The position numbers were made by a program, and so were the translations under genes. Shown here one piece after another: positions 1 to 64,000 of a DNA stretch of 64,000 nucleotides. The notes under the pieces are model-generated. The model saw only the letters and a list, made by a program, of their open reading frames with translations, did not search any database and was not told the origin of the DNA. Source of the stretch: a virus. Its lineage: Duplodnaviria > Heunggongvirae > Uroviricota > Caudoviricetes. Location of the stretch: IMG/VR virus record IMGVR_UViG_3300023174_004816, positions 1 to 64,000 of that record, one strand, 5' to 3'. Position 1 is the stretch's first letter. The number at the start of each line of letters is the position of its first letter.

Positions 1-65
1 CGCTCAAGAACAGTTGGATAAATGTGTAAATCTGGCTAAATACTGGCAACTAAAAGGATTCAAAG

Positions 66-1094
66 ATGAAACTGCAAGAATTGGAATCAAGAACCAAAAT
101 ACAACAAAGCCTCAAAGTATTTGAGAGCCATTTTGGACAGACATTGGCCATTGATGCCATGACCCCACAAAAAGCACAGATGATGCTTCGCAAAGTGCGT
201 GGCTTGATCAAAGAGCATCGCTCCACTCCTGAGTTCCATCGTAGCGAACAAAATCCCAACTATCTCAAGTTGATAGTAATGGAACGAGCTCTTGAAGCTC
301 GCATGAAAGAATCACAGCCTGGCGCCGCACCTGGCATGGCCATGGCACAGCAGACTCCTGCACAACAGGCCGCTGCCGCCCAGAACAAACCCATGAATGG
401 CGATCTAGCACGTGGCGTAGCCAAAGTTGCCACAGCCACAGGTCAAGGCGGTCAAGCACAAAAACTTACCAAAGCCATACAAAGCACCATGGCTGGCAAG
501 GCATTGGATGCAGGTAGCAAAGCCGCATTGGCACAGCATGAACTTGGCATTGCCAACATCATGAAAGACCCAGCACAAGCCAACAAACTACAACAGATGT
601 TGAAACAGGCATCTGCTCAAGCCACAGCTGAAAGCCGTGCAAAGAGTGGACGTCGTTTGCGTGAAGCCAGCGAGATTCAACAAGCTCAAGTAGTATTGGC
701 CGCTCAAGACATGGTTGATCAAGTACAGAAAATGATTGAACAAGTGTCAGCCATGCAGTTCAAAGATTTGCCAGCATTGGTAGATTCAATCCGCAATGAT
801 GTTGGTATGGATCAAGCACAACAATTCAACAACGATGTCACAGCCGCACTACAAGGTCTTATCCAGGGCCTCCAGGGCAGTAAAACCCAACTGGAAACCG
901 CACAAGGTGTACTCACAGGTCAAGCCCCAGTGGTGCCCGGACAAGATGCTGGCGCCGCAGGAGCCGCTCCCCTTCCAGGAGCAGATGTACCCGATGTTGA
1001 CACTGGTGAAGAAGAAGTAGACCTTAGCCTAGATGCAAATCTAGACACAGAAGAACTTCCGCCAGCCAAGACACTGGGCCGCGAGCGTAGATAA
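66..1094 (+). CDS. hypothetical Gln/Ala-rich protein, low-complexity central region
   Basis: 342-aa ORF; AQQAAAAQ / QGGQAQ low-complexity stretches and an acidic C-terminus; no recognisable catalytic motif. Confidence 0.45.
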   Translation: MKLQELESRTKIQQSLKVFESHFGQTLAIDAMTPQKAQMMLRKVRGLIKEHRSTPEFHRSEQNPNYLKLIVMERALEARMKESQPGAAPGMAMAQQTPAQQAAAAQNKPMNGDLARGVAKVATATGQGGQAQKLTKAIQSTMAGKALDAGSKAALAQHELGIANIMKDPAQANKLQQMLKQASAQATAESRAKSGRRLREASEIQQAQVVLAAQDMVDQVQKMIEQVSAMQFKDLPALVDSIRNDVGMDQAQQFNNDVTAALQGLIQGLQGSKTQLETAQGVLTGQAPVVPGQDAGAAGAAPLPGADVPDVDTGEEEVDLSLDANLDTEELPPAKTLGRERR

Positions 1095-1095
1095 T

Positions 1096-1434
1096 ATGTT
1101 GATCCGTGAATTCCAGGATCCAGACTCAATGAAACTGGCCGCCATAGGCCAGTTTTTACTCAAACGAGCACAGGACACTGATGCAATCAAACCAATGAGC
1201 GTGGATGCGTTTGTTAAGATTGCACGTGAAAACGGTATCAATATGACAGCAGACCGTTTTCGTTTGCTGGCCAGCCAACAACCTTTGAACAACATAATCG
1301 ACAACGTGCAAGGCGATGAGATTATTTGGAAAGGCACCACTGTTGCTGGAGCCCCGGGAGGCGATAAAATGAGCGTGGATCAAGCTCGTAAAACTGTGAA
1401 CCAAATGGCCAAGCGTGCCATTGATCTCAAGTAA
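1096..1434 (+). CDS. hypothetical protein
   Basis: 112-aa ORF starting 2 nt after the previous stop; no motif recognised. Confidence 0.4.
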   Translation: MLIREFQDPDSMKLAAIGQFLLKRAQDTDAIKPMSVDAFVKIARENGINMTADRFRLLASQQPLNNIIDNVQGDEIIWKGTTVAGAPGGDKMSVDQARKTVNQMAKRAIDLK

Positions 1435-1446
1435 ATACCAAAACGG

Positions 1447-1475
1447 TTGACTCTGTCAACAAAAACCATTATAAT
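1447..1475 (+). promoter_or_regulatory. sigma70-like promoter (cGGTTGACT-17-TATAAT) upstream of iscU
   Basis: TTGACT at 1447-1452, 17-nt spacer, TATAAT at 1470-1475, then a GGAG RBS and ATG at 1494. Confidence 0.55.
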
Positions 1476-1493
1476 AAACGATAGGAGATCGGT

Positions 1494-1883
1494 ATGGCTT
1501 ATTCTGACAAAGTGATTGATCATTATGAAAATCCACGCAACGTGGGCAAACTGGACATAGATGATTCAGTGGGCACAGGCATGGTTGGTGCACCTGCATG
1601 CGGTGATGTAATGAAATTACAAATAAAGGTGGATAATGATACAGGTATTATTACAGACGCTAAATTTAAAACGTATGGCTGCGGCTCGGCGATTGCGAGC
1701 TCAAGCCTTGTCACAGAGTGGGTCAAAGGAAAAACACTCGACGAAGCCGGAGCAATTAAAAACAGTCAAATTGCCGAAGAACTAGCATTACCTCCTGTTA
1801 AAATACATTGCTCCATTCTTGCTGAGGATGCTATCAAGGCGGCCATAGAAGACTATCGTAAAAAACATGATATCAATAACTGA
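1494..1883 (+). CDS. iscU: Fe-S cluster assembly scaffold IscU/NifU-like
   Basis: MAYSDKVIDHYENPRNVG N-terminus, GAPACGDVMKL and CGSAIASS cysteine motifs typical of IscU. Confidence 0.85.
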   Translation: MAYSDKVIDHYENPRNVGKLDIDDSVGTGMVGAPACGDVMKLQIKVDNDTGIITDAKFKTYGCGSAIASSSLVTEWVKGKTLDEAGAIKNSQIAEELALPPVKIHCSILAEDAIKAAIEDYRKKHDINN

Positions 1884-2196
1884 ACTAGCGGCCTGCAAAG
1901 TCAAAGAAAATCTAGCTCGCCGTGGACAGGGTCTTGGTATCAAAATTGGTGTACGCACAACAGGATGTTCAGGGCTTGCGTACACTTTAGAATATGTTGA
2001 TGTTGAACAAGGGCAACAACACTGTGTGGCTCACTATGATGTCAATGGTGTGCGAGTCTATGTCGATCCCAAACATCAACCCTATCTCGAAGGCATGACC
2101 ATGGATTGGGTCCGCAATGGACTCAATGAAGGTTTTGATTTTATTAACCCCAACGAACGTGACCGCTGTGGATGCGGAGAAAGTTTTCGTGTATAA
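1867..2196 (+). CDS. iscA: Fe-S cluster insertion protein IscA/HesB family
   Basis: C-terminal CGCGESF motif plus an upstream conserved Cys (TTGCSG); overlaps the iscU stop. Confidence 0.8.
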   Translation: MISITELAACKVKENLARRGQGLGIKIGVRTTGCSGLAYTLEYVDVEQGQQHCVAHYDVNGVRVYVDPKHQPYLEGMTMDWVRNGLNEGFDFINPNERDRCGCGESFRV

Positions 2197-2902
2197 CCCA
2201 AAATTTGATTACAAACCACTTAGTCGCACCAGCGAAGATGGTAAGCGTTTGTATTTGACACCCGATGGAAAAAAGTTGCCCAGTGTAACTACCATACTTG
2301 AAAAAACCAAGCCTGAAGAAAAGAAACGTGCTTTAAATGAGTGGCGCAATCGTGTGGGTCATGCACAAGCACAGGCCATTACCACTGAAGCTGCCAACCG
2401 CGGTACTAGAATGCACACTTACTTGGAGCACTATGTCAAAACAGGTGAACTCAAAGAACGTGGGTCAAATCCCTACTCGTGGGCCAGTCATGCCATGGCA
2501 GAAACTGTGATTGAGGATGGTCTTAAAAATGTTTCAGAATTCTGGGGCGTAGAAATACCTTTGTATTTCCCCAAACTCTATGCAGGCACCACCGACGGTG
2601 CAGGCATACATTTAAACAACGAAAGTATTCTAGACTACAAGCAAACCAACAAACCCAAGCGTGAAGAATGGATTGAAGATTATTTCTTACAGCTCACTGC
2701 CTATGCTCTAGCACACAACGAAGTCTACGGTACAAACATACGCAAAGGTGTGGTGTTGATGTGTGTAAAACCCGAGGTTGATGCCATGGGCAATCCCACA
2801 ACAGCGCCACAATACCAAGAATTTGTGCTAAAAGAAGCGGATTTTGATCACTGGGAACAACAGTGGTGGAAGCGTCTTGAGCTCTATTACTTGACCAGCT
2901 AA
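2117..2902 (+). CDS. PD-(D/E)XK nuclease superfamily protein (RecB/Cas4/lambda-exo-like); the start may be GTG 2189
   Basis: GTTDGAG...ILDYKQT motif (D...D/E-x-K) and RGTRMH; the ORF overlaps the iscA end, so the start is uncertain. Confidence 0.55.
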   Translation: MDSMKVLILLTPTNVTAVDAEKVFVYNPKFDYKPLSRTSEDGKRLYLTPDGKKLPSVTTILEKTKPEEKKRALNEWRNRVGHAQAQAITTEAANRGTRMHTYLEHYVKTGELKERGSNPYSWASHAMAETVIEDGLKNVSEFWGVEIPLYFPKLYAGTTDGAGIHLNNESILDYKQTNKPKREEWIEDYFLQLTAYALAHNEVYGTNIRKGVVLMCVKPEVDAMGNPTTAPQYQEFVLKEADFDHWEQQWWKRLELYYLTS

Positions 2903-2922
2903 ATATGTGATCGGAGACAAGA

Positions 2923-4782
2923 ATGGCAATAGTACAGATATCACGTATCACCCAGCGTAAAGGACTCAGCGAAAACTTACCGCAGTTAGCGGGTGCAGAG
3001 TTTGGGTGGGTTATAGACGAACGCAGATTGTTCATTGGCAATGGCACCATACAAGAAGGTGCTCCTGCTATTGGCAATACAGAAATCCTCACAGAATATT
3101 CAGATATATTTGCCATTGCTGGTCTCTATACCTACAAAGGTGAAGCTGGTGGCTACACTGTACAAACAGGACCCACAGCTGGAGATCCTGTACAAAGAAC
3201 TCTGCAATCAGTGTTGGATGAAACAGCCAGCGTCAAAGACTTTGGCGCCACTGGTGACGGTGACACAGACGACACAGAAGCCATTAACCGTGCCCTGTAT
3301 CAAATGTTCTGCAGAGAAAATAATCCGCAAGTGCGTCGTAGTTTGTTTTTTCCAGCAGGCATATATCGTGTAACAGATAGTATCAAGATTCCGCCCTACT
3401 GCAAACTCTACGGAGAAGGTGGTGATAGTTCTGTTATCTTTTTAACTGCCGCAGATGATTCCACAGTGGCAACTTATGTGGCGCAGACTGCAGACAGTTT
3501 ACAACAGACTGGTGTGAACATTGGCAACAATGGTGCGGCTACACCACAGAACATTGAAATCTATAACATGGGTTTCCAGAGTAACGAAGAGATTGACTTG
3601 TTCTTGATTGAAGACGCAGAACAAATCAGTTTTCAAGACGTCAGCTTCAATGGCCCGTTTGATCAAAACGACATTGCCAATGCACAAGGTGTGAGCTCTT
3701 TTGACACAGGATCGTTAGTAGGTGGAACCAGTTATGTCAATGCAACCAATGTGGCCACAAGCAACTCAGGATCAGGATTTGGCCTAACAGTAAACATCAC
3801 GGCAGCCGGTGCAGTGACCCTGGTCACTGTAAACAATCCTGGGCAAGGCTATGCAGTGGGAGATGTCATCACTATCTCAGGAGGCAACGACAATGCCACT
3901 ATAGAAGTGTTGTCTACATTCAACAGAATAACCACCGCTGACATTGCCTCGGTACGTTTCGCCAGCACTGTAAGTACAATTACAAATACAGTGACATTTG
4001 ACACTTGTCATTTTACTGGATCAAGTTATGCATTTGATGCCGATGAGCAAATACAAGGTATCACTGTACAAAACTCACGATTTGATACACTATGGCAAGG
4101 TGCCTTGATTGGTGCAGGAACTCCAGTCAACGGTGGCCCTAGTGGATTCCGCTTGTTACACAACTTGTTCGATGCTATCTATCACGAAGGTATCATAATA
4201 GGAGCAGTTCAAAACAACATGTCTGGCTTCAACATCTTCTTGGATGTGGCCACAGATTTCCAAGGTGGAAATCAAACTCCATCTACTCCAATTATCAACA
4301 TCAACGGTGACAACAACGTATCGTTTGGCGACATGTTTGAAAGAGATGAAACGTTTAATCTCGTTGAACCTCGCATTGAAATCAACAATAAAAAAGTATT
4401 TGCTCTTGACAAAGGTGAACGTTATAAGTTTGGAACTTATGGACAGGATGTTGGCAAAGAGGTATACTTGGATCTAACCAACACTCCAATCACAGTCATA
4501 ACTTGGCTTCCAGAACAGGCCGAGGCTTTTACTATGCAATATAAGTTTAGAGACCCATTGAATTTAACTACCAGGTATGGAACCTTACAAGTTGTTGCCG
4601 CTGACGGAGATGATTCTTCAGGCACATTGACTTATACAGATGATTACAGTGAAAACAATCCTACATACCTCACACTTGATGTAGTTCAAGTAGGCGGTGA
4701 GGTAGAGGTACAATATACATTACCATCGGGCAGTGGCGCCAGTGGTGGCACATTAAAGTACTCAATCAGCTATCTAGGATAA
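2923..4782 (+). CDS. tailspike/tail fibre protein with a pectate-lyase-like beta-helix domain
   Basis: VKDFGATGDGDTDDTEAINRAL motif (Pectate_lyase_3-type, common in phage tailspikes); 619 aa, Gly/Thr/Asn-rich repeats. Confidence 0.7.
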   Translation: MAIVQISRITQRKGLSENLPQLAGAEFGWVIDERRLFIGNGTIQEGAPAIGNTEILTEYSDIFAIAGLYTYKGEAGGYTVQTGPTAGDPVQRTLQSVLDETASVKDFGATGDGDTDDTEAINRALYQMFCRENNPQVRRSLFFPAGIYRVTDSIKIPPYCKLYGEGGDSSVIFLTAADDSTVATYVAQTADSLQQTGVNIGNNGAATPQNIEIYNMGFQSNEEIDLFLIEDAEQISFQDVSFNGPFDQNDIANAQGVSSFDTGSLVGGTSYVNATNVATSNSGSGFGLTVNITAAGAVTLVTVNNPGQGYAVGDVITISGGNDNATIEVLSTFNRITTADIASVRFASTVSTITNTVTFDTCHFTGSSYAFDADEQIQGITVQNSRFDTLWQGALIGAGTPVNGGPSGFRLLHNLFDAIYHEGIIIGAVQNNMSGFNIFLDVATDFQGGNQTPSTPIININGDNNVSFGDMFERDETFNLVEPRIEINNKKVFALDKGERYKFGTYGQDVGKEVYLDLTNTPITVITWLPEQAEAFTMQYKFRDPLNLTTRYGTLQVVAADGDDSSGTLTYTDDYSENNPTYLTLDVVQVGGEVEVQYTLPSGSGASGGTLKYSISYLG

Positions 4783-4784
4783 CT

Positions 4785-5216
4785 GTGTGGCCAGACCGGT
4801 ATGAAGACCGGTTATCCCAGTGGCATCAATTGCGGCAGGATAACCAAACCAATAATTTAGAAACAGCATTGTTGACCATCAATGATTGGTGGCAACGTGT
4901 CCCTGTTGTCAATCACTATCTGCATTGGGATGATCTCGAAACTTGGCCAGATCCCTGGGATCTTTTAGCCGATAATCACTTCTGTAATCTTGCAAAAGCC
5001 CTGGGAATAGTGTATACTTTACACATGATTGGTCGAGATGACATAACCGCTGTGGCAATAGCCAACAATGGCGATTCTAACGACAATTTAGTCCTGGTCA
5101 ATGAGGGAAAATATATACTGAATTGGGCTCCTGGCGAATTGTTAAATATCACATCCAAACAAGTAACAATAAAAAGAAGCGTAGATTCACAAGCGGTAAC
5201 AAAGAAAATCAACTGA
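4785..5216 (+). CDS. hypothetical protein
   Basis: 143-aa ORF starting 3 nt after the tailspike stop. Confidence 0.4.
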   Translation: MWPDRYEDRLSQWHQLRQDNQTNNLETALLTINDWWQRVPVVNHYLHWDDLETWPDPWDLLADNHFCNLAKALGIVYTLHMIGRDDITAVAIANNGDSNDNLVLVNEGKYILNWAPGELLNITSKQVTIKRSVDSQAVTKKIN

Positions 5217-5223
5217 GGTAGCG

Positions 5224-7539
5224 ATGACACAGATACAAATTACAAAAAGAGACGGCAACAAAGAGCCGCTGGATTTAGAAAAATTACACAAAGTAGTATT
5301 TTGGGCCACAGAAGGAATAACTGGGGTCTCAGCAAGTCAAGTAGAAATAAAATCACACATACAGTTTTACAATGGAATCAAGACAGCAGACATTCAAGAA
5401 ACATTGATCAAGAGTGCGGCTGATCTTATCACAGAAGAAACACCCAACTATCAATATGTAGCAGGTCGATTGATTTGTTATCATCTACGCAAGCAGGTGT
5501 ATGGTCAATTCCAACCATGGCACATACTTGATCTAGTCAAAAAGAATGTGGACGCTGGCTTTTATGATGCAGAATTACTGGAAGCCTATGACACAGACGA
5601 ATGGGAACGCATTAACTCATTTATCCGCCACGATCGTGACGAACAGTTGACCTATGCTGCCATGGAGCAGTTCCGTGGCAAGTATCTTGTGCAAAATCGT
5701 GTCACCAAAGAAATCTTTGAAACACCACAGATGGCCTATGCGCTAATTGCTGCCACTTTGTTTCAAAACTATCCCAAAGACAGTCGCATGATGTGGGTGC
5801 GTGATTACTATGATGCCATCAGCCAACATCAAGTTTCATTGCCTACTCCTGTGATGGCCGGTGTCCGTACTCCTATGCGACAGTTTTCATCATGTGTATT
5901 GATTGAAACCGATGACAGCCTTGACTCGATCAATGCCACCTCAAGTTCTATTGTCAAGTACGTAAGTCAAAAAGCCGGTATTGGTATTGGCGCTGGTCGT
6001 ATTCGTGCTCTGGGATCACCCATTCGCAATGGTGATGCATACCATACAGGTGTTATTCCTTTTTACAAAATGTTTCAGGCGGCTACCCGCTCGTGTAGCC
6101 AAGGCGGTGTACGCAATGGAGCCGCCACTCTTTATTATCCAATTTGGCATTACGAAGTTGAAGACCTGCTAGTTCTCAAAAACAACAAAGGTACCGAGGA
6201 CAATCGTGTTCGCCACATGGACTACGGTATCCAGTTCAACAAAGTAATGTACGAGCGATTGTTGTCCGGCGGAGATATAACCCTGTTCTCGCCTCATGAT
6301 GTACCCGAGATGTATGAAGCTTTCTTCACTGATGTAGATCGTTTCCGTGAACTGTATGAAACAGCCGAACGAAATACCAAACTCCGTAAGAAGAAAATCA
6401 AAGCCATAGATTTGTTTACTGCATTCATGCAAGAACGCAAAGACACTGGTCGCATTTATCTACAAAACGTTGATCATGCCAACACTCACGGTAGTTTCAA
6501 ACCTGACTTGGCCCCTGTTAAAATGAGCAACCTCTGCTGTGAGATTACTCTGCCAACCAAACCTTTGACTGATGTGCATGATGACAAAGGTGAGATTGCT
6601 CTTTGTACACTCAGTGCAATCAACTGGGGTGTGTTCCGTGATCCAGAAGACATGGAGAAAGCCTGCACGTTGTCTGTGCGTGGTCTGGATGCGTTGTTGA
6701 GTTATCAAAACTATCCCATCATTGCCGCACAGTTGGCCACTGAAGCACGACGTCCGTTGGGTGTTGGTATCATTAACTTTGCCTACTGGTTGGCCAAGAA
6801 CGACTTGAGTTACAGTGATCCGGCGGCCTTGCCCGTGGTTGATCGTTGGGCGCAACACTGGTCATATTACTTGATCAAAGCGTCGGCAGATCTAGCACGT
6901 GAGTTTGGTGCTTGCCCCAAGAGCAATGAAACCAAATATGGTGATGGTATCCTTCCTGTTGACACATACAAACACGAAGTTGATGAACTAGTACCTCACG
7001 TTGATGCTGTAGACTGGGCTGGACTACGTGCTCAGTTAAAACAGCACGGTATTCGCAATTCCACCTTGATGGCGCTAATGCCTGCAGAAACATCAGCGCA
7101 AATTTCAAACTCTACCAACGGAGTAGAACCTCCACGCAGTTATGTTTCAATCAAGCAAAGCAAGGATGGCGTACTCCGACAAGTAGTTCCTGAATATCGT
7201 AGACTTAAAAACAAGTATGAACTGTTGTGGGATCAGAAAACCCCAGAAGGTTATTTGAGAATCATGGCCATTCTCCAGAAGTATATTGACCAGGGCATAT
7301 CCGTAAATACCTCATATAACCCACAGTTCTTTGATGATGAGAAGATACCAATGAGTGAGATGCTCAAGCATGTGATTATGTTTTACAAGTACGGTGGCAA
7401 ACAGCTCTACTACTTTAACACCTACGATGGGTCGGGCGAAATCGATATTGATCGTATGAACAATAAAGAACTAATTATTGAGTCAGTAGACACTAGTTTA
7501 TCCGCAGACGATGCCGACTGCGACAGTTGCAAAATATAA
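5224..7539 (+). CDS. nrdA: ribonucleoside-diphosphate reductase class Ia alpha subunit
   Basis: N-terminal ATP-cone (VTKRDGNKEPLDLEKLHKV); 771 aa; catalytic-region motifs (NLCCEI, PAETSAQ); followed by nrdB. Confidence 0.93.
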   Translation: MTQIQITKRDGNKEPLDLEKLHKVVFWATEGITGVSASQVEIKSHIQFYNGIKTADIQETLIKSAADLITEETPNYQYVAGRLICYHLRKQVYGQFQPWHILDLVKKNVDAGFYDAELLEAYDTDEWERINSFIRHDRDEQLTYAAMEQFRGKYLVQNRVTKEIFETPQMAYALIAATLFQNYPKDSRMMWVRDYYDAISQHQVSLPTPVMAGVRTPMRQFSSCVLIETDDSLDSINATSSSIVKYVSQKAGIGIGAGRIRALGSPIRNGDAYHTGVIPFYKMFQAATRSCSQGGVRNGAATLYYPIWHYEVEDLLVLKNNKGTEDNRVRHMDYGIQFNKVMYERLLSGGDITLFSPHDVPEMYEAFFTDVDRFRELYETAERNTKLRKKKIKAIDLFTAFMQERKDTGRIYLQNVDHANTHGSFKPDLAPVKMSNLCCEITLPTKPLTDVHDDKGEIALCTLSAINWGVFRDPEDMEKACTLSVRGLDALLSYQNYPIIAAQLATEARRPLGVGIINFAYWLAKNDLSYSDPAALPVVDRWAQHWSYYLIKASADLAREFGACPKSNETKYGDGILPVDTYKHEVDELVPHVDAVDWAGLRAQLKQHGIRNSTLMALMPAETSAQISNSTNGVEPPRSYVSIKQSKDGVLRQVVPEYRRLKNKYELLWDQKTPEGYLRIMAILQKYIDQGISVNTSYNPQFFDDEKIPMSEMLKHVIMFYKYGGKQLYYFNTYDGSGEIDIDRMNNKELIIESVDTSLSADDADCDSCKI

Positions 7540-7551
7540 AAGAGAAAAACA

Positions 7552-8679
7552 ATGAGCGTACTTAATCTTCAGAAGAATCGTGACCACACCACCAGCCTGG
7601 CCTTTCTTGACCCCAAAGGCGGGTTAGGCATGCAAAGATATGATACACTAAAGTATCGTCAGTTTGACAAACTCACAGACAAGCAGTTGGGATTTTTTTG
7701 GCGGCCAGAAGAAATAGATGTGCTACGTGATGCCAAAGACTTCAAAGACCTTACACCTTTTGAACAGCATATTTTCACTGCCAATCTCAAGCGTCAGATC
7801 CTGTTGGATTCAGTGCAAGGTCGTAGCCCTAATCTAGCGTTCCTTCCTATTGTTACATTGCCAGAATTAGAAACATGGATCGAAACCTGGGCATTTTCAG
7901 AAACCATTCACAGTCGTTCATACACACATATCATCCGTAATGTATATTCAGATCCTGGCAAGGTATTTGATGAGATGCTGGATGTGGACGACATCATCCA
8001 ATGTGGCAATGACATTTCCAAATACTATGACGACTTGATACAATATAGTCAATGGTATCAATTGTTGGGAGAAGGCCAACATGAGTGCAACGGTAAGAAA
8101 TTTGAAATCTCTGCCTATGAGCTCAAGAAAAAATTGTGGGTGTGTCTTAACAGTGTAAACGTGTTGGAAGGCATACGTTTCTATGTTTCATTTGCATGTT
8201 CATGGGCTTTTGCTGAACTAAAGAAAATGGAAGGCAACGCCAAGATCATCAAATTGATTGCTCGTGATGAGAATGTGCATCTTGGGTTCAGTCAAAGCCT
8301 GCTAAAGATACTGCCGCAGGACGATCCTGATTTTGCTAAAATCAAACAAGAAACAGAATCTGAAGTAGTGACTATGTTTGAGTCAGCTGTGGCGCAGGAA
8401 GAAGCCTGGGCAGACTACTTGTTCAAAGACGGAAGCATGATTGGTCTCAACAAGCAGTTACTCTGCGACTATGTAGAGTGGATTGCTCACAAACGTATGA
8501 CTGCCTTGGGGTTACCCAATAAATATCGCGGTGGATCCAACCCACTGCCGTGGACACAGAAATGGATTGCCGGCGGCGATGTACAAGTAGCACCACAAGA
8601 AACAGAAATCACCAGCTATGTCATAGGTGGTACCAAACAAGACGTAGATTCAAATACATTTACAGGAATGAGTTTATAG
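7552..8679 (+). CDS. nrdB: ribonucleoside-diphosphate reductase beta subunit
   Basis: 375 aa; ferritin-like di-iron motifs (EGIRFY, ARDENVH); immediately downstream of nrdA. Confidence 0.92.
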   Translation: MSVLNLQKNRDHTTSLAFLDPKGGLGMQRYDTLKYRQFDKLTDKQLGFFWRPEEIDVLRDAKDFKDLTPFEQHIFTANLKRQILLDSVQGRSPNLAFLPIVTLPELETWIETWAFSETIHSRSYTHIIRNVYSDPGKVFDEMLDVDDIIQCGNDISKYYDDLIQYSQWYQLLGEGQHECNGKKFEISAYELKKKLWVCLNSVNVLEGIRFYVSFACSWAFAELKKMEGNAKIIKLIARDENVHLGFSQSLLKILPQDDPDFAKIKQETESEVVTMFESAVAQEEAWADYLFKDGSMIGLNKQLLCDYVEWIAHKRMTALGLPNKYRGGSNPLPWTQKWIAGGDVQVAPQETEITSYVIGGTKQDVDSNTFTGMSL

Positions 8680-9891
8680 ATGAAAAAACGGAATTATACA
8701 CAAGAGGATGTAAAAAAGTTACAAGGCAGTTTAAAAATAGAATACACATTGGCCCGACGTGGCGCTACAAAACTACGTGAATTGTTGGCCACAGAACCAT
8801 TTGTTCCTACACTGGGTGCATACAATGGACAGCAGGCAGTACAACATGCCAAAGCTGGACTCAAAGCAATTTATCTATCAGGATGGCAAGTAGCGGCAGC
8901 TGCCAACACAGCAGGCCGTGTGTATCCAGACCAAAGTCTATATCCAGTTGACTCAGTTCCGTCTGTTGTTAAAGAAATCAACAATGCGCTTCGCCGTGCA
9001 GATCAAATACAAACTTTGGAAGGTGTTGGCAACACAGATTATTATCTACCTATCATCGCCGACTGTGAAGCAGGCTTTGGAGGTGCGCTAAACGCATACG
9101 AATTAACCTTGAGCTGTATTGAAGCAGGTGCGGCCGCTGTACACTTTGAAGATCAATTGAGTTCGGAAAAGAAGTGTGGTCACCTGGGAGGCAAAGTGCT
9201 GATTCCCACACGACAAGCCATACGAAATCTAAATGCCGCAAGACTGGCCGCTGATGTATCAGGAGTAGACACAGTGATCCTGGCACGTACAGATGCAGAA
9301 TCTGCCACACTGATCACATCAGACATAGACCCAATTGATCAACCATTTGTTAATTATTACAAAAACCGTACACCAGAAGGATTCTGGCATTTTAACAATG
9401 GCTTGGATGCGTGTATCGCTCGTGGTCTTGCTTATGCTGAATACGCAGACTTGCTATGGTTTGAAACATCAACTCCGGACTTAGAGCAAGCACAAAAGTT
9501 TGCCGATGCCATACATGCCAAGTTTCCAGATCAAATGTTGGCTTACAACTGTTCGCCCAGTTTTAACTGGCGCAAGTATCTCACTGAAGATGAGTGCGAA
9601 ACTTTCCAAGCCAAGATTGGCGCCATGGGTTACAAGTACCAATTCATTACCTTGGCTGGCTTTCATTGCAACAACTTGGCCACCTTTGAAATGGCCGAAG
9701 CCTATCAGAAAACAGGCATGCGTGGTTACAGTGAAATGCAACAACGTGAATTTGCCGCACAAGAGCGTGGCTTTACCACAGTCAAACATCAGCGTGAAGC
9801 AGGTGTTCCATACTTTGATGCCATTGCCACAGCGGTAGGTGCCACCAGCACAACAGCACTTGAGCACTCAACAGAAGCGGATCAATTCTAA
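8680..9891 (+). CDS. aceA: isocitrate lyase
   Basis: Exact ICL signature KKCGHLGGK; C-terminal [11 protein letters not shown]...[12 protein letters not shown] and STEADQF strongly resemble E. coli AceA. Confidence 0.88.
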
Positions 9892-10556
9892 TGCTTGAAA
9901 CCTGTTGCGATATCCTTGTAGATGCATACAAGCGTAACTGGATTACCAGTCGTGATGGAAATATTTCTATACGTCATCACGACCGTGATCACTTTTACAT
10001 TACTCCCAGTGGTGTACGTAAACAAACCATGCAACCAGATCAGTTTAAAAAAATTCTGATCAAACCACCTAATTCTTGGAACGAACTAGGTACTGGTCTA
10101 TTAGCTGATCGGTGGGGATGGAAAGAGTTGCCTTACAGTGATATCAGTTCCAATCTAAAACCCAGCGGAGAACTTCCTCTGCACTTTGGTTTACAAAAAC
10201 AAATGGGACAACATCGCGGAGAAGTACGAGTGGTAGTGCATGTACATCCTACCTACTGTATCGCTGCCATGCATGCTGGAATAGACTTAAGCACTGTCAG
10301 TAACGCCTTTCCAGAGCTTAATCGCTACACTCGAGTGGCACCCAATGTTGGAGATGTTCCGCCAATCAGTCAAGAGCTGGCTGATCAGTGTCACAAAAAC
10401 CTACAGCTAGACAATGAAGGTAACATTGCCTATGACATAGTGGGCATCAAAGGGCACGGTGTTGTGGCCATTGACACAACTCCCTGGCGAGCCTATGAAC
10501 ACATAGAACGCTTAGAACACATTTGCAAGATTGTACTTGCTTCAGGAAAATATTAA
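9891..10556 (+). CDS. class II aldolase/adducin-like protein (putative)
   Basis: VVVHVHPTY resembles the zinc-binding HxH motif of class II aldolases and epimerases; start overlaps the aceA stop (TAATG). Confidence 0.4.
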   Translation: MLETCCDILVDAYKRNWITSRDGNISIRHHDRDHFYITPSGVRKQTMQPDQFKKILIKPPNSWNELGTGLLADRWGWKELPYSDISSNLKPSGELPLHFGLQKQMGQHRGEVRVVVHVHPTYCIAAMHAGIDLSTVSNAFPELNRYTRVAPNVGDVPPISQELADQCHKNLQLDNEGNIAYDIVGIKGHGVVAIDTTPWRAYEHIERLEHICKIVLASGKY

Positions 10557-10557
10557 C

Positions 10558-10827
10558 ATGCTTACAGTATATTCAAAAAAACATTGTCCATTTTGCGATC
10601 GAGCCAAGGCATTGTTGACTAACAAAAATATCGCGTTTGAAGAAATCAAAATAGACGAGAATGAAAATGCTCGAGAGTTTATCATGGAGCAAGGGCATCG
10701 CACAGTTCCGCAGATTTATCATCAAGGCAAATTATTTGTTGAAGGTGGGTTCCAAGGTTTAAGTAAGCTGAGCACAGACGAGATTCGTACTCGTATGGGC
10801 CTTACTGATAACCTAGGAACCTTATGA
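10558..10827 (+). CDS. glutaredoxin (NrdH/Grx-like, CPFC active site)
   Basis: KKHCPFCDRAKALL active site; the ORF track starts at 10531, but ATG 10558 with an upstream AGGAAAA lies just after the previous stop. Confidence 0.8.
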   Translation: MLTVYSKKHCPFCDRAKALLTNKNIAFEEIKIDENENAREFIMEQGHRTVPQIYHQGKLFVEGGFQGLSKLSTDEIRTRMGLTDNLGTL

Positions 10828-11129
10828 ATCATTTAACACCCGGTGAAATTTACACTTTTAAACTTGTCAGCGGCGAGGAAATTACCGCTAAAATCTTCAA
10901 AAATACTGACGGTATTTTTGAAGTAACTCAACCCATCAGCATGGTGTTGGGCCCTCAAGGGCTACAAATGATGCCCAGCTTGTTCAGCTCAAATCCCGAA
11001 AAAAATGTCTATATAAATACTGTTAATATTGCCATGGCGGCAGAAACTCGCGAAGATGTGCGAGCCAAGTACATCGAAGCCACTACTGGAATCGTTACTC
11101 CGCCTGCCAAGCAAATTATAACAGGTTAG
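10824..11129 (+). CDS. hypothetical protein
   Basis: 101-aa ORF, ATGA overlap with the glutaredoxin stop. Confidence 0.4.
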   Translation: MNHLTPGEIYTFKLVSGEEITAKIFKNTDGIFEVTQPISMVLGPQGLQMMPSLFSSNPEKNVYINTVNIAMAAETREDVRAKYIEATTGIVTPPAKQIITG

Positions 11130-11133
11130 TACA

Positions 11134-11349
11134 ATGGCTCACAGGTTTGTGGTCAAGAAGGACAATGAAATACTAGAATTTCAACGGTATGAAGATATAC
11201 CTGATGAATTTGATCATTTGTTGGGGTTTCTACCAGAAATTCCTCCTCCACCACACACCGACGAGCAACATGAAGAAATAGAATCTTGGATATCCAAGTT
11301 TAACAGATTGATGGAGATAGAACATGCCAGCACAAGCAAGAGTAGGTGA
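11134..11349 (+). CDS. hypothetical acidic protein
   Basis: 71-aa ORF; no motif. Confidence 0.35.
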   Translation: MAHRFVVKKDNEILEFQRYEDIPDEFDHLLGFLPEIPPPPHTDEQHEEIESWISKFNRLMEIEHASTSKSR

Positions 11350-11614
11350 TCCAGGAATTCCACATTGCAGTCCTTATGTGATAGCGACTGGGTCATTAGA
11401 TGTAATAGTCAACGGCAAGCCCGCGGCCTACCTGGGATCCTTGTCTACACCCCATTTGATCCCTGCTGGAAAATTTTGTGTTACTCATGTAGCACCAGTG
11501 GTGTTTGGCAGCACGTCTGTTATAATCAACGGCAAGCCTGCGGCCAGAGTTGGGGACCCGTTGGGTACCTGTACAGCTATTGCTCTAGGCAGTTTTGACG
11601 TGGTCACAGGATAA
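11324..11614 (+). CDS. PAAR-repeat protein (spike-tip, T4 gp5.4/T6SS PAAR-like)
   Basis: Repeated ARVGDP...C motifs (AQARVGDPGIPHC, AARVGDPLGTC) and VIVNGKPAA repeats; GGAG RBS before ATG 11324. Confidence 0.8.
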   Translation: MPAQARVGDPGIPHCSPYVIATGSLDVIVNGKPAAYLGSLSTPHLIPAGKFCVTHVAPVVFGSTSVIINGKPAARVGDPLGTCTAIALGSFDVVTG

Positions 11615-11620
11615 AGTTTC

Positions 11621-13855
11621 ATGGCGTGTAGTGGTGCTATAACTTCCATAGTAATGACCGCGGCAGGATCATTTATTGCCAACGGCGGTCTCACTGAAGT
11701 GTTTGGTGCAGAACCTTTTAGTTCTCTTGCTGGCGCCACTGGAGACCTAGTATCGGTGGCTGGTGATGCCACCATGATGTGTACTGCTGAAACAGTGGGT
11801 GCCATTACAGAAACTGTTGGCCAGAGTTGGTATCAATCTCTTGGGACTACATTGTCTTCAATGAAAGATTCTGTGTTGGAATTCACAGCTGGCATGAAGG
11901 ATGCGTGGAATCAAATTGCCACTGCGCCAGCTGCCGCTGGAAAAGAAATTTTCAACGCCACTCAAGGTACCTGGGGACCACAGACAGCACAGTTTCTGCA
12001 AACTGTGACCACTAACACTTTTCAAACAGCTCTTGACATGGGTCTAAGCACAGTTGGTACCACGCTGGGTGGCAGTGGTCAACTTGTTGCTGGAGTCATG
12101 CAAGGAGATCCTAGAGTTCTTGGACAGATAATTCCTGGCGCATCGAGCTATGTTAATCTAGCAAACTCCTTTATCAATGCATCTAAAAAAGGTGGCACCC
12201 TTGACAAAACTTTTCAAAGCCTTGACAACACCATCACTGCCGGAGTCGATGGTGTAAGCAACTGGTTCAAAGGATTGGGAACTGATACAGCCAAATTAGG
12301 CGACACTGTGAGTTGGGAAAATTTATCAAACCTAGGCAGTCCTGGACAACTTGTTGCCAACATGGAAAACAACGGCACACTGGGTCCATTGTATGACAAG
12401 ATGAAAAACATAACTCTCAGCGAAAAAGACGCACAACAGCTGGGTTACAATGTAGTTACATCTGTGTACGGTGTAGCCACTGGCAGTAAGAATTCAGTGG
12501 GCGTGTTTGATTTAAGCAGAGGTATTACCTTGGGATCTTTGGGAGTTGATCTAAACACTGTGGCACGACAAGGTGCCAACCTTCCATCAGGAGTACAGAG
12601 ACAAATATATGATGTTCTGGGAACACTTAACACCACAGAAGTAGCACAGGTCAAAGGCATCTTAAATAACACTCAATCAGCAATAACCAAAGGCACTGAT
12701 TTATTAAATCCACAAAAACTGTTTGCATCAAGTTATACCACACTCACCACTCCAATTCGCACTGCCAGCCCCGGATGGAGAGCTATCTATGAAAATGAAT
12801 CCGGCAGTGTAAATCCAGAACTCGATCAGCTAGGCGACAATCTCAAAGGTATTATTCCTGATGATCTTGCAGTGGCCAATGCCGCAGTTGCTAGAAGTTT
12901 TGGTCAGATCAAAGGCATACAAGGCAGTAACTCCGCCACACTGGGTGCTACCATTGCCAGTTTAGAAAATCTCAGAGGTTTGCCAGACTTAGAAAATCAA
13001 AGTCAATATGTCACTGACGGTGTAAAACAATTTTGGCAAGATTACTATGGCAATGATTACAACATCAAACTTGGTACAGGAAACTTTGACACCTTGGTAT
13101 TGTCGGATGTCATAGGCTTTGCGGCAGGATACAACAGCGCATTTCCGATCAAAGAAAGCGCACCCTTATTGGATTCATTAAACAGTGCAGGAGCTCTCGA
13201 TGCATTTACCTTTGACGACCCACTGGCTTCGCCAAATCCCATCTACGGAATTTACACAGTGATTCAAAACTTCTGTGCAGGTGCTTACACTGCCGAGGAT
13301 CCAATGATGCCAGGTGATTGGTACACAACTATACCTCCAGGATCAGCAGCCGCTGGTGTATATGGGCCGTTTGCCACAGAGGAAGAGGCATTTGAAGACG
13401 CATGGCTCAATGGCATAATACCTTACACCGCAGTGGCCAGTGCTGACATCTATGAAAACAATCCTGAAGCTCAGACAGTCAATGCCAATGACAGTGTTTG
13501 GCAAGATCAATACGGTAGAGAGTATCTAAATCGTCAACGCATGGACCTTGTGGTCGGAGACATTCGCCCCAGCGATCAAACTGCCATCAGCTTTGCACAA
13601 TCATTGGCCACTTATGGTACAGAAACTGATTTTGGCGGACCAGCGATGTGGCTAGAACGTACGATAGATGTCAGCAGTCTTGGCGGACAATCAGTGATTG
13701 CGGCCATGCGTGAAGGTCGTAATGCCAGCAAATTGTCAGCTATTGGATTGCAAACAGATGCGCCTCTCAGCACTGCTGGACTGGAATATCCTGGCGATCT
13801 AACTCCTAACCAATACGACAAAGACGAGGCCAACGCCTTGGTAATTCGTACTTAA
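11621..13855 (+). CDS. large hypothetical protein downstream of PAAR (possible tail-associated or ejected protein)
   Basis: 744 aa, Gly/Thr/Ser-rich N-terminal half; begins 7 nt after the PAAR stop. Confidence 0.5.
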   Translation: MACSGAITSIVMTAAGSFIANGGLTEVFGAEPFSSLAGATGDLVSVAGDATMMCTAETVGAITETVGQSWYQSLGTTLSSMKDSVLEFTAGMKDAWNQIATAPAAAGKEIFNATQGTWGPQTAQFLQTVTTNTFQTALDMGLSTVGTTLGGSGQLVAGVMQGDPRVLGQIIPGASSYVNLANSFINASKKGGTLDKTFQSLDNTITAGVDGVSNWFKGLGTDTAKLGDTVSWENLSNLGSPGQLVANMENNGTLGPLYDKMKNITLSEKDAQQLGYNVVTSVYGVATGSKNSVGVFDLSRGITLGSLGVDLNTVARQGANLPSGVQRQIYDVLGTLNTTEVAQVKGILNNTQSAITKGTDLLNPQKLFASSYTTLTTPIRTASPGWRAIYENESGSVNPELDQLGDNLKGIIPDDLAVANAAVARSFGQIKGIQGSNSATLGATIASLENLRGLPDLENQSQYVTDGVKQFWQDYYGNDYNIKLGTGNFDTLVLSDVIGFAAGYNSAFPIKESAPLLDSLNSAGALDAFTFDDPLASPNPIYGIYTVIQNFCAGAYTAEDPMMPGDWYTTIPPGSAAAGVYGPFATEEEAFEDAWLNGIIPYTAVASADIYENNPEAQTVNANDSVWQDQYGREYLNRQRMDLVVGDIRPSDQTAISFAQSLATYGTETDFGGPAMWLERTIDVSSLGGQSVIAAMREGRNASKLSAIGLQTDAPLSTAGLEYPGDLTPNQYDKDEANALVIRT

Positions 13856-13856
13856 T

Positions 13857-13926
13857 ACTAAGTTAGTACACACTAACCTCTGTGTTTATGGGCGGTTGAC
13901 ACGAAATGAATCTTTCTTTATAATAG
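13857..13926 (+). promoter_or_regulatory. palindrome (TTAGTacacACTAA) plus sigma70-like promoter GGCGGTTGACA-17-TATAAT (repeated cassette, copy 1)
   Basis: TTGACA at 13896-13901, TATAAT at 13919-13924; followed by the conserved cATACAGTTAaAAAAGGAG leader. Confidence 0.6.
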
Positions 13927-13953
13927 TTGCATACAGTTAAAAAAGGAGCTGGT

Positions 13954-14229
13954 ATGCGCCGCAAGACTATTATAGACGGTTTCCGCAACGGACAGAAATT
14001 CCGTGTTATTTTCCGCAATGGTGGCAGTGAGTACGACATTGGTATGTATATGACCATCCAGCAAATGACAGACAACATGGCCACAGTTCAAGCAAGAACC
14101 GCTGTATGGGATGCCATGTCAAAGTTGGCCAATATGCGTTATTTTGCTCAAGTCAACAAAGAGCCCATGCCAGTGGGACTGGTTTGTGACTCTTCAGGTT
14201 TTCAAGTACAGGTGGACCTATGCGACTAG
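13954..14229 (+). CDS. hypothetical protein
   Basis: ORF track starts at alternative TTG 13927, which lies inside the promoter; ATG 13954 is preceded by AAAGGAG. Confidence 0.5.
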   Translation: MRRKTIIDGFRNGQKFRVIFRNGGSEYDIGMYMTIQQMTDNMATVQARTAVWDAMSKLANMRYFAQVNKEPMPVGLVCDSSGFQVQVDLCD

Positions 14230-14399
14230 ATCCGTTGGGTGTGAGTTTGATAATCACTCTACAACCTGAAGATGTAGAGACCTTGCAACTCATTCAAGAA
14301 CGACATAGTCGCGATGACCACACAGGTATTATCGCTCACATTTTATCACAGTACGAAATGAAGGTCGACTCCGGCCTAAATACAAAGGTACAGGCATGA
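14220..14399 (+). CDS. small hypothetical protein (59 aa), translationally coupled on both sides
   Basis: ATG 14220 overlaps the upstream stop, and its own TGA overlaps the ligase ATG (ATGA); not in the ORF track because it is under 60 aa. Confidence 0.35.
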   Translation: MRLDPLGVSLIITLQPEDVETLQLIQERHSRDDHTGIIAHILSQYEMKVDSGLNTKVQA

Positions 14400-15769
14400 C
14401 TCAGGCTCGCAATTGGCAAAGTGAAGAATATAATGGACTCAACGTGGCAGTAGATTGGATCGAAGATCTCGAAGGCAACGACTCTAGGCTACACAAAGAA
14501 GCAGTGATCGAAAAGGCTCTAGTGGCGGCTCGTCTGGGCTCAGCAGGTGCTCAATGTTTTTTATACAACTGTTACCTGGCCTACAATCCTTATTTCGTCT
14601 ATGGTGTAAAGAAAGTTCCTGAGACCAAGGACCTCACAGGGAAAGATAATCCCTGGGTAGAGTTTTGGGCACTCACAGAAGCTCTCCGAACTCGTAGCAT
14701 CACTGGCAACCGGGCACGTGATAAAATAGAAGAGCTGGCCGGTCGTTTTGACTCTGACGAGTGGAACGGTTTGGCCCGCCGGGTACTGATCAAAGATCTA
14801 CGCTGTGGCATATCAGAAAAAACTTTAAACAAGGTGCTAGGCAACTCAGAATGGAAGATTCCTGTGTTTACTTGTCAGCTGGCCACAGACTCTAACGATC
14901 ATCAAAGCAAACTCAAAGGTCGAAAGCGCATTGAGTGTAAACTGGATGGTGTGCGTGTGTTGGCTGTGGTAACTAAAAGTCATGTAAACTTGTACAGCCG
15001 CAATGGCAAGCCTTTTGACAACTTTCCTCAGGTGGCCGAAGCCATTGAATCATTCCGCAATAAAATGAGTCTCACTACCAAAGGGCCGTTTGTATTGGAT
15101 GGCGAGATTGTGGGAGAAAGTTTTCAAGAACTTATGAAGCAGGCACAGCGTAAAAGTGATGCCAAAACCGAAGGCATGACTTATTATGTGTTTGATATCA
15201 TACCTATCACAGACTTTGAACGTGGGTTTTGGAACGCCCAACAATATAAGCGTACACAAATGCTAGAAGAACATCGTGCTGTGATAGATGCCAGTGATTG
15301 TGTGCGTGTGATGCCAGGCTTGGATGTGGATTTGGATACCGGTGAAGGACATGACATCATGCGGCGCTTTGCTGAAGATGCTGTGGCACAAGGCTATGAA
15401 GGCATTATGATCAAAGACGTGGGTGCTCCTTATGAGTGTAAGCGTAGCAGTTTTTGGATGAAGTGGAAACCCACTATCACAGTGGATTTGAATATTGTTG
15501 GTTTCGAACAAGGCACCGGTCGTAACCAGGATCGTTTGGGTGCGTTAATTTGCGAAGGAGTTGACAATGGACGTGATATCCGTGTTAATGTTGGTAGCGG
15601 TTTGTCTGATAGCAATCGTGATGAGTATTGGAACGCCAGGAATGACCTTGTTGGTCGAGTGGTTGAAATCCAAGCTGATGCGGTAACACAAAATCAGGAC
15701 GGTACCTACAGTCTCCGCTTTCCTAGGTTCGTTCGATTCCGTGGGTGGGAAGCAGGAGAAAAAATATGA
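14396..15769 (+). CDS. ATP-dependent DNA ligase (compact phage/viral type)
   Basis: KxDGxR adenylation motif (ECKLDGVRVLAV); 457 aa. Confidence 0.88.
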   Translation: MTQARNWQSEEYNGLNVAVDWIEDLEGNDSRLHKEAVIEKALVAARLGSAGAQCFLYNCYLAYNPYFVYGVKKVPETKDLTGKDNPWVEFWALTEALRTRSITGNRARDKIEELAGRFDSDEWNGLARRVLIKDLRCGISEKTLNKVLGNSEWKIPVFTCQLATDSNDHQSKLKGRKRIECKLDGVRVLAVVTKSHVNLYSRNGKPFDNFPQVAEAIESFRNKMSLTTKGPFVLDGEIVGESFQELMKQAQRKSDAKTEGMTYYVFDIIPITDFERGFWNAQQYKRTQMLEEHRAVIDASDCVRVMPGLDVDLDTGEGHDIMRRFAEDAVAQGYEGIMIKDVGAPYECKRSSFWMKWKPTITVDLNIVGFEQGTGRNQDRLGALICEGVDNGRDIRVNVGSGLSDSNRDEYWNARNDLVGRVVEIQADAVTQNQDGTYSLRFPRFVRFRGWEAGEKI

Positions 15770-15942
15770 TTCGCTTGATTTTGGCCTTTGTTGTAGCCTT
15801 TGCTATTTGTTATTTTGGTATCTCAGGATTCCGTAATCTTACCGGAAAAGACAAATGGGCATTGACAAAATTGTTGGCCTATAGTATAATGTGTGCTCTG
15901 TTAGCAGTTGGTCTGCTAACTATCATTGTTGTTCTGTTCTAA
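15766..15942 (+). CDS. small membrane protein (2 TM)
   Basis: MIRLILAFVVAFAICYF...; ATGA overlap with the ligase stop, AGGAGA RBS. Confidence 0.4.
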   Translation: MIRLILAFVVAFAICYFGISGFRNLTGKDKWALTKLLAYSIMCALLAVGLLTIIVVLF

Positions 15943-15952
15943 AGGAAATCTC

Positions 15953-16750
15953 ATGAAACGTATCGCAACCCTGTCTCTCATTGCCGCCGCAGTTCTTGCC
16001 ACTGGCTGTACTCGAATTGAAACCGGTGAAGTTGGTGTTCGAGTTGGATTTGACAAACAAGTCAAACCGGGTGAGCTTATGCCAGGCTCGTTTAATCAAA
16101 CCATCATTGGTGATGTGCTGACATTTCCAGTCAAAGACGTCAATGTCACTCTAAATGATATGACTCCTGTGGCCAAAGACAACTCTACCATGAAGGATCT
16201 TGATGCTGTAGTCGTTTACAACATCAATCCCAGCCAGGTAGCTGAGCTATACAGCACTAAGAACAAATCGTTCCACGCCGAACACAAAGGCGACACTTAT
16301 GTGATGTACAACTACATCGTACAAAACTCTCGTAATGCCATCTACAAAGCCGCCCGAAAGTACGAAGCTCTGGACATGGCAGACAATCGTGAAAATATGG
16401 AACGCCAGATCCAGGAAGAAATCAACAAAAATCTTGCTGAAGAAAAGTTGGACGGTACTATTACTATCAGCCAAGTATTGATTCGTAACGTAGTGCCAGC
16501 TGACAGTGTTGTAGAATCTGCCAACGCACTGGTCCGTGCCAAAAACGAATACAAGCAGAAAGAGGTTGAAGTACAGACTGCTAAAAAAGAAGCTGAACGT
16601 ATGGCCGCCCTGGCCAATAACTCAGCAAGTTCTATCGCATTCATGAACGCCCAGGCCGCACTTAATATCTCAGAAGGTATCAAGAACGGCAAGGTACAGA
16701 CCATTGTTGTGCCTGCCAATTTCAATGCCTTGATGTTGCCCAAGCAGTAA
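15953..16750 (+). CDS. SPFH/band-7 (HflC/K-like) lipoprotein
   Basis: Lipobox LATGC after a signal peptide; RIETGEVGVRVGFDKQV SPFH core; coiled-coil C-terminus. Confidence 0.6.
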   Translation: MKRIATLSLIAAAVLATGCTRIETGEVGVRVGFDKQVKPGELMPGSFNQTIIGDVLTFPVKDVNVTLNDMTPVAKDNSTMKDLDAVVVYNINPSQVAELYSTKNKSFHAEHKGDTYVMYNYIVQNSRNAIYKAARKYEALDMADNRENMERQIQEEINKNLAEEKLDGTITISQVLIRNVVPADSVVESANALVRAKNEYKQKEVEVQTAKKEAERMAALANNSASSIAFMNAQAALNISEGIKNGKVQTIVVPANFNALMLPKQ

Positions 16751-16751
16751 T

Positions 16752-16937
16752 ATGAACTGGATCTTGATCATATTCGTACATGCTGGTGCATTGAGCAACG
16801 CTGATTCTATGGCAATGACTTCTATCGGTGGTTTCCAGAATCAACCAGCATGTCAAACCGCCGGTGAGCAGGCTGTAAAAATGGCCACTGCCACTACCAA
16901 AGCAATGAAGTTTGTTTGTGTAAAAACTGACAAATGA
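16752..16937 (+). CDS. small hydrophobic hypothetical protein
   Basis: 61 aa, starts 2 nt after the previous stop. Confidence 0.3.
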   Translation: MNWILIIFVHAGALSNADSMAMTSIGGFQNQPACQTAGEQAVKMATATTKAMKFVCVKTDK

Positions 16938-17428
16938 AATTGTTTGAACGACATGGTGGCTACTGGCTCTTTTGGGGCAGTACCATCTATCTTGCAGTGG
17001 GATTGTATTGTTCAATTTATTACAAAGACATTCCCACTGCGGCTATACAACTTCCTTGGTTGTTTGTGATGGCAGGGCCTTTGTTGTTTCCGCCATTGGG
17101 CAGATGGCTTAATTTAGACATAGAATGGGATCGTAAGTTTATGAAATGGTTTAACAAAAAAGAAGTACCCCAATATGTACCAGAAGGAATGATGAAAACT
17201 TCGGAAACAAAAGACGAAGCCCCAGCATCCAAAGAGTCAGAAAAGAAAACCACAGGTCAGACCATGTACAGCATCGGACTCACAGACGAAAATCGTGTCA
17301 GCTTTAGAATGGGCTACAGCGAGATTACTATGAATCCACAGGGTGTACAAAACATGATCGATCAATTGGAATTGTTTAAGCAACAGATCATGGATAATGA
17401 ATCCAAGAGCGACAAAAACAATGCTTGA
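16934..17428 (+). CDS. hypothetical membrane protein
   Basis: N-terminal TM segments, ATGA overlap. Confidence 0.4.
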   Translation: MKLFERHGGYWLFWGSTIYLAVGLYCSIYYKDIPTAAIQLPWLFVMAGPLLFPPLGRWLNLDIEWDRKFMKWFNKKEVPQYVPEGMMKTSETKDEAPASKESEKKTTGQTMYSIGLTDENRVSFRMGYSEITMNPQGVQNMIDQLELFKQQIMDNESKSDKNNA

Positions 17429-17717
17429 TTTTGGTATTCGACTTAGAAATCCTTGGCCAGCTCAGCCCTTTAGAAATATCTGGGCTGGCGCAAAACAGTT
17501 GACCGAACATAAGTTTGTAGAACTACAGTTTAGTCATTATCGATTCAACTGGTTCGAGCTTGCAATAGATTTAAACTGGCGACAAACAGATCATGCTGGT
17601 CCCTGGTTCACTGTCAATGTGTTTGGGTGGACTGTGGATTTACGTATAGTGGATAGTCGACACTGGGATGATGTAACCAACGATTGGGTAATTTATGAAA
17701 GCACTACAAGATCCTGA
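17397..17717 (+). CDS. hypothetical protein
   Basis: 106-aa ORF; alternative start ATG 17421. Confidence 0.35.
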   Translation: MNPRATKTMLDFGIRLRNPWPAQPFRNIWAGAKQLTEHKFVELQFSHYRFNWFELAIDLNWRQTDHAGPWFTVNVFGWTVDLRIVDSRHWDDVTNDWVIYESTTRS

Positions 17718-18189
17718 TTTAACTGTTGATCAACGCCAGTTTCTCAATGAGTTGCAAGGTGTTCGACACGTGGTGATCAGTAAATGCCATGGCGGGTTTG
17801 GATTGAGCACCCAGGCTATCAAACTGTATCTCAAACTCAAAGGTCAACGGTGTTGGATTGAAAAAAGCCAGTATGGTACAGACTATGTTTGGTTGGTGCC
17901 TAAACATCAGCGAGTGGATTATGACATTGCCCCAGAAAAATGGCACTCCATGAGTCAGGCTGAACGGCAACAACACAATGCGTTGTGTGATCAACAAATA
18001 TTTTCTGATCGAACCATTGACAGAGATGATCCTGTTCTAGTACAGGTGGTACGAGAGCTAGGATCAAAACGATCCAGCAGTCGATTTGCCGAACTTAAAA
18101 TTATAGAAATACCAGCCGATGTTGCTTGGCAAATCGAAGAATACGATGGCGCCGAATGGGTGGCAGAAAAACACCGAGTTTGGAGTTGA
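17695..18189 (+). CDS. hypothetical protein
   Basis: 164-aa ORF. Confidence 0.4.
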   Translation: MKALQDPDLTVDQRQFLNELQGVRHVVISKCHGGFGLSTQAIKLYLKLKGQRCWIEKSQYGTDYVWLVPKHQRVDYDIAPEKWHSMSQAERQQHNALCDQQIFSDRTIDRDDPVLVQVVRELGSKRSSSRFAELKIIEIPADVAWQIEEYDGAEWVAEKHRVWS

Positions 18190-18214
18190 CATATTCCAAA
18201 AATTACGCTATACT
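18186..18214 (+). promoter_or_regulatory. sigma70-like promoter TTGACA-17-TATACT
   Basis: TTGACA at 18186-18191, TATACT at 18209-18214. Confidence 0.45.
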
Positions 18215-18285
18215 AAAGCGTGGAAAATAAAACTTTACATCGAATCTATGTGACTTTGACTACCCAAGAACAGTGGTATGCTGTC

Positions 18286-18492
18286 ATGCGAGAATGCCGT
18301 GGCTGGTTTGGAAAAAACTGGAAAAGTCAAGGTAGGATAAAAAGAAAACTTTCTGAAGGCATGAGATATGGTCGCGGCGCACCCTTGGTTACGGTGTGGT
18401 TTGACGTGCCGGATTTGCGGTTTGCGACCTGGGTATCGGTGAAATATAGTCTGCAAGTGGCAGGGGAGGACAAGCATCGAACCGGTAAATAA
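18286..18492 (+). CDS. hypothetical protein (start uncertain)
   Basis: The ORF-track start GTG 18220 lies within or after the predicted -10, so an internal ATG 18286 is more plausible. Confidence 0.25.
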   Translation: MRECRGWFGKNWKSQGRIKRKLSEGMRYGRGAPLVTVWFDVPDLRFATWVSVKYSLQVAGEDKHRTGK

Positions 18493-18496
18493 ATCT

Positions 18497-19927
18497 ATGC
18501 TCTTGACATATCTCATGCTCGCGGTGGCATTGTGCTTGAGCGCAGTGGCCGCGTTTTACTCCATAGCCGGATTGGCCGCGATATTCGCCGCCGCCGTGAT
18601 CCCCATTGTGATCATGGGATCTATCCTAGAGGCCGCCAAACTAGTGGTCACAGTGTGGTTGCACGAATACTGGAGCCGTTGCCGCCTAGCAATGAAACTG
18701 TACCTTGTGCCAGCTGTATTCTTTCTCATGCTTATCACCAGCATGGGAATCTTTGGCTTCTTATCAAAAGCGCACTTAGATCAAGCAGTGCCCACCGGCG
18801 ATGTGGCCTCAAAAGTACAGCTCATTGACGAAAAGATTAAAACTGAAAAAGACAACATCGAAGCCGCTCGCAAAGCTCTGCGACAGATGGATGATGCTGT
18901 GGATCAAACCATGGCACGAAGCAATGATGAAAAGGGTGCTGACAAAGCCGCCGCATTGAGACGTAGCCAAGCACGTGAGCGTGGAGTGCTACAAAATGAC
19001 ATAGCCTCCGCACAAAAGAAAATAGCCACTCTCAATGAAGAACGTGCCCCAATTGCCAGTGAGTTGCGTAAAGTAGAAGCTGAAGTAGGACCGATCAAAT
19101 ACATCGCGGCCTTGATCTATGATGACAATCCCGATGCCAACTTATTAGAAAAAGCAGTACGCTGGGTCATCATACTCCTGGTCATAGTGTTTGATCCGTT
19201 GGCTATAATGATGTTGTTGGCTGCCACAGAAAGCCACAAATGGGAACGAGATAAACCTGCAGTTCCTAAAAAACAAGAGGAGACAGACGATGCCGGCAAA
19301 TTGGATGATAATGCTGAACCTGATGCCAAGGATATGGATGGATTGGATGCAGGAAATAGCAATGACCTACAACCCTCTGCTCCGACTATGGGTATTCCGC
19401 CAGAACACTGGGGTGGACAAGACCTAACAGCTCACTTAGAAAAAAAAGATAATGTGGAAGAAATTGTTTTACCAGCAGAAGAAACAGTAGACGACACTGA
19501 TCCTGAAAAACAAGCTCGTCGTGCCTGGAAAGAACTCAACCCACACGATACCATCCATCGTCAAGAACAACTGCTTGAAGAAGGAAAAATAGCTCGTTTG
19601 CCTTGGGAAGATTTACTTACAGCACAAGCCGATGATATTGCACAATTTACCAATGTTGATTTTGGCACCAAGTTTCCAGAAAATCCTGGCAAAGGCGATG
19701 CCTACATACGTGTAGATTACTTGCCAACCAAATTGTTTAAGTGGAACGGAGTTAAATGGATAGAAGTAGATAAAAACACCACGGATAGCTTTGCCTACAA
19801 TGACAATTACATTGATCATTTGATAGCCAAAATTAGCTCAGGTGAATATGATCCTGAATTATTAAATCCCGGCGAACGTGATCAAATCGAACAACGATTA
19901 CGTGCCGACAACAAACTCAACGGGTAA
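18497..19927 (+). CDS. membrane-anchored coiled-coil protein
   Basis: 3 N-terminal TM helices, a long coiled-coil, an acidic linker, and a C-terminal globular domain. Confidence 0.5.
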   Translation: MLLTYLMLAVALCLSAVAAFYSIAGLAAIFAAAVIPIVIMGSILEAAKLVVTVWLHEYWSRCRLAMKLYLVPAVFFLMLITSMGIFGFLSKAHLDQAVPTGDVASKVQLIDEKIKTEKDNIEAARKALRQMDDAVDQTMARSNDEKGADKAAALRRSQARERGVLQNDIASAQKKIATLNEERAPIASELRKVEAEVGPIKYIAALIYDDNPDANLLEKAVRWVIILLVIVFDPLAIMMLLAATESHKWERDKPAVPKKQEETDDAGKLDDNAEPDAKDMDGLDAGNSNDLQPSAPTMGIPPEHWGGQDLTAHLEKKDNVEEIVLPAEETVDDTDPEKQARRAWKELNPHDTIHRQEQLLEEGKIARLPWEDLLTAQADDIAQFTNVDFGTKFPENPGKGDAYIRVDYLPTKLFKWNGVKWIEVDKNTTDSFAYNDNYIDHLIAKISSGEYDPELLNPGERDQIEQRLRADNKLNG

Positions 19928-19930
19928 ACA

Positions 19931-21130
19931 ATGAGTGACCAATCTCAGTATGAAAATTGCAGTTTTTGTAACAAACACAAAGATGAAGTAAAAAAGTTAA
20001 TTGTTGGCAACGAAGTGGCCATATGCAATGAGTGTGTGGAACTTTGCCAGAGTCTGTTAGATGACGATGTCAAAGAACGTCCCAAAGATGCCACAGACAT
20101 CGATCCTCAAGAACTCAAATCCTATCTTGATCAATATGTGATTGGGCAGGATCGAGCCAAGACTGTGCTCAGTGTGGCCATTGCCAATCACTACAAAAGA
20201 ATACAACACAGTACCTCAGACATCGAAATAGACAAAGCCAACATTCTCATGCTTGGCCCTACCGGGTCGGGAAAAACACTGTTGGCCAAGACAGTGGCAC
20301 GATATCTTGATGTACCGTTTGCCATTGCTGACGCTACATCAATCACTGAAGCTGGGTACGTGGGCGATGATGTAGAAAGTCTCATACAACGACTGCTCAC
20401 TGCCGCTGGCGGTGATGTAGAAAAGTGTCGCCGTGGTATCATATTTGTAGATGAGATAGACAAGATCGCTCGCAAAAGCGAATCAGCATCCATCACCAGA
20501 GACGTATCGGGCGAAGGTGTTCAACAGGCCTTGCTCAAAATGGTAGAAGGCACTGTGTGTCGCATACCAGCCGCAGGTGGTCGCAAACATCCAGGCGGGG
20601 ACATGATTGAAATTGACACTCGCAATATTCTATTCATCGCGGGTGGTGCGTTTGTTGGCCTAGATCAAATAGTTAAAAAACGCATGTACGGTACCAGCAT
20701 GGGTTTTGGAGCCACAGTGTCACAGCCCAAAGAAGTCAGTCTTGAGCATGTGGTTCCCGACGACTTGGTCAAGTTTGGACTGATACCTGAATTTGTAGGG
20801 CGATTCCCTAGCTGGGTCAACTTGGATGGTCTGACCACAGCTGATCTTGTACATGTACTCACAGATACCAAGAATAGTTTGATCAAACAGTATCAGCATT
20901 TATTTGCAGTAGACAAAGTTGAACTGGATTTTGAAGATGATGCGCTGACAACCATTGCACAACGATCAGCAGAGTTTGGCACAGGAGCTCGTGCTTTGCA
21001 CAGCGAGCTAGAGCGTGTGCTAATGCCTCATATGTTTAACATCAAACGCTATCGAGACCGCGGCATAAACCGCGTAGTTATTAACAAAGAACAAATAAAT
21101 AATCCTACACCCGTGTACAAGGAGGAATAG
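19931..21130 (+). CDS. clpX: ATP-dependent Clp protease ATPase subunit ClpX
   Basis: N-terminal C4 zinc finger (CSFCNKH...CNEC), Walker A GPTGSGKT, sensor motifs; 399 aa. Confidence 0.9.
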   Translation: MSDQSQYENCSFCNKHKDEVKKLIVGNEVAICNECVELCQSLLDDDVKERPKDATDIDPQELKSYLDQYVIGQDRAKTVLSVAIANHYKRIQHSTSDIEIDKANILMLGPTGSGKTLLAKTVARYLDVPFAIADATSITEAGYVGDDVESLIQRLLTAAGGDVEKCRRGIIFVDEIDKIARKSESASITRDVSGEGVQQALLKMVEGTVCRIPAAGGRKHPGGDMIEIDTRNILFIAGGAFVGLDQIVKKRMYGTSMGFGATVSQPKEVSLEHVVPDDLVKFGLIPEFVGRFPSWVNLDGLTTADLVHVLTDTKNSLIKQYQHLFAVDKVELDFEDDALTTIAQRSAEFGTGARALHSELERVLMPHMFNIKRYRDRGINRVVINKEQINNPTPVYKEE

Positions 21131-21131
21131 T

Positions 21132-21344
21132 TTGGGAAAACGTGTAGAAGTCCGTGATGGCAATGTAGAAAAAGCCCTGCGGAAATTTAAGAAAAAAATA
21201 CAGGAATCTGGTCTGCTGTTCGAACTCAAAGAACGTGAGCAGTATATCAAGCCCACCACTCAGCGCAAGCTCAAGGCATCTGCGGCTAAAAAACGCTGGC
21301 AAAAACATCTACGCAGTCAGCAACTTCCACCCAAACAGTTTTAA
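21132..21344 (+). CDS. rpsU: 30S ribosomal protein S21 homologue
   Basis: GKRVEVRDGNVEKALRKFKKK...YIKPTTQRKLK resembles bacterial S21; TTG start 7 nt after an AGGAGG. Confidence 0.8.
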   Translation: MGKRVEVRDGNVEKALRKFKKKIQESGLLFELKEREQYIKPTTQRKLKASAAKKRWQKHLRSQQLPPKQF

Positions 21345-21562
21345 TGTACATTGTTTTTGATGTAAGATTTCGACACGAATTAGACACAGTCAAAGAGCAA
21401 ATCGCTCAGTGGGCTGAAAAGTATCAAATACAGTACACTCAAAAAACCATAAAATATCAGCACCGCTTGGGTCTCAATCGAGACAAAGAATTTACTCTTT
21501 TCTCAATGACCTGGGAAGGTGTTCCTTACAAAATAGTCAATATCGGCAACGAAGGATATTGA
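21344..21562 (+). CDS. hypothetical protein
   Basis: 72-aa ORF overlapping the S21 stop. Confidence 0.4.
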   Translation: MYIVFDVRFRHELDTVKEQIAQWAEKYQIQYTQKTIKYQHRLGLNRDKEFTLFSMTWEGVPYKIVNIGNEGY

Positions 21563-21651
21563 CAACTCTTGAAAAATCTGTTATAAATATACATGTAGAT
21601 GCCGATGGTCGGGTCTACATAGTCAAACTTGCTTAAACAAAGGAGAAAATT
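21559..21651 (+). promoter_or_regulatory. TTGACA-17-TATAAA promoter plus structured 5'UTR (ROSE-like thermometer candidate) upstream of hsp20
   Basis: -35 at 21559-21564 and -10 at 21582-21587; hairpin TGTAGA...TCTACA at 21594-21619; UUGCU at 21629-21633 can pair with the SD AGGAG at 21641-21645 with a G-G mismatch. Confidence 0.45.
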
Positions 21652-22098
21652 ATGACTAAAATTACATCCCTAGATCTCACACCTTTTTATCGCCAAGCCA
21701 TTGGCATTGATGGTCTTTTTGATCGTCTCATGCACAACATTGATATGGCCAGTGCAAACAATGGTGGTAACAACTACCCTCCCTACAACATCATCAAAAC
21801 TGGTGAGGATTCCTATGAAATCCAAATTGCTGTAGCAGGGTTTGCCGAAGGTGAAGTAGAACTCAACTTCCACGAAGGACAACTTGTGATCACAGGAGAA
21901 AAGAACACAGATGACAGCGACACACAGTACCTACATCGAGGTATCAGTGCCCGTAAGTTCATCCGTACTTTCCAACTCAGTGATTATGTGGAAGTTCGTG
22001 AAGCCACTATCAAAGATGGTATTTTGACAGTGAGTTTGCAACGCATTGTGCCCGAAGAAATGAAGCCAAAGCGTATTGCAATCTCCTACGCAAAATAA
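21652..22098 (+). CDS. ibpA: small heat-shock protein Hsp20 (IbpA-like)
   Basis: YPPYNI, IAVAGFAEGEVEL alpha-crystallin domain, collinear with E. coli IbpA. Confidence 0.85.
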   Translation: MTKITSLDLTPFYRQAIGIDGLFDRLMHNIDMASANNGGNNYPPYNIIKTGEDSYEIQIAVAGFAEGEVELNFHEGQLVITGEKNTDDSDTQYLHRGISARKFIRTFQLSDYVEVREATIKDGILTVSLQRIVPEEMKPKRIAISYAK

Positions 22099-22158
22099 TA
22101 TAATGTAGTAAATACAGTGGAGGGCATGTTGCTCTCCACTCAATAGCAAGGGAAAAAG

Positions 22159-22473
22159 ATGTCCGATACAGCTACGCAAACAAGAACTATAATACAACCC
22201 AGAGAAGATCTCAAAGAACCTCCCATGTTCAAGGTCATATATCTCAATGACAATCAAACTTCAATGGAATTTGTAATCGAAAGCCTGGTAGCACACTTTG
22301 ATTATAACCCTGCCACAGCAGAAAAACTCACTGTAGACATCCATGAAGATGGGTCAGCAGTGGTAGCAATATTGCCCTATGAGTTAGCCGAACAAAAAGG
22401 CATCGAAGTCACTGTGGATGCTCGAGGCGCTGGTTATCCACTACAAGTCAAACTTGAGCCTGATCAGGTTTAA
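22159..22473 (+). CDS. clpS: ClpS adaptor protein
   Basis: PPMFKVIYLNDNQTSMEFVIESL core resembles ClpS. Confidence 0.85.
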   Translation: MSDTATQTRTIIQPREDLKEPPMFKVIYLNDNQTSMEFVIESLVAHFDYNPATAEKLTVDIHEDGSAVVAILPYELAEQKGIEVTVDARGAGYPLQVKLEPDQV

Positions 22474-23261
22474 AAGTTTATTTCAATTCGTTTAGGATAA
22501 TACACCGATTTTGACCAAGGTGTATTTCCACGACCTCTGCAGTTGTTGACATAACGCACTCCGCCTAACCAGGAATCTACATCACCGTGGTAGTGACCAA
22601 AACACCAGGTGTGTATCTTTGATTCTGTGTCATTGACCACTGCTTTCATGATATGACTGTTGCCAGACGAATTTAATCTGTAGGTGTTGGCCAGTTCATT
22701 GTCGTGTTTGATAAGATCCACACAAGGAACAGTGTGTGTGACTATGACTATTTTCTTAACGTCTTGATGCGTTTGCAGTCGTTCTACAGATTTGGCAAGA
22801 TATGCAAAGTCATTGAGGGCCATGGATTCAACAGCATCCACAGCGGTTTGGTTAATTTGATAACGATCTCGAAACCACTCTCGACTTTGGTCGTAGTCAA
22901 TGTAAGGATCCATGTCAAAGGTCCACCAAGCATTGGTTCCTAAAAAGGCCACACCATCCACAATACAAACATTGTCTTGTAGGTATGTTACATTGGGTAT
23001 GTCTTCCAATTCTTCGGCCAATGACCGATAACTTTCCCCAAGGTCGTCTAAATTAAATCTATGTTCATCGTTGCCGTCTATGTAAAAAACAGCTCGATAA
23101 CGTTCGCCCAGGTGACGAAGAGTTTCAATCACCGTGGTACGGTCTCGAGATATATCACCAGCTACCACGCACATCATGCTAGTGGCTTGACCGGTCCAAT
23201 CAAAAGGTTGGTCCCAGGTTTCTATATGCAAATCGGAAATTAAATCAAAGGCAAGTTTCAT
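22470..23261 (-). CDS. calcineurin-like metallophosphoesterase
   Basis: DLH, GDISRD, GNDEH and GHYHGD metal-binding motifs. Confidence 0.7.
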   Translation of the reverse strand: MKLAFDLISDLHIETWDQPFDWTGQATSMMCVVAGDISRDRTTVIETLRHLGERYRAVFYIDGNDEHRFNLDDLGESYRSLAEELEDIPNVTYLQDNVCIVDGVAFLGTNAWWTFDMDPYIDYDQSREWFRDRYQINQTAVDAVESMALNDFAYLAKSVERLQTHQDVKKIVIVTHTVPCVDLIKHDNELANTYRLNSSGNSHIMKAVVNDTESKIHTWCFGHYHGDVDSWLGGVRYVNNCRGRGNTPWSKSVYYPKRIEINF

Positions 23262-23286
23262 GATACATATTTACAGGAGAACAATC

Positions 23287-23661
23287 ATGCATATAATATT
23301 TGGCGATGAAGCTGCCGCAGAAATGGCACAAAAATACACAGTATTAAAATTGGATAAAATCCAATTGGACCCCACAGGCCCAGTGTTAAACAGTTATTGT
23401 GTGATCGACAAAGATCAGGTACAGTTACAGGACATTGGCAAAATGGAAAACATAATCAATTTGCATGCCAAGCTCATGGAAAACTATTGTCGGAAAAATT
23501 GGAGTTTTTGTGAACAGGCCTTGGAGCATTTGCACGGAACATTCAACGGTACCTTAAACTCCTTCTACGATCATATTTCAAATAGAATTGCTAAGTACAA
23601 AGATACGGACCCTGGTCCGGATTGGAACGGCGTTTATGAAAAATACAATAGCGGCAATTAG
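23287..23661 (+). CDS. hypothetical protein
   Basis: ACAGGAGAACAATC-ATG RBS; the ORF track starts at 23260. Confidence 0.4.
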   Translation: MHIIFGDEAAAEMAQKYTVLKLDKIQLDPTGPVLNSYCVIDKDQVQLQDIGKMENIINLHAKLMENYCRKNWSFCEQALEHLHGTFNGTLNSFYDHISNRIAKYKDTDPGPDWNGVYEKYNSGN

Positions 23662-24028
23662 TGTCGCACTAACACTATCAGCTTGCGCACTATTTCCTAG
23701 CTACTTTGACACCAACGAGCAAGCTCGTATCACTGACATCATCCTGCTGAGCCAGGATGATTCTGTTTGTAGTCGTGCCGATATAGCCACAGTGGCTCGA
23801 GACATTGATCATTCTGCACAGTGGTTAAAAATTTACAGTGCATCTATTCCCAGAAACAATGCGCTCACAGACATGACACGTAATCTTGCTGGTGTGACAC
23901 AGGACTTCCGATCAGCATACCAAAAAGAAAAACAGCCTAGTCAATTTTATTGCCGTGCCAAGATAAAAATAATAAATGAAGCCACGACTCGCATGCTAGA
24001 CGTCAGTGGGAGGAGACCTAGATCATGA
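23636..24028 (+). CDS. putative lipoprotein
   Basis: Signal peptide with LTLSAC lipobox. Confidence 0.4.
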   Translation: MKNTIAAISVALTLSACALFPSYFDTNEQARITDIILLSQDDSVCSRADIATVARDIDHSAQWLKIYSASIPRNNALTDMTRNLAGVTQDFRSAYQKEKQPSQFYCRAKIKIINEATTRMLDVSGRRPRS

Positions 24029-24267
24029 GCATAATAGACGTAGTTAATAATTTTTGTAACAGTGAAGGCGAACTTGGCAATCGTGTTAGATTGGCCGTGA
24101 GTTACAGAGATGCACTAGCCCGTGGCGACATTGATGATCGTGAATATCAAGAACTCTTGATTGACCTACAACGTCTAGAAAACATACAGTTAAGTGCAGG
24201 CGAACTAGACGCACAAATTGCATTCAATGAATGCATTGAACTGTTGAAAAATCTTCCTATTAGATAA
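24025..24267 (+). CDS. hypothetical protein
   Basis: 80-aa ORF, ATGA overlap. Confidence 0.4.
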   Translation: MSIIDVVNNFCNSEGELGNRVRLAVSYRDALARGDIDDREYQELLIDLQRLENIQLSAGELDAQIAFNECIELLKNLPIR

Positions 24268-24319
24268 AACGCACTCTTATTTGTGTCGGCTTTAGTTAAA
24301 TACAACTAGGAGCTCGCAA

Positions 24320-24769
24320 ATGAAAAATATAATAATTGCGGCGCTGGGCATCGCAATAATGCCTGTTGTTGCTGTTTCTGCACCACTGCCAGACTTTAGT
24401 TTTAAAAGTCCTGCTTTTAACGGAGTAGGTTATAGCAGTCACGTCCTCACAATCGAGAATCAAGAAGCCACACGTCGTAAAGCTCTTGAAGACAAAATAC
24501 AATCTGCCATAGACAAAGCGGCTGCTGATGCTAAAAATACAAATCTGGCAAAGTTTTTAAACAATCTAGAAAGTCGTATCTATGCTCAGATCTCGCAGAA
24601 CTTGGCCACGGCTATGTTTACTGCTGGAACTTCAACGTCGGGTTCGTTTAACTTTGAAGGCAACGTAATAGAGTGGACCAAAGACAGCACCAGTGTTTAT
24701 CTCACAGTGAGAGACACAGTGGGCAATACCACACAGATCACAGTGCCATTGGGACAGTTTACTTTCTAA
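24320..24769 (+). CDS. csgF: curli assembly protein CsgF-like
   Basis: Signal peptide then FSFKSPAFNGVGY (cf. CsgF FQFRNPNFGGNPNNG) and C-terminal QITVPLGQFTF (cf. TIQVSGLQNNSTDF); AGGAG RBS. Confidence 0.6.
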   Translation: MKNIIIAALGIAIMPVVAVSAPLPDFSFKSPAFNGVGYSSHVLTIENQEATRRKALEDKIQSAIDKAAADAKNTNLAKFLNNLESRIYAQISQNLATAMFTAGTSTSGSFNFEGNVIEWTKDSTSVYLTVRDTVGNTTQITVPLGQFTF

Positions 24770-24770
24770 T

Positions 24771-26015
24771 ATGAAAAAAGTATTAACTATATTCTCTTTG
24801 ATCACAATATTAAGTGGATGTGCCATCATCCAAAGCACCAGCTTGAACGAAACAGATCCCACAGTGTCCGCACAAAGAGAGAATATCAAAAAAGATTTTG
24901 ATACTCTTCCGCCACCAAGTTCGGGCAAACCAATCAGTGTGGCAGTTTACAGTTTTAAAGATTTAACCGGCCAACGTCGTCCACAAACCAATGTGGCAAG
25001 TTTATCAACAGCAGTCACACAAGGTGCTGAAGCATTTTTAATCAAGGCACTACAAGATGTTGGCAATGGTCGTTGGTTTGATGTAGTTGAGCGTGTGGGC
25101 ATAGATAACCTGACCAAAGAACGTCTGATCATTCGTCAGATGCGTGAAGCCTACGAGGGCGCCAACGCTAAACCACTCATGCCCATGCAGTTTGCTGGCA
25201 TGATCATTGAAGGTGGTATTGTTGGGTACGACTCATCGATCAACAGTGGTGGCGCTGGTATGCGAGTGTTCGGTATTGGTAAACAAACACAATGGACACA
25301 GGATGTGGTCACAGTAAGCCTACGTGCTGTGAGTGTAAACACAGGCAAAGTCTTGGTCACAGTTGCAGTACAAAAAACTATTTTAGGATCTGCTGATTCA
25401 GTGAGTGCATTGAAATTCTATGACATGGGCACCAAAGCCTTTGAAGCAGAAACAGGACTCACGATCAATGAGCCCGGAACTTATGCAGTGAAATCAGCCA
25501 CTGAAGCCGCTGTGGTAGAGTTGATCAAAGAAGGACAACGCAAAGGAGTATGGGATTTTAAACCGGAGACACCACCCCCAACACCACAAGTTCAGTCTGG
25601 ATCTCCGGCTCCAGTGATTGCCAGCGAGATTAAGACTGTTTCACCGCAAGTCAAGGAGAACAAAAATGAGTTGGTTCAACCACAAACCCCCAAAGCATCC
25701 GCCGCTGCCACCACAACAACACCCGCACCGGTTCAGCCCAATATCGGAAAAGATACGCGAGGGGACAAAACAGAAAGTAAACCCGTTGTCACAAAAACAG
25801 AAGAACCCAGACCGCTGTTCGGACAACGAAGATTAAAAGAAGCTGAGTTCATTTATAAAGAACCCAATGATCGTAGTCAAAAAACTTGGCAGTTCAAAAA
25901 AGGCACAGTGGTAGACATCAGACAACCAGGCAGCGATGGTTGGGTCAGAGTCACTGACAGCGAGCAACGAGGGGGCTGGATTCGTGTGGAACAACTAGAA
26001 GAACTTGGCCGTTAA
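24771..26015 (+). CDS. csgG: curli secretion channel CsgG-like lipoprotein with a C-terminal SH3-like extension
   Basis: Lipobox LSGC; SVAVYSFKDLTGQ, GGIVGYDSSINSGGAGMRVFGIG and TVSLRAVSVNTGKVL collinear with E. coli CsgG; extra Pro/Thr-rich linker plus an SH3b-like C-terminus. Confidence 0.8.
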   Translation: MKKVLTIFSLITILSGCAIIQSTSLNETDPTVSAQRENIKKDFDTLPPPSSGKPISVAVYSFKDLTGQRRPQTNVASLSTAVTQGAEAFLIKALQDVGNGRWFDVVERVGIDNLTKERLIIRQMREAYEGANAKPLMPMQFAGMIIEGGIVGYDSSINSGGAGMRVFGIGKQTQWTQDVVTVSLRAVSVNTGKVLVTVAVQKTILGSADSVSALKFYDMGTKAFEAETGLTINEPGTYAVKSATEAAVVELIKEGQRKGVWDFKPETPPPTPQVQSGSPAPVIASEIKTVSPQVKENKNELVQPQTPKASAAATTTTPAPVQPNIGKDTRGDKTESKPVVTKTEEPRPLFGQRRLKEAEFIYKEPNDRSQKTWQFKKGTVVDIRQPGSDGWVRVTDSEQRGGWIRVEQLEELGR

Positions 26016-26149
26016 AATGCTGTCGCTTAATAAAACAGCAATAACGATTAAATATTTAAGTAGCATCAGCCTCATGCAGTTTAAGGAGGTAAAATAATTA
26101 TAAGGTCAAAAAGACCAGGGAGCTGGGACAGGGAAATATAAACCCGTCC

Positions 26150-26971
26150 TTGATGGAAATGAAAAACAGAATGACAGGCGCCGGTGGGTTGTCGAGTAAA
26201 TTACTCACCCTAATGTTGGTGTTAGGCATTAGTTGTACTGCAAATGCTGTAGACAACAGCATATACATAGATCAAAGCGGAGACACCGCCACGATCAACA
26301 TTACCCAAGACGGTTCTACCAACCGTGTCAAGGGTATACTGCCTAGTGGAAACCCAGGATTGACCACAGACCCAGCAACAATCACAGGCGATGGCATTTT
26401 GGTCAACGTCCAACAGGTTGGCAATAACAACACATTAAATCTTGGAGTTAATACTACCACTGCTTCGGGAGGAAATCCTACAACAGTCAACTACTCAGTG
26501 TCAGGCAACAACAACCAGGGTATGATTAACTTAAACAATGATGGTCAAGGTACCAATCAAAGCACTACATTAGATATCACACAGACCGGTGGAACCAACG
26601 TTGCTGATGTGGGTATCTTGGGAGCCAACAACAGTCTGACAGTGGATCAGAGCGGCGGCGGCGCAACTATCTATGCTAGAATCAATGCCGATGACACCAT
26701 GTCTACAGTGACAACCAGTGGTGGCTCGGGCAACGAAGTCAGCTTAAATCTCACAGGCAACAAAGGACAAGCAGATGTAACCATTGTTGGTGGATCCAAC
26801 ATTGTAGGGATCACACAAAGCGGTGGTGGTACATTGGGTCATAAGTCCACTGTTAACCTTGACGGGTCCGGTAACAATGTAGCCATAACTCAGGGCGGTA
26901 CCATTGACACCAATGTCAATTTGAAAAGTGTAGGATCTGGTAATGCTTTTACTATCAACACTCATAACTAA
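26150..26971 (+). CDS. curlin-repeat (CsgA/CsgB-like) secreted protein
   Basis: Signal peptide; repeated Q-x-G-x-x-N curlin repeat units (IDQSGDTATINITQDGSTN, VDQSGGGATIY, ITQSGGGTLG). Confidence 0.55.
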   Translation: MMEMKNRMTGAGGLSSKLLTLMLVLGISCTANAVDNSIYIDQSGDTATINITQDGSTNRVKGILPSGNPGLTTDPATITGDGILVNVQQVGNNNTLNLGVNTTTASGGNPTTVNYSVSGNNNQGMINLNNDGQGTNQSTTLDITQTGGTNVADVGILGANNSLTVDQSGGGATIYARINADDTMSTVTTSGGSGNEVSLNLTGNKGQADVTIVGGSNIVGITQSGGGTLGHKSTVNLDGSGNNVAITQGGTIDTNVNLKSVGSGNAFTINTHN

Positions 26972-26980
26972 GAGGGAACA

Positions 26981-28108
26981 ATGAAACTATGCAAGCTACT
27001 ACAATGCGCACTCTTGCTGAGTATATCACTGAACTGCATCGCGGCGATAGGTACCATAACAGAACAACTCAATGCGCCGGGTTCGATACAACGATCCACG
27101 GCAACAGTGACGGGGACCAAGGGGACCAAGGTGGAGATGCAGGACTCAGTCAAGACCCAGCAGGGCAAGCTGGGGATAACCTTTGACGATCAAACTCGTG
27201 TACAGGTCAACGAGAACTCCAAGTTAGTCATTGACAGCTTTGTATATGATCCTAAAAAGGGTGCGGGTAAACTGGCAGTCAATGTGGCCTTGGGCACAGT
27301 GCGTTATGCTTCGGGACAGATTGCTAAAAATAGTCCACAGAATGTGGCAGTCAACACACCAACTGCCACTATATCAGTTCGTGGCACAGATTTTTCAGCC
27401 ACAGTGGATGAGTTGGGGCAAAGCACTATTATTTTGCTACCTAGTTGTCCTAATGATCGCAGTAATAGAACTGCACGAGATATTGAGCGTGATTGCAAAA
27501 CTGGCGAGATTGTGGTAGAAAGCGATGCAGGACAAGTTATTCTCAATCAACCTTTTCAAGCCACAAGAGTGGACAGTCGCGGTGCCGCCCCTAGTGCGCC
27601 AACCATACTAAAGCTCAGTGAAGATGCCATTGGCAATATGTTGATTATGTCGCCACCACGCGAACTCAGAGAAGATAACACTCGTAACCGTGCAGAACTT
27701 AGAGGAGCCTTGGACATAGACTTCCTCAAAGAACAAGGCCTGGTCAATGCTCTTGACGCACAAGAAAAAGAAATATTTCAAGACAAGTTGAGTCGTAACT
27801 TTTTAGATCAAGACTTCTTGGCCAACATCTTGGACATTGTGAACGCACAGTTGGCCGCACAGTTAGACTTGTTGAATAAAAACAACAACAGCAAACTATT
27901 ACCTGATTGGTTACCATTGACTGGTGTCACTGTGGATCTTCAAGAGCCCAAAGTAACCCTAGCCAGAGACGATGGTAGCAACATCATGAGTGTTACAGTT
28001 CCAACCTCACAAAATCCCACAGTGATTATGTCACAGGGGTGGGTCATGGACATTAAGAATCGAGTCAACAATGGAGGCAGCACAACTATTACGCTGATAC
28101 AAAAATGA
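26981..28108 (+). CDS. secreted FecR-domain-like protein
   Basis: Signal peptide; beta-rich region (VRYASGQIAKN...ISVRGTDFSATVDELG) resembling a FecR/DUF4880 fold; assignment tentative. Confidence 0.35.
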   Translation: MKLCKLLQCALLLSISLNCIAAIGTITEQLNAPGSIQRSTATVTGTKGTKVEMQDSVKTQQGKLGITFDDQTRVQVNENSKLVIDSFVYDPKKGAGKLAVNVALGTVRYASGQIAKNSPQNVAVNTPTATISVRGTDFSATVDELGQSTIILLPSCPNDRSNRTARDIERDCKTGEIVVESDAGQVILNQPFQATRVDSRGAAPSAPTILKLSEDAIGNMLIMSPPRELREDNTRNRAELRGALDIDFLKEQGLVNALDAQEKEIFQDKLSRNFLDQDFLANILDIVNAQLAAQLDLLNKNNNSKLLPDWLPLTGVTVDLQEPKVTLARDDGSNIMSVTVPTSQNPTVIMSQGWVMDIKNRVNNGGSTTITLIQK

Positions 28109-28851
28109 TAGAAAAAGATCATTACAAAGCCAGTCTTGAATACTGGCGACGTTGGGAAGCAGAAAAACAAGCATTGTCCAAGCGAAATCTAATAAACGGT
28201 TGTTTTATAGCTGTTGGATTATTTGCAATGCCTTTTGTCATACTATTTGCTTTGATTGCAATGACTGGCAAGGCTCACGCACAAAACCAAATAAATCAAG
28301 GTCTGAATCCTGGCGTGGCAATTCCTGCTGCCAGCACAGTCTATGTTGATCAAATAGGTAACTACAATACCATTAACATAGAACAAAAAGACACAGTGGG
28401 GCACTCAGCCACTGTTACCATGGGCAAACTCAGCGATGTTGATCATACCACAGTTTCTATACTACAACAAGGCACAGGAACAAAAACAGCATCAGTTGAA
28501 ATAAAAGCCGGCACATACAACAATGCTGTCATCAATCAAGATGGGGCAGGCAATCACTTGGCCAGCATACAGAATCTCAATGGCAGCAACAACGGCATAA
28601 CTGTCACGCAAAGCGGAGCAGGACAGCATGAGTTCAACGTGATTGGCGGAGCAGGGACCACAAACAGCAACAATTCTATCACTGCCACACAAAGTGGAGG
28701 AATAGGTGCAGAGAAATGGTTTAATGTTTGGCTCAACGGTGCCAACGGCGCCACTGTCAATGTACAACAAACAGACAACAATCCTGGGCAGGCATCATTT
28801 AACATACAATGTCAAACAGGTTGTGGAGCCTGGAGTTACATACGTCAATAA
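28105..28851 (+). CDS. second curlin-repeat (CsgA-like) protein
   Basis: Signal/TM segment then VDQIGNYNTINIEQ, INQDGAGNHLASIQ, VTQSGAGQHEF and ATQSGGIGAE repeats. Confidence 0.5.
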   Translation: MIEKDHYKASLEYWRRWEAEKQALSKRNLINGCFIAVGLFAMPFVILFALIAMTGKAHAQNQINQGLNPGVAIPAASTVYVDQIGNYNTINIEQKDTVGHSATVTMGKLSDVDHTTVSILQQGTGTKTASVEIKAGTYNNAVINQDGAGNHLASIQNLNGSNNGITVTQSGAGQHEFNVIGGAGTTNSNNSITATQSGGIGAEKWFNVWLNGANGATVNVQQTDNNPGQASFNIQCQTGCGAWSYIRQ

Positions 28852-28928
28852 CTCAGTGTTTATTTTGTTGAGAAAACACTTTAAATACTTTACATGAAGT
28901 AACGTCTAGAGCTAGACTAACATAATGT

Positions 28929-28957
28929 TAAGCCCCTTTCGGGGCTTTTTTATTTCT
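28929..28957. terminator. bidirectional rho-independent terminator
   Basis: AGCCCCTTTCGGGGCT stem-loop with TTTTTT on the + side and an A-run on the - side, between convergent genes. Confidence 0.7.
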
Positions 28958-29639
28958 TAAGCAAAAATTTCTTTTTTAAATGTAACCGAACTTGGTTGTA
29001 TTGTAACGCAGTGATTGCCACAGCGGCGGCCCAGGGCACTACCTTCACAGCCCATTCTGCAGTTTGTGCCCACCAACTGGCCAACAACGGTTCTTTGGTG
29101 GCCATTTGCACAGCAACCGCAAACAACACAAACGATCCCACAAACACACTGTCTGGAAAACGTTTGAGAATCTTACTGACCAATCCAGCTCCAAACAAAA
29201 TGATTGGCACTGAGATTAGCAAGCCAGCAATGACAAGAACAAAGTTTCCATTGGCTGCCGCGGCAATTCCTAGAGCATTGTCTATGCCCATGACAGCGTC
29301 GGCAACTACAATGGTGCCGATGGCACCCCAGAATGTGTCTTTAGCTTCAACGTTGTGTTCTTCGTTGTTGAAAGCCAATTTCCATCCTATCCACAACAAC
29401 GCCACAGCACCAATTAAACGCAGTCCAGGTATCATTAAAAGATATGTCAGTGCGGCCACACTAACAAAACGTATGGCCACAGCGCCAAAGGTTCCCCAGA
29501 AGATTGCTCGCTTTCGTAAATGTTCCGGAAGTTTGTTGGCTGCCATGCCAATGACTAATGCGTTGTCACCGGCCAACACAATGTCTATTAGTATGATAGC
29601 GAGAAATGCCCACAGGGCTTGTAATGTAAATAACTCCAT
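28950..29639 (-). CDS. TerC-family integral membrane protein (Alx/YkoY-like)
   Basis: ILIDIVLAGDNALVIGMAA and VADAVMGIDNALGIAAAA duplicated TerC motifs; AAGGAG RBS. Confidence 0.85.
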   Translation of the reverse strand: MELFTLQALWAFLAIILIDIVLAGDNALVIGMAANKLPEHLRKRAIFWGTFGAVAIRFVSVAALTYLLMIPGLRLIGAVALLWIGWKLAFNNEEHNVEAKDTFWGAIGTIVVADAVMGIDNALGIAAAANGNFVLVIAGLLISVPIILFGAGLVSKILKRFPDSVFVGSFVLFAVAVQMATKEPLLASWWAQTAEWAVKVVPWAAAVAITALQYNQVRLHLKKKFLLKK

Positions 29640-29644
29640 TTTAA

Positions 29645-29818
29645 TACTCCTTAAAAGAGTATATCATGGATGTCATTCCAATGAATGAGGATTATACGAT
29701 CCATAATATACTATGATATTATGGTCTTGTCCGGAACCTATTTCCTTATGCACCGAGCCGTTAAGCCGAATTGACGACGCATAAAACTCTTATATTAAGA
29801 GTGGACTACTCCCCATGC
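29645..29818 (-). ncRNA. candidate yybP-ykoY (Mn2+) riboswitch in the TerC leader
   Basis: Minus-strand leader begins UGGGGAGUAG (29806-29815), then the hairpin CUCUUAAUAUAAGAG, then GGACAAGACC; the expression platform AUACUCUUuuaAAGGAGUAU sequesters the SD; ykoY itself is TerC-family. Confidence 0.45.
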
Positions 29819-31899
29819 AAGTATTTAGTAAATACATGATGCTAAAGAAAACTACTATTAAAAAATTACTGGTTAGTCCATGGACAGCATTGTTGACATT
29901 GGCACTTATTTTAAGTATAAGAATCGCAGACCCTACATTTGTAGAAAGCATAAGATTACGATATTTTGACACACTGATCACAGCGCAGGCACCCACTGTC
30001 AACAATATCTATACTGTGAACATTGATGAAGCCGCCCTAGACAAGTATGGACAGTGGCCTTTGCCCAGAGTCAACTACGCAGAAATTGTACAGGATCTAT
30101 ATACCCGTGGCGCTGGACTGGTTGTACTCAACGTGCTCATGGCTGAGCGCGATCGCACTGGAGGTGATGGTGCGCTGGCTGCCATGCTACGACATTATCC
30201 TGTGGTCTTGGGCTCAGTGCCCAGCGCCAAAAACAAAAACACTCCTCGTGTGCCAGGATCAGCTGTGTTGAATCCAGAGTGGATGGATCAGATAGTCACA
30301 TACCCAGGATTGATCGCCAACGTTTCTCAGTTGGAACGCAGTGCCGCTGGTGTGGGCATTGTCAATACCTTGCCAGAAGTAGATGGTGTAAATCGTCGTG
30401 TGCCCTTGATAGTCACAGTTGACAGCAAACTATATCCAGGGTTGGCTCTGGAAACTCTGCGTGTGGCCACAGGCAATGACACTTTCCAGGTCAAACTGTT
30501 CGAAGGCGGCGTTGAAAAGATGCGCTTGCCTGGAGATGTTGGTATACTCAACACAGACAATCTTGGACGCATCTGGATTGACTGGAGTCAGCAATCAAAA
30601 TCAGTGTCACTGACCAGCTTGCCCAAAGACTTTGGTGGTGCTATCGTTATAGTTGGTGCTACTGCCGCAGGCATTGCCAACCCTGTGCCCACCAGCCGTG
30701 GTGCTGTGTTTCCACATGAAGTACAGTCCGCTGTGATAGGTACCCTGGCAAACGGCGTGAATATTCAACGGCCAGACTGGGCGGATGGTGCTGAAATCAT
30801 ATTCATAGCAGTGTTGGGTGTGATCATTATTGGATTATCGAGGTGGACTTATGCAGGTATTCTTATATCTATTGTGGGGATCATTGCCCCTATTGTTGCC
30901 AGTCGTTTGGGCTTCAATGAGTGGCGAATCTTGGCAGACGCAACGGCAAGCACGGCTGGTCTTGTTCTCGTGGCTCTGCATACTTACGGCGTTAAGTTTG
31001 TAAGTGAGTTCTTACAGAAACAAGCCATAAAGAAACAGTTTGCTGGCTACTGTTCAAAAGAAGTGGTAGAGATGCTACAGAAAGATCCAGACTTGATCAG
31101 GCGAGGTGTGCGCAAAGACGTATCAGTTATGTTCAGTGATCTACGTGGCTTCACACCCATTGGTGAACACTACGGCGATGACGTAGGCGGACTAGGCCGG
31201 TACATGAACGGTTACATGGATGCTATCAGCCAACCCATGATGGACAACAAAGGCATGATCATCAAGTATGTGGGCGATGCCTCCATGCACATACATGGTG
31301 CTCCCATTGAAGATCCTAATCACGCTAGAACTATCGTTAGGGTAGGATTGGAGATGTTGGACAAGGTAGACGAGTATACCAAGCTGATGGAAGCACAAGG
31401 CCTGCCACCTGCGGCCATGGGTTGGGGTTGTAATTCAGGTATTGGCTTTATTGGCGAGATGGGTTCAACAGAACGACACAGCTATGACATCTTGGGTGAC
31501 ATGGTGTCAACAGCCGCAAGACTAGAAGCACGTTGTAAAGCCTATGGTGTGTTATGTATCATTGGCGCTGAAACATACAACAGAACCAAAGACGATTTCT
31601 TCTATTTGTTGCTGGACAACTTACAGCCTAAGGGAAAAACAGTAGCAGATTTGATCTACACAGCACTACGTACCAAGGGCGCAGACTACTCAAAAGATCG
31701 AGCACAGCATGAAGAGATGCATGCCCTGTACCGTCAGAAAAAGTTTGACGAGGCCGCCGCAATGTGTAAAAAACTAGCAGGTAACTTTGGCGGGCAGATG
31801 GACAAGTATTACAAGATCTGGATTGAGCGTTGCGAGTTCATGAAGCAACAAGATTTAGGTGATAACTGGAACGGCGAATTTATTGCTCACGAGAAATAA
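29815..31899 (+). CDS. CHASE2-sensor membrane-bound class III adenylate/guanylate cyclase
   Basis: N-terminal TM, ~300-aa periplasmic CHASE2-like region (LDKYGQWPLPR), 2-3 TM helices, then cyclase motifs VSVMFSDLRGFTPIGE and KYVGDASMHIHGAP. Confidence 0.8.
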   Translation: MQVFSKYMMLKKTTIKKLLVSPWTALLTLALILSIRIADPTFVESIRLRYFDTLITAQAPTVNNIYTVNIDEAALDKYGQWPLPRVNYAEIVQDLYTRGAGLVVLNVLMAERDRTGGDGALAAMLRHYPVVLGSVPSAKNKNTPRVPGSAVLNPEWMDQIVTYPGLIANVSQLERSAAGVGIVNTLPEVDGVNRRVPLIVTVDSKLYPGLALETLRVATGNDTFQVKLFEGGVEKMRLPGDVGILNTDNLGRIWIDWSQQSKSVSLTSLPKDFGGAIVIVGATAAGIANPVPTSRGAVFPHEVQSAVIGTLANGVNIQRPDWADGAEIIFIAVLGVIIIGLSRWTYAGILISIVGIIAPIVASRLGFNEWRILADATASTAGLVLVALHTYGVKFVSEFLQKQAIKKQFAGYCSKEVVEMLQKDPDLIRRGVRKDVSVMFSDLRGFTPIGEHYGDDVGGLGRYMNGYMDAISQPMMDNKGMIIKYVGDASMHIHGAPIEDPNHARTIVRVGLEMLDKVDEYTKLMEAQGLPPAAMGWGCNSGIGFIGEMGSTERHSYDILGDMVSTAARLEARCKAYGVLCIIGAETYNRTKDDFFYLLLDNLQPKGKTVADLIYTALRTKGADYSKDRAQHEEMHALYRQKKFDEAAAMCKKLAGNFGGQMDKYYKIWIERCEFMKQQDLGDNWNGEFIAHEK

Positions 31900-32550
31900 A
31901 TGACAAACCCTACTATAGCATTGTTTATACATCAACCAAAATGTTCTATACAAAGTGGCAACGGTATAATACAAGCGTTGGGAGATCATTATAAGTTTAA
32001 AATTTTTACAAAACACAGTTTAGAAAAAGATTTTTTTGACAATATTGACATGGTGGCCTTCCCAGGAGGCACTGGAGATTCAGAAAGTTTTGATTATCTC
32101 ATGTCTGACCATCTTGGTCGTATCAAAGATTTTGTTGACAAGGGCGGCAGATATCTTGGTATTTGCATGGGAGCATACTGGGCAGATCATCACTATTTTG
32201 ATCTATTAGATGAAGTTGAAGCACAACAGTACATCAGAAGACCAGGAACAGACACTCGTAGACCACACCCCAAAGCACTTGCTGTGAACTGGCAAGGACA
32301 AATTGAAAAGATGTATTTTTATGATGGTTGTGCCTTGGTTGGCAATGCTGAAAAGTTTAAAACGATTTCTAGTTATGCCAACGGTGATGCCATGGCCATA
32401 ATACAAAACAGGGTAGGACTAATAGGGTGTCATCCAGAAAGTGAAAAAAACTGGTACACAGAATATCATCAATGGATGCGTCCGCATTGGCATCACAGAC
32501 GCCATCATCAACTACTGCTGGATTTTGTCAATCAGTTGATGGAACGTTAG
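31900..32550 (+). CDS. class I glutamine-amidotransferase-like (DJ-1/BPL_N-like) protein
   Basis: GGRYLGICMGAYWA nucleophile-elbow-like Cys; ATG overlaps the cyclase stop (TAAATG). Confidence 0.4.
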   Translation: MTNPTIALFIHQPKCSIQSGNGIIQALGDHYKFKIFTKHSLEKDFFDNIDMVAFPGGTGDSESFDYLMSDHLGRIKDFVDKGGRYLGICMGAYWADHHYFDLLDEVEAQQYIRRPGTDTRRPHPKALAVNWQGQIEKMYFYDGCALVGNAEKFKTISSYANGDAMAIIQNRVGLIGCHPESEKNWYTEYHQWMRPHWHHRRHHQLLLDFVNQLMER

Positions 32551-32867
32551 CCTTCGCCGGCTGCCGCTGTTTTCTTGTCGTCCTCGTCTGCGACCTGATT
32601 GATTTTTTGTTCAGCTATCACACGTTCGTGATCAATGGTTTTGCCACGTAAATGTAGCACAACATCAACCTTTTGATTTAATCGAATTAAATCGTTGTCT
32701 AACATACGGATACGATCTATCAAGGCAATCAGCACTGTGTTGGCTTCTTTGAGCACAGGTTTGACTTCTTTGGTGGCCCAGGTCCATACATAATAAATCA
32801 TGTACCCCATGCCCCCGGCTGCCACTATGGGAAAGCCGTATTTGTTGATCATTGCCACTAAATCCAT
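32547..32867 (-). CDS. small single-TM protein, paralogue B
   Basis: MDLVAMINKYGFPIVAAGGMGYMIYYV and ALIDRIRMLDNDLIRL; paralogous to 33347-33625; AAAGGAAAAAG RBS. Confidence 0.5.
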   Translation of the reverse strand: MDLVAMINKYGFPIVAAGGMGYMIYYVWTWATKEVKPVLKEANTVLIALIDRIRMLDNDLIRLNQKVDVVLHLRGKTIDHERVIAEQKINQVADEDDKKTAAAGEG

Positions 32868-32880
32868 TTGTCTTTTTCCT

Positions 32881-33027
32881 TTAAAATGCTAACCCAATCA
32901 AACAACCCAACACAAATGCTATGATTGAAAACTTAAACAGGTCATGATCATGCCATACAGGTTGTGTTTTTAAATATTCTTTTGTGTGTGCAGGTAAACT
33001 GTCGTACCATGCAGTCCATTTACTCAT
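32881..33027 (-). CDS. small tail-anchored membrane protein (48 aa)
   Basis: MSKWTAWYDSLPAHTKEYLKTQPVWHDHDLFKFSIIAFVLGCLIGLAF; overlaps the upstream stop; not in the ORF track because it is under 60 aa. Confidence 0.3.
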   Translation of the reverse strand: MSKWTAWYDSLPAHTKEYLKTQPVWHDHDLFKFSIIAFVLGCLIGLAF

Positions 33028-33205
33028 TTCCGTGACCCCTTATAAATTTTTCCAGCGGGTCAACTTTGACCAACTGAGCTTGTCCGTCGATATTGATAAT
33101 CTTAAACACATCCCCATGCTTCCATCCCAGGTTATCAATGTTTAATTCTTTGTCAAAAATGATACGACTCTCTGATAGATCCCAGTCATAATCGTAGTAT
33201 CGCAT
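33020..33205 (-). CDS. hypothetical protein
   Basis: 61-aa ORF in the minus-strand operon. Confidence 0.35.
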   Translation of the reverse strand: MRYYDYDWDLSESRIIFDKELNIDNLGWKHGDVFKIINIDGQAQLVKVDPLEKFIRGHGNE

Positions 33206-33366
33206 TTCTCTTCCTTTATCGTTACAAAATCAACCATCTTTCTAATGGCCTTTTCTTGCTCGTAATAATCTAAACACATTTGAGTCCACTCGTCCCTGTT
33301 GCAGAAAACGTGTGTGCGTTCTTTGGCAGTCCAGGTACGAGGATCACTAGTCACGTCGGGCATCAT
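33142..33366 (-). CDS. hypothetical protein
   Basis: 74-aa ORF. Confidence 0.35.
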   Translation of the reverse strand: MMPDVTSDPRTWTAKERTHVFCNRDEWTQMCLDYYEQEKAIRKMVDFVTIKEEKCDTTIMTGIYQRVVSFLTKN

Positions 33367-33625
33367 TTTTACCGTCCGCTCTCGCTATGCGATTGGTGTC
33401 TGGTTTTAAACCCAGAGCATTGGATACCACTGTGTCAATACGGATCACGTCGTGGTTCATGGTTTTTACACGATTGTCTAGGGCAGTGATTATTCCTGAA
33501 AGTCCTTGTACACTACTCATAACTCCAGCGAGTATGAATTTCAGTGTGAGGAAAATGAAGTAACCGCCAGCGCATGCGGCAGCGATTGGAAAACCAACCT
33601 CGGCCACGAGTTTGAAAAAGTCCAT
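33347..33625 (-). CDS. small single-TM protein, paralogue A
   Basis: MDFFKLVAEVGFPIAAACAGGYFIF and ALDNRVKTMNHDVIRI; paralogous to 32547-32867. Confidence 0.5.
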   Translation of the reverse strand: MDFFKLVAEVGFPIAAACAGGYFIFLTLKFILAGVMSSVQGLSGIITALDNRVKTMNHDVIRIDTVVSNALGLKPDTNRIARADGKNDARRD

Positions 33626-33683
33626 TTTAGCTCCTTAGATCCTCTTGCGGGATTCTTTGGAGTATTTACCAATAACTGCTAGT

Positions 33684-34325
33684 TTATTTTTGTGCTAGAA
33701 ATGTAGCAAAACACCAGTGCGCATCAATCACAGTGACCTGGCTGAATCCCACATCGCGCAGTGTTTGTAACCACCAGCTCACAGGCTGTACTTTCATCAC
33801 GCCTATTAGGCTTTGCGCCTTGGCAGCGATTTCTTCATCACTGCATCCCTGTGATCGTTTCCAGGCATGATAGAATCCAATCTGATCAGGGTCTTCGCTG
33901 ACCTTGTCTGAAATCACAGCAAACCCTGAATCATCCAGACTATGATAGATATCTTTGAGATATTGTATTTTGTCGTCAATGAAATGCAGGGTCCAGTTGC
34001 ACAGCACAGCATCATAATTGCCCTGTGGAAAATGATTGCTGTGATGATATGTGGCTATAGAATGATCGCATTTAGACAGCATGGATTCACTGGCATCCAC
34101 ACCGTGTAAATTACGGTACCCTGCTTGATGCAATGTTTCTAGGGTGTGACCAGTGGCGCAGCCAACATCAATCACAGAGCTTGTAGGACTTAAAAAATGA
34201 TCGCACAAACCAACACATTTTTTGATCACCAAATCATAATTGGGTATGTGCTGTCGAGCGTGATTTACAAAATGATCAGCCACGGTCTGATCAAATGTCC
34301 AGGTTTTACCAACGTTTAAATGCAT
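33684..34325 (-). CDS. class I SAM-dependent methyltransferase
   Basis: Motif I VIDVGCATGHTLE, motif post-I LHGVDASE. Confidence 0.7.
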   Translation of the reverse strand: MHLNVGKTWTFDQTVADHFVNHARQHIPNYDLVIKKCVGLCDHFLSPTSSVIDVGCATGHTLETLHQAGYRNLHGVDASESMLSKCDHSIATYHHSNHFPQGNYDAVLCNWTLHFIDDKIQYLKDIYHSLDDSGFAVISDKVSEDPDQIGFYHAWKRSQGCSDEEIAAKAQSLIGVMKVQPVSWWLQTLRDVGFSQVTVIDAHWCFATFLAQK

Positions 34326-35130
34326 GGGCTGTTTCCTTGGGAAATTGTTGACTGTCTACGAAATCATATACCAATTTAGAGCCTTGAGTACTTCTAAGAA
34401 TAAAACGCACAGCATAGCCCGGTGACTGCAAACTGTAAACATCGGGCAATTCTTTTACAGCCTGTTCATTTAATTCAAAATCTGATGACCAACCTAGGTG
34501 AGCAAAAATTTTAGCAAAAGCTGCCATGCTGGGCCGGGCACTGTCGTGCAGTTGGCTACCGCCTTGACTCATTGTTTGTCCACTGGTTTCTATGGATATC
34601 ATGCTTGTTGTTTTCCAAAGATCCATGAGTTCAACATCAGTCTTTTCGGGCCAAATTTCTTGCAGTGCTCGATAAGGATGATAGCTTTCAATTATTACTT
34701 CTTTGCCAATTCTGCAGATATGTTTTATCACTGAGTAATAATCAATCATGGAATATATGCTGCCAGCTATGACAACAACGTCAAAGTGTTCCTGGCAATT
34801 TTCTAAAAATCCAATGATATCTGACTTGATGATCTTCCATTTATCTTGCGGGTAGTAACCACTGAGATTTTGGGCAGATTGGTCAACAAACGCCTGCTGT
34901 AAATCCACACCAGTGTAGTGGTCAGCACCGTGGTCCAATGCCCAGGCACCTGTGGCAGCCACGCAACAACCCAAATCCAGCACTCTTTTTCCAGTGAGAT
35001 CAGTGTTGGCAAACCATAATTGATGACGTACTGCCATTACATCAGCAGTGATTGGCATCATATAGTCTCGAGGTCTTTGGGTTCGGATGTCTGTGGAAAT
35101 GAAATCGGGCTTTGATAAAAAGATATTCAT
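34306..35130 (-). CDS. class I SAM-dependent methyltransferase
   Basis: Motif I RVLDLGCCVAATGAW, then YTGVDLQ. Confidence 0.65.
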   Translation of the reverse strand: MNIFLSKPDFISTDIRTQRPRDYMMPITADVMAVRHQLWFANTDLTGKRVLDLGCCVAATGAWALDHGADHYTGVDLQQAFVDQSAQNLSGYYPQDKWKIIKSDIIGFLENCQEHFDVVVIAGSIYSMIDYYSVIKHICRIGKEVIIESYHPYRALQEIWPEKTDVELMDLWKTTSMISIETSGQTMSQGGSQLHDSARPSMAAFAKIFAHLGWSSDFELNEQAVKELPDVYSLQSPGYAVRFILRSTQGSKLVYDFVDSQQFPKETAHAFKRW

Positions 35131-35176
35131 GGTACCCTATTTAATGGTAGCAAAACCCAAGAGAACAAAAATAATT

Positions 35177-35205
35177 TGACAGCAACCAAAAAAACAGCTA
35201 AAATA
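35177..35205 (+). promoter_or_regulatory. sigma70-like promoter TTGACA-17-TAAAAT with a ~130-nt leader
   Basis: TTGACA at 35177-35182, TAAAAT at 35200-35205; AAGGAGGAAG RBS before ATG 35340. Confidence 0.5.
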
Positions 35206-35339
35206 TAGCTTGTGTCTGTGCCTTTTAGAGCAGTTATCGTAAATATAGCTCTTTTAGAAATATACGCAGTTAACCGTGGTGTTAGGTCTAGTACATATTA
35301 CTACGGTAAAAACATAAACCTGTAAACAAGGAGGAAGTT

Positions 35340-35945
35340 ATGACAGAGACAACATCAAAGTCAGGAACGCACCAAGTTGGCATGGTCAAACTTTTCGTAA
35401 GTCTGCCCCGTGTGATTGGATTGATGATAGTAATGTCAATTTTAATCACTGTCACAAATTTGCGTCTGGATGCGCTGGCATCTAGCAACGAAGGCCAAGC
35501 CCATAGGCAAGGTTTCGTTTCTGTAAGCGACCGCACTAAGCAGTTAGAGTGCTTGGCTCGCAATATCTATTGGGAATCTGCCAACCAGCCTTTTGAAGGC
35601 AAAGTGGGTGTGGCCCAAGTCACGCTGAATCGCGTGGAAGATGGACGTTTTGGAAAAGACGTCTGTGGAGTAGTATATCAAAAGAATGTGGTGTATGAAA
35701 AGGTCATCTGCCAGTTCTCTTGGTACTGCGAGCCCACACACAAGGTGCGTCCTGTGCATCCTGCACTGTGGGACGAAAGCATGGAAGTGGCCAAAAAGGT
35801 CCTGTTGGAAGGATTCCGTTTGCCCAGCTTGAAAGAAGCTCTTTATTTCCACGCCGACTACGTAAACCCTGCTTGGCCCAACATGATACGAGTGGCCACG
35901 TTTGGTAATCATGTGTTCTACAAGAAAAAGGAATCAAAATCATGA
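35340..35945 (+). CDS. membrane-anchored cell-wall hydrolase (SleB/CwlJ Hydrolase_2 domain); endolysin candidate
   Basis: N-terminal hydrophobic anchor LFVSLPRVIGLMIVMSILITV; ECLARNIYWESANQPFEGKVGVAQVTLNRV matches the SleB-family core. Confidence 0.65.
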   Translation: MTETTSKSGTHQVGMVKLFVSLPRVIGLMIVMSILITVTNLRLDALASSNEGQAHRQGFVSVSDRTKQLECLARNIYWESANQPFEGKVGVAQVTLNRVEDGRFGKDVCGVVYQKNVVYEKVICQFSWYCEPTHKVRPVHPALWDESMEVAKKVLLEGFRLPSLKEALYFHADYVNPAWPNMIRVATFGNHVFYKKKESKS

Positions 35946-36265
35946 GCAAGTTTTTGAACTTTGTTTCAAACTTTCGCGCCAACTTCAGTCAGTGGCTCAG
36001 TCAAAGCATACACACTGTATCGGCAGAGACCCTGGGCTGGTTGGCAGTGATCTTGATACACGGTGCCACTGTGCCCACGCTGTTGGCTCTGCTCACAGGA
36101 CTCAGTGATCGTACTCCTTCAGTGGATATCATTCTGCTGATGTGGTCAGGACTGGTGCTGTTGTTTGGTCGTGCAGTGGTGCTCAAAGATTCCTTAAACA
36201 TCATCACCATTGGCACAGGATTCATTGTGCAGGCCGTGTTAATGGCCTTGATTCTGTTTAAGTAG
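35942..36265 (+). CDS. small multi-TM membrane protein (holin candidate)
   Basis: 107 aa, 3 predicted TM helices, ATGA-coupled to the hydrolase gene. Confidence 0.4.
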   Translation: MSKFLNFVSNFRANFSQWLSQSIHTVSAETLGWLAVILIHGATVPTLLALLTGLSDRTPSVDIILLMWSGLVLLFGRAVVLKDSLNIITIGTGFIVQAVLMALILFK

Positions 36266-37532
36266 AACCACGCAGTCTGCGGATCAACGGCACAGTCATT
36301 TTGAGAATCTCTTGTTTTTCTGGTGTAAACCATTCAGGTGAATTCTTTCGTAGCCATTTCAGTCGATCCCAATGGTAGTCTGGGCTTAACTGACCCTGAT
36401 GTTGATCCCAGGCCTGTGCAACATTTTCTTTGAGTTCGTCAACAATGGTCTTTAAGAAATCAGGATTGAAAAATCTTTCTTGATTTCTTTTGGCTATTGC
36501 CCGACATTCATCAATCATGAGATTTTGTTGAGATTTTGGCAACTGAGATATTCTACGCATCTCTGTTGTTATAGCTATTATACGAGCCTGGCTGTCTTTG
36601 ATGTCATCGTAGGCTTCGTTGATCCAGGGGCCAAATGTTTCAAATCCATATCGTCTTAACAGTGCCAAACTGCCTGAGCCAGCGGCCAATATAAAAGGAT
36701 GTCCGCATGCGATGGGTCTTAATACTTTTTCTGTGAGATGTATCCTATCATCAAACACTGTTTCCAATACCACACTAAATGCAGTATGATTCAGATCTTG
36801 AGCACTGTAGATCGCGCTGTGATTTGATGTTACTTGTTGAGCATCAACCGATCCAATTTGACAGTGCTGTGTTAAATCACAAATCAAATTTAAAAAATCT
36901 TTTCGATATTGTCGCGATCCAGTTAAGTCACGTGCATAGACTAAAAATAATTTTTCAGGAACAATGTGCTGTAACGACAAATCGTGCTGAGCATATCTAT
37001 ACCAGTCCAATGCAATCACAGCGTGACTCCACCAGTATGCTCCGACATATTTTCCAGTGTTTTCATATTTTACCAATTCTGCAGAGTCAAGCTCACTGTG
37101 TAACAATGTCCATTTTTTCTGCCAGGATGATGGTATGATATTTCTTAAATTAAAATTTTCATGAGGGTAAGATGACTCGTTGGTTGTGCTTTGTCTAAAT
37201 CTTTGCATAAACTCACTGTGGTCTTGATAAAATTCAAAATTCAATGGTTCTTGATCACAACAAACCAAAACAGGTTGATAGCTTCTTACCTGTACATAGT
37301 ATGGCATATGAGGCAATGCTGTTGGAAACACCTGATGTATTGTTCTGAATTGTTTTGGGATTCCATTGGGCACATCAAGATCAACAAATCCATCTGCTTC
37401 GTGAATGTCAAGTTGATAATCTCTAAGATCAGCAAGCTCTTTGCTACCCCAGGGATAGGTTCTCAAAATCCAGTATCGTTTTTCTGTGACCTGGTGTACA
37501 AAATCGTATAAATTATGTGAAGGAACCGTCAT
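36258..37532 (-). CDS. hypothetical enzyme, possibly a GT-B-fold glycosyltransferase
   Basis: C-terminal E...RPIACGHPFILAAGSGS resembles the GT1 nucleotide-sugar-binding motif; 424 aa. Confidence 0.35.
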   Translation of the reverse strand: MTVPSHNLYDFVHQVTEKRYWILRTYPWGSKELADLRDYQLDIHEADGFVDLDVPNGIPKQFRTIHQVFPTALPHMPYYVQVRSYQPVLVCCDQEPLNFEFYQDHSEFMQRFRQSTTNESSYPHENFNLRNIIPSSWQKKWTLLHSELDSAELVKYENTGKYVGAYWWSHAVIALDWYRYAQHDLSLQHIVPEKLFLVYARDLTGSRQYRKDFLNLICDLTQHCQIGSVDAQQVTSNHSAIYSAQDLNHTAFSVVLETVFDDRIHLTEKVLRPIACGHPFILAAGSGSLALLRRYGFETFGPWINEAYDDIKDSQARIIAITTEMRRISQLPKSQQNLMIDECRAIAKRNQERFFNPDFLKTIVDELKENVAQAWDQHQGQLSPDYHWDRLKWLRKNSPEWFTPEKQEILKMTVPLIRRLRGST

Positions 37533-37533
37533 A

Positions 37534-38781
37534 ATGGAGGATACAATGAATATAGGTTTTATTGGTTTAGGTAAACTGGGATTGGACTGCGCAGAAGTCT
37601 TTGCTGAACGTTACTCAGTTTACGGATATGATATATATCCACGCTACAGCGAATCTGTAAAAGTTTGCACCAACGTTGAGGAAGTGATTGATCACAGCGA
37701 TTGGTTGTTTATTGCTGTGCCCACACCACACGCTGAAGGCTATGATGGCAGTGTACCAAGCTCGCACATGGAGCCCCGAGACTTTGGGCATGACGCTGTA
37801 AAAGAGGCCATTGGGTATATCAATACCTATGCCAAAGAACCCAAACGTGTTGTGCTAATTTCCACGGTACTGCCAGGCACCACACGCAGACATTTTGCTA
37901 CCTTGCTGGACAATCGTCATCAGTTCCTTTATAACCCGTATCTTATTGCCATGGGGTCAGTGAAGTGGGACATGGCCAATCCAGAAATGGTCATGATTGG
38001 CACAGAAACAGGCGATCCGTCAGAGATGCGTGATCTCATTGATCTATATCGTCCGCTGATGAAAAACAACCCACGCTATGTCACAGGCACCTGGGATGAG
38101 TGCGAAGCCATCAAGATTTTCTACAACACATTCATCAGTGCCAAGGTTGGTCTTGTGAACATGATCCAGGACTTTGCGTTGAAAATTGGCAACATCAATG
38201 TAGACGTTGTAACAGATGCTCTGGCACAATCAACCATGCGCATCATGGGTCCAAAATACATGACCGCAGGCATGGGCGATGCAGGTGCTTGCCACCCCAG
38301 AGATAACATTGCCCTGCGTTGGCTGGCCGAAGAGTATGACATTGGCTACGACTTGTTTGATACCATTATGGCAGCTCGCGAAGTGCAGGCAAAAAATATG
38401 GCACTGTTTCTGGTTGAACAAGCTCGCAAACGCAATCTACCCATAGTTGTTCATGGCAAAGCCTACAAACCAGATGTGCCTTACTGTATTGGCAGTTACT
38501 CTACATTGATTGGATACTATATCAATGAAGCTGGATTCTCGGTGAGCTATTTAGATCCTCTAGCCGATGATGACACTGATGTGATACAATCAGTCAAAGG
38601 CGCTTGTATTTTGTTAATGGCGCACAATAGACAGATCACTTATGGATATACCGGTGATGTACGTGATGATACTTTCTATGCTCCTATTGAAGCTGGATCA
38701 GTGATCGTTGATCCTTGGCGTAAACTAAATGACATGGCGGGCTACGAAATTATCCACTATGGCAACACAAGAAAATCCTAA
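37534..38781 (+). CDS. UDP-glucose/GDP-mannose dehydrogenase-family protein
   Basis: N-terminal Rossmann IGFIGLGKLG, catalytic-Cys region GDAGACHPRD (cf. GGSCFPKD), C-terminal GKAYKPDV (cf. AFKPNTDD). Confidence 0.55.
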   Translation: MEDTMNIGFIGLGKLGLDCAEVFAERYSVYGYDIYPRYSESVKVCTNVEEVIDHSDWLFIAVPTPHAEGYDGSVPSSHMEPRDFGHDAVKEAIGYINTYAKEPKRVVLISTVLPGTTRRHFATLLDNRHQFLYNPYLIAMGSVKWDMANPEMVMIGTETGDPSEMRDLIDLYRPLMKNNPRYVTGTWDECEAIKIFYNTFISAKVGLVNMIQDFALKIGNINVDVVTDALAQSTMRIMGPKYMTAGMGDAGACHPRDNIALRWLAEEYDIGYDLFDTIMAAREVQAKNMALFLVEQARKRNLPIVVHGKAYKPDVPYCIGSYSTLIGYYINEAGFSVSYLDPLADDDTDVIQSVKGACILLMAHNRQITYGYTGDVRDDTFYAPIEAGSVIVDPWRKLNDMAGYEIIHYGNTRKS

Positions 38782-39298
38782 GCGTTGGACAAAGACCTGG
38801 ATTGAACCTTGGTGGGTCAGTCATGGGTCTTTGCCTTATGTCAATGAACCTTTCAATGATTTAGAGAGTCTGACATTGTGGAGAGAACTGGGTTACACAC
38901 AAACCAAGTTCACTGGTGACATGTATGACATGCGTAATCCTGAGCCAGGGTGGATCAATCCTTTTCGCCGGGTATTTCCCTGGCAACACTTCTCGTGGTC
39001 AGTGTACAAAATGACACCAGGGTGTGTGTTACCTAACCACGCTGACACCTATGCTCGCTTCAAACGTCTTTATAACATTGCCGATGATGACAGTATATAC
39101 CGAGCAGTGGTACTGTTGGAAGATTGGCAAAGCGGACATTATTTTGAAATAGATGGTTGCGCTCAAACTAATTGGATCGCTGGTGATACGTTTATTTGGC
39201 AGAGTGATGTCAAACACCTGGCTGCCAATGTGGGCATGACCGATAGATATACATTACAAATAACTGGAGTTCCTGTTGAAAATCCATTCCTTCAATGA
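38759..39298 (+). CDS. hypothetical cupin-like protein
   Basis: 180-aa ORF overlapping the dehydrogenase end; beta-rich; assignment tentative. Confidence 0.3.
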   Translation: MATQENPKRWTKTWIEPWWVSHGSLPYVNEPFNDLESLTLWRELGYTQTKFTGDMYDMRNPEPGWINPFRRVFPWQHFSWSVYKMTPGCVLPNHADTYARFKRLYNIADDDSIYRAVVLLEDWQSGHYFEIDGCAQTNWIAGDTFIWQSDVKHLAANVGMTDRYTLQITGVPVENPFLQ

Positions 39299-40196
39299 GT
39301 GGGATCCACTGAAGAGCATTATAGTTGGCAGTGCCCGACACGCCAACTGGCCCACCAACGATCCTGTGTTTGCACTGGAAAGTGAAAAAACGCTGTGGAA
39401 AGAAACACCCGTGCCTGGTGGTCCTGTGCCTGGGTGGATCATTGACGAAGCTGAAGCAGAACTTGATGATCTTGCTGTTAAACTAACACAACTGGGAGTC
39501 GAAGTGCATCGTCCAACAGAGATGGACTTTGTGGCACTGAACGGTATGTACAACTACTGCCCTAGAGACAGATTGTTGGTTGCCGGAACTACCATAGTTG
39601 ATCCTGCCATGATGTATCCCTGCAGAGACATGGAACTGTCGGCCTACTACGATGTGGTTGACGCCGCAGAGCACTATCTGCACATGCCTCGCAACGAAGG
39701 CATGACCTTGGATGCTGCCAATGTTTGTAGACTCAATGACACTTGGTTGTATCTGGAAAGTGCATCGGGCAATCGAGCTGCCTATGATTGGCTCTGCAAG
39801 CAGTTTCCCAACATCACGATAGAACTCTGTAATTTTTACGCTGGTGTGCATATTGACTCTACCATAGTTCCGCTACGTGAAGGTTTGGTCTTGGTCAATG
39901 CGGCTCGTGTTACATCAGAAACATTGCCCCAGGCATTCCGGGACTGGGAAGTGCTGTACGTGGATACAGTGGTGGAACAGGGCTTTTATCAGTACCCGTA
40001 TGCTTCCAAGTGGATTGCGTTAAATATGTTAGTGGTTAATCCTACTACAGTAATCATGGATGCAGATCAAGCCGAACTGCGCTATGCATTGGAAACTCGT
40101 GGATTTGAAGTAATACCACACAAATTAAGCCATAGTCGTACCCTGGGAGGAGGATTCCATTGTGTGACTTTGGATCTATGGAGAGAACATGCTTGA
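39276..40196 (+). CDS. amidinotransferase (StrB1/inosamine-phosphate amidinotransferase/GATM family)
   Basis: FNEWDPLKSIIVG N-terminus, YCPRD, VHIDSTIVPLREGLVLVN, and C-terminal catalytic-Cys motif SHSRTLGGGFHCVTLD collinear with StrB1. Confidence 0.8.
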   Translation: MKIHSFNEWDPLKSIIVGSARHANWPTNDPVFALESEKTLWKETPVPGGPVPGWIIDEAEAELDDLAVKLTQLGVEVHRPTEMDFVALNGMYNYCPRDRLLVAGTTIVDPAMMYPCRDMELSAYYDVVDAAEHYLHMPRNEGMTLDAANVCRLNDTWLYLESASGNRAAYDWLCKQFPNITIELCNFYAGVHIDSTIVPLREGLVLVNAARVTSETLPQAFRDWEVLYVDTVVEQGFYQYPYASKWIALNMLVVNPTTVIMDADQAELRYALETRGFEVIPHKLSHSRTLGGGFHCVTLDLWREHA

Positions 40197-41484
40197 CGCA
40201 AATTTAGTCGCACAAATGGTAGAACAAGAAATACGTTCTGCTGTGAACCAACAGGTACAACAAGCTGTGAGCCAAACTGCTTGGCTTGAAGAACTTGAAA
40301 ACCAAATCATTGAATTTGTACAGGCTCGTATATACGCAAGATTCAGTAGCATTGGCACAGTGCCAGATCTAGTTGATGCTGTGGAGAAAAGTGTTGGGCG
40401 TATGTTTGAACAGGGATTTGTTCCTGACCTCAACGCCTATGTTGACCAGGAACGCATACGTCAAACTGTGGACTTGGCCATTGAACGATTCATTGAGCAT
40501 ACAATTGATTCCTTGAGCATTGATCCTGTGTGGGTCACAAAGATAGAAAATCTCATTGCACAGCGCACCGAAGATAGAATACGTGCTCGTCTAAGAGAAA
40601 TAGATCTCAATCAAGCAGTGGAATCTGCAATAGTACAAAACAAAGAAATCATTGCTCGAGAAATACGCAAAGATTTTCAATCAGCAGGCATAACTGATCT
40701 TGCCACAGCCAAACAACTCACTGTGATGGATGGTGTGGTTGTAGTCGAAGGTGAAACAGTCACTAGAGATCTTGTGGTAGAACGCGACACCACGCTCAAT
40801 GGATCGGTATTGATCAAGGGCAGTTTGGGTGTGCAGGGCAAAATTGCTGTGGACAATGAAACCTGGCAAGAACTCAGCGAGTATGTTGGCACAGTCACGT
40901 ACGATCGTATCAAACATGATTTTGCCAACGAGCTCATGAACACTGTGATTGAGTCCACCAAGGATGGCATAGACATCAGCAACATCACAGTCAATGGATC
41001 GCCCTTGGTTGCAGGCGATCGTCTCAGCCACGGCATAACAAAAAGCAATCTGTCATTGGTGGGCACACTGGAATCATTGGCAGTGAAAGGACAGACTAGT
41101 TTGCATGACACCATGCACGTGGTCAAAAACAGAGTGGGTATCAACACTGAAGATCCAGACAGTGCCCTGGCTATCTGGGATGAAGAAGTCAATGTCAGTG
41201 CAGGCAAACTCAGCAAAAATGTTGGCTTTGTGGGCACTGGTCGTAAACAAAACCTTGTGTTAGGTACCAACAGGCAAAATCACATAGAGATTGATGCAGA
41301 AGGTCTTACAACCATCCAACGATTGCGTGTTGGCCGTAACAATATCTCTTGGGCCACAGAAGTACCTAACTACAGTGGAACCAAAGGTGACATAGTGTTC
41401 AATCTCAATGTTGCTCCAGATGCTCCATTTGCCTGGTCCTGTCTTGGCGCATTTCGTTGGCAAGCATTGAAAGCCGCTAAATGA
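40189..41484 (+). CDS. hypothetical protein (coiled-coil N-terminus, beta-rich C-terminus; possibly structural)
   Basis: 431-aa ORF overlapping the previous stop. Confidence 0.4.
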   Translation: MLDANLVAQMVEQEIRSAVNQQVQQAVSQTAWLEELENQIIEFVQARIYARFSSIGTVPDLVDAVEKSVGRMFEQGFVPDLNAYVDQERIRQTVDLAIERFIEHTIDSLSIDPVWVTKIENLIAQRTEDRIRARLREIDLNQAVESAIVQNKEIIAREIRKDFQSAGITDLATAKQLTVMDGVVVVEGETVTRDLVVERDTTLNGSVLIKGSLGVQGKIAVDNETWQELSEYVGTVTYDRIKHDFANELMNTVIESTKDGIDISNITVNGSPLVAGDRLSHGITKSNLSLVGTLESLAVKGQTSLHDTMHVVKNRVGINTEDPDSALAIWDEEVNVSAGKLSKNVGFVGTGRKQNLVLGTNRQNHIEIDAEGLTTIQRLRVGRNNISWATEVPNYSGTKGDIVFNLNVAPDAPFAWSCLGAFRWQALKAAK

Positions 41485-42029
41485 GGACTTGTTGGATTGT
41501 TGCGGACGAGTTTGCCAGCACCCACATTGAACCAGAACAAATAAAAAAGATAGCACCTGTATGGGGATCCTGGCGCACCTGGCGGGCTTGGGGCACAGAC
41601 AATGTACTGTGTCATGATATGACCAAGGCACAGGAACTTGTGCAACGAGCTTTTCAAGCAGTTTGTAATTTTTACACCGCCAGCAAAAATTATGCCACTG
41701 TGGGTCGCCCTCAGAGAGTAAATCTCTACGAAGGCGACTTTCCTGGCGAATTGGATCATCCTGAAGAAATCATTGCCATGCATCTAGTGGCCGAAAACAA
41801 TGATTTGGTTTTGCTATTGGGCTACAATTTGTCCGAAATCACAGTCGAAGACAAATATCAACGTCATAAACAGCTGAATTACCAAAATGCCTTTCGTGCT
41901 ACCTTAAATACCTACCCAAATGTGCAGTTTGTCCTAATTGATCATCCAGATTCTTTGGCCAAAAGTTTCCAAAATATATCAAATATCACTTGCGATAAAT
42001 TTGAAAGCGTGTTACAATTACTTAATTGA
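41481..42029 (+). CDS. hypothetical protein
   Basis: 182-aa ORF, ATGA-type overlap. Confidence 0.4.
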   Translation: MRTCWIVADEFASTHIEPEQIKKIAPVWGSWRTWRAWGTDNVLCHDMTKAQELVQRAFQAVCNFYTASKNYATVGRPQRVNLYEGDFPGELDHPEEIIAMHLVAENNDLVLLLGYNLSEITVEDKYQRHKQLNYQNAFRATLNTYPNVQFVLIDHPDSLAKSFQNISNITCDKFESVLQLLN

Positions 42030-42048
42030 TAACTCCTTTTAGGCTCCA

Positions 42049-43074
42049 ATGACTGCTCGTATAGGCTTCTGTTGCAAATGGCTCAATGATCCGTCCGAAT
42101 GTGGCGGCATGAAAGTCAATGCCAAGGACCGTGATCTCAACGGTCGATCAACTACCATGCGTTGGCTACGCGAACACCGAGACGAAGCCGAACAACGTCA
42201 ATGGGATATCATGAATCACAATGCCGCGGCAGCTCTAAAAATGGTAGAACGTGTGGGTAGTTTACCAGAACATCTGCGCATGGTACGTCTGGGTTCCGAA
42301 ATGCTACAAGGGTACACTGAACCTTCATGGATTGATTGGTGGCAACAAGCAGATATCCAACGTCACCTAGAAAAGATTTTTGCCCCTGTGGGTGCCCGCG
42401 CCAGAGAGTTGGGAGTGCGACTGAGCTTTCATCCAGGACAGTTTTGTGTGCTGGCATCAGAAAATGATGGAATTGTGGAACGCAGTATTCTTGAATTTGA
42501 ATACCATGCAGACATGGCTCGTTGGATGGGCTATGGTAGTACCTGGCATGATCATGGATTTATGATCAACATACACCTGAGTGGACGAGGGGGCCCAGAA
42601 AAGTTTCTGCGCAGTCTTGACAAACTCTCTCCTGAGGCTAGAAACCTTATAACTATAGAAAACGACGAGATATCAAATGGCTTGGACATTACTCTTACTG
42701 TGGCTGATCGTGTGGCTCTTGTGTTGGACATTCATCACCATTGGGTCAACACCGGCGAATACATTGATCCCAAAGACAGTCGTGTTCAGCGTGTGGTTGA
42801 GTCTTGGCGTGACATTCGCCCTGGTATGCATTACAGTGTTAGTCGCGAAGATATTCTTGTTGATCATGATCCCCGAGTTCGCCCAGATCTTGCTGGACTT
42901 CTTGCACGAGGTTATAAAAAACAAAAGCTCCGGGCACATTCCGACTTCTATTGGAACTCAGCTGTGAATGAATGGGCTGGCGGTTTTACTGATCAGTTTG
43001 ACATTGAGTGCGAAGCCAAAGGTAAAAATCTAGCACGTGATGGCTTTGTTGAATCTATAAAAATACATGCTTGA
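42049..43074 (+). CDS. uvsE: UV damage endonuclease UvdE/UvsE family
   Basis: RIGFCCKWL (cf. RFGFVS), SFHPGQFCVLAS (cf. SFHPNQFT), INIHLSG, ITIENDE and VLDIHHHW (cf. VFDFHHF) are collinear with B. subtilis UvsE. Confidence 0.7.
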   Translation: MTARIGFCCKWLNDPSECGGMKVNAKDRDLNGRSTTMRWLREHRDEAEQRQWDIMNHNAAAALKMVERVGSLPEHLRMVRLGSEMLQGYTEPSWIDWWQQADIQRHLEKIFAPVGARARELGVRLSFHPGQFCVLASENDGIVERSILEFEYHADMARWMGYGSTWHDHGFMINIHLSGRGGPEKFLRSLDKLSPEARNLITIENDEISNGLDITLTVADRVALVLDIHHHWVNTGEYIDPKDSRVQRVVESWRDIRPGMHYSVSREDILVDHDPRVRPDLAGLLARGYKKQKLRAHSDFYWNSAVNEWAGGFTDQFDIECEAKGKNLARDGFVESIKIHA

Positions 43075-43357
43075 TATTTTTCAAAATACCTGGAAGTGGA
43101 TCTATGAAGATTACTCAAGTAATAGAATTCGTTTTTGTCTTGAGGTCCTTGCTTGGGCTATTAGCATTGGGTGTTCTGTCGTTATGGCATTCACCGTTCC
43201 AACACCACCTCTACTGGTTCTCTACCCTGTCTGGATACTGGGTTGTGCTATATATGCTTGGTGCGCTCTTAGTCGGGGTTCCTTTGGCATGCTGGCTAAT
43301 TACATACTGCTCACAACCATCGATGCCATTGGATTGATCAGGATGCTTGTTTCTTAG
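43067..43357 (+). CDS. small membrane protein (one of two overlapping same-strand ORFs)
   Basis: ATG within CATGCTTGA overlaps the uvdE stop; 3 hydrophobic segments. Confidence 0.3.
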   Translation: MLDIFQNTWKWIYEDYSSNRIRFCLEVLAWAISIGCSVVMAFTVPTPPLLVLYPVWILGCAIYAWCALSRGSFGMLANYILLTTIDAIGLIRMLVS

Positions 43358-43565
43358 CTCTGGTAGATTTGGCTCGAACAGCAGGTTTCTTTTCGCCAGC
43401 AGGCTTTTTGGCAGCTGGTTTTTTCTTGGCTGGAGCAATGGACTCAACTGCGGCCTGTGTGGCTTGGGTTGATACAGGCGTAGGTGCTTCAACTTTATAA
43501 GGTACTTCAGGGCAAGGCGAAACTGTGGGTTTGGAACCAAAAAACTTTTTCAAAAATGACAACAT
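43338..43565 (-). CDS. Lys/Ala/Pro-rich histone H1-like small basic protein
   Basis: C-terminal PAKKKPAAKKPAGEKKPAVRAKSTRAKKQAS; strong AAAGGAG-N7-ATG RBS on the minus strand. Confidence 0.55.
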   Translation of the reverse strand: MLSFLKKFFGSKPTVSPCPEVPYKVEAPTPVSTQATQAAVESIAPAKKKPAAKKPAGEKKPAVRAKSTRAKKQAS

Positions 43566-43630
43566 TTCTATCTCCTTTATTGGGTAATCTATTTAATCCT
43601 ACTCTATTAAAACACATTAAATATCGTGCA

Positions 43631-43900
43631 ATGTACAATACTTTCTTCAAACTTTTAACTCTTGAACTTTTCTTAAAGACTGTTGCTGAGCATCGAGCTG
43701 ATCTTTTAAACGACCTTAAAGATCATGGGTGCGATCCAGTGCGACGTATGCGTCGTATACGTATGTTGGCTCAGCTCTCGCAGTACGAAGCCGATATAAT
43801 CAAAAAAATTGATTCTTTTGAAACCGATGACTGCAAAGAATGGTTGGACTATTCTTTGCTAATGGACACAGTCATTGACATTACCAACAGATCAGCATGA
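43631..43900 (+). CDS. hypothetical protein (start uncertain)
   Basis: The ORF-track start 43484 would overlap the well-supported minus-strand gene; internal ATG 43631 chosen. Confidence 0.3.
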   Translation: MYNTFFKLLTLELFLKTVAEHRADLLNDLKDHGCDPVRRMRRIRMLAQLSQYEADIIKKIDSFETDDCKEWLDYSLLMDTVIDITNRSA

Positions 43901-45042
43901 ATACTGCGCTCTATGTTAACCCACTTTATTTTCATAAACTAGCAGAAATGAAAGGCTTGTCTGTGGAAAAGGCTGGATCTGTTCCGGTGCTGACGCAGGG
44001 CTTTGAGTCATATAAAAAACTAGTACGTATTAACTCTGTGTTTTCAAATGCTCCTCGAGGATTCCCATCCGACAGAACAGGGACAATCACACCGCCGATC
44101 AAATTTCATGTGCCGCGAGCCTGGTCTCGACCCACTGAACCAATGACACTGGATCGGGCCATGCAGATGAGGGTCGAAGAAATAGAGTCAAAAAGACAAC
44201 GCATCAATGTAATGTGGTCCGGGGGAATAGATTCCACTGCTGTGGTCAATGCTTTTTTGTTGCACCTCAAAGATCCCAAACAACTACGTGTGATATATTC
44301 TCCCTACTCAGAATATGAACACAGACACTATCTACAATATCTCAAGGATCGCGGCGTTGAAACAGTAGACATGAGTGGCACTGTGTATCTTGACAGTTAT
44401 TTTGATGGTATATTTGTCACAGGGTTTGGTGGCGACGAATCTCATGCCAGTTTAGACGAAAGTTTTTTGTTGGAGTACGGTCATGAAGTTTTGAATCGTC
44501 CTTGGAAAGAGTTTTTCTGGAAGAAAACGCAAGACGATGATTTTATGGATTTCTGCGAAATGTATTTTAATCTAGCAGGTCGGGAAATCAAAACTGTGTT
44601 GGAAGCTCGTTGGTGGTTCTATATCAACAGCAAGATGCACATACTTTTACAAATGCAAAATATTTTTTGGTCTGACTATCCAAACTACAGCAAAGATCTT
44701 GTGCTGGGATTTTATGACTGTGACCCTTACGAACAGTATGTGACTTGCAATGAAATTGTTGCTTCAAAGGACTACAGCTCCTGGAAACAAAATCTCAAAG
44801 ATTATTGTTTCAGAGCTGACGGGCTGGAAGATTGGCACAAAAACAAAACCAAGGTTATTAGTTCACAAATCAACTACTATACCAATAAAAAAATTGCATT
44901 AAAAAATCTGCATTGTATTTTTATTCTAGACAACGGTAAACGTATTGCCACTCCAGGACTTCCTTTGTTCTCAAAACTAGAATACAACAAATACCACGGA
45001 ACTACCCTGGATTATCTTTGGAATGAGCCTGAACAAGTTTAA
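43897..45042 (+). CDS. PP-loop ATP pyrophosphatase family protein (asparagine synthetase/QueC/TilS-like)
   Basis: VMWSGGIDSTAVV is the SGGxDS PP-loop; 381 aa. Confidence 0.6.
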   Translation: MNTALYVNPLYFHKLAEMKGLSVEKAGSVPVLTQGFESYKKLVRINSVFSNAPRGFPSDRTGTITPPIKFHVPRAWSRPTEPMTLDRAMQMRVEEIESKRQRINVMWSGGIDSTAVVNAFLLHLKDPKQLRVIYSPYSEYEHRHYLQYLKDRGVETVDMSGTVYLDSYFDGIFVTGFGGDESHASLDESFLLEYGHEVLNRPWKEFFWKKTQDDDFMDFCEMYFNLAGREIKTVLEARWWFYINSKMHILLQMQNIFWSDYPNYSKDLVLGFYDCDPYEQYVTCNEIVASKDYSSWKQNLKDYCFRADGLEDWHKNKTKVISSQINYYTNKKIALKNLHCIFILDNGKRIATPGLPLFSKLEYNKYHGTTLDYLWNEPEQV

Positions 45043-46018
45043 TGCTCCCTGGCACCCGTTGAAACAAACCTGGGTTGGGGCAACTTATGCCCCAGAATTT
45101 TATCAACCTATTCGAGATCACAGAGTAAGAGAATCACTGCAACAAATAGCAAGAGAAACAGAAGAAGATTATCAAGGCCTTGTTGAGACATTGACTGCAT
45201 TGGGTGTGACAGTAAAGAGGCCAGAGATTGATCAGTCAAAGACCATAATGGACTACGTGGACCAACAAGGTCAATTAAAGTTCAGTAACTCTCATAGTTA
45301 TACTTTGATACCCAGACCTCCCATGCAACCGCGTGACAGTTTGTTGATTGTGGGCGAAGAGATGATAGCCACACAGCAAGAAGCTCAATGGTTTTACACT
45401 GACTGTGAACAAGCACCTTACAGTTTTGATGCGCCCATGGTCACAGTGATTGGTAATCATCTGATTGCTGACAGTAGAGACTATCCTTGGTTGCCCAGCT
45501 ATCTCAATGATAGATTTCCTGATCGCAAAGTTGTTCCTGTGGCAATAGGCGGACACAATGATGCTGTGTTTTGTCCTGTGCGACCTGGACTAATAGTCAG
45601 CAGTTATCATCACGACAACTACACCAATACCTTTCCTGGGTGGGAAGTCAAGTATATAGAAAATCAAAGTTGGAACGCCATTCCACAGTGGAGAAAATTC
45701 AAACATTCAAACGTGGACAAATGGTGGGTGCCTGACAGCAACAACAATCCTGAGTTTTCAAACTTTGTAGACACTTGGTTAAGTAACTGGTTGGGCTATG
45801 TCAAAGAAACAGTGTTTGACGTCAACATGTTGCAGATAGATGAAAGCACAGTGTTGGTCAATAACTACAATCGTGAAATGTTTGATTTTTTTAAATTAAA
45901 ACGCATTGAACCAGTGATAGCTACCTTCCGGCACAGATTTTTCTGGGATGGGGGCATCCATTGCGTCACTGGTGATACCTATAGAGAAGGAGAAGCTGAT
46001 GACTTCATTGCAGTCTGA
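45023..46018 (+). CDS. amidinotransferase-superfamily protein (second copy, divergent)
   Basis: C-terminal FWDGGIHCVTGDTYRE (GG-x-HC-x-T catalytic Cys motif); N-terminus PWHPLKQTWVG analogous to NEWDPLKSIIVG. Confidence 0.5.
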   Translation: MSLNKFNAPWHPLKQTWVGATYAPEFYQPIRDHRVRESLQQIARETEEDYQGLVETLTALGVTVKRPEIDQSKTIMDYVDQQGQLKFSNSHSYTLIPRPPMQPRDSLLIVGEEMIATQQEAQWFYTDCEQAPYSFDAPMVTVIGNHLIADSRDYPWLPSYLNDRFPDRKVVPVAIGGHNDAVFCPVRPGLIVSSYHHDNYTNTFPGWEVKYIENQSWNAIPQWRKFKHSNVDKWWVPDSNNNPEFSNFVDTWLSNWLGYVKETVFDVNMLQIDESTVLVNNYNREMFDFFKLKRIEPVIATFRHRFFWDGGIHCVTGDTYREGEADDFIAV

Positions 46019-46535
46019 CCCAGATAATATTTTGTTGGGTAAAATACCCTACATTCCCACATGGCCGTTGAACATACATATTCGTCCAGTGTTGCTCAAA
46101 GATTATAAAGTTTGTGATATTGTGGAAGCGTGGGACTATCATGATCTTGATGATTATCGAAAGATTTGGATCACGGTTGAACACAATAACAAAGCTATTG
46201 TAAAAGAAAAACTTGAAGAACCTGTTTTTTACAAAATTGACATAAGAGATGACGAACCCAGCGATCATTCTTTAACTGTGTTTATACACGACAAGACCGA
46301 TGATCACAGTTGTTTTGACGGCGAAACATCAATAACAGTTGCAGTTGAAATAAAAATTGAAATAGATGATATTCCAACCAATCTTCTCAATCCTGTATTT
46401 TTTAAAACAATTCCTCTTTTAATCGGTGAAAACGAAAAACAATACACAGCTCAATTCCAAACTCCAATTTTTCGTTATATGATCGAAAACTGGGGTAGCG
46501 TGGTCTACAAAGATCTTAAAGATATAAGTAACTGA
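45999..46535 (+). CDS. hypothetical protein
   Basis: AGAAGGAGAAGCTG-ATG RBS; the ORF track starts at 45948. Confidence 0.4.
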   Translation: MTSLQSDPDNILLGKIPYIPTWPLNIHIRPVLLKDYKVCDIVEAWDYHDLDDYRKIWITVEHNNKAIVKEKLEEPVFYKIDIRDDEPSDHSLTVFIHDKTDDHSCFDGETSITVAVEIKIEIDDIPTNLLNPVFFKTIPLLIGENEKQYTAQFQTPIFRYMIENWGSVVYKDLKDISN

Positions 46536-47248
46536 TGTTGACATTATTCTTATATATCCTGGTGATGACACACATCACCATAGCTTGTGTTACACTTTAT
46601 CTGCATCGCAGTCAAGCACATAGAGGTGTGACATTTGACCCACGAGTGAGTCATTTCATGCGTTTTTGGCTATGGCTCACAACAGGCATGGTCACCAAAC
46701 AGTGGGTGGCCACACACCGTAAGCATCACAGATTCACTGATGCAGAGGGTGATCCACACAGCCCTAAAAACGAGGGCATTTGGCAGATCTTGCTGGGCGG
46801 TGCTTTCTACTATGCCTGGGCAGCCAAAGATCGCCAAATGGTGGAACAGTATGGCGCGGGCACTCCTGACGACTGGATGGAACGCCAGGTCTACACACCA
46901 TTTAACTTTGTGGGCATAGTGTTGATGTTTTTTATCAACTGCATGATATTTGGCTGGGCCTGGGGATGGTTGCCCTGGCTATGGCAAATGATTTGGATTC
47001 CGCTGTGGGCCGCTGGAGTGATCAACGGATTGGGGCACTGGTGGGGATATCGCAACACCCAAACCCGAGACTACTCCACCAACATTGTGCCCTGGGCATT
47101 CTTTATTGGTGGAGAAGAACTACACAACAATCACCATGCTGATCCAGCTAGTCCCAAACTCAGCGTGAAGAAATGGGAATGGGATCTGGGCTGGACCTAT
47201 ATCAAAGGTCTGGAACGATTTGGTCTAGCAACCTTACGCACAAACTGA
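46535..47248 (+). CDS. membrane fatty-acid (acyl-CoA/acyl-lipid delta-9 type) desaturase
   Basis: Three His boxes: HRSQAHR, HRKHHRFTDAEGDPHSP and HNNHHADP. Confidence 0.8.
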   Translation: MLTLFLYILVMTHITIACVTLYLHRSQAHRGVTFDPRVSHFMRFWLWLTTGMVTKQWVATHRKHHRFTDAEGDPHSPKNEGIWQILLGGAFYYAWAAKDRQMVEQYGAGTPDDWMERQVYTPFNFVGIVLMFFINCMIFGWAWGWLPWLWQMIWIPLWAAGVINGLGHWWGYRNTQTRDYSTNIVPWAFFIGGEELHNNHHADPASPKLSVKKWEWDLGWTYIKGLERFGLATLRTN

Positions 47249-47284
47249 TTTAGCCAAAATCCATAATATTGGTATATATTTTTG

Positions 47285-47383
47285 TTGCATTGCAACATAA
47301 CTATCATATATAATAGTTCAAAGGAGATGCCGCATAGGGTGGGTCTCCTAGCAGTAAACTCGCTTAACCTAAGGAGAAACACT
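47285..47383 (+). promoter_or_regulatory. promoter TTGCAT-18-TATAAT (with a GTTGCATTGCAAC palindrome) plus a leader hairpin containing a decoy SD
   Basis: -35 at 47285-47290 and -10 at 47309-47314; leader hairpin AGGAGA...TCTCCT precedes the real SD TAAGGAGAAAC. Confidence 0.5.
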
Positions 47384-47659
47384 ATGTTTTCATATGACGC
47401 GACAATCGATGCAGTACAAACCGGTAAGAAGCAATTTGTAAAAACTTTCATCACAGACGAAAAGATTGCAGACGCACTCAACCAATTTATTGACAACCAA
47501 ACTGAGTACACCAAAAAAGCTGTCAAAGCTACTTTGGATGCAGGTACCACTGTAGTTCAAGAAACTGTCAAGCACAGCCAAGAAGCTGCCAAGTTTGATT
47601 ACACCAAATTTGGTGAAGGTATCATGAAGGCCTATTCAGCCCAAACCAAAGGCAAGTAA
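47384..47659 (+). CDS. small hypothetical protein (likely highly expressed)
   Basis: 91 aa; strong promoter, AAGGAGA RBS and a downstream terminator. Confidence 0.5.
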   Translation: MFSYDATIDAVQTGKKQFVKTFITDEKIADALNQFIDNQTEYTKKAVKATLDAGTTVVQETVKHSQEAAKFDYTKFGEGIMKAYSAQTKGK

Positions 47660-47693
47660 ATCGGTAAAATTCGGTTAACTTTCTGATAGACCA

Positions 47694-47738
47694 GAAAATC
47701 CTACTTGTGTAATAATACACACATGGTAGGATTTTTTA
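47694..47738 (+). terminator. rho-independent terminator
   Basis: AAAATCCTAC...GTAGGATTTTTT stem with a T-run. Confidence 0.6.
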
Positions 47739-47761
47739 TGACCAATCTTTTGGGAGAATCT

Positions 47762-47884
47762 ATGAAGCACTTGGTTATTGCATTATTTGTGGCCTGTTTG
47801 ACAGGTTGTGGTACGGTTGGAGGCATGGTTTCCGGTGCTGGTTCCGATCTTTCTAAAGCCGGAGAATGGATCAAATCTAAATGA
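47762..47884 (+). CDS. entericidin-like small lipoprotein (40 aa)
   Basis: MKHLVIALFVACLTGCGTVGGMVSGAGSDLSKAGEWIKSK resembles EcnA/EcnB (LTGCNTARGFGEDIKHLG); GGGAGA RBS; ATGA-coupled to the next gene. Confidence 0.45.
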   Translation: MKHLVIALFVACLTGCGTVGGMVSGAGSDLSKAGEWIKSK

Positions 47885-48561
47885 AAAAGACAGCACTCTA
47901 TCTTGCCCTGGTCACTGCCCTGGGTCTTACGGCCTGTAGTTCAACCAAGACCGCTGATGTGGGATCTGGCAATGCAGTGCCACCAGGCGCACAACAAGCC
48001 ATTTCTGAACAACGTGCGGCATCAGACTTCAAACGTGAAGGTGTGCGAGTGATCTATTCGTTCACTGGCAATCTTGAAGCAGTGGAGGCTGTGGGCTATG
48101 CTCCGGTGTGGGGCAACAGTCAAAATGCTGTCCAGCAAGCCTACGAAACAGCGTATGTATTGGCCAAGGATCGCATGAGCTCATTCCTGCATCCAGAAAC
48201 TCTTACATCCAAGCGTGTGGTAGATACCATTGCCAAGAACTTGGAAAAAGCCCGTGACAACAAGACCAACAAGTTTGCCACAAACAAAAATCAAGACTTT
48301 GCGTTTGAAACCGCAGACACTGATGTGGCCCGAGAAGGCGAAGTCAATCGCGAAGAAAACACAGCGGTGCGCAATGATGCACTCAACATCGCGTCAAACA
48401 TCCGTACCACAGTGAGCATCCAGCGTTCAGGTATCTTGGGCGGTGTGGTACTCAAAGAAGGCCGAGTGATCAATGACGGCAAAAATGTACAAGTGATTGT
48501 GCGTTGGGATCGCAAAGACAACAGCCAGCGTCGTGTGGTCCTTAAAGAAATGATGCAGTGA
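47881..48561 (+). CDS. lipoprotein, function unknown
   Basis: Signal peptide plus lipobox LTACSS. Confidence 0.5.
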   Translation: MKKTALYLALVTALGLTACSSTKTADVGSGNAVPPGAQQAISEQRAASDFKREGVRVIYSFTGNLEAVEAVGYAPVWGNSQNAVQQAYETAYVLAKDRMSSFLHPETLTSKRVVDTIAKNLEKARDNKTNKFATNKNQDFAFETADTDVAREGEVNREENTAVRNDALNIASNIRTTVSIQRSGILGGVVLKEGRVINDGKNVQVIVRWDRKDNSQRRVVLKEMMQ

Positions 48562-49658
48562 TGCGGTCTTTAGCACTGGCACTGGCTGTGATATTTTCGG
48601 CCAGTGTGTCAGCGCAGACTGCTGACACAGCATCTATGTTAAAACCAAACCCTGTGAGTGTGGTAATCACAGTGGTTCCCTGGTTGCTCAAAGACAGCGA
48701 ACGTTACTATTTTGTCACTGCCAAGGGCTATGGTCGTACCACTGACGAAGCTCGCACTCAAGCTCTAAGAGCCGCAGTAGATCAAGCAGTGGGCAGTGTT
48801 GTAAATTCTGAGCGTGAAGTCAAAGATCAACGTCTTGAACGCAGTGAAGTGGTACAGTATGCCGCAGGTTTTGTGGATCGTTATGAAGTCAAACAGGTTG
48901 AGCAAGAAAACGGTTTTGTGGCCATGACTGTGGATGTCTATGTCAAGCGTAGCAGGCTCACAGATCGGTTGTTGGGCGATCATCGTACTCCGGGCCGAAT
49001 AGATGGCGAGCGACTACAAGCTCAAACTGAAACTTTGAATCACAGTCGCCAACAAGGAGATCGGTTGCTGGCCATGGTACTGGCAGATTTTCCCCGACGA
49101 GCATTTGAGATTGAGCAAGGGCCCAGTAGAGTCTACTACACTGATCAACGACAACAACAACTAGAACTCAGTTTTAAGTTAAAGTGGCGTCATGCGTATT
49201 TGGAAAATCTACGTGAAGCCCTGGCCACTGTGAGTCAAAACGCCAACGCTGGCGATTGCTTGGGATTGTATGCCCGGAAGTGTTCCTATCAAGGCTATGT
49301 CACAATCAAAGCTCGCCCAGGCAAGCACGGATGGAGCCGCAGTGCGGCCTTTGATGATTCTGTTACTTTGAACATGGTACACCAAAATTTGATAGAAAGT
49401 CGCCCTGCTGTGCTGATCACTATCAACGATCAACAAGGGCGCAGAGTTTGGTCTGGATGTCAACGCTGGAGCGAGCTAGACAACGAAATGTCCGGTTATG
49501 TACCCAATGAGCGACTGCTACAACCCACCGGTGATGGCATACAAATCAACGGATATTTGACCCTGGATGCACGGGTGCCCTTTAATCTTACGCCCACTAC
49601 ACCGATGTTAGATCAGGTAAAAATGGAGGTTGTACGGGCCAACCAGTGCTCGAATTAA
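48558..49658 (+). CDS. secreted hypothetical protein
   Basis: Signal peptide MMRSLALALAVIFSASVSAQT; ATGA overlap. Confidence 0.45.
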   Translation: MMRSLALALAVIFSASVSAQTADTASMLKPNPVSVVITVVPWLLKDSERYYFVTAKGYGRTTDEARTQALRAAVDQAVGSVVNSEREVKDQRLERSEVVQYAAGFVDRYEVKQVEQENGFVAMTVDVYVKRSRLTDRLLGDHRTPGRIDGERLQAQTETLNHSRQQGDRLLAMVLADFPRRAFEIEQGPSRVYYTDQRQQQLELSFKLKWRHAYLENLREALATVSQNANAGDCLGLYARKCSYQGYVTIKARPGKHGWSRSAAFDDSVTLNMVHQNLIESRPAVLITINDQQGRRVWSGCQRWSELDNEMSGYVPNERLLQPTGDGIQINGYLTLDARVPFNLTPTTPMLDQVKMEVVRANQCSN

Positions 49659-49751
49659 CTATGCCGATTTTGAATTTGCTCATAAGTACGTGAGCTGTTC
49701 AGAATCTATGTTATAATGTACATACTTTATGAACAGGACCATTTCTAAATT

Positions 49752-50333
49752 ATGTCAGCGATGATTCAAGAAAAAGACGATCTTACATACTCTCCGGGTG
49801 ACGATCTTAAAAAGAGCGGCATCTATACCTTCATGGGCGATGTTGATTCAGAATCCATGTTGCCCATTATCGAGTGGATTTTGCACGAAAATTACATTGT
49901 CAAGAAAAAGAAAAAAGAACTGATCTTGATGATCTGTAGCAACGGTGGCGACATGGAAAATGCCTTTGCACTAATTGATGTAATGAAGAGCAGTGGTATA
50001 CCTATCAAAACAGTAGGACTGGGACAAATAGCCAGTTGCGGACTGTTGATATTCCTAGCAGGAACTCATGGTCGTAGAGTTCTTACACCCAATACATCAA
50101 TATTGAGTCATCAGTATTCATGGGGCAGTGACGGCAAGCATCACGAGCTATTTGCTATAACCAAAGAGTTTGGCTTGGCACAGCAACGTATGATCGATCA
50201 TTACTGTGAAACCACAGGGCTAGATGAAGAAACTGTTAAAACAAAATTGTTGCCACCCAATGATGTTTGGCTCAGTGCTCTAGAAGCCAAAGAACTAGGT
50301 GTCTGCGATCACATCGCACACATCATACGTTAA
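49752..50333 (+). CDS. divergent ClpP-family (S14) protease paralogue
   Basis: GLGQIASCGLLIFLAG (cf. GQAASMG) and SHQY (cf. IHQP) retain the Ser/His positions. Confidence 0.55.
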   Translation: MSAMIQEKDDLTYSPGDDLKKSGIYTFMGDVDSESMLPIIEWILHENYIVKKKKKELILMICSNGGDMENAFALIDVMKSSGIPIKTVGLGQIASCGLLIFLAGTHGRRVLTPNTSILSHQYSWGSDGKHHELFAITKEFGLAQQRMIDHYCETTGLDEETVKTKLLPPNDVWLSALEAKELGVCDHIAHIIR

Positions 50334-51907
50334 AAACTTTTTCTTTTCTTGCGCCCAAAAGCACTGGCATCATCTGCTGGTGCTTTTTGTTTTGTGTCTG
50401 CGGCTTTGATGTCACTACGTGGTGGAATAAAGTCGACAAGTTCACCTGCACGACTTGGTCCTGGTGCATCTGTTGTGGCGCCTTGCTCTACGTTAGGCAC
50501 TGCTTTGGGTTCTTTGTTGATGTTGAATACCAACTTACCACCTGAGCTAGAAGTTGAACTATAGCTCTTTTGAGCTTCTAGTGTAACGTTGGTAAACAGT
50601 TTGCTGGGCCATACAGTGGTGAATCCCTTGATCACAAACTGATCACCCTTTTGTGTGGCATCAGTATACATCTGTACAAAAGCTGAATTATTAAGAATGT
50701 CAGCGGCTGCTTCTGAAAAGTTAGTTTTGGTATTGATCTCGTTGCATACCTTGTAGGCAATTGAAGCCACCATGTGATTGAGTGGGACTACTTTGCTAGG
50801 ATCTTCTGCTGTGCGCTCTTTGTATATTTTCTTTAGATTGTCACTGAGATTAGTGTCGTCAATGTCAAACCCGGGTTGCCCTGCATATTGTTTTAAACTC
50901 ATTACTTGTTCTGCTTCGTTCCCATCAATCATGTCTAGATTGATAGCCAATTCCAATGGACCGCTGTCATGATTGCCTTTGTCAATTATTTCCAGTATCT
51001 CAATAATTTCTTGATAGGGTTCTATAATATTGCCCAATCCGGCTTGTTCAAGTTCACGTGCAGATTTAAGCAAGTTAATCACCGATGCCATGGCACCTTT
51101 GGCGCCTTTGCTGGATAGTTTGATCTGTTTGCCTTCTGGATTGACCAAGAGAGAATCATACAGCGTACCTGACACATTGGTGTTAAAACTCACAACGCAG
51201 TCTGCAAATCCATTTTGACCCATAAACACTTCAGCGGCCTTGGCAGCATTGCCTTTGACTGGAGCACCATTGATCAGCACACAGGGCTGTAGCATCTCGC
51301 AGAAGTAATCGCGGAACCCTTTGAAGTCCATGTTGCCTGCTGGAACCAGCACAGGAAACTGTGTGGCATCAACAATGATCAAGGCCGCATTGTATTCATC
51401 ACTTTGATCACCAAACTTGGCAGCAATCTGTGACAATATAGTATCAGGTGTTTGACTACGAAAATCTGTCAACACATCACTGGGCTTGTAACCAGCTTTT
51501 TCTTTGGATCCGCGAGCATCAGTTTGACTGAACCCGCCGGGTATGTCTTTGGTTTGGAAAAATGTATTCTGTGTACGTACAGGTTTGATGTCTGAGGCAA
51601 ATTTTACTAGGTATCTACGACCCACATAGGTATCAAAGCTGGCAACACCAAATGCTCGTGTTCTAGATGAAGGTTGATTGACTTTTTCAAACTTTCGACC
51701 CATCTCTGTTTCCAGTTGATCCAGTATGTCAAGCATTTCTTCCATGCTGTCGTATGCTCCAGATTCTGGATAAAAATCCAGACTTTGAAAAGTTATTTTA
51801 TCGTCGTCGGCATCACTGCCAATACGAGCATATATTTCGCCAGGTTTACGGGCACTCAAACCACGAGATTCTGACAAGGTGTCAACTAGATTTAGTAAGT
51901 CTCTCAT
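50330..51907 (-). CDS. hypothetical 525-aa protein between the two clpP paralogues
   Basis: Long minus-strand ORF; no recognisable motif. Confidence 0.5.
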
Positions 51908-51968
51908 TGCAATTCTTTTCTATGTATGCTATACTTATCTAGGATACTTACATTATCAAGGAGAAATA

Positions 51969-52562
51969 ATGCCAAATTTTGTGCCAACCGTGCTAGAAAA
52001 AACCTCAAACGGTGAACGTGCTTACGACATTTACAGTCGCTTACTCAAAGACCGGGTGATCATGTTGGACACTGATGTCAACGAACACTCAGCTTCGCTG
52101 ATCGTGGCACAGATGCTGTTTTTAGAAGCAGAAAATCCAGACAAAGATATCTCATTTTACATCAATAGCCCAGGCGGTGTTATCACAGCTGGTATGGCTA
52201 TCTATGACACCATGCAGTTTATCAAGTGTGATGTGCAGACCATTGTCATGGGTCAGGCCTGTAGCATGGGTAGTTTCCTAGCCACAGCAGGTGCCGCAGG
52301 CAAACGCATGATGTTGCCTTATGCACGACACATGATACATCAACCATCAGGTGGCGCTCGTGGTATGCAAAGCGACATTGAAATCCAGTACAAGGAAATT
52401 ACCAAGATGAAACACATCCTTACTGAACTGTATGTCAAACATAACACAGCAGGCAAGACCTATCAAGACTTTGAACGTGACATGGATCGTGATACATTTA
52501 TGTCAGCTCAAGAAGCTTTGGCGTATGGTCTGATAGATCGTATTATCGAACATCGAGAATAA
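51969..52562 (+). CDS. clpP: ATP-dependent Clp protease proteolytic subunit ClpP (canonical)
   Basis: [29 protein letters not shown] (Ser) and MIHQPSGG (His); AAGGAGAAATA-ATG; the ORF-track start 51879 is probably too far upstream. Confidence 0.88.
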
Positions 52563-53851
52563 TGAGTTTCAAAGATAACTTTTGTCCAAGCCCATGGTTA
52601 CACACTAGAATCAACAATGTTGGTAACTATGAGTTTTGTCGATGGGCAGTCAAGCACGACCGACAGGAGCTTCCAAGCATAACGACACAAAGTCCCATTC
52701 ATTGGTTCCAGCATGGAATGCGTGACCTGCGTCAGCAAATGCTTGATGGTGAAAAGATTGATGGCTGTGCAGAATGTCATACCATGGAACAACACGGCAA
52801 GGTTTCAGGACGACAACGTCAATTACTTAAGATTGGGGTGACACTCGAAGACTTTGAAAAAACTATGTTGAGTTCCCCGTGGCTCAACGAATTTAAAAAT
52901 ACCAAGTCTAAAAACGGATTCACTGATCAGTTACCGCAAGACTGGCAGATTGACCTTGGAAATTTTTGTAACAGTGCCTGTGTTTTTTGTAGTCCTCACT
53001 CAAGTTCTCGCATGGCCAGTGAGTTTAAAAAAATTGGAATCATTGATCGATTACCGCCAAGTTCTTGGTGTGATGATCCGGCCAGTCTTGAATTGTTTAC
53101 TAGAACATTAGAAAATACTCCCAAACTAGCGTACTTGCATTTCATTGGTGGCGAGACTTTGATTACACCAGCCTTTAAGGTAATACTGCAAACGTTGATC
53201 AACAATGGGTTGAGTTCGAAGATTGGCCTGGGATTCACTACCAATCTCACAGTTTGGGATCAGAGCATTGTTGATCTTTTGGTCCAGTTCAAAGAAATCA
53301 ATCTTGGGTTGAGTATAGAATGTGTTCACCCTCTCAACGACTATGTACGGTACGGTGGCAAAATAGATCAAACCATGGCAATACTAGAGAGATGGCTGGA
53401 AGTAGCCAAATCTAATTCATGGCTATCACAGTTACGCATCACGCCCACCATGCTGAGCATTTGGCATTTAGATACAGTGTACGAATATGCCATGGAACGA
53501 GAATTATCAATTGAAAGCTGTAATTTTTTAAGCGATCCTGTTTTTATGCGTCCTAGTGTGCTACCAATGGAATATAGATCAATGATTCTATCAAAACTAA
53601 ACAATTGGATAGCAAAATATTCACAGCAATCTACAAAAACAATAGTCAACACCAGAGACCCAAACAACGCAAAAAATCAAGTTTTACTGGATGCCCAAAG
53701 TTATGTCAATTATCTGATCAACGAGCCCGATGAAAGTTATAGATTGCCCGAGTTGGTTGACTATTTGAAAAAATTAGAACAGAGTCGTAAAAACAACATA
53801 CTGGATTACCTACCTGAATATGAACAACTTCTTAGATCTGTTGGATACTGA
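52562..53851 (+). CDS. radical SAM enzyme with an N-terminal Cys-rich (Zn-ribbon/SPASM-like) region
   Basis: CNSACVFC CxxxCxxC motif; additional Cys cluster CPSPW...C..C..CAEC; ATGA overlap with clpP. Confidence 0.6.
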   Translation: MSFKDNFCPSPWLHTRINNVGNYEFCRWAVKHDRQELPSITTQSPIHWFQHGMRDLRQQMLDGEKIDGCAECHTMEQHGKVSGRQRQLLKIGVTLEDFEKTMLSSPWLNEFKNTKSKNGFTDQLPQDWQIDLGNFCNSACVFCSPHSSSRMASEFKKIGIIDRLPPSSWCDDPASLELFTRTLENTPKLAYLHFIGGETLITPAFKVILQTLINNGLSSKIGLGFTTNLTVWDQSIVDLLVQFKEINLGLSIECVHPLNDYVRYGGKIDQTMAILERWLEVAKSNSWLSQLRITPTMLSIWHLDTVYEYAMERELSIESCNFLSDPVFMRPSVLPMEYRSMILSKLNNWIAKYSQQSTKTIVNTRDPNNAKNQVLLDAQSYVNYLINEPDESYRLPELVDYLKKLEQSRKNNILDYLPEYEQLLRSVGY

Positions 53852-54275
53852 CTGTCAGATTAACGTGACTTTGAAACTGGGAGTGATCCATGACAATGGC
53901 TACCCCGGAGTCTCTGTCAGAGTCAATGATAATGTGATTGAATACCTACAACTAACAAAATCAGTGGAGCATCAATTTGATATTCCATTGTTAGATCCTA
54001 TAGAGATTGAAATATCTATCAAAGACAAACAGTATTCAGAAATTAAGGAAACCGCTGTTTTGATAGATTCAATGAACATTGACGGTTTTGAGATAGTCCC
54101 GCAATGGACTCACCTTGCTGAATACCACAGTGAACGTGGTTTACAAGGACCCACGTCATATCTAGGAATCAATGGCAGTTGGAAGTTGACCATAGATCGG
54201 CCATTTTATCAATGGCGACATCATGTTACCGATCAAGGTTGGTTGCTGGAACCTATTTCTTACGAGGAAAGTTGA
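53820..54275 (+). CDS. hypothetical protein
   Basis: 151-aa ORF overlapping the radical SAM end. Confidence 0.4.
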   Translation: MNNFLDLLDTDCQINVTLKLGVIHDNGYPGVSVRVNDNVIEYLQLTKSVEHQFDIPLLDPIEIEISIKDKQYSEIKETAVLIDSMNIDGFEIVPQWTHLAEYHSERGLQGPTSYLGINGSWKLTIDRPFYQWRHHVTDQGWLLEPISYEES

Positions 54276-54319
54276 GCTGTTCCCACTCTTCGTCGGTCAC
54301 AGGCCACCATTGTTGTGCA

Positions 54320-54454
54320 TCAACTAGCACGACTATAAACCTCTTTGGCTTCGTTGATCTTGCCGTTGCGAGCTAAGTCGGCCGCATACTTGGCTTCGCC
54401 TAGAGCGCATAAAAACTCCCAAACAGCTGACATTGTTGATTTTACGATTTTCAT
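54320..54454 (-). CDS. small hypothetical ORF (44 aa), convergent
   Basis: Minus-strand ATG with a weak AAAGGA RBS in an otherwise ORF-free 380-bp gap. Confidence 0.2.
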   Translation of the reverse strand: MKIVKSTMSAVWEFLCALGEAKYAADLARNGKINEAKEVYSRAS

Positions 54455-54558
54455 ATATTTTCCTTTTGAGTAAATGTTGGTTTAGTAGAGACTCATGGTT
54501 TCTACTGAGATATTTATCTGTTGCATTGCCACAAAATATTAAACTTTTATGACCCTGC

Positions 54559-54657
54559 TAAGTTAGTAGGCACTAACCTTGCGTTTTTGGGCTGGTTGAC
54601 CAGAAATTGCCCATTTTGCTATAATATGGACATACAGTTAGAAAACAGGAGCAAAAG
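54559..54657 (+). promoter_or_regulatory. palindrome (TTAGTaggcACTAA) plus promoter GGTTGACC-18-TATAAT (repeated cassette, copy 2)
   Basis: TTGACC at 54596-54601, TATAAT at 54620-54625, conserved CATACAGTTAGAAAACAGGAG leader. Confidence 0.6.
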
Positions 54658-54930
54658 ATGAGCAAACTTACAGCATACACCTTAGAAATTTACAAAGCTG
54701 ATCGCCGTGTCAAAGAAGGTCGCAGATTGGTTGAAAAGAAGGACTTCTGCCCAGTTACCCGTGATTACATCCAAACAGTGGTCGCGGACAAAACGGCGCA
54801 GGGTTTCATTGTTGAATTACACGAAACCTTTGTGACTCGCACCAACTTGATGGGCGGCGCAGAGTATCAGGAACGCTATGACACGCCTCGCTTTTGCTCA
54901 CCATCATCTGAATCTTACTGGAGCATGTGA
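54658..54930 (+). CDS. hypothetical protein
   Basis: 90-aa ORF downstream of the promoter cassette. Confidence 0.45.
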   Translation: MSKLTAYTLEIYKADRRVKEGRRLVEKKDFCPVTRDYIQTVVADKTAQGFIVELHETFVTRTNLMGGAEYQERYDTPRFCSPSSESYWSM

Positions 54931-54931
54931 T

Positions 54932-55165
54932 ATGGCCTACACCGTTTTCAAACACAATCAAAACTATGGCCCACGCCAGGGCTTGGAAGGCCCGTTCCAC
55001 TATCCCAATGGGCAAGTCTTGTACTACGATCCCAAACAGGGCGAGTATTATGACCCCCGCACGGACTTTTATGTAGACCGTGAAGATGTTGCAAAAATAC
55101 AACAGACTGTATTTGACGCTATTGCACGTGACTACAACGATCCTTGGCGCACAGTGACCGTGTAA
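54932..55165 (+). CDS. hypothetical protein
   Basis: ATG 54932 immediately after the upstream TGA. Confidence 0.4.
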   Translation: MAYTVFKHNQNYGPRQGLEGPFHYPNGQVLYYDPKQGEYYDPRTDFYVDREDVAKIQQTVFDAIARDYNDPWRTVTV

Positions 55166-55172
55166 AAAACGG

Positions 55173-55202
55173 TTGACCAAAAACCCCATTTTCGGCTATA
55201 AT
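55173..55202 (+). promoter_or_regulatory. promoter cGGTTGACC-18-TATAAT
   Basis: TTGACC at 55173-55178, TATAAT at 55197-55202, AGGAGAG RBS before ATG 55233. Confidence 0.55.
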
Positions 55203-55232
55203 ATTAACATAGTAAGAAATTAGGAGAGCTAG

Positions 55233-55565
55233 ATGAAATTGATGATCACAACCCAAGTGCAAGAAAACTACGGTGCCCACGATTGGGACGGTGAAGGTGC
55301 TTGCCCTCAGCGTTGGAAGTTCAAAGGTGGCAACGATTACTCGTATGCCTTGGGCAGTCATGTTCGCAACACTGAAGCTCTGGCTGAGTTGGTTCAAGCT
55401 CTCCGCGATCAGATCGAGTGCGACAACGAAGGTTATCGCGAATACATCCTGGGTTGGTCAGTTGAATCCGACGACTACCTCACAGACTTTGAGCAAAGCC
55501 AGCTCGAATACGAAGGTAAGATCACTTACCGCGCTCAAGAACTCAAATTATTGGAGGCCGCATGA
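55233..55565 (+). CDS. hypothetical acidic protein
   Basis: 110-aa ORF. Confidence 0.45.
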   Translation: MKLMITTQVQENYGAHDWDGEGACPQRWKFKGGNDYSYALGSHVRNTEALAELVQALRDQIECDNEGYREYILGWSVESDDYLTDFEQSQLEYEGKITYRAQELKLLEAA

Positions 55566-55840
55566 ACATCGCCCAAATCAACTCTGCCATCATGCATGGT
55601 GGTTTCACCAACGATCAACTGGATTCCATTCTGTCTGCCATCAAGTTTGCACGTGAGCAGATCCGCAGAGAGGTACGCCGTGAACTCCGAATTGGTTGCA
55701 CAGTGAGCTTTGTCAGCAATCGCAACGGGCAAAAATATTCGGGCAAGGTAGATTCGATCAAGATCAAAAACGCCATTGTGGTCACACCTTTGGGTCGCTA
55801 TCGTGTGCCTTGCAATATGCTCACTGTGGAGAGCGTGTGA
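55562..55840 (+). CDS. hypothetical protein
   Basis: ATGA overlap; 92 aa. Confidence 0.4.
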   Translation: MNIAQINSAIMHGGFTNDQLDSILSAIKFAREQIRREVRRELRIGCTVSFVSNRNGQKYSGKVDSIKIKNAIVVTPLGRYRVPCNMLTVESV

Positions 55841-56064
55841 GATCGGATCGTTTTACTGTAGGCCTTAAGTGGGCCGGAACAGTCATCACTCTGGCTGGTG
55901 CCTTGTGTACCAGTTTGAGAGTGGACCCACTCAACGTCTACCTGCTCAATGTTGGCGCCTTGCTGTTCTTGTGGTGGGCCTTTCGCATCCGTGACCGTGC
56001 CATGATCACTGTGAACGCAGGCCTGCTGGCTATCTATGTTTTGGGATTGTTCTTTTCACGATGA
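55837..56064 (+). CDS. small membrane protein (GTG start, GTGA-coupled)
   Basis: 2 TM helices; the ORF-track start 55696 would overlap the previous gene by 145 nt. Confidence 0.3.
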   Translation: MRSDRFTVGLKWAGTVITLAGALCTSLRVDPLNVYLLNVGALLFLWWAFRIRDRAMITVNAGLLAIYVLGLFFSR

Positions 56065-56405
56065 AAGTATTTCAAGAAATTACCAAATGGGAAGTTCCAA
56101 CTCCCAACCATACCTACTTCTGCGACGACTCCAAAAGCAAGATGTATGCTTACATCCGAGTTGGAACCACTGAAGTATTCACTTTTAAAAAACCAATCAG
56201 GATTGATGTTCGTGGGCGCAAGTTTGTGGAAGTGCCAAATTCCTGGGATTTTAAAGTAGAAGACCGTCCCGAAGGACGCACTTGGCAGATTCAAGGTAGC
56301 AAGGGTGATGTTCACACCGTTTCTGAGCTGAATGGTAATCTAACTTGCTCGTGTTCAGGATTCAAATTCCGCGGTAAGTGTAAACACTTAGATTTGGCAA
56401 AATAA
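56061..56405 (+). CDS. SWIM zinc-finger protein
   Basis: CSCSGFKFRGKCKHL is a CxC-xn-CxH SWIM motif. Confidence 0.5.
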   Translation: MKVFQEITKWEVPTPNHTYFCDDSKSKMYAYIRVGTTEVFTFKKPIRIDVRGRKFVEVPNSWDFKVEDRPEGRTWQIQGSKGDVHTVSELNGNLTCSCSGFKFRGKCKHLDLAK

Positions 56406-56429
56406 CATCAAACATCTTTGCCAATTAGC

Positions 56430-56458
56430 TAGACCTTGCCCGCAGAGTTTGCTATACT
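56430..56458 (+). promoter_or_regulatory. weak sigma70-like promoter TAGACC-17-TATACT
   Basis: Only a 4/6 match to the -35 consensus; AAAAGGAAG RBS before ATG 56518. Confidence 0.3.
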
Positions 56459-56517
56459 AGTCCTACGCTGAAGCAATTAAATTGATCGGCGATTTACTTT
56501 AAAAGGAAGATCATAAA

Positions 56518-56790
56518 ATGATTACTCGATTCAACGAAGAAACTAAGACTTACAAACTATTCAACGCTCTCCATTCTGGCGACGTTGTGACTCCTGCTCA
56601 AGCAGAAAAGCGTTTTGGCATTAAGAATATTTCTGCCGAAGTTAGCCGTATCCGTCAAGCTGGTTTTGCTGTATATGCAAACAAGCGTGTGGCTGGTAAC
56701 GGTGTCAAGGTCACTGAGTATGTTCTCGGCAAACCTTCACGCAAGATCGTGGCCGCTGGCTACAAAGCTCTTGCAATGGGCTTGGTCTAA
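56518..56790 (+). CDS. hypothetical small basic protein (possible DNA-binding)
   Basis: 90 aa with a strong RBS. Confidence 0.45.
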   Translation: MITRFNEETKTYKLFNALHSGDVVTPAQAEKRFGIKNISAEVSRIRQAGFAVYANKRVAGNGVKVTEYVLGKPSRKIVAAGYKALAMGLV

Positions 56791-56802
56791 TAGAGTTCGC
56801 TG

Positions 56803-56857
56803 TTCGGCCCAAACCGAACACCTCTGCAAAAAGGCTACTTCGGTGGCCTTTTTCTTT
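56803..56857 (+). terminator. tandem hairpins; the second is a rho-independent terminator with a TTCG tetraloop
   Basis: GTTCGGcccaaaCCGAAC, then AAGGCTACttcgGTGGCCTTTTTCTTT. Confidence 0.6.
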
Positions 56858-56859
56858 GG

Positions 56860-56888
56860 TCGACCAATAAATCCTTTTCCCTTATAAT
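56860..56888 (+). promoter_or_regulatory. promoter TCGACC-17-TATAAT
   Basis: -35 at 56860-56865 and -10 at 56883-56888, ATG at 56895. Confidence 0.45.
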
Positions 56889-56894
56889 ATTTGT

Positions 56895-57359
56895 ATGCTT
56901 AAAAAACTCATGCAACGATTAGGACGCTATCGGGTGATCATGGATCGCCAGGACAACGAACCTTATTTGGAAAGATATTATCTTTTCCTCAAAGATCGGA
57001 AACGGTTTCCGTTCAATGTATTTTTGCATAAATTCTTAAAAGGAGATCCCGACGATGTACATGATCACCCATGGCCGTATTGTACTGTCATACTTGCAGG
57101 GGGCTACTATGAGTGGGTTCCACAGTTTGATGCTCAAGGCCGCAAATCTTGCGAGGTTCGTCACTGGCGTGGGCCCGGACATATCCGGGTGTGCGGTGCT
57201 GACAGTTATCACCGTGTTGAACTCAAGCCGGGTGTAACCGCCTGGACATTGTTCATGCCCGGCCCTCACCGGCGTGAGTGGGGATTCTTGTATAACAATA
57301 CCTGGATCCCTCACAATGAATATTTCCAACTTCGTCAACTACTTAAATCCAAGGAGTAA
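56895..57359 (+). CDS. hypothetical protein
   Basis: 154 aa; His/Cys-rich (HDHPWPYC). Confidence 0.45.
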   Translation: MLKKLMQRLGRYRVIMDRQDNEPYLERYYLFLKDRKRFPFNVFLHKFLKGDPDDVHDHPWPYCTVILAGGYYEWVPQFDAQGRKSCEVRHWRGPGHIRVCGADSYHRVELKPGVTAWTLFMPGPHRREWGFLYNNTWIPHNEYFQLRQLLKSKE

Positions 57360-57361
57360 CC

Positions 57362-57904
57362 ATGCCCAATTGGTGTTCAAATACATTGACTCTCAGCCAC
57401 GAAGATCCTGCTGAAATTACTCGTGCCGCAGATGCGTTCCGTCGAGGTGAACTGCTCAATGAGTTTGTGCCGTTGCCCTCTGTAGAAAAAGACAACTGGT
57501 ATGATTGGCATGTCAACAACTGGGGCACCAAGTGGGACGTGGGCGGTGACAACTACAATGTTGACATCAGCAATGATGGACGTAGTATGACCGTGAGCTT
57601 TGAAAGTGCCTGGGCTCCGCCTGTGGCCTGGTATGAGAATGTGCAGGAACAGGGATTTGTAGTTGATGCTTACTACTACGAGTCTGGAATGTGCTTTGCA
57701 GGTAAGTACGACGAAGGCGGTGATGACTGCTACGAATTTTCAAACATGAGCAGTGATGACGTTCGAGACATGTTGCCCGAGGACTTGGATGATATGTTTG
57801 GTATTTCGGAATGCATGGCTGAATACGAAGATGAAGAACCACTCACAGAGTGGTACGTGGCCGGCGCAAAAGAGAAAGGCTTGATCAAAGATGGAAATGA
57901 TTGA
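57362..57904 (+). CDS. hypothetical acidic protein
   Basis: 180-aa ORF. Confidence 0.45.
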   Translation: MPNWCSNTLTLSHEDPAEITRAADAFRRGELLNEFVPLPSVEKDNWYDWHVNNWGTKWDVGGDNYNVDISNDGRSMTVSFESAWAPPVAWYENVQEQGFVVDAYYYESGMCFAGKYDEGGDDCYEFSNMSSDDVRDMLPEDLDDMFGISECMAEYEDEEPLTEWYVAGAKEKGLIKDGND

Positions 57905-58259
57905 TATTGTGTTGTGGATCATAGTAGGCATTGCCATTGGAATTTGTGCGTTTTATCTTGCTCTCAAATTGACCATCAACGCATTGATGCGTAGATTGGT
58001 TCGAGATATCGAAAGCCTGCAAGCCGAGCTTGGTGAAGATGAACAAGCAATTCTGGCAAGAATAGAGTTGCACAACAATGTTTTTTTCGTGTATAATAAT
58101 GAAACAAACGAGTTCATGGCACAAGGTAACGATCTTACCGAGCTTCGTGAACGCATCCGGGCTCGTTGGAGCCAATACAAAGTCAGCGTGGTTGCTGGTG
58201 ATGACCACGCCTTAGACCTATTGAAAGCACAACTAAATGAAAGTAGCAGTAGCAAGTGA
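57891..58259 (+). CDS. membrane-anchored coiled-coil protein
   Basis: N-terminal TM segment IVLWIIVGIAIGICAFYLAL. Confidence 0.4.
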   Translation: MEMIDIVLWIIVGIAIGICAFYLALKLTINALMRRLVRDIESLQAELGEDEQAILARIELHNNVFFVYNNETNEFMAQGNDLTELRERIRARWSQYKVSVVAGDDHALDLLKAQLNESSSSK

Positions 58260-59118
58260 TATCCATCTTGAATTTGGTGATTGTGACATCCCAAACACAG
58301 AAGCCGCTGATGTCTTAATTCTATCTGGTGACATCTGTGTGGCTCATGACATTGGCCGCCCAGACCCGCATGGGTTTATGGAAGGTGCTCGTAGCAATCG
58401 CATTGTGGATTTCTTCAAGCGTTGCAGTTCGCAGTTCCCACATGTGATTTTTATCATGGGCAATCATGAACACTATCACGGTGACTTTGCCAAGACCTAT
58501 GCCAAGCTCAAAAACATGTTGGCCGATAACCATCTCCACAATGTGTACATCTTGGAAAAAGAGTGCAAGGAGATCGACGGTTGGCTGTTCGTTGGTGGCA
58601 CCTTGTGGACAGATTTCAATGGTGCGGATCAGCAGACCATGCAACATGCCTCTTGGGGTATGAATGACTACAACGGAATCAAGAACAGTGACAGTGGCCA
58701 TGCTCATGGTATCTGGAAGTTGATCCCTGAAGCTACATTAAAAGATCATTACAAGATGAAGGATTATATCCTGACCGTGCTGGCCAATCGCCGAGCACAA
58801 CAGCAGTATGATCGACGTGTGGTTGTGGTAGGGCATCATGCACCCAGTAGATTGTCTACACATCCCAAGTATCAACATGATACCTTGATGAATGGTTGCT
58901 ACTCAACTCCCCTGGATCAGCTCATTATGGATCACCCAGAGATTGTGCTGTGGACACACGGTCACACACATGAAGACTTTGATTACATGATTAAATCAAC
59001 CCGTGTGGTATGTAACCCACGTGGCTATATTGGATACGAAGCAAAGGCAGACCAATGGCAAGCAAAATACATAGATTTGGACAGTATGTCCGCTACAGCG
59101 GTGTCAGCATTATCCTAG
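58237..59118 (+). CDS. calcineurin-like metallophosphoesterase (paralogue of 22470-23261)
   Basis: SDIHLE, SGDICVAHD, GNHEHY, GHHAP and HGHTHED motifs. Confidence 0.7.
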   Translation: MKVAVASDIHLEFGDCDIPNTEAADVLILSGDICVAHDIGRPDPHGFMEGARSNRIVDFFKRCSSQFPHVIFIMGNHEHYHGDFAKTYAKLKNMLADNHLHNVYILEKECKEIDGWLFVGGTLWTDFNGADQQTMQHASWGMNDYNGIKNSDSGHAHGIWKLIPEATLKDHYKMKDYILTVLANRRAQQQYDRRVVVVGHHAPSRLSTHPKYQHDTLMNGCYSTPLDQLIMDHPEIVLWTHGHTHEDFDYMIKSTRVVCNPRGYIGYEAKADQWQAKYIDLDSMSATAVSALS

Positions 59119-59263
59119 CATTAAATCCACTGTGGTGGAAGGTGTTACCTTGGGCCAGGAACGAAACCACGGCAGAATGGGGTGCCGCAGAACGCACCTA
59201 TGCTTTTGGCTTTCTAGGTCTAACAGTACGAATTTGGATCGATTCGGGAGATTGGTAACAGAT

Positions 59264-59292
59264 TGACAAGAAATACAAGAAAGTTTTATAAT
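59264..59292 (+). promoter_or_regulatory. promoter TTGACA-17-TATAAT
   Basis: -35 at 59264-59269 and -10 at 59287-59292, ATG at 59298. Confidence 0.55.
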
Positions 59293-59297
59293 ACTGT

Positions 59298-59510
59298 ATG
59301 AATGAATATATCAAGCAAATGATGAAACAGGCTGGCACTGATGTCAGCGGCAAATGGATGAGCGTAGACCATGCTGAAAAGTTTGCTCAGTTGATTGTTC
59401 AAGTATGTGCCGCTATTGCTGATAAAGAAAAACCCAGTTACCTTGGCTGTGGATACATTACCAAGACCAAAGGTACACTGATCAAAGAACATTTTGGAGT
59501 CAATGAATGA
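59298..59510 (+). CDS. hypothetical protein
   Basis: 70-aa ORF. Confidence 0.4.
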   Translation: MNEYIKQMMKQAGTDVSGKWMSVDHAEKFAQLIVQVCAAIADKEKPSYLGCGYITKTKGTLIKEHFGVNE

Positions 59511-59731
59511 ACACAAGTAAACCTGCTCTAGGTCAACGTGGCTTGTTAATTCGTGGTATGGATGGACAAATATGGTTCCGCCAGTACGATAGCAATCACG
59601 ATTTTGTTGACTATGATATTTTGCATTACGATTGTGAAATTGAAATTGTTGATTCAAGTGCTGAGTTAGTACAAACCGAGCGCGGTGACTTCTTAGACTA
59701 TACCAAAGAATCTATGGAGATTGCAAAATGA
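59507..59731 (+). CDS. hypothetical protein
   Basis: ATGA overlap. Confidence 0.4.
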   Translation: MNTSKPALGQRGLLIRGMDGQIWFRQYDSNHDFVDYDILHYDCEIEIVDSSAELVQTERGDFLDYTKESMEIAK

Positions 59732-60390
59732 AAGTTTACATGTCTTGCTATCGAGATCATTGGATCTCGCCCTACACCATTCTAGACTACATGTTCTTTT
59801 GGACTGAATGGTCTAAGTGCAGTCGCAGTAAACGTATCTTCAGCATGGAAGAAGAAAAGAACTTTGTAGAGCCACCAGCATGGGTTGAGACATGGAGTGA
59901 TCGACTGGTGCCCATTAGCAATGCCATCAAGTGGGTATTGGATTTTGTGCATCCAGAAGTAAACTATGTCAAGATTGATCGTTGGGATTCGTGGTCAATG
60001 GATCATACCTTGAGTCCTATTATTCTTCCAATGTTGAAACAACTGCAAGCAACCAAACATGGTGCTCCGTTTGTGGATGACGAAGACGTGCCCGAACATC
60101 TACGTAGCACAGCCGCAGAACTCAAAGAAAACGAGTGGGACACTGATAGCAATCACTTCCTGCGCTGGGATTGGGCTCTGGCAGAAATGATCTGGGCCTT
60201 TGAACAGAAAGTTCAGGATGACTCCGAATCACAGTTCTTTGATCATTCTGAATGTGATGATTCTAAACCATGGGATCCCGAAAGCTACAAAAAAGTCAAG
60301 TATGACAAAGAAGGTCACACTGTGTGGCAAGCTCGCAAGGCCAATGGCTTCCGATTGTTTGGCAAATACTATGAGGCATTATGGGACTAG
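59728..60390 (+). CDS. hypothetical protein
   Basis: 220 aa, Trp/Asp-rich. Confidence 0.45.
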   Translation: MKVYMSCYRDHWISPYTILDYMFFWTEWSKCSRSKRIFSMEEEKNFVEPPAWVETWSDRLVPISNAIKWVLDFVHPEVNYVKIDRWDSWSMDHTLSPIILPMLKQLQATKHGAPFVDDEDVPEHLRSTAAELKENEWDTDSNHFLRWDWALAEMIWAFEQKVQDDSESQFFDHSECDDSKPWDPESYKKVKYDKEGHTVWQARKANGFRLFGKYYEALWD

Positions 60391-61094
60391 CATTGAAAAA
60401 TACAACAGTAAATATCAAAGAACTATTTGAAGGCTGGGAAAACGATCTTGTACGCAAAGGCAAATCTGCACAGGAAGTGACCTTTGCTGACGACCCTATT
60501 GCACTGAGTTGGGCCAGCTATCATGTATGGACTAAATTTCCTGCACGTCGTTGGGTCAATCTCAACGAAGTTGAAGCTCACGAGCACGATAGAACCATTG
60601 CCGCAGAAACACGTCGTTACTATCGTGACAAGTTGATGTTGCAAACTTTGAAAGGTCGTCCTCTCAGTGACTTCCAAACAGTGCTGTATGGCATGGTCAC
60701 TGGTGAAGCACCCATCATGAGTGACCAGATAGGCATGCTGATGAAGTTACCATACTTCTACACAGAGGATGCCTACTTGGCTGATGTGTTTAGACAAACC
60801 AAGCCAGTGGAAACGCATGAAAGACTAATACAATCCAAAGAAGATACTGTGATACCTTTGAGAATGGTTTTTTCCAGCAGAAAAAATCAAGAAACCTATC
60901 AGTATTGGTTTACTAACAGTCAAGGCCAAGCCATAGTATGGGCAGTTAGTTCTCAAAACACTTTGCGTAGTCTAGTTGACAGCTTGTTTAACAGACAACA
61001 ACCATTGAAGATCCGAGCTCACTGGCACTATAAAAAACATCTCTCCACAGATCGCACACACTGGATGCTGGGCAATGTGGAGTTGCTCTCATGA
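60381..61094 (+). CDS. hypothetical protein
   Basis: 237-aa ORF. Confidence 0.45.
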   Translation: MGLALKNTTVNIKELFEGWENDLVRKGKSAQEVTFADDPIALSWASYHVWTKFPARRWVNLNEVEAHEHDRTIAAETRRYYRDKLMLQTLKGRPLSDFQTVLYGMVTGEAPIMSDQIGMLMKLPYFYTEDAYLADVFRQTKPVETHERLIQSKEDTVIPLRMVFSSRKNQETYQYWFTNSQGQAIVWAVSSQNTLRSLVDSLFNRQQPLKIRAHWHYKKHLSTDRTHWMLGNVELLS

Positions 61095-61327
61095 GCATGA
61101 CACATTTGGTACAGGAACTTATGTTGGCACAGCACGGTAGAACAGCAAAGGAAGAACTCACACAAGAGAGCTATGATCGTTGGTGTCATGAATACATATT
61201 CGATGCCATCAAAGATCAGCGGTTTGGTCAGGCCTTTTGCAATCACTTTGGTATCACAGACAATCATGTGTTCTACGAGCGAGATGTGGAAAAATGCAAG
61301 GCTATGATTCGTAAACAGTATCTATGA
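61091..61327 (+). CDS. hypothetical protein
   Basis: ATGA overlap. Confidence 0.4.
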   Translation: MSMTHLVQELMLAQHGRTAKEELTQESYDRWCHEYIFDAIKDQRFGQAFCNHFGITDNHVFYERDVEKCKAMIRKQYL

Positions 61328-61521
61328 AATGGCTGGTACGATTCAATCAACAACAACCACACTGCTGTCCTCCGGGAAAATATTGGATAACCCGTACTGC
61401 TGTGGTAGATAGTGACAGTGCCGAACAGGCCGCAGAAGAAGTATTAACTGCCTGGCGATACAATCACAAGATTGAAATTAAAAGTGTAGAGGAATACAAC
61501 AATGACAAACAAGGACAATGA
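61324..61521 (+). CDS. hypothetical protein
   Basis: 65-aa ORF. Confidence 0.35.
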   Translation: MKWLVRFNQQQPHCCPPGKYWITRTAVVDSDSAEQAAEEVLTAWRYNHKIEIKSVEEYNNDKQGQ

Positions 61522-61677
61522 AATGATTTGCACAGGTGCAGTGCCTCCCCAATTGATCATGGGCATGGAAATGTATCAGACCTATATGAAAGGTATGATG
61601 AATTATTGGCAACTATATGCCACTCTTACAACTCTGGATTATTGGACCATGTATCTAAACCAGTTCCGGGTGAACGA

Positions 61678-62136
61678 ATGAAACTTTACTTTGCTTATGG
61701 TGCCAATCTAAGCCGAGAAGGCATGGCATACCGCTGTCCAGATGCAGTACCATATCAGAAATTTACCTTGCGAGGATGGCGACTGGACTTTGCACACCAT
61801 GCCACTATTGTTCCGCATCCGGGTCGTAGTGTGGAAGGTGCGCTGTGGAAAATTACCGAAGACTGTGAACGCAGTCTTGATCAGTTTGAAGGTTATCCGA
61901 GTTACTACAGTAAACGCATTCTAGCACAAGATGGTAGAGAGTTCATGGTCTACATCATGAATCCTCCGCTGACTGGAAATCCTGGAACAGGTTATTTGGG
62001 TATCATTGAGCAAGGCTATCGAGATTGGAATTTGGATTTTGACTGTTTGGATCAAGCTGTTGACCAATTAAACATAAACCCGTATAATACACTATATGCT
62101 GAAACGTCGGCAACCAATATTGAAACCACCTATTGA
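61678..62136 (+). CDS. gamma-glutamylcyclotransferase (AIG2/GGCT-like) family protein
   Basis: KLYFAYGANLSREGM (YGSNL-type motif) and later EGALWKI...LDQFEGYP; the ORF track starts at 61528, but the conserved domain begins at ATG 61678. Confidence 0.55.
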   Translation: MKLYFAYGANLSREGMAYRCPDAVPYQKFTLRGWRLDFAHHATIVPHPGRSVEGALWKITEDCERSLDQFEGYPSYYSKRILAQDGREFMVYIMNPPLTGNPGTGYLGIIEQGYRDWNLDFDCLDQAVDQLNINPYNTLYAETSATNIETTY

Positions 62137-62347
62137 CGTTAGGAGTCGGGATAGTTTTGTCCATGCTCAGGAAATTGTCAAACCTTTTGGTGAGATTGAG
62201 CGTGTGTTGGATTGGTGCAAAAGCGAGGTCACCCATGACTGGCGCTGGCAGTTGGTAGATGTGAGTTCTGATATACGGCCAGGTAGGTATATCTTTTATT
62301 TTGACAGCGAACGAGATTACCTGGCGTTCACTATGAAATGGAGTTGA
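62096..62347 (+). CDS. hypothetical protein
   Basis: 83-aa ORF overlapping the previous gene end. Confidence 0.3.
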   Translation: MLKRRQPILKPPIDVRSRDSFVHAQEIVKPFGEIERVLDWCKSEVTHDWRWQLVDVSSDIRPGRYIFYFDSERDYLAFTMKWS

Positions 62348-62348
62348 T

Positions 62349-62606
62349 ATGAATATTCGAGGTTATTTGCGTTGGCAGTTTGAAGGCAGTTTAAGCAGTC
62401 CTAGTTTCTATGGTTTTGTATTGAACCTTGCAGGGTTGGTGGCATTACTTACAGGATGTCCCATGCCTTGGCCTGCTGTGATGAGCATGGCAGGATTGGT
62501 ATTGATCATTGGCGATGCTGTTCGCTCTTGGTTCCGATTCAGTTACAGCATCTATGAGATGCAACAAAAACAACTCATGCGAGAGCTGGAAAGAAAAGAA
62601 CAATGA
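62349..62606 (+). CDS. small membrane protein
   Basis: 2 TM helices. Confidence 0.4.
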   Translation: MNIRGYLRWQFEGSLSSPSFYGFVLNLAGLVALLTGCPMPWPAVMSMAGLVLIIGDAVRSWFRFSYSIYEMQQKQLMRELERKEQ

Positions 62607-62752
62607 AGAACTGGCTCACTGCGATAGTGGTTGCAATCATTGTGGCTAATATTTTTCTGTATTGGAATACCACAGCCGTGTTTGGCTGGGTAGTGGCCTT
62701 GGCTGGATGGGTACCACACTTATTTGAAAACAAAGGATCTAACAATGGCAAC
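62603..62752 (+). CDS. small membrane protein (49 aa)
   Basis: ATGA-coupled; hydrophobic; under 60 aa. Confidence 0.25.
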
Positions 62753-63800
62753 TAAAAAAGAAAAAGAAGAACTAATTGCAACTTTGAAGTTTACACCCAG
62801 GACCTATCGAGTAGAACTTGGTGCCTATGGTGGCGAAGTGTATGCGGGTCGTGTGGATCGCAAAATCTACGACTACTTTAAATCACGATCAATTGACCTA
62901 GATGAATATGCATCAGACTGGGACAATGAACTTGATATTCCTGAAGATATGCAACCATTTCCGCCAGGCAGCCCCTATGAATGTGATGGGTTAGTACATG
63001 CGTCGGGTGCCACCATGGACGACGGCAACTACATCACTGTTTACGATGAAAACGGCAATGAAATTTGGCAACACAGTTTGGATCTCAATGCCCTTGATGA
63101 TTCAGAGATTCCGGTCAATGAATGGGAAGTATTCACAATGAGTGATCTCAAAGATGGCGAAGTAGCATACTGGGGCGGCCAAGGTGAAAAGGGTTTGCTG
63201 TATGGCGGTGAGTTTGAGCTCAAACAACCGTTTGATCCTAAAAAACTGATGTTGAATTTTACCAATGCTGATGGATGGTATATCTGCAACGGAGTTGAGT
63301 ACGATGGTGAGTCCATTGACAATGATGATATGAGTACCACAGGCAAGTGGGGCGAGAACAAATGGATCTTTGGCGGCAATGAAGAAGCATACGATCCCTC
63401 AGATGCTGTTGAACCAGGCGAAGAAAATGGTGGTGCTGGATGGCCGGCCAGTTACTATCCCGAAGAAACAGAAGAAGTAGAATTCAAGTTCAAAAAACAC
63501 AAACCTGCGTATGCAGGGTGGTACACTGTGAACTGGGGCTATGGTAGCACCTATGGCAAGCTCTACTGGAACGGCACAGTGTTTGTGGACTTTGAATACA
63601 ACAAAGAACAGAGCATTGATCAAAAAGGCATCGTGACCTGGAAAGGTCTCAACTGGGATACTTCGGACTGGGCCAACTGCCCACAGACCCAGGAAGTAGA
63701 AGAAGAATGGGATCCGGCGGTCGAACTTGACAAGATTGCTTTGCCTGCAGAAATTAAAACAGGCGAAACAGTGGCAACCAAAAAACAATGGCCCTTCTAA
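62745..63800 (+). CDS. hypothetical acidic protein
   Basis: AAAGGATCTAACA-ATG; the ORF track starts at alternative TTG 62724. Confidence 0.5.
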   Translation: MATKKEKEELIATLKFTPRTYRVELGAYGGEVYAGRVDRKIYDYFKSRSIDLDEYASDWDNELDIPEDMQPFPPGSPYECDGLVHASGATMDDGNYITVYDENGNEIWQHSLDLNALDDSEIPVNEWEVFTMSDLKDGEVAYWGGQGEKGLLYGGEFELKQPFDPKKLMLNFTNADGWYICNGVEYDGESIDNDDMSTTGKWGENKWIFGGNEEAYDPSDAVEPGEENGGAGWPASYYPEETEEVEFKFKKHKPAYAGWYTVNWGYGSTYGKLYWNGTVFVDFEYNKEQSIDQKGIVTWKGLNWDTSDWANCPQTQEVEEEWDPAVELDKIALPAEIKTGETVATKKQWPF

Positions 63801-63884
63801 GTTAGTGCCCACTAATCTGGGCGGTTGACCAAAATACCCTTTTCTGTTATAATAGTTCTATTATCAACAATCAAGGGTATTTTT
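63798..63884 (+). promoter_or_regulatory. palindrome (TTAGTgcccACTAA) plus promoter GGCGGTTGACC-17-TATAAT (repeated cassette, copy 3)
   Basis: TTGACC at 63825-63830 and TATAAT at 63848-63853. Confidence 0.6.
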
Positions 63885-64000
63885 ATGACCTCACATTTCA
63901 AAGTCAATCCTTTTGCACCCATGCCTAAAAATCATCAAACACCATTGGTGTCTACGGGCAATATCTACGAACCTTTGGTGCAACGTGCCATGAACATCGC
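63885..64000 (+). CDS. hypothetical protein (5' fragment, runs off the window)
   Basis: ATG 63885 downstream of the promoter cassette. Confidence 0.35.
   Translation, partial: MTSHFKVNPFAPMPKNHQTPLVSTGNIYEPLVQRAMNI

Follow-up and report, generated by a model that had tools for sequence, protein, structure and literature searches.

Does a TerC-family gene carried by a virus stand behind a manganese riboswitch, and how would such an element work in a phage? The question was raised by an initial annotation of the 64-kb stretch of viral DNA analysed here (the window), which proposed a yybP-ykoY (Mn2+) riboswitch in the leader of a minus-strand TerC gene. Riboswitches are seldom reported in phages, and the published examples that we found sense glutamine (PMC9004378); no earlier report of a metal-sensing riboswitch in a phage was found in the literature. 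The reading that we favour, and consider likely as a whole, is that a genuine Mn2+-class riboswitch lies 5' of the mRNA of a phage YjbE-type TerC, that it would act as a translational ON relay behind a phage promoter, and that it would be of Polynucleobacter-like origin.

A yybP-ykoY-class aptamer precedes the phage TerC gene

The gene downstream of the leader is indeed a TerC gene (Table 1). Its product matched the NCBIfam family TIGR03717 (R_switched_YjbE) with 197.4 bits against a cut-off of 134.8, and a PDB sequence search returned no related solved structure. The leader was searched with a covariance model, R1, that was built from 54 bacterial TerC leaders only and contains no phage sequence; the search space was 128 kb. 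R1 had a single match in the window, full length, with 55.0 bits (E = 4.6e-12), and the aptamer ends 81 nt before the TerC start codon. This location fits a class found in leaders of genes for Mn-homeostasis membrane proteins such as TerC, MntP and YybP. The same model located the validated E. coli alx and mntP riboswitches directly upstream of their respective genes with 44.8 and 37.4 bits, both below the score of the window. In addition, the leader was more stably folded than 200 of 200 shuffled sequences (z = -3.6). Because the match is the only one in 128 kb at E ~ 5e-12 with a bacteria-only model, and given the shuffle result, the element lies far beyond chance. The individual marks listed in the initial annotation were also recovered on the minus strand, namely the leader start UGGGGAGUAG (29815-29806), the perfect hairpin CUCUUAAUAUAAGAG (29801-29787) and the GGACA element (29732-29728); GGGGAGTA occurs once in 64 kb, both strands counted.

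Table 1. Positions of the aptamer, its predicted expression platform and neighbouring features in the window
Feature	Position	Strand	Remarks
TAAATA box, T4-late-promoter-like	29822-29827	-	7 nt upstream of first G of GGGGAGUAG
Complete yybP-ykoY-class aptamer, four-way junction form	29715-29822	-	R1 match; weak RF00080 match 29688-29815
P1.1 5' strand AUGG (switch helix)	29813-29816	-	partner CCAU 29721-29724; pairs A-U, U-A, G-C, G-C
UGGGGAGUAG, conserved L1 5' strand (GGAGUA 29807-29812) and flanking pairs	29806-29815	-	identical to Rfam consensus
P1.2 5' strand GUCC	29803-29806	-	partner GGAC 29729-29732; 4 Watson-Crick pairs; compensatory changes in bacterial and phage sets
P2 hairpin ACUCUUA-AUA-UAAGAGU (includes CUCUUAAUAUAAGAG)	29786-29802	-	7 bp
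Left leg, P3.1 UUAUGCGUCG 29775-29784 with CGGUGCAUAA 29746-29755	29746-29784	-	10 pairs including wobbles
L3 loop UCAAUUC	29768-29774	-	within left leg
P3.2 hairpin GGCU-UAAC-GGCU	29756-29767	-	4 pairs including wobbles
P4 hairpin GGAA-AUAGG-UUCC	29733-29745	-	4 bp
3' closing strand GGAC-AAGA-CCAU (P1.2 3', L1 3' AAGA, P1.1 3')	29721-29732	-	R1-aligned
Relay segment 2 CCAUAAUAU; CCAU = P1.1 3' strand	29716-29724	-	alternative partner segment 3 (H1), duplex -8.9 kcal/mol
Relay segment 3 GUAUAUUAUGGAU	29699-29711	-	partner segment 2 (predicted OFF) or segment 4 (predicted ON, H2)
UCCUCAU, complement of P1.1/L1 AUGGGGA	29685-29691	-	pairs with 29816-29810 in unconstrained MFE
Relay segment 4 AUCCAUGAUAUAC, overlaps AUACUCUU	29659-29671	-	partner start-codon region (predicted OFF) or segment 3 (predicted ON)
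RBS AAGGAG (29647-29652) and TerC AUG (29637-29639)	29637-29652	-	inside sequestering hairpin; SD 7 nt before ATG
TerC-family membrane protein, YjbE subfamily, 229 aa	28950-29639	-	start ATG 29639; Pfam PF03741, 4.4e-42
GC-rich hairpin GCCCC-GAAA-GGGGC, terminator-like	28930-28947		just past TerC stop, between convergent genes

At its gathering score (45 bits), the Rfam model RF00080 gave no match in the window; in E-value mode the window scored 12.6 and 16.7 bits, below 45, and a 166-nt search returned a weak match to the L1/P2/P3 region (E = 0.005). As controls, the validated E. coli mntP riboswitch reached 41.6 bits with RF00080, also under the gathering score, the validated E. coli alx riboswitch had no RF00080 match at E <= 0.01, and canonical TerC leaders of Paenibacillus, Desulfosporosinus and Polynucleobacter scored 26-35 bits. 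At the gathering threshold, none of 16 phage relatives and none of 20 bacterial TerC loci was matched. Since validated members and canonical TerC leaders fail as well, the RF00080 threshold is not a valid test here. The initial annotation had named as refuting an outcome in which RF00080 stayed below its gathering threshold and the conserved L1 and L3 nucleotides could not be aligned; the score did stay below, which does not discriminate with the RF00080 model used here, and L1 and L3 both align cleanly. The RF00080 model used here therefore has a sensitivity gap that extends over the phage elements, canonical bacterial leaders and validated E. coli members, and standard annotation pipelines would consequently overlook such elements.

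Judged from its sequence, the element is shown to be a yybP-ykoY-class aptamer by structure-aware homology, covariation and gene association, in agreement with the class first proposed, and its location in a phage genome is shown likewise. It is very probable that the TerC leader of the phage is a true manganese-sensing riboswitch of the yybP-ykoY class, with Mn2+ as the presumptive ligand, and it is an additional representative of an established class in an unusual, phage setting.

The aptamer retains the conserved core of the class

Members of this class consist of two coaxial legs, P1.1/P1.2/P2 and P3.1/P3.2/P4, that meet at a four-way or three-way junction (PMC12153347). The folding check suggested by the initial annotation bore out the four-way form: all six helices are base-paired in the window with standard or wobble pairs, and with the legs P1.1-L1-P1.2-P2 and P3.1-L3-P3.2-P4 the aptamer has the canonical four-way-junction layout. 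Just two pairs are non-standard in the R1 alignment, the outermost one modelled for P1.1 (C29817/A29720) and the first of P4. P1.1 has just 4 bp in the window; the outer pairs of helix 1 are poorly conserved in the family (68.6% paired), and of the two inner G-C pairs one is kept in 44/44 distinct phage sequences and the other in 42/44, with G-U in the remaining two.

The L1 5' strand GGGGAGUAG sits in an internal loop, with P1.1 on one side and the 4-bp P1.2 on the other. GGGAGUA is invariant across the 54 bacterial leaders, as is AGAC of the closing strand, and the (A/G)AGACC closing motif is found in the window. The L3 context reads GUCGUCAAUUCGG...CUCGG at 29778-29753 and retains the invariant C-UCA, C and GG; in the bacterial leaders (n = 54), CGUCA and CGG are invariant. 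Two near-invariant positions differ in the window: the A of UCAAnACG in the L3 region is a U, which also occurs in the bona fide bacterial leaders L113 and L150, and a C>U change makes a G-U closing pair of P3.2. The metal site would be formed by L1 (GGGGAGUAG and AAGA) together with L3 (GUCGUCAAUUCGG).

The structure is maintained in phage and bacterial homologues

Of 81 related viral loci, 61 have a homologous aptamer ahead of TerC. A search with the exact motif GGGGAGTAG had suggested that most relatives lack the element, which was wrong, as most carry GGGGAGUAA. In the phage set, 86.6% of cells were paired compared with 35-37% when the partners were slid by one column, and 110 double-change cells were counted compared with 38.5 in shuffles, a value of 110 being reached in none of 500 shuffles. 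The P2 hairpin formed in all 44 distinct phage aptamers with 35 different sequences, P3.1 was 98.6% paired with compensatory changes at five of its eight pairs, and P3.2 was 93.8% paired. P4, which has compensatory changes in bacteria, is present in 7 of the 44 distinct phage sequences. The bacterial TerC homologues bear the same leader type, and compensatory changes were found at 22 of 25 pairs of the bacterial alignment. Natural micro-variants also keep the pairing; for example, G29778A converts a G-U into an A-U pair in P3.1. The strong covariation and these pair-preserving micro-variants point to ongoing purifying selection on the structure. The aptamer has been lost in part of the relatives: three loci (L040, L043 and L044) retain its 3' end alone, and some 15 TerC loci that are more distant lack it altogether.

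A relay of alternative helices is predicted to control translation

The initial annotation had described a terminal hairpin that sequesters the ribosome-binding site. This was right, as AUACUCUU (29662-29655) is the complement of the AAGGAG-containing AAGGAGUAU (29652-29644); it was also incomplete, as the start codon is sequestered too and a relay of alternative helices would link the hairpin to P1.1. The predicted relay consists of five alternating complementary segments: AUGG of the P1.1 5' strand (segment 1), CCAUAAUAU (segment 2), GUAUAUUAUGGAU (segment 3), AUCCAUGAUAUAC (segment 4) and AUGGA at the start codon (segment 5). Without Mn2+, segments 2:3 (helix H1) and 4:5 would be paired and AUACUCUU would lie on AAGGAGUAU, burying both the SD and the AUG. 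With Mn2+, L1-L3 docking would lock P1.1 (segments 1:2) and free segment 3, which would then capture segment 4 (helix H2) and open the start codon and the SD.

In the computed structures, the P1.1 3' strand CCAU (29724-29721) pairs either with AUGG in P1.1 or within CCAUAAUAU/AUAUUAUGG. H1 is present in the unconstrained and the P1.1-open MFE structures, and H2 is a 13-bp duplex of -15.0 kcal/mol. The UCCUCAU stretch may possibly provide the strand of an extra OFF-state helix; its counterparts are AAUCCUCAU, kept in L056 and L060, and UCUCCAU in L189. Seven long-type leaders have conserved relay segments, with a variable 25-52 nt lying between segments 3 and 4. In L196 the two strands of H2 have changed in a matched way, segment 3 by AUGG>AUGA and segment 4 by UCCAU>UUCAU. 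As there are only seven long-type sequences and most segments are invariant, the covariation evidence for the relay is thin. A scan for the long-type leader signature yielded no new variants in IMG/VR and three in metagenomes; the remaining pattern matches were mostly chance matches in GC-rich coding DNA.

The probability that the AUG of the window is unpaired was 0.01 with P1.1 open versus 0.19-0.25 with the aptamer or P1.1 enforced, and that of the SD was 0.25 versus 0.38-0.40. Closure of P1.1 increased AUG accessibility in 7/7 long-type leaders and in 41/44 distinct phage leaders, the median rising from 0.002 to 0.79. The cost of this closure is 0.6-5.7 kcal/mol (2.7 in the window), which could plausibly be paid by ligand-driven docking. 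The MFE structure of the window with the aptamer enforced retains the sequestering hairpin, so the opening is a shift of the ensemble to 0.19-0.25 and not a full switch, in an energy model that leaves out tertiary and metal contributions and co-transcriptional kinetics.

A terminator scan found no intrinsic terminator in the leader, and an intrinsic-terminator mechanism was rejected because no U tract follows H1. Past the TerC stop codon, the GC-rich hairpin between the convergent genes gave a terminator-scan match with a T-run on the plus strand, and the minus strand has a short U tract only. The modelling thus suggests translational control by the relay, ON with ligand. In mntP and alx, P1.1 is the established switch helix and control is translational and ON, and every member of the class that has been characterised activates the expression of an exporter (PMC12153347).

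A probable late-type phage promoter box lies at the start of the leader

In 43/43 distinct phage leaders, the distance from the end of a TAAATA box to the GGGG downstream is 4-8 nt, at a background expectation of about 0.009 per 40 nt, and one leader (L001) bears the exact TATAAATA. The window has 32 TAAATA sites, many of them just upstream of ORF starts, and a T4-like late promoter, TATAAAT, has been cited for related phages (PMC9004378). A sigma-70 scan of the leader gave nothing upstream of the aptamer and sites no more numerous than in shuffled sequences. The TAAATA box presumably acts as a promoter, and transcription driven by it would probably start at about 29816-29819. The box makes up one half of the palindrome TATTTA-C-TAAATA (29822-29834); the other half, a plus-strand TAAATA (29829-29834), is oriented towards the divergent gene. 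The description of this gene as a cyclase gene holds, since its ORF encodes a protein with CHASE2 and nucleotide cyclase domains. Its ATG at 29815 overlaps the first nucleotides of the aptamer; the true start is more likely at 29836 or 29839, just past the plus-strand TAAATA.

Phage context and origin of the locus

PHROG matches in the window included ribonucleotide reductase (RNR), DNA ligase, exonuclease, virion structural proteins, a head maturation protease and phage-only families; the 64 kb yielded neither a capsid nor a terminase gene, and no tRNA or rRNA was found there. IMG/VR holds 80 relatives on contigs of up to 357 kb, one of which (L033) has a tmRNA. Cellular-type cargo surrounds the locus (CsgG, curlin repeats, FecR, the CHASE2-cyclase and TerC); both curli genes and a two-piece tmRNA have been described in T4-like aquatic phages related to this one (PMC9004378). 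Pelagimyophages and Melnitz are examples of such aquatic myophages with curli genes. GenBank phages gave no match to 20 kb of the window (megablast) or to the leader (blastn), so no cultured relative is available. In the cultured TerC-carrying phages Otagovirus REC1 and psageK4e and Rhizobium phage RHph_I1_18, no aptamer was found (best R1 score 6.5 bits, E ~ 1), and only ~65-80 nt lie upstream of TerC. Further related viral contigs have an Alx-type TerC behind the same aptamer. The remark in the initial annotation that a metal-sensing riboswitch would be unusual in a phage is fair with regard to the literature, but within this phage clade the element is common and not a one-off.

The nearest cellular TerC homologues are from Polynucleobacter (62-68% identity), and the best match among 185,579 species genomes was 68% identical, apart from one 2.7-kb contig with a phage-type leader. 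The exact TerC protein of the window was found in the same context on seven metagenome contigs. The riboswitch appears to have been captured from a freshwater host, having been taken up with its gene as a unit from a Polynucleobacter-like betaproteobacterium and set behind a phage promoter. With a genuine Mn riboswitch captured together with its gene, the large phage would probably set TerC translation according to the metal status of its infected host cell.

Alternative explanations

A genuine aptamer might act in another mode, by Rho-dependent or other transcriptional control, as an OFF switch, or by competition between P1.1 and the start codon without the segment 3:4 helix, which we regard as unlikely. 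The sequestering hairpin that persists in the aptamer-enforced MFE structure, the small set of long-type leaders with mostly invariant relay segments and the additional Rho control of E. coli mntP (PMC11647493) would fit such a mode, whereas the leader without an intrinsic terminator, the greater AUG accessibility with P1.1 closed, the matched change in both H2 strands of L196 across a variable spacer and the activation of exporters by all characterised members argue for the translational ON relay. It is also improbable, and rather more so, that the class fold responds in the phage to a signal other than Mn2+ alone, be it another divalent cation or pH with Mn2+: L1 and the core of L3 are identical to the consensus and the regulated protein belongs to an Mn-linked TerC subfamily, although one near-invariant position beside L3 is a U in the window and the TerC-linked E. 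coli alx senses Mn2+ in combination with alkaline pH (PMC12153347, PMC13594968).

A real aptamer in a window of bacterial chromosome, such as a Polynucleobacter-like genomic island with an ordinary host riboswitch, is quite improbable. The cellular-type cargo, the Polynucleobacter affinity of protein and leader, the missing capsid and terminase genes and the negative GenBank phage searches are what such a region would show; against it stand the PHROG families with virion structural proteins and head maturation protease, the 80 IMG/VR relatives, a best match of 68% identity among the species genomes, the TAAATA box in place of bacterial upstream sequence in 43/43 leaders, the curli and tmRNA genes known in T4-like aquatic phages and the window without tRNA or rRNA. 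A decaying relic that rides along with TerC and no longer regulates is very improbable: such decay is seen in the relatives with a remnant 3' end or no aptamer, while in the window every helix is intact, the R1 score exceeds those of the validated E. coli members, and covariation and micro-variants preserve the pairs. Chance resemblance without a structured RNA, to which the empty Rfam search at the gathering threshold might point, has a negligible probability and is refuted by the independent model (E ~ 5e-12) and the strong covariation, with the fold z-score also against it.

Wider significance of a probable phage-borne manganese riboswitch

The riboswitch is conserved over dozens of large freshwater phage genomes, on a putative phage promoter. 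With somewhat more doubt than confidence, we propose that a clade of freshwater T4-like/jumbo phages, likely on Polynucleobacter-type Betaproteobacteria, may have domesticated the host Mn2+ riboswitch and fused it to a late-type promoter, making the translation of Mn transporters (YjbE-type and Alx-type TerC) and of small 42-aa ORFs depend on host Mn2+. Two phage-specific innovations would come with it: a P4-less three-way-junction aptamer with a conserved GACAAAG linker at the place of P4, and ultra-compact platforms whose P1.1 3' strand CCAUAA would mask the start codon directly or, as in the window, via a duplicated AUGG/CCAU module. If this is true, no family of metal-sensing riboswitches would have been described in viruses before it; phages would use RNA to sense the metal status of the cell that they infect and adjust an auxiliary Mn transporter, and phage infection would be tied to the Mn homeostasis of abundant freshwater bacteria. 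Work on riboswitch mechanism and engineering could make use of the P4-less aptamer variant and of these naturally minimal platforms for translational control (about 10-75 nt).

Comparison with known systems

Precedent for phage-carried riboswitches comes from the glutamine riboswitches of Methylophilales phage Melnitz, Pelagibacter phage Mosig and cyanophages, which belong to another class with another ligand and another target. These T4-like aquatic phages combine a riboswitch with curli pore genes, a two-piece tmRNA and TATAAAT late promoters, and neither a metal-sensing riboswitch nor TerC is reported for them in that study (PMC9004378). Among bacterial members of the same aptamer class, L. 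lactis yoaB and B. subtilis yybP and ykoY/meeY are transcriptional and use an intrinsic terminator/antiterminator; ykoY/MeeY is also a TerC protein (PMC13598126). The Paenibacillus leader L101 is of this terminator/antiterminator type, in contrast to the leader of the window. The L3 region of the crystallised L. lactis yybP-ykoY riboswitch is presumably GUCGUCAAUUCG, as in the window.

In E. coli alx, as in the window, a TerC-family gene for an Mn exporter is under translational control of an Mn aptamer, and its OFF state, in which the P1.1/L1 strand pairs downstream, is comparable to the AUGGGGA/UCCUCAU pairing. However, alx has a three-way junction without P2 and senses pH, and Alx (321 aa) belongs to another TerC subfamily, which we take by its name to be the TIGR03718 type. 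E. coli mntP resembles the window in L1 (GGGGAGUAG), the AGACC closing strand and the four-way junction with P2 and P4, and its translational control via alternative pairing of the P1.1 3' strand is like the predicted platform of the window. It regulates MntP and not TerC, has a long platform and reads GUGUCAACAUAC in L3; moreover, mntP belongs to the host chromosome and is served by a sigma-70 promoter and protein regulators, whereas the phage copy has a TAAATA box and a compact AUGG/CCAU relay.

The closest cellular relatives of both protein and leader are the YjbE-type TerC leaders of Polynucleobacter (Burkholderiaceae), which share with the window the four-way junction, GGGGAGUAG, GUCGUCAAUACGG, a GGGGAAUGGGUCC-type P4 and CAAGACCA; three phage leaders (L049, L065 and L066) are nearly identical to the Polynucleobacter form. 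The bacterial copies differ in that they have no TAAATA box and a short, different platform, to which the window adds the segment 3:4 module.

Identification of the leader with a model built from bacterial leaders

The minus-strand leader of the TerC gene, which reads ...TATTTACTAAATACTTGC-AUGGGGAGUAGUCC-ACUCUUAAUAUAAGAGU-UU-UAUGCGUCGUCAAUUCGGCUUAACGGCUCGGUGCAUAA-GGAAAUAGGUUCC-GGACAAGACCAU..., had been proposed in the initial annotation as a candidate yybP-ykoY riboswitch, on the basis of a conserved motif, a perfect hairpin, a GGACA element and a hairpin pairing with the ribosome-binding site, ahead of a TerC-family gene and divergent from a cyclase gene. All of these sequence items were found where they had been placed, the downstream ORF matched Pfam TerC, and the neighbouring ORF carried CHASE2 and cyclase domains. 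GGGGAGTA occurred once in 64 kb, both strands counted, and the Shine-Dalgarno (SD) lies within AAGGAGUAU, 7 nt ahead of the ATG at 29639. In addition, the TerC protein is a member of NCBIfam TIGR03717 "R_switched_YjbE" (197.4 bits vs a cut-off of 134.8), a TerC subfamily that takes its name from its position behind a yybP-ykoY-class riboswitch.

A scan of species-representative genomes gave 80 loci with relatives of the window TerC protein, the closest cellular ones being from Polynucleobacter (62-68% identity); Rhodanobacteraceae, Paenibacillus, Limnohabitans and Negativicutes came next. In the roughly 270 nt ahead of TerC, GGGGAGUA(G/A) was present in 51 of the 80 loci, and most of the others have GGGAGUA. 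We aligned 54 de-duplicated bacterial leaders, with phage sequences excluded (alignment A1). GGGAGUA, C-UCA, C, GG and AGAC were invariant, compensatory changes occurred in 22 of 25 pairs, and RNAalifold recovered P1.1, the L1 internal loop, P1.2, P3.1, L3, P3.2 and P4. This fold is the architecture described for the class in PMC12153347, with two coaxial legs, a metal site made of L1 and L3, and P1.1 as the switch helix. The covariance model R1, built from A1 and trained without the window or any phage sequence, gave one full-length match in the window (29715-29822(-), 55.0 bits, E=4.6e-12) and no further match up to E=10. In E. coli K-12, R1 found the leaders of alx (44.8 bits) and mntP (37.4 bits), each match lying immediately ahead of the gene; the window element, which R1 had never seen, thus outscores two validated Mn2+ riboswitches. 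The window aptamer deviates from near-invariant positions of A1 at two sites: a U replaces A beside L3, as in the Negativicutes leaders L113 and L150, and P3.2 is closed by a G-U pair.

Features of the leader and its surroundings, with aptamer target loci on other viral contigs
Feature	Position	Strand	Remarks
CsgG with C-terminal SH3 domain	24771-26015		
Curlin-repeat protein	26150-26971		
FecR-domain protein	26981-28108		
Second Gly/Asn/Gln-rich repeat protein	28105-28851		no Pfam match
TerC ORF	28950-29639	-	Pfam 4e-42
Relay segment 5	29639-35	-	AUGGA, including start codon
AAGGAGUAU	29652-29644	-	
AUACUCUU	29662-29655	-	complementary to AAGGAGUAU
Relay segment 4	29671-59	-	AUCCAUGAUAUAC
Relay segment 3	29711-29699	-	GUAUAUUAUGGAU
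Relay segment 2	29724-16	-	CCAUAAUAU
Relay segment 1			AUGG, P1.1 5' strand
GGACA element	29732-29728	-	
P4	29745-33	-	
P3.2	29767-56	-	
L3	29774-68	-	UCAAUUC
P3.1	29784-75 with 29755-46	-	10 bp, G-U pairs included
P2	29802-29786	-	7 bp
Perfect hairpin	29801-29787	-	CUCUUAAUAUAAGAG
P1.2	29806-03 with 29732-29	-	GUCC with GGAC
L1	29812-07 opposite 29728-25	-	GGAGUA opposite AAGA
L1-containing motif	29815-29806	-	UGGGGAGUAG
P1.1	29816-13 with 29724-21	-	AUGG with CCAU
TAAATA box of TerC leader	29827-29822	-	
Palindrome TATTTA-C-TAAATA	29822-29834		plus-strand TAAATA at 29829-29834
Membrane CHASE2-sensor nucleotide cyclase	from 29815 as called		694 aa as called; divergent from TerC
BPL_N / class-I glutamine-amidotransferase-like protein	31900-32550		directly after cyclase
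Example TAAATA sites	37, 2900, 14377, 18486, 23273-, 29829, 35143-		
Other-target viral contigs (up to 356 kb)	L251:2599-3657, L300, L318, L295, L312, L317, L223, L232; L247:4278-4517, L271:1207-1448, L243:7712-7954		

Sensitivity of RF00080

RF00080 was not called in the window by Rfam 15 at gathering thresholds. In E-value mode it matched 29688-29815(-) with 12.6 bits when 321 nt were searched and with 16.7 bits (E=0.005) when 166 nt were searched; the gathering score is 45. The initial annotation was prepared to give up its reading if the score fell short and the conserved L1/L3 nucleotides could not be aligned; the score does fall short, but L1 aligned perfectly, followed by P2 and P3, with the 3' half lost. 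As installed ("Manganese", 177 positions), the model has a printed consensus structure without P1 pairing. Because the window lay below the gathering score, the model was calibrated on sequences expected to pass. At gathering, RF00080 called none of 20 tested bacterial TerC leaders, including a textbook Paenibacillus leader with a classic terminator, and none of 16 tested phage leaders; textbook bacterial leaders scored 34.8, 32.1, 31.7 and 26.1 bits. The experimentally validated E. coli mntP riboswitch reached 41.6 bits, under the gathering score, and the validated alx riboswitch gave no match at E<=0.01. The installed model and threshold therefore give false negatives even for founding members, and RF00080 as installed cannot refute membership of the window element. 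Annotation pipelines that depend on it will under-annotate the class.

Covariation and leader types among viral relatives

Querying IMG/VR with the TerC protein returned 80 viral loci (62-90% identity, contigs up to 357 kb). Of 81 loci searched with R1, 61 have an aptamer ahead of TerC (32-62 bits). Among 44 distinct phage aptamers, 86.6% of cells were paired, vs 35-37% with partners slid by one column, and 110 double-change cells were observed vs 38.5 ± 4.6 in shuffles (0 of 500 shuffles as high). Pairing was 98.6% in P3.1 and 93.8% in P3.2, and P2, which is absent from the R1 consensus, forms in all 44 with 35 different sequences. An identical TerC protein is present on seven metagenomic contigs with unchanged gene context; one leader variant on them (G>A) turns a P3.1 G-U pair into A-U, and the other, a 4-nt change, lies in an unpaired spacer. 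The original observation is confirmed, and the R1 match, the invariant motifs, the covariation and the TerC association collectively support the window element as an addition to a well-established riboswitch class, located ahead of the gene family that it classically accompanies. Its ligand is presumably Mn2+.

Two leader types occur among the phages. The "long" four-way-junction leader is found in the window and in L033-38, L054, L056, L060, L189, L196 and L200, while a "short" three-way-junction leader (GGGGAGUAA...) is typical of L001-L032 and most other viral relatives (e.g. L001:3889-3988); it lacks P4, in whose place stands a conserved purine-rich GACAAAG linker, and the P4 columns are empty in 37 of the 44 distinct sequences. 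Of the leader, three viral loci (L040, L043 and L044) retain just the 3' end (...CUAUAGACAAAACUGUGAUACCAUAAC...) upstream of TerC, at about 3890-4000, the 5' two-thirds of the aptamer being replaced by the end of the upstream ORF; this looks like natural riboswitch loss in which the start-codon-pairing strand was kept. A 2.7-kb contig binned as Chitinophagaceae (L081, CAZUUI010000291.1) encodes a TerC 79% identical to that of the window behind a phage-type short leader and TAAATA box, and is probably a piece of phage DNA wrongly assigned to a bacterial MAG.

A predicted translational ON switch

No terminator-like site was present in the TerC leader. The predicted expression platform is built of five complementary segments in alternation, with AUACUCUU additionally pairing with the SD. 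With the RNA free or P1.1 open, segments 2:3 and 4:5 were paired in the ensemble and the SD hairpin was formed. When the aptamer or P1.1 was enforced in the window, the probability of being unpaired rose from 0.01 (P1.1 open) to 0.19-0.25 for the start codon and from 0.25 to 0.38-0.40 for the SD. All seven long-type leaders shifted alike (start codon 0.01-0.03 open, 0.07-0.86 closed), at a closed-state cost of 0.6-5.7 kcal/mol (window 2.7), and the 3:4 helix was in the closed-state MFE of five. The spacer between segments 3 and 4 ranges from 25 to 52 nt in these leaders, the segments themselves being conserved, and L196 has matched changes on both strands of the 3:4 helix. Across both types, closing P1.1 opened the start codon in 41 of 44 distinct phage leaders (median 0.002 to 0.79).

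From these folding models we infer that, without ligand, the 2:3 and 4:5 pairs and the SD hairpin would bury the start codon, and that closure of P1.1 would let the 3:4 helix form and make the start codon and SD more accessible, turning translation ON. In the short type, whose platform is only ~10 nt long, the relay would reduce to direct competition, with CCAUAA either in P1.1 or on the start-codon UUAUGG. The long type resembles a short-type leader into which one AUGG/CCAU module has been inserted, the predicted ON logic being preserved. In the unconstrained MFE, UCCUCAU (29685-29691) pairs with AUGGGGA of P1.1/L1 (29810-29816), which may be an additional ligand-free OFF-state helix that dismantles L1; at this site L056 and L060 share AAUCCUCAU, and UCUCCAU is found in L189.

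A TAAATA box and the range of targets

All 43 distinct phage leaders have a TAAATA box whose end lies 4-8 nt short of the first G of GGGGAGUA; the number expected from background is ~0.009 per 40 nt. The window contains 32 TAAATA sites, many just upstream of ORF starts, often by 1-25 nt. The TerC transcript probably begins at about 29816-29819, the 5' edge of P1.1. On the plus strand the box is followed by ATG ATG at 29836/29839, and relatives with a divergent upstream gene have the same arrangement, a palindrome TATTTA-N(1-5)-TAAATA with ATG 1-5 nt past the box; so short a distance points to leaderless or near-leaderless mRNAs. The CHASE2-cyclase start is set at 29815 by ORF callers, including JGI's. 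Its true start is probably 29836 or 29839, which would leave the aptamer clear of the adjacent coding region.

Scanning IMG/VR for a generic L1...L3 pattern yielded 111 loci, 63 of them in the YjbE-TerC clade. At ~13 further loci the same box and aptamer precede other genes, either an Alx-type TerC of 313-317 aa (40% identical to E. coli Alx, E=5e-75) or conserved 42-aa hydrophobic ORFs (MGTFASLAS...), and R1 confirms all of these aptamers (40-64 bits); one phage group therefore has several aptamer targets.

Phage setting and origin

PHROG and Pfam matches in the window include RNR large and small subunits, an ATP-dependent DNA ligase, an exonuclease, virion structural proteins, a head maturation protease, several phage-only families of unknown function, a UvdE endonuclease, methyltransferases and a radical-SAM protein. 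No tRNA or rRNA was present, and the window's relatives are IMG/VR viral contigs. Neither a capsid nor a terminase gene was found within the 64 kb, which leaves a slight chance that this region belongs to a cell rather than a phage. The TerC gene and its riboswitch appear to have been acquired together from a Polynucleobacter-like host, judging from sequence likeness: the closest cellular TerC proteins and leaders are those of Polynucleobacter, and L049, L065 and L066 have phage leaders that come near to the Polynucleobacter form.

Among the relatives, L033, which has a window-like long leader, carries a permuted two-piece tmRNA of betaproteobacterial type (4452-4840(-); RF01850 118.7 bits, RF04321 111.7 bits), consistent with a Betaproteobacteria host and with Melnitz-like phage tmRNAs; tRNAs occur in other relatives (L009:7994-8066(-), L022:7056-7128(-)). 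A curli-like secretion module (24771-28851) adjoins TerC in the window. The phage-encoded signalling cyclase beside a presumably metal-regulated transporter may deserve separate attention.

Comparison with known systems

No similar DNA was found in GenBank phage genomes, and cultured TerC-carrying phages lacked the aptamer. A full-text literature search found no report of a phage-borne Mn riboswitch, an absence that is no proof of novelty; riboswitches are called rare in phages, glutamine ones alone being reported in the Melnitz paper (PMC9004378). What is unusual here is that the element sits in a phage, joined to a putative phage late-type promoter and with a compact predicted relay platform. 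The TAAATA box resembles TATAAAT, the T4-type late promoter of related aquatic myophages (PMC9004378). Pelagimyophages and Melnitz-type phages are characterised by curli pore genes, a two-piece tmRNA and T4-like late promoters (PMC9004378); beyond the pore genes, a known oddity of these phages, the window has curlin-like subunits. The four-way-junction aptamer of the window is the form of E. coli mntP, whereas E. coli alx is a three-way junction without P2, so that the P4-less short type would be a different reduction of the fold. The UCCUCAU:AUGGGGA pairing recalls the strand described as invading L1/P1.1 in alx. According to PMC12153347, P1.1 is the switch helix in mntP and alx and Mn2+ gives the translationally active fold, with which the ON logic proposed for the window agrees.

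Follow-up and report, generated by a model that had tools for sequence, protein, structure and literature searches.

Viral gene clusters for curli (type VIII) secretion that also encode a FecR-domain protein and an adenylate cyclase have been described in pelagiphages and in the OM43 phage Melnitz (Zaragoza-Solas 2020, PMC7029224; Buchholz 2022, PMC9004378; Wittmers et al. 2022, PMC9599517), and the cluster has been detected in metatranscriptomes (Wittmers et al. 2022, PMC9599517). Modules of this kind are widespread among aquatic viruses. The module itself is already published and is not new here.

Related sensors are found in bacteria. The Sinorhizobium meliloti CHASE2 adenylate cyclase CyaD1 becomes constitutive once its CHASE2 domain is deleted. 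CyaD1 shares its cAMP/Clr regulon with smc02177, an S. meliloti FecR-domain gene whose product is not required for signal perception (PMC5498481). In Burkholderia and Pseudomonas, operons for a LysM-FecR protein and a CHASE2 histidine kinase have been linked to biofilm control (PMC5192318). Ma1120 from Mycobacterium avium, a class III cyclase, is active although its natural sequence has no transition-state Asn (PMC4215837).

Described here is a CHASE2 class III cyclase encoded within a 64,000-nucleotide stretch of DNA from a large uncultivated phage, the whole of which is called the window. The cyclase is probably the signalling output of a phage-borne curli-FecR module, with the flanking BPL_N and TerC genes as passengers.

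The curli/FecR module and its synteny

In its reading of the cyclase context, the original prediction looked downstream and to the divergent TerC locus, and missed the upstream CsgF-CsgG-curlin-FecR-curlin genes (Table 1), which by the present reading are the real partners. The cyclase is the last gene of this module, and the gene order is identical in Methylophilales phage Melnitz and Pelagibacter phage HTVC008M. The CsgF-like gene has the same position in both, and at the position of curlin-like protein 2 the Melnitz annotation has a curlin repeat protein. The CsgG-like protein ends in a C-terminal SH3_4 domain (Pfam, 1.2e-07), and the start of the curlin-like protein 2 gene overlaps the FecR stop by 4 nt.

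Table 1. Coordinates of the curli/FecR module, the cyclase and their neighbours in the window.
Feature	Position	Strand	Remarks
CsgF-like curli assembly protein	24320..24769	+	First gene of module; Pfam CsgF, E 4.9e-14
CsgG-like outer-membrane channel lipoprotein	24771..26015	+	Pfam CsgG 1.4e-44; lipoprotein signal
Curlin-repeat protein 1 (CsgA/B-like)	26150..26971	+	Pfam Curlin_rpt 2.1e-06; weak NCBIfam CsgA/CsgB
Secreted FecR-domain protein	26981..28108	+	Pfam FecR 6.6e-11; N-terminal hydrophobic signal
Curlin-like repeat protein 2	28105..28851	+	BLASTP to curlin protein 1, E 2e-04; Q-x-G-x-G-N type repeats
GC-rich hairpin and T-run, intrinsic-terminator-like	28930..28947	.	Closes curli/FecR operon, just past TerC stop
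TerC-family membrane protein	28950..29639	-	Pfam TerC 4.4e-42; between curli/FecR genes and cyclase
Structured leader of TerC, Mn2+-riboswitch-like	29688..29815	-	GGGGAGUAG motif; abuts annotated cyclase ATG
CHASE2/class III cyclase receptor	29815..31899	+	694 aa; probable true start 29836
Parts of cyclase gene	CHASE2 ~29899-30822; TM cluster ~30775-30918; catalytic domain ~31114-31590		
Active-site segment DILGDMVSTAAR	31486..31521	+	Asp558 (substrate-specifying), Ser565 (replacing canonical Asn), Arg569
BPL_N-family GATase1-fold protein	31900..32550	+	216 aa; Cys89-His178-Glu180; variable-island cargo
106-aa protein (phrog_18771)	32547..32867	-	E 2e-31; conserved far boundary of variable island

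Of 62 IMG/VR viral loci with at least 7 kb of sequence upstream of the cyclase, 60 have CsgG and FecR there, both on the cyclase strand. In L255, a marine relative with the same Asp/Ser active-site signature (see below), the FecR stop overlaps the cyclase start. The association extends in part to bacterial relatives of the cyclase, where a FecR-like ORF lies within 8 kb in 28 of 80 loci and within 1.5 kb in 13. The FecR-domain protein is likely the periplasmic partner of the CHASE2 sensor. Of 56 viral loci, 54 carry the phrog_18771 gene on the minus strand downstream of the cyclase; in Melnitz and HTVC008M it lies upstream of CsgF.

The module order is kept in the window, but the hairpin and the minus-strand TerC gene interrupt it before the cyclase. 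Co-regulation of the cyclase with the module is not guaranteed in the window, because the terminator-like hairpin and the opposite TerC gene separate them. TerC is near the cyclase in only four of the related loci examined (L012, L065, L078 and L093) and, similar to BPL_N, is a lineage-specific insertion. TerC and the cyclase are divergent, as the original prediction had it, across 175 bp; the riboswitch assignment fared less well, since the TerC leader matches the Mn2+ riboswitch model yybP-ykoY (RF00080) at only 12.6 bits, against a gathering score of 45, and the L012 copy gives no Rfam match. The leader carries the GGGGAGUA motif upstream of a TerC-type gene, and compensatory changes are seen at 13 of 23 predicted pairs among 6 phage copies, a small sample whose alignment was also the source of the predicted structure.

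Architecture of the cyclase

Both predicted open reading frames exist. For the cyclase, the ATGATG at 29836 is probably the real start, because most homologues are 680-686 aa long and a 2-nt deletion disrupts the frame upstream of it in the closest long contig. The protein belongs to phrog_35576 (E 1.6e-179). Both expected Pfam domains score over their curated cut-offs: CHASE2 (PF05226) covers residues 29-336 (E 1.4e-37, 130.1 bits, spanning 3-256 of the 257-position profile), and Guanylate_cyc (PF00211) covers residues 434-592 (E 5.9e-13, 49.2 bits against a cut-off of 21.9). A simple hydropathy calculation places one N-terminal TM segment (~17-38) and a TM cluster (~321-368) on either side of CHASE2, a predicted extracytoplasmic placement. 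The domain matches and hydropathy bear out that the phage encodes a CHASE2 membrane sensor with a class III cyclase fused to it. The C-terminus is a conserved helical tail that runs to 31896.

Cyclases that are 82-97% identical are found on contigs of up to ~372 kb. Conservation peaks in the catalytic region, which is 88-94% identical between lineage members that share only 50-58% identity in CHASE2.

The active site

The cyclase matches 39 PDB cyclase sequences (phmmer, best 3.4e-18), and its catalytic domain aligns with the solved adenylate cyclases CyaB (3r5g), CyaC (1wc0) and Cya2 (2w01). The noted motifs are present, with FSDLRGFT at residues 440-447 and IKYVGDASM at 483-491, and the metal-binding Asp residues of the three solved enzymes align with Asp442 and Asp488 in these motifs. 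Asp442 is found in 78 of 78 lineage sequences and Asp488 in 77, the exception being an alignment gap. Lys484, Asp558, the transition-state Arg569 and the phosphate-binding Lys606 are invariant in all 78.

In class III cyclases, Lys paired with Asp, Thr or Ser specifies ATP, and Glu paired with Cys, Ser or Gly specifies GTP. Inspection of the substrate-specifying residues, as the original prediction had proposed, finds the ATP-type pair Lys484 and Asp558, which predicts cAMP as the product.

The original prediction had named motifs that fail to align, or the lack of the catalytic Asp, Asn or Arg, as evidence against a cyclase. The motifs align and the Asp and Arg residues are present; the prediction is nonetheless weakened in part, since no catalytic Asn is present: where the five best PDB matches all have Asn, the cyclase has Ser565. 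Melnitz and all 78 lineage sequences likewise have Ser at this position; all 80 bacterial relatives have Asn, as do about 130 of the best 150 representative clusters. Ser565 is strictly coupled with Asp558, and the Asp558/Ser565 signature, seen in about 13 representative clusters among the best 150 of 54,120 matches, appears to be confined within that set to a small phage clade.

Cyclase activity is not guaranteed, because Ser565 replaces the canonical transition-state Asn. It is conceivable that the domain is a pseudo-enzyme without useful cyclic nucleotide synthesis, and that the protein serves purely as a receptor or scaffold in the membrane, for instance by binding ATP or a partner. The Asn of the bacterial relatives and of most representative clusters would agree with this, as would a report that the Asn is essential in a mammalian cyclase (Yan et al. 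1997, as cited in PMC4215837). However, the other catalytic residues are invariant apart from the one alignment gap, no other part of the protein is as conserved as the catalytic region, and Ma1120, an adenylate cyclase that combines Lys/Asp with Ala in place of the Asn, is active and becomes less so when the Asn is restored (PMC4215837). A pseudo-enzyme is unlikely on balance. The kinetics may be atypical, because within its small phage clade Ser565 is never seen without Asp558. A stronger suggestion, that Asp558/Ser565 reflects a phage-specific reshaping of the catalytic pocket of class III enzymes, possibly with a changed product or regulation, is also improbable. If true, the remodelled pocket could yield a non-canonical cyclic nucleotide or kinetics far from the usual, and infected cells would carry a signal that the host can neither make nor degrade. 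A frozen catalytic domain joined to a fast-evolving CHASE2 sensor would suit a conserved intracellular target with host-specific sensing.

The downstream BPL_N gene

The product of the gene downstream of the cyclase matches BPL_N (PF09825) over its cut-off (44.4 against 24.2 bits) and GATase (PF00117) just under it (20.8 against 22.8 bits). As predicted, it has a Cys elbow, GICMGAY, which contains Cys89. This G-x-C-x-G elbow is accompanied by an HPE motif, and across 29 sequences no variation is seen at Cys89, His178 or Glu180. With an invariant Cys-His-Glu triad, the protein probably has enzymatic activity. Structure prediction gives a GATase1 fold (pLDDT 81.9, pTM 0.86), with Pdx2, HisH and gamma-glutamyl peptidase as top Foldseek matches (E down to 2.3e-10). 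There is no sequence match in the PDB and none in NCBIfam.

The cyclase stop was said to overlap the next start; instead, the TAA (31897-31899) directly abuts the ATG (31900). There is no terminator at this junction, and BPL_N is probably co-transcribed with the cyclase in the window. The two genes could on this basis be taken for a functional two-gene system, for example one in which an amidotransferase-like hydrolase makes, modifies or destroys a cyclase-linked ligand or nucleotide, with coupled translation to fix the ratio. The same arrangement recurs in L012, a 341-kb contig, and BPL_N adjoins the cyclase in L013 and is nearby in L003; a potentially active enzyme would also suit such a system. 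Of 80 viral loci, 15 have BPL_N within 10 kb of the cyclase, 9 of them within 300 bp, and it abuts the cyclase more often than would a gene placed at random.

However, both position and orientation vary. The nine close copies show three arrangements, and the 15 fall into five position/strand classes. When the window, L012 and the divergent upstream copy of L013 are added, four arrangements are found: BPL_N can be downstream of the cyclase, in the same or in convergent orientation, or upstream of it, in the same or in divergent orientation. The other 65 viral loci have no BPL_N within 10 kb. From the opposite direction, only 2 of 80 BPL_N-anchored loci have a cyclase within 10 kb; in other viral contigs BPL_N usually lies between nrdA and nrdB, and nrdA, nrdB and thioredoxin are its commonest neighbours. 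BPL_N is absent from Melnitz and HTVC008M, which carry the same cyclase module, and from all 80 bacterial cyclase loci examined, and tblastn finds no match to it in any of 50,697 deposited phage records.

The gap between the cyclase and the 106-aa protein gene can be as short as 4 bp or as long as 5308 bp, and 59 ORF families occur in it, among which Peptidase_S11-like (36 loci) and desaturase-like (29 loci) genes are commoner than BPL_N (13 loci). The proposed novel signalling or anti-defence pair is therefore not supported, given that the pairing is not conserved among viral, bacterial or BPL_N-anchored loci, and a functional two-gene system is very unlikely. BPL_N is a passenger in a variable island, unrelated to the cyclase and not its functional partner.

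A proposed signalling route

With the cyclase as output of the curli-FecR module, the following route can be proposed. The infecting phage would place a CsgG/CsgF channel, secreted curlin-repeat proteins and the secreted FecR-domain protein into the host envelope. The cyclase would serve as an inner-membrane receptor, composed of a TM helix, periplasmic CHASE2 domain, TM cluster, cytoplasmic cyclase domain and helical tail. We infer that the FecR protein, or an envelope cue relayed by it, acts on CHASE2; this signal would free the cyclase dimer from inhibition, ATP would be converted to cAMP via Lys484/Asp558, and cAMP would act on a host or phage cAMP receptor. TerC and BPL_N would have been inserted into the two variable gaps flanking the cyclase in this sub-lineage. 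A single-sequence search found no CRP-like cAMP receptor in the 64-kb window, which is part of the genome, and no experimental FecR-CHASE2 contact was found in the literature for any system.

That the cyclase instead makes a cyclic nucleotide other than cAMP, or serves a Pycsar-like defence or counter-defence rather than envelope signalling, is highly improbable: the catalytic domain matches the PADLOC PycC profile (3.6e-11), the coupled Asp558/Ser565 change is clade-specific and the gene two positions downstream of the L255 cyclase is a weak Pfam Tad3 match, but the PycC match is confined to the core that class III enzymes share generically, and the Lys/Asp pair is the canonical one for ATP. 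The cyclase adjoins no effector gene with a cyclic-nucleotide-binding domain (its neighbours being TerC, BPL_N and curli/FecR), the conserved neighbours are envelope proteins, and the gene is phage-borne and not in a bacterial defence island.

The window adds a second lineage, of very large phages, to those known to carry the module. The conserved core (CsgF, CsgG, curlin, FecR and cyclase) can now be separated from exchangeable cargo (TerC, BPL_N, peptidase S11 and desaturase), which tells experimenters which genes belong in one test. One new detail is the replacement of the transition-state Asn by Ser565, strictly coupled with Asp558. This signature, with the fast-evolving sensor and frozen catalytic domain, provides testable clues to how a virus could force cAMP signalling on its host. 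None of these findings overturns current understanding.

Comparison with known systems

The 216-aa protein shares the GATase1 fold with Pdx2/YaaE and HisH (Foldseek TM 0.64-0.74 to Pdx2 and HisH), but it is only 12-17% identical to solved structures, and it stands alone without an adjoining synthase partner gene. No conserved synthase neighbour was found, its neighbours being nrdA, nrdB, thioredoxin or island cargo genes.

The phage cyclase resembles Ma1120 in its Lys/Asp pair, in the small residue that replaces Asn seven positions past the Asp, and in the retained Arg. Ma1120 differs in that the residue is Ala rather than Ser, and it is actinobacterial and was described without a phage or curli context (PMC4215837). 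The CHASE2 and class III adenylate cyclase architecture is like that of CyaD1, CyaD2 and CyaK of S. meliloti, where CHASE2 is inhibitory; a difference is that there the signal comes from a plant (PMC5498481). The bacterial relatives of the cyclase are alphaproteobacterial and only 27-33% identical, they have Ser/Thr and Asn instead of Asp and Ser, and no curli genes were found near them in the 80 loci examined. As in the LysM-FecR operons, a secreted FecR-domain protein is encoded beside a CHASE2 membrane sensor; those operons differ in their histidine kinase and response regulator output and in the LysM domain of the FecR protein.

The closest systems remain those of Melnitz and HTVC008M, which share the full order from CsgF to the CHASE2 cyclase and have a phrog_18771 small protein near the module. 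Their cyclases also belong to phrog_35576, at 43% identity for Melnitz and 36% for HTVC008M, and the Asp558/Ser565 signature is common to the window and Melnitz but not HTVC008M. The window lineage differs from Melnitz and the pelagiphages in that it consists of different, much larger phages. Its cluster differs from theirs in the insertion of TerC and a structured leader, in the appended BPL_N/GATase1 gene and in the SH3_4 domain of CsgG.

Architecture and predicted activity of the cyclase

As originally predicted, the cyclase ORF encodes a CHASE2 sensor joined to a class III cyclase domain, which is borne out by the ORF call and by Pfam matches that exceed the curated cut-offs for CHASE2 (residues 29-336, E 1.4e-37) and Guanylate_cyc (residues 434-592, E 5.9e-13). 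There is also a full-length match to phrog_35576 (E 1.6e-179), and NCBIfam has no family for the protein, for BPL_N, for the second curlin-like protein or for p106. By simple hydropathy, CHASE2 is flanked by one hydrophobic stretch (about residues 17-38) and a cluster of them (about 321-368), which places the sensor outside the cytoplasm and the cyclase domain inside. Translation probably begins at the ATGATG of position 29836, since homologues are mostly 680-686 residues long and begin at MMLKK or later, and since in L012, the closest long contig, a 2-nt deletion breaks the frame 5' of this site. The later start is further favored because the leader of TerC abuts the annotated ATG of the cyclase.

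Features of the window and assigned cyclase residues
Feature	Position	Strand	Remarks
ClpX-like ATPase and Hsp20 genes	19931-22473	+	Pfam; 5' of the module
CsgF	24320-24769	+	first gene of the upstream module
CsgG with SH3_4 tail	24771-26015	+	SH3_4 C-terminal, Pfam 1.2e-07
Curlin-repeat protein	26150-26971	+
Secreted FecR-domain protein	26981-28108	+
Second curlin-like repeat protein	28105-28851	+	start overlaps FecR stop
GC-rich strong hairpin with T-runs	28930-28947		between convergent curlin-like gene and TerC
TerC	28950-29639	-	Pfam 4.4e-42
TerC leader, probably structured	29688-29815	-	abuts annotated cyclase ATG
Cyclase ORF	29815-31899	+	694 aa
BPL_N ORF	31900-32550	+	216 aa
Small phrog_18771 paralogue (p106)	32547-32867	-
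Small phrog_18771 paralogue	33347-33625	-
Two SAM-dependent methyltransferases (-), Hydrolase_2 cell-wall hydrolase (+)	33684-35945	-/+	past the island
Metal binding, cyclase	Asp442, Asp488
Substrate pair, cyclase	Lys484, Asp558
Transition-state Arg, cyclase	Arg569
Phosphate-binding Lys, cyclase	Lys606
Canonical transition-state Asn position, cyclase	Ser565		segment GDMVSTAARLE

Residue roles were assigned by alignment to the solved cyclases CyaB (3r5g), Cya2 (2w01) and CyaC (1wc0). The absence of the catalytic Asp, Asn or Arg residues had been set beforehand as grounds for rejecting the cyclase call; both Asp residues and the Arg are present, and the Asn is replaced by Ser565. This replacement does not prove that the enzyme is inactive, because the adenylate cyclase Ma1120 of Mycobacterium avium is active with a Lys/Asp pair and Ala at the Asn position, and putting the Asn back lowers its activity (PMC4215837).

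A MAFFT census of positions 484/558/565/569 gives K/D/S/R in all 78 lineage sequences and in Melnitz, K/S/N/R in Pelagibacter phage HTVC008M, K/T/N/R in L003, a second viral type, and K, S or T, N and R in 80 of 80 bacterial relatives. An exhaustive search of residues 401-694 against 1.84 billion cluster representatives returned 54,120 matches at E <=0.001. Among the best 150 of these, the Asp and Ser combination is limited to about 13 of the closest clusters, and neither Asp with Asn nor Ser/Thr with Ser was found. On these counts from the best 150 of 54,120, the Asp558 and Ser565 substitutions appear strictly coupled and clade-specific.

Lys and Asp form the ATP-specifying pair of class III cyclases, and the predicted product is therefore cAMP. 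Guanylate cyclase specificity is very unlikely with this pair, which is not Glu/Cys. A Pycsar-like system is likewise very unlikely, given the lack of an effector, the phage context and the purine-type substrate pair. A phmmer search of the 64-kb window with an approximate E. coli CRP query found no CRP-like ORF at E <=10.

The two halves of the protein differ in conservation. Lineage members share only 50-58% identity in CHASE2 where the linker and catalytic region are 88-94% identical. An alignment of the window cyclase with those of L001, L002, L003, L090 and L082 shows domain mosaicism: the Melnitz CHASE2 resembles that of HTVC008M (60% identity), and its catalytic region is 60% identical to the window lineage versus 37% to HTVC008M; L003 joins a window-like CHASE2 (54%) to a canonical Thr/Asn catalytic domain. 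The sensor is fast-evolving or exchanged and the catalytic module is under strong constraint, a contrast that speaks for an active enzyme whose role inside the cell is conserved.

BPL_N and the variable island

The second ORF had been described as glutamine-amidotransferase-like, which agrees with a predicted structure of GATase1 type; its Pfam score is above the cut-off for BPL_N and slightly under that for GATase. The AlphaFold model (pLDDT 81.9, pTM 0.86) resembles Pdx2/YaaE, HisH and gamma-glutamyl peptidase at TM 0.64-0.74 and 12-17% identity, and a BFVD structure search returned generic GATase1-domain enzymes only. Cys89 (GICMGAY), His178 and Glu180 (GCHPE) are invariant across 29 sequences; in all likelihood the protein works as a Cys hydrolase or glutaminase. 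The family comprises 5,605 proteins at E <=0.001, typically of 214 residues and 64-70% identical. There was no match in a PDB sequence search at E <=1 or by tblastn in 50,697 phage records, PHROGs has no family for the protein, and PADLOC gave no match for BPL_N, FecR or p106. A role as a biotin ligase was considered and rejected, as only the N-terminal GATase1-like domain is matched and the ligase domain is absent.

The cyclase stop was originally thought to overlap the BPL_N start, and a signaling or anti-defense pair was proposed; the two codons are in fact adjacent (TAA|ATG), and this junction is specific to a sub-lineage made up of the window and L012, whose BPL_N is 99% identical. Among 80 viral cyclase loci (the best 80 of 268), BPL_N lies within 10 kb of the cyclase in 15 and adjoins it (<=300 bp) in nine, of which four are downstream on the same strand, three downstream and convergent, and two upstream on the same strand. 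L013 shows a further arrangement, with BPL_N upstream and divergent, and a peptidase S11 gene comes between cyclase and BPL_N in L003. Conversely, a cyclase is found within 10 kb in only 2 of 80 BPL_N-anchored viral loci. From the cyclase to the phrog_18771 gene the distance is anything from 4 to 5,308 bp in related viral loci, and this gap holds 59 ORF families, with peptidase S11-like genes in 36 loci, fatty-acid-desaturase-like genes in 29 and BPL_N in 13. We therefore take BPL_N to be a passenger in a variable island that can hold any of several cargo genes. BPL_N does remain somewhat enriched next to the cyclase, which speaks for a functional pair, but the linkage counts, the varied arrangements and the commoner S11 and desaturase cargo argue against a partnership, and we regard such a pair as very improbable.

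In the BPL_N-anchored loci, from other aquatic viral contigs, the gene directly follows nrdA in 25, precedes nrdB in 27 and lies beside a thioredoxin-like gene in 21, a setting suggestive of a part in nucleotide or redox metabolism and not in signaling.

The FecR-to-cyclase gap is also variable (308-5,942 bp in related viral loci). TerC, which occupies it here, is close to the cyclase in only four of the related loci examined (L012, L065, L078 and L093) and appears likewise to be cargo. The hairpin between the second curlin-like gene and TerC is probably a bidirectional terminator; as it would close the curli/FecR operon, the cyclase and BPL_N appear to form their own transcription unit in the window, divergent from TerC.

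The TerC leader may be a divergent Mn2+ riboswitch, although it scores weakly against that model (12.6 bits versus a gathering score of 45); Rfam matched nothing in the whole window at gathering thresholds, nor the leader copy of L012. Six phage copies have the GGGGAGUA motif in common, and compensatory changes at 13 of 23 predicted pairs among them suggest a real structured leader. In the window, about 70 extra nt are inserted after the aptamer-like part and before the start of TerC. The leader RNA is marked by the GGGGAGUAG motif.

Genomic setting

The window encodes ribonucleotide reductase, an ATP-dependent DNA ligase, structural-protein-like ORFs, ClpX and Hsp20, and its genome is that of a phage. 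A scan of IMG/VR gave 268 viral stretches with cyclase relatives, the best 80 of which are 67-84% identical, and metagenome contigs of 340-372 kb carry copies 83-89% identical in the same neighborhood. Megablast of window positions 26900-32900 against deposited phages gave no match, and a tRNA scan found none. Judged by synteny with L012, the small ORFs that lie between ClpX and Hsp20 and beyond them encode homologues of ribosomal protein S21 and ClpS, an unusual proteostasis and translation gene set for a phage. In the region past the island, where the window has the methyltransferases and the hydrolase, related contigs have genes for peptidase S11, SLT/LysM, UDP-glucose dehydrogenase and glycosyltransferase, so this appears to be an envelope-remodeling neighborhood.

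The curli/FecR module and its relatives

Five same-strand genes, from CsgF to the second curlin-like gene, are found directly 5' of the cyclase, a context absent from the original prediction. In deposited phages, full-length cyclase relatives occur only in the Methylophilales phage Melnitz isolates (43% identity) and in HTVC008M (36%), both with exactly the gene order CsgF-CsgG-curlin-FecR-curlin-cyclase. Their CsgG is shorter, and only about 63% of the window CsgG is aligned. CsgG and FecR lie 5' on the cyclase strand in 60 of the 62 IMG/VR loci whose upstream sequence is 7 kb or longer, and in 54 of 56 with at least 5 kb downstream the 106-residue phrog_18771 gene lies 3' on the opposite strand, where it bounds the variable island. 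Its homologue in Melnitz, HTVC008M and L073 is instead located just 5' of CsgF and in the orientation of the module, and the phrog_18771 protein may therefore itself belong to the curli module.

The closest 80 cellular relatives of the cyclase are 27-33% identical, mostly from Alphaproteobacteria, and none has CsgG, CsgF or BPL_N nearby. By iterated profile search, a FecR-like ORF lies within 8 kb of 28 of the 80 and within 1.5 kb of 13, and in L255, a marine viral relative, the cyclase start overlaps the stop of FecR. The L255 cyclase is of the Asp/Ser type, and two positions downstream a 133-residue gene (10348-10749, +) has a weak precomputed Pfam match to Tad3, which we take to be an anti-defense family. 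We infer that the secreted FecR protein modulates the CHASE2 sensor, such that FecR-assisted envelope sensing would lead to cAMP synthesis by the cyclase. In Sinorhizobium meliloti, deletion of CHASE2 renders the adenylate cyclase CyaD1 constitutive, and smc02177, which encodes a FecR-domain protein, is part of the same cAMP/Clr regulon (PMC5498481). Burkholderia and Pseudomonas have operons of LysM-FecR and CHASE2 histidine-kinase genes that are tied to biofilm control (PMC5192318).

Curli genes have been reported in pelagimyophages (Zaragoza-Solas et al., 2020, PMC7029224) and in Melnitz (Buchholz et al., 2022, PMC9004378). FecR and adenylate cyclase were described as conserved additions to a viral type VIII secretion cluster, with evidence of expression in metatranscriptomes and genes traced to Alphaproteobacteria (Wittmers et al., 2022, PMC9599517). 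The window carries another instance of this viral curli-FecR-adenylate cyclase module, in a lineage of very large phages; what is new is the coupled Asp558/Ser565 signature, the contrast in rate between sensor and catalytic region, and the two cargo gaps around the cyclase.

Follow-up and report, generated by a model that had tools for sequence, protein, structure and literature searches.

A phage gene cassette of an AsnB-class PP-loop enzyme, an amidinotransferase-family protein, and two small partner proteins

What could a phage make with a PP-loop ATPase and an amidinotransferase-family enzyme whose genes overlap? A preliminary description of a 64,000-nucleotide stretch of phage DNA (the window) reported a 381-amino-acid (aa) protein with an SGGxDS PP-loop, the gene for which overlaps by 20 nucleotides (nt) that of an amidinotransferase-superfamily protein with a GGIHCVTGD motif, and proposed that the pair modifies DNA or tRNA or makes a small molecule. 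The observation is confirmed and the interpretation is partly supported: gene adjacency and the enzyme families agree with a single pathway, but the AsnB-type fold and the absence of modification genes from the window and the flanks examined in relatives argue against a DNA or tRNA target. At roughly even odds (a probability of about 0.5), we favor a reading in which c1, the PP-loop enzyme, the amidinotransferase (ATase-2), and c10, encoded by translationally coupled genes, form one amide-forming and amidino-transferring enzyme system.

Layout and distribution of the cassette

The cassette is encoded on the plus strand and begins with c1 (positions 43631 to 43900), which codes for an acidic, helical-looking protein of 89 aa and whose stop codon overlaps the start codon of the PP-loop gene (43897 to 45042, plus strand) in the sequence ATGA. 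The PP-loop open reading frame (ORF) and the ATase-2 ORF (45023 to 46018, plus strand; 331 aa) share 20 nt, and the c10 gene (45999 to 46535, plus strand), coding for an acidic, 178-aa beta-sandwich protein, in turn overlaps the ATase-2 gene by 20 nt and a desaturase gene (46535 to 47248, plus strand; 237 aa) by 1 nt. Neither c1 nor c10 figured in the preliminary description, which had the desaturase directly following ATase-2; the c10 gene separates the two. A scan for promoters and terminators that might delimit the operon finds such signals no more often than expected from shuffled sequence.

Across about 150 viral contigs the constant core consists of c1, the PP-loop gene, and c10, with the ATase-2 gene as an optional insert. 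All of the close ATase-2 orthologues (at least 53% identity) adjoin a PP-loop gene, however, and ATase-2 is an optional yet dedicated partner of the PP-loop module. The most constant partner of the PP-loop gene is c1, located directly 5′ of it in all close-family loci having upstream sequence; a c10-family gene is within 1.4 kb in 34 of 38 close-family loci (counted regardless of strand or side) and is directly 3′ of the ATase-2 gene in the lineage of the window. We note that in one relative the gene callers choose an upstream TTG as the c1 start, equivalent to position 43577.

Large aquatic phages, of which the source of the window is one, commonly carry the cassette, and a metagenome collection contains 226 protein clusters for the PP-loop protein and 1,274 for ATase-2; for short AsnB-like proteins as a broader family, the number of representative clusters is 1,217. 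Among 50,697 phage records there is no match by megablast (positions 43000 to 48000) or by tblastn with the PP-loop protein, and 185,000 bacterial and archaeal species genomes contain no orthologue above 28% identity, only distant PP-loop proteins at or below that value. This distant set is heterogeneous, as some members have GidA-like neighbors and could represent different PP-loop families, perhaps TilS. A cupin gene and a 127-aa gene beside bacterial relatives, considered as a QueE and QueD pair, are a bicupin by Pfam, and homology of c1 to small proteins encoded 5′ of distant PP-loop genes finds no support from hhalign. Searches of the literature on phage amidinotransferases and asparagine synthetases turned up no account of the cassette; what they returned was limited to auxiliary metabolic gene lists and a paper on Synechococcus phage S-SCSM2R.

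The desaturase is a short membrane fatty acid desaturase of the DesA type, and this part of the preliminary description holds: three His boxes are present (HRSQAH at aa 24, HRKHH at aa 61, and HNNHH at aa 197), together with a match to Pfam FA_desaturase (PF00487; 8.4e-17, 62.2 bits against a cut-off of 29.7). The domain and the His boxes are shared with the acyl-lipid Delta-9 desaturase DesA, but the protein spans only positions 9 to 240 of the 385 in the NCBIfam DesA_fam model and scores below its cut-off (1.6e-110; 369.9 bits against 400). Its position within the island varies among relatives, which argues against an obligate role; it is a neighbor of the cassette and no fixed member. Cyanophages are also known to carry lipid desaturases, and this one may be a separate membrane lipid gene that shares the variable island with the cassette.

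The PP-loop protein and the amidinotransferases

The PP-loop protein, which includes NVMWSGGIDSTAVV, has the ATP pyrophosphate-binding loop SGGIDS at aa 108 to 113 (44218 to 44235, plus strand). The loop aligns with SGGLDS of Escherichia coli AsnB and, within a Rossmann-like domain, sits at the end of the first strand, as is diagnostic of the PP-loop (N-type) ATP pyrophosphatase superfamily, and W107, S108, G109, G110, D112, S113, and T114 are unchanged across 33 relatives. Structural matches identify the fold as that of a PP-loop ATP pyrophosphatase and extend past the loop, such that the motif is not coincidental. This likeness, with a second G-x-G-x-D-E motif, places the protein in the AsnB/beta-lactam synthetase structural class. 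The second motif, GFGGDE (GEGSDE in AsnB), is at aa 176 to 181 (44422 to 44439, plus strand), with G176, G179, D180, and E181 invariant among the 33 relatives. Position 177, equivalent to the catalytic Glu348 in the SGEGSDE motif of AsnB by a register taken from the motifs rather than from residue-level structural superposition, is Phe in the window protein and Asp, Asn, or His in 25, 3, and 3 of the 33 relatives, respectively.

Sequence comparisons are less telling than the fold. Alignment of the PP-loop family with E. coli AsnB by hhalign is weak (52% probability), starts only at AsnB residue 141, and ends at the PP-loop; the protein matches no Pfam family at E<0.1, including Asn_synthase (PF00733), which 10 of the 33 relatives match weakly (best, 2.3e-5), and phmmer and profile searches of PDB sequences gave no real match. 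The N-terminal Ntn glutaminase domain of AsnB, with its Cys1, is absent from the protein, which starts MNTALYV and has 381 aa versus 554. Of the families with which the preliminary description compared it, AsnB is supported, as a structural class, by the fold and the second motif, and QueC and TilS are not: neither NCBIfam family model is matched, and the protein folds like AsnB rather than like QueC or TilS. TiaS, also listed as an example, is to our knowledge not a PP-loop enzyme. The protein is presumably a carboxylate-adenylating, amide-forming enzyme.

ATase-2 has the C-terminal end FFWDGGIHCVTGDTYREGE and belongs to the amidinotransferase family of the guanidino-group-modifying superfamily. 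Its profile retrieves amidinotransferases alone from the PDB (StrB1 at 6.2e-22, then HsvA, AGAT, and SxtG), with no deiminase or DDAH at E<0.01, and the StrB1 alignment is full length (profile positions 7 to 336 against chain residues 8 to 346). The predicted catalytic residues Asp136 (nt 45428 to 45430), His178 (nt 45554 to 45556), and Cys314 (nt 45962 to 45964; all plus strand) align with D179, H227, and C332 of StrB1, for which the AGAT counterparts are D254, H303, and C407. The triad is invariant in 25 sequences, and the catalytic Cys, a point on which the preliminary assignment depended, is in place. From full-length homology and the intact triad we infer that ATase-2 is an amidinotransferase, with amidino transfer its predicted activity.

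The window also codes for a first paralogue, ATase-1 (39276 to 40196, plus strand; 306 aa), with 21% identity to ATase-2. Neither protein has any Pfam match at E<0.1, PF02274 included, and ATase-1 lacks the conserved insertion, some 50 residues long, of ATase-2 (aa ∼213 to 262; NQSWNAIP...WWVP...ETVFDVNML). Its partner is a TauD/AtsK-like 2-oxoglutarate/Fe(II) oxygenase (38729 to 39298, plus strand) with invariant residues H104, D106, H163, and R173, and the pair is kept in S-SCSM2R; oxygenase relatives are also located 5′ of distant PP-loop genes (loci L010, L048 to L050, and L076).

A candidate pathway and its alternatives

The fold and the motifs suggest that the PP-loop enzyme binds ATP at SGGIDS, adenylates a substrate carboxylate, and releases pyrophosphate, as modeled on AsnB, beta-lactam synthetase, carbapenam synthetase, and TsnB9. 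Lacking a glutaminase domain, it would likely rely on free ammonia or on an organic amine to attack the acyl-adenylate and give an amide. ATase-2, given its family and triad, would use Cys314, assisted by His178 and Asp136, to accept the amidino group from L-arginine, with release of ornithine, and pass it to a primary amine. The acceptor may be on the amide product or be an amine that the ligase uses afterwards, and the final product would either way have both an amide and a guanidino group; in relatives without ATase-2, the ligase module would halt at the amide or amine stage. We found no recognizable catalytic motif in c1 or c10 and no relative of either profile in the PDB, and both are plausibly partner or targeting subunits, with c1 alternatively being the substrate. 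We know of no phage in which arginine-derived amidino modification chemistry has been described.

As to substrate, a carboxylated metabolite or sugar acid is more likely than a peptide or protein, and a nucleic acid ranks last. An amide-linked, guanidino-bearing group on a macromolecule (a phage DNA or host tRNA base, a virion protein, or an envelope glycan or lipid), with c1 or c10 as carrier or targeting subunit, is an unlikely outcome of the pathway.

The alternative that survives best, although we regard it as somewhat improbable, is peptide or protein modification, either RiPP-like or of a virion protein. The substrate would be c1 or c10, the AsnB-like enzyme would adenylate an Asp or Glu side chain or a C-terminal carboxylate, as modeled on lasso cyclases and thiopeptide amidotransferases, and ATase-2 would make a guanidine from the amine of Lys or Orn. 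The invariable place of c1 immediately 5′ of the PP-loop gene, with overlapping stop and start, is consistent with a substrate, as is its alignment, in which a conserved central region is followed by an acidic C-terminal part that varies more and by a terminal N-R/K-S/N-A that is loosely conserved; the C-terminal conservation does not reflect a ribosome-binding site for the PP-loop gene, as there is no Shine-Dalgarno-like run in the DNA there. However, c1 is conserved over most of its 89 aa and has no recognizable leader or cleavage motif, and the module has no protease or RRE-like gene. A 151-aa paralogue of c10 (53820 to 54275, plus strand) is encoded directly 3′ of a twitch-domain radical SAM gene (52562 to 53851), the product of which weakly resembles peptide maturases (TIGR04083 at 6.7e-6, the mycofactocin maturase, and PapB), and tandem arrays are seen among distant PP-loop relatives, which also neighbor radical SAM genes together with small ORFs; structural matches of the PP-loop protein, though, do not include a lasso cyclase. 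The solved ATase-2 homologues StrB1, HsvA, AGAT, and SxtG all act on small molecules, which also weighs against a peptide acceptor, whereas the ATase-2 homologue of S-SCSM2R has been detected in virions by proteomics (PMC12801897), which favors one.

Nucleic acid hypermodification is doubtful. In this scheme the substrate activated by the PP-loop enzyme would be a base, at a carbonyl or in carboxylated form (such as 7-carboxy-7-deazaguanine), and the amidinotransferase would equip phage DNA or tRNA with an amidine or guanidine, chemistry that the PP-loop superfamily permits (TilS, QueC, and GMP synthetase). Remote ATase-2 homologues (28 to 38% identity) in marine T4-like contigs are located in a gene order with GTP cyclohydrolase I, a phosphoribosyltransferase, a YhhQ-like transporter, and a PTPS/QueD-like gene, but these are never beside a PP-loop gene. 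The AsnB-class fold points elsewhere, no nucleic-acid-binding domain was found in the cassette proteins, and the four soluble ones (c1, the PP-loop protein, ATase-2, and c10) are acidic, with pI values of 4.7 to 6.4. The cassette is in an island of auxiliary metabolic genes, apart from those for replication. Neither the window nor the 20-kb flanks of relatives contain the DpdA- or TGT-like genes for which the preliminary description suggested a search, and genes for QueD/E, FolE, and hydroxymethylases are likewise missing there, although the window represents 64 kb of a genome of about 340 kb.

Plain nitrogen metabolism, with an ammonia-dependent asparagine synthetase and two GME-fold proteins catabolizing arginine from independent genes that are merely co-located, is very unlikely despite the generic source annotations of relatives (hypothetical protein, asparagine synthase, glycine amidinotransferase, and dimethylarginine dimethylaminohydrolase) and an abundance of unrelated metabolic genes in the region (isocitrate lyase, IscU, and aldolase). 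Such labels suggest ordinary nitrogen metabolism; the evidence from the cassette favors a phage system of its own kind, dedicated and with two nonenzymatic partners. Identification of the substrate would functionally annotate a sizable portion of viral dark matter and could reveal a new amide/guanidino natural product, or a surface or macromolecular modification, produced during infection.

Relation to characterized systems

The nearest counterparts of the PP-loop protein are the AsnB synthetase domain, beta-lactam synthetase (1jgt), carbapenam synthetase (1q15), and the hydroxyamidotransferase TsnB9 (7ylz), with identities of about 11 to 14%; the last three are glutaminase-inactive AsnB relatives. 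The phage protein goes further in having no N-terminal Ntn glutaminase domain, or only a vestige, and its family differs from the AsnB class in that the presumed Glu348-equivalent position is variable, in always being paired with the 89-aa helical-looking protein and usually with the beta-sandwich protein, and in being restricted to phages. With QueC, Gat-QueC, and ArcS (7-deazaguanine and archaeosine) and with TilS (lysidine) it shares the PP-loop superfamily, and the likeness lies in the making of amides, amidines, or nitriles at a carbonyl carbon.

ATase-2 has in common with StrB1 (1bwd), HsvA (5wpi), AGAT (1jdw), and SxtG (6u1r) the catalytic triad and the C-terminal GG-x-HC-x-T-x-D, and is set apart from them by the insertion, by the missing PF02274 match, and by a gene that is genomically bound to that of a PP-loop ligase. 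We know of no characterized amidinotransferase with such a genomic tie, and the cassette is built from known kinds of enzymes in an uncharacterized combination.

Organization of the cassette

The cassette comprises five plus-strand genes with overlapping stops and starts, in the order c1, PP-loop enzyme, ATase-2, c10, and desaturase. The c1 gene (43631-43900) codes for an 89-aa protein and its TGA stop overlaps the ATG start of the PP-loop gene (43897-45042), whose 381-aa product, a predicted ligase of the AsnB/beta-lactam synthetase class, has SGGIDS at residues 108 to 113. ATase-2 (45023-46018; 331 aa) carries GGIHCVTGD near its C terminus, and its gene overlaps by 20 nt that of c10 (45999-46535), a 178-aa beta-sandwich protein; c10 in turn overlaps by 1 nt the desaturase gene (46535-47248; 237 aa), with His boxes HRSQAH, HRKHH, and HNNHH. 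The SGGxDS reading frame, its 20-nt overlap with the GGIHCVTGD frame, and the three-His-box desaturase of the preliminary description are all present in the sequence, and the desaturase does lie downstream of the pair, but the intervening c10 gene had been overlooked, as had c1. All four soluble proteins of the cassette are acidic (pI 4.7 to 6.4), and a search for consensus promoters and terminators gave no excess over shuffled expectation. We note that the minus strand immediately upstream of c1 encodes a 75-aa Lys/Ala-rich reading frame (PAKKKPAAKKPAGEKKPAVRAKSTRAKKQAS; 43338-43565), and related contigs have a minus-strand gene of similar size at the equivalent place.

The phmmer matches of ATase-2 include StrB1, HsvA, SxtG, and AGAT, and among solved structures its family profile aligns with StrB1 over the full length (E = 6.2e-22); the other profile matches are all amidinotransferases, with no deiminase or DDAH among them. 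Asp136, His178, and Cys314 align with Asp179, His227, and Cys332 of StrB1 and are invariant in 25 sequences, so that sequence alignment to solved structures predicts Cys314 to be the catalytic cysteine expected from the GGIHCVTGD motif. ATase-2 is 21% identical to the first amidinotransferase of the window, ATase-1 (39276-40196, plus strand; 306 aa), and has a conserved insertion of ~50 residues that is absent from this paralogue.

Conservation and linkage among relatives

Gene neighborhoods were compared, using our own ORF calling and clustering, at 80 IMG/VR loci around PP-loop relatives and 73 around ATase-2 relatives, together with several metagenome contigs. Wherever the sequence extends upstream, members of the close PP-loop family (31 to 93% identity) have c1 as their immediate upstream neighbor, and 34 of 38 distinct loci have a c10 or c60 gene no more than 1.4 kb from the PP-loop gene. 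Only about one-third of these loci also carry ATase-2, and they are dispersed across the PP-loop tree. In the reverse test, the PP-loop gene is immediately upstream in all eight distinct loci with an ATase-2 at least 53% identical, and there is no PP-loop neighbor among ~60 more distant homologues; at L029 and L031, a 38%-identical ATase-2-type gene lies in divergent orientation beside c1 and the PP-loop gene. The core is thus made up of c1, the PP-loop gene, and c10, to which ATase-2 is an optional yet dedicated supplement. The desaturase has no fixed place: here it is downstream, in L003 a GNAT gene intervenes, and in L004 and an NCBI MAG contig it precedes c1. Desaturases of other paralogue groups nevertheless recur <3 kb from PP-loop genes in L030, L043, L044, and L011, which may or may not be chance within an auxiliary-gene island.

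More distant PP-loop genes occur in several other settings. They follow a 2OG oxygenase-like gene in L010, L048-L050, and L076, and in the L056-L091 branch (23 to 28% identity) they follow a radical SAM gene, a ~100-aa ORF, and a DctP-like solute-binding protein, with tail-fiber genes adjoining. L053, L055, L083, and L011 between them contain tandem arrays of three to five PP-loop paralogues, of which those in L053, L055, and L083 adjoin a TRAP transporter (DctM and DctP, plus a ~156-aa ORF where DctQ would lie); the alternative neighborhood consists of two desaturases and an AMP-binding enzyme. The best PP-loop relative in the species genomes of bacteria and archaea (185,579 in all) is 28% identical, and none of the relatives' loci has a c1, c10, or guanidino-group-modifying enzyme (GME)-fold neighbor. 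Settings that recur among these relatives are a bicupin neighbor in Bacteroidota and a position closing a Mu-like prophage tail module; in Undibacterium, Xanthomonas, and Comamonas (L209, L213, L223, L229, and L231), distant homologues of 338 to 348 aa occupy such a module end, after Baseplate_J, Gp48, and two ~200-aa genes.

The phage and its first amidinotransferase block

The window derives from a large phage, coding for ribonucleotide reductase subunits, DNA ligase, a tail-like protein, a ClpX-like ATPase (19931-21130), and two ClpP paralogues (49752-50333 and 51879-52562), and related contigs are 338 to 362 kb long. Between them, the three Clp proteins could make up a full Clp protease. 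The closest cultured relatives found for any window gene are OM43 phage Melnitz and pelagiphage HTVC008M, through a 694-aa cyclase-like protein (29815-31899; 43% and 36% identity, respectively) whose Melnitz homologue is annotated "adenylate/guanylate cyclase catalytic domain." The window has unusual auxiliary genes: Pfam identifies an isocitrate lyase (4.9e-102), whose KKCGH motif places it at 8680-9891, and an IscU/NifU_N protein (8.6e-55), placed at 1494-1883 by its own motif; class II aldolase, CsgF and a curlin-repeat protein, Hsp20, a Band 7 protein, GGACT, FecR, and a BPL_N/GATase-like protein were also detected in the ORF set, without assignment to individual ORFs.

ATase-1 is paired with an AtsK-like 2OG/Fe(II) oxygenase (38729-39298; H104, D106, H163, and R173 invariant), and a UDP-glucose dehydrogenase gene adjoins the pair. 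These three, with a 431-aa and a 182-aa protein, form a block (37486-42029) whose synteny extends to every related jumbo contig, with a UvdE endonuclease (42049-43074) on its 3' side. The oxygenase-amidinotransferase pair is also found amid glycosyltransferases in Synechococcus phage S-SCSM2R, in which the ATase-2 homologue adjoins KdsA/KdsB and 2OG oxygenases; this homologue has been found in the S-SCSM2R virion proteome (PMC12801897). In Campylobacter phage CP220 (L166, 69926-82969), a GME-fold gene annotated "possible glycine amidinotransferase" lies among five radical SAM genes, two nucleotide-diphospho-sugar/glycosyltransferase-like genes, and a PAP2 phosphatase.

Proposed chemistry and candidate substrates

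From the folds, motifs, intact catalytic residues, gene overlaps, and conserved adjacency of the cassette, we propose, at roughly even odds (~0.5), the following scheme. The PP-loop enzyme would adenylate a carboxylate and couple it, as an amide, to ammonia or an organic amine, nucleophiles suggested by its having no glutaminase; ATase-2 would use Cys314 to pass the amidino group of arginine to a primary amine of that pathway, and c1 and c10 would be noncatalytic partners. A carboxylated metabolite or sugar acid is favored as substrate because of the ligase's structural class, the fact that every solved homologue of ATase-2 is a small-molecule enzyme, and the sugar-related contexts of the phage homologues.

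A peptide or protein substrate is unlikely, albeit consistent with the architecture of c1 and with a c10 paralogue (53820-54275) directly after a twitch-domain radical SAM gene (52562-53851; NCBIfam N_Twi_rSAM, 8e-78) that has weak similarity to peptide maturases, downstream of the ClpP genes. Nucleic acid modification, raised in the preliminary description, is the weakest reading of the substrate class and quite improbable: Pfam searches of the other ORFs, within 64 kb of a ~340-kb genome, found none of the DpdA- or TGT-like genes sought, nor QueC/D/E, FolE, or a hydroxymethylase. Its one remote lead comes from marine T4-like myovirus contigs (L108-L112, L116, L121-L134, L148-L152, L160, and L165), in which ATase-2 homologues of 28 to 38% identity sit in a conserved order of GTP cyclohydrolase I, phosphoribosyltransferase, sometimes a Vut_1/YhhQ-like transporter, a PTPS/QueD-like gene or cupin, the GME-fold enzyme, and later a 5'-3' exonuclease; GME-fold enzymes of those phages may be linked to pterin or 7-deazaguanine metabolism. 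Plain asparagine synthesis with arginine catabolism is very improbable given the divergence of the PP-loop enzyme from AsnB, its dedicated partner proteins, and the restriction of the system to phages.

Both enzymes are members of known superfamilies, and the cassette is therefore not categorically new. The literature searched contains no description of a glutaminase-less AsnB-like family with c1 and c10, or of its pairing with a dedicated amidinotransferase.
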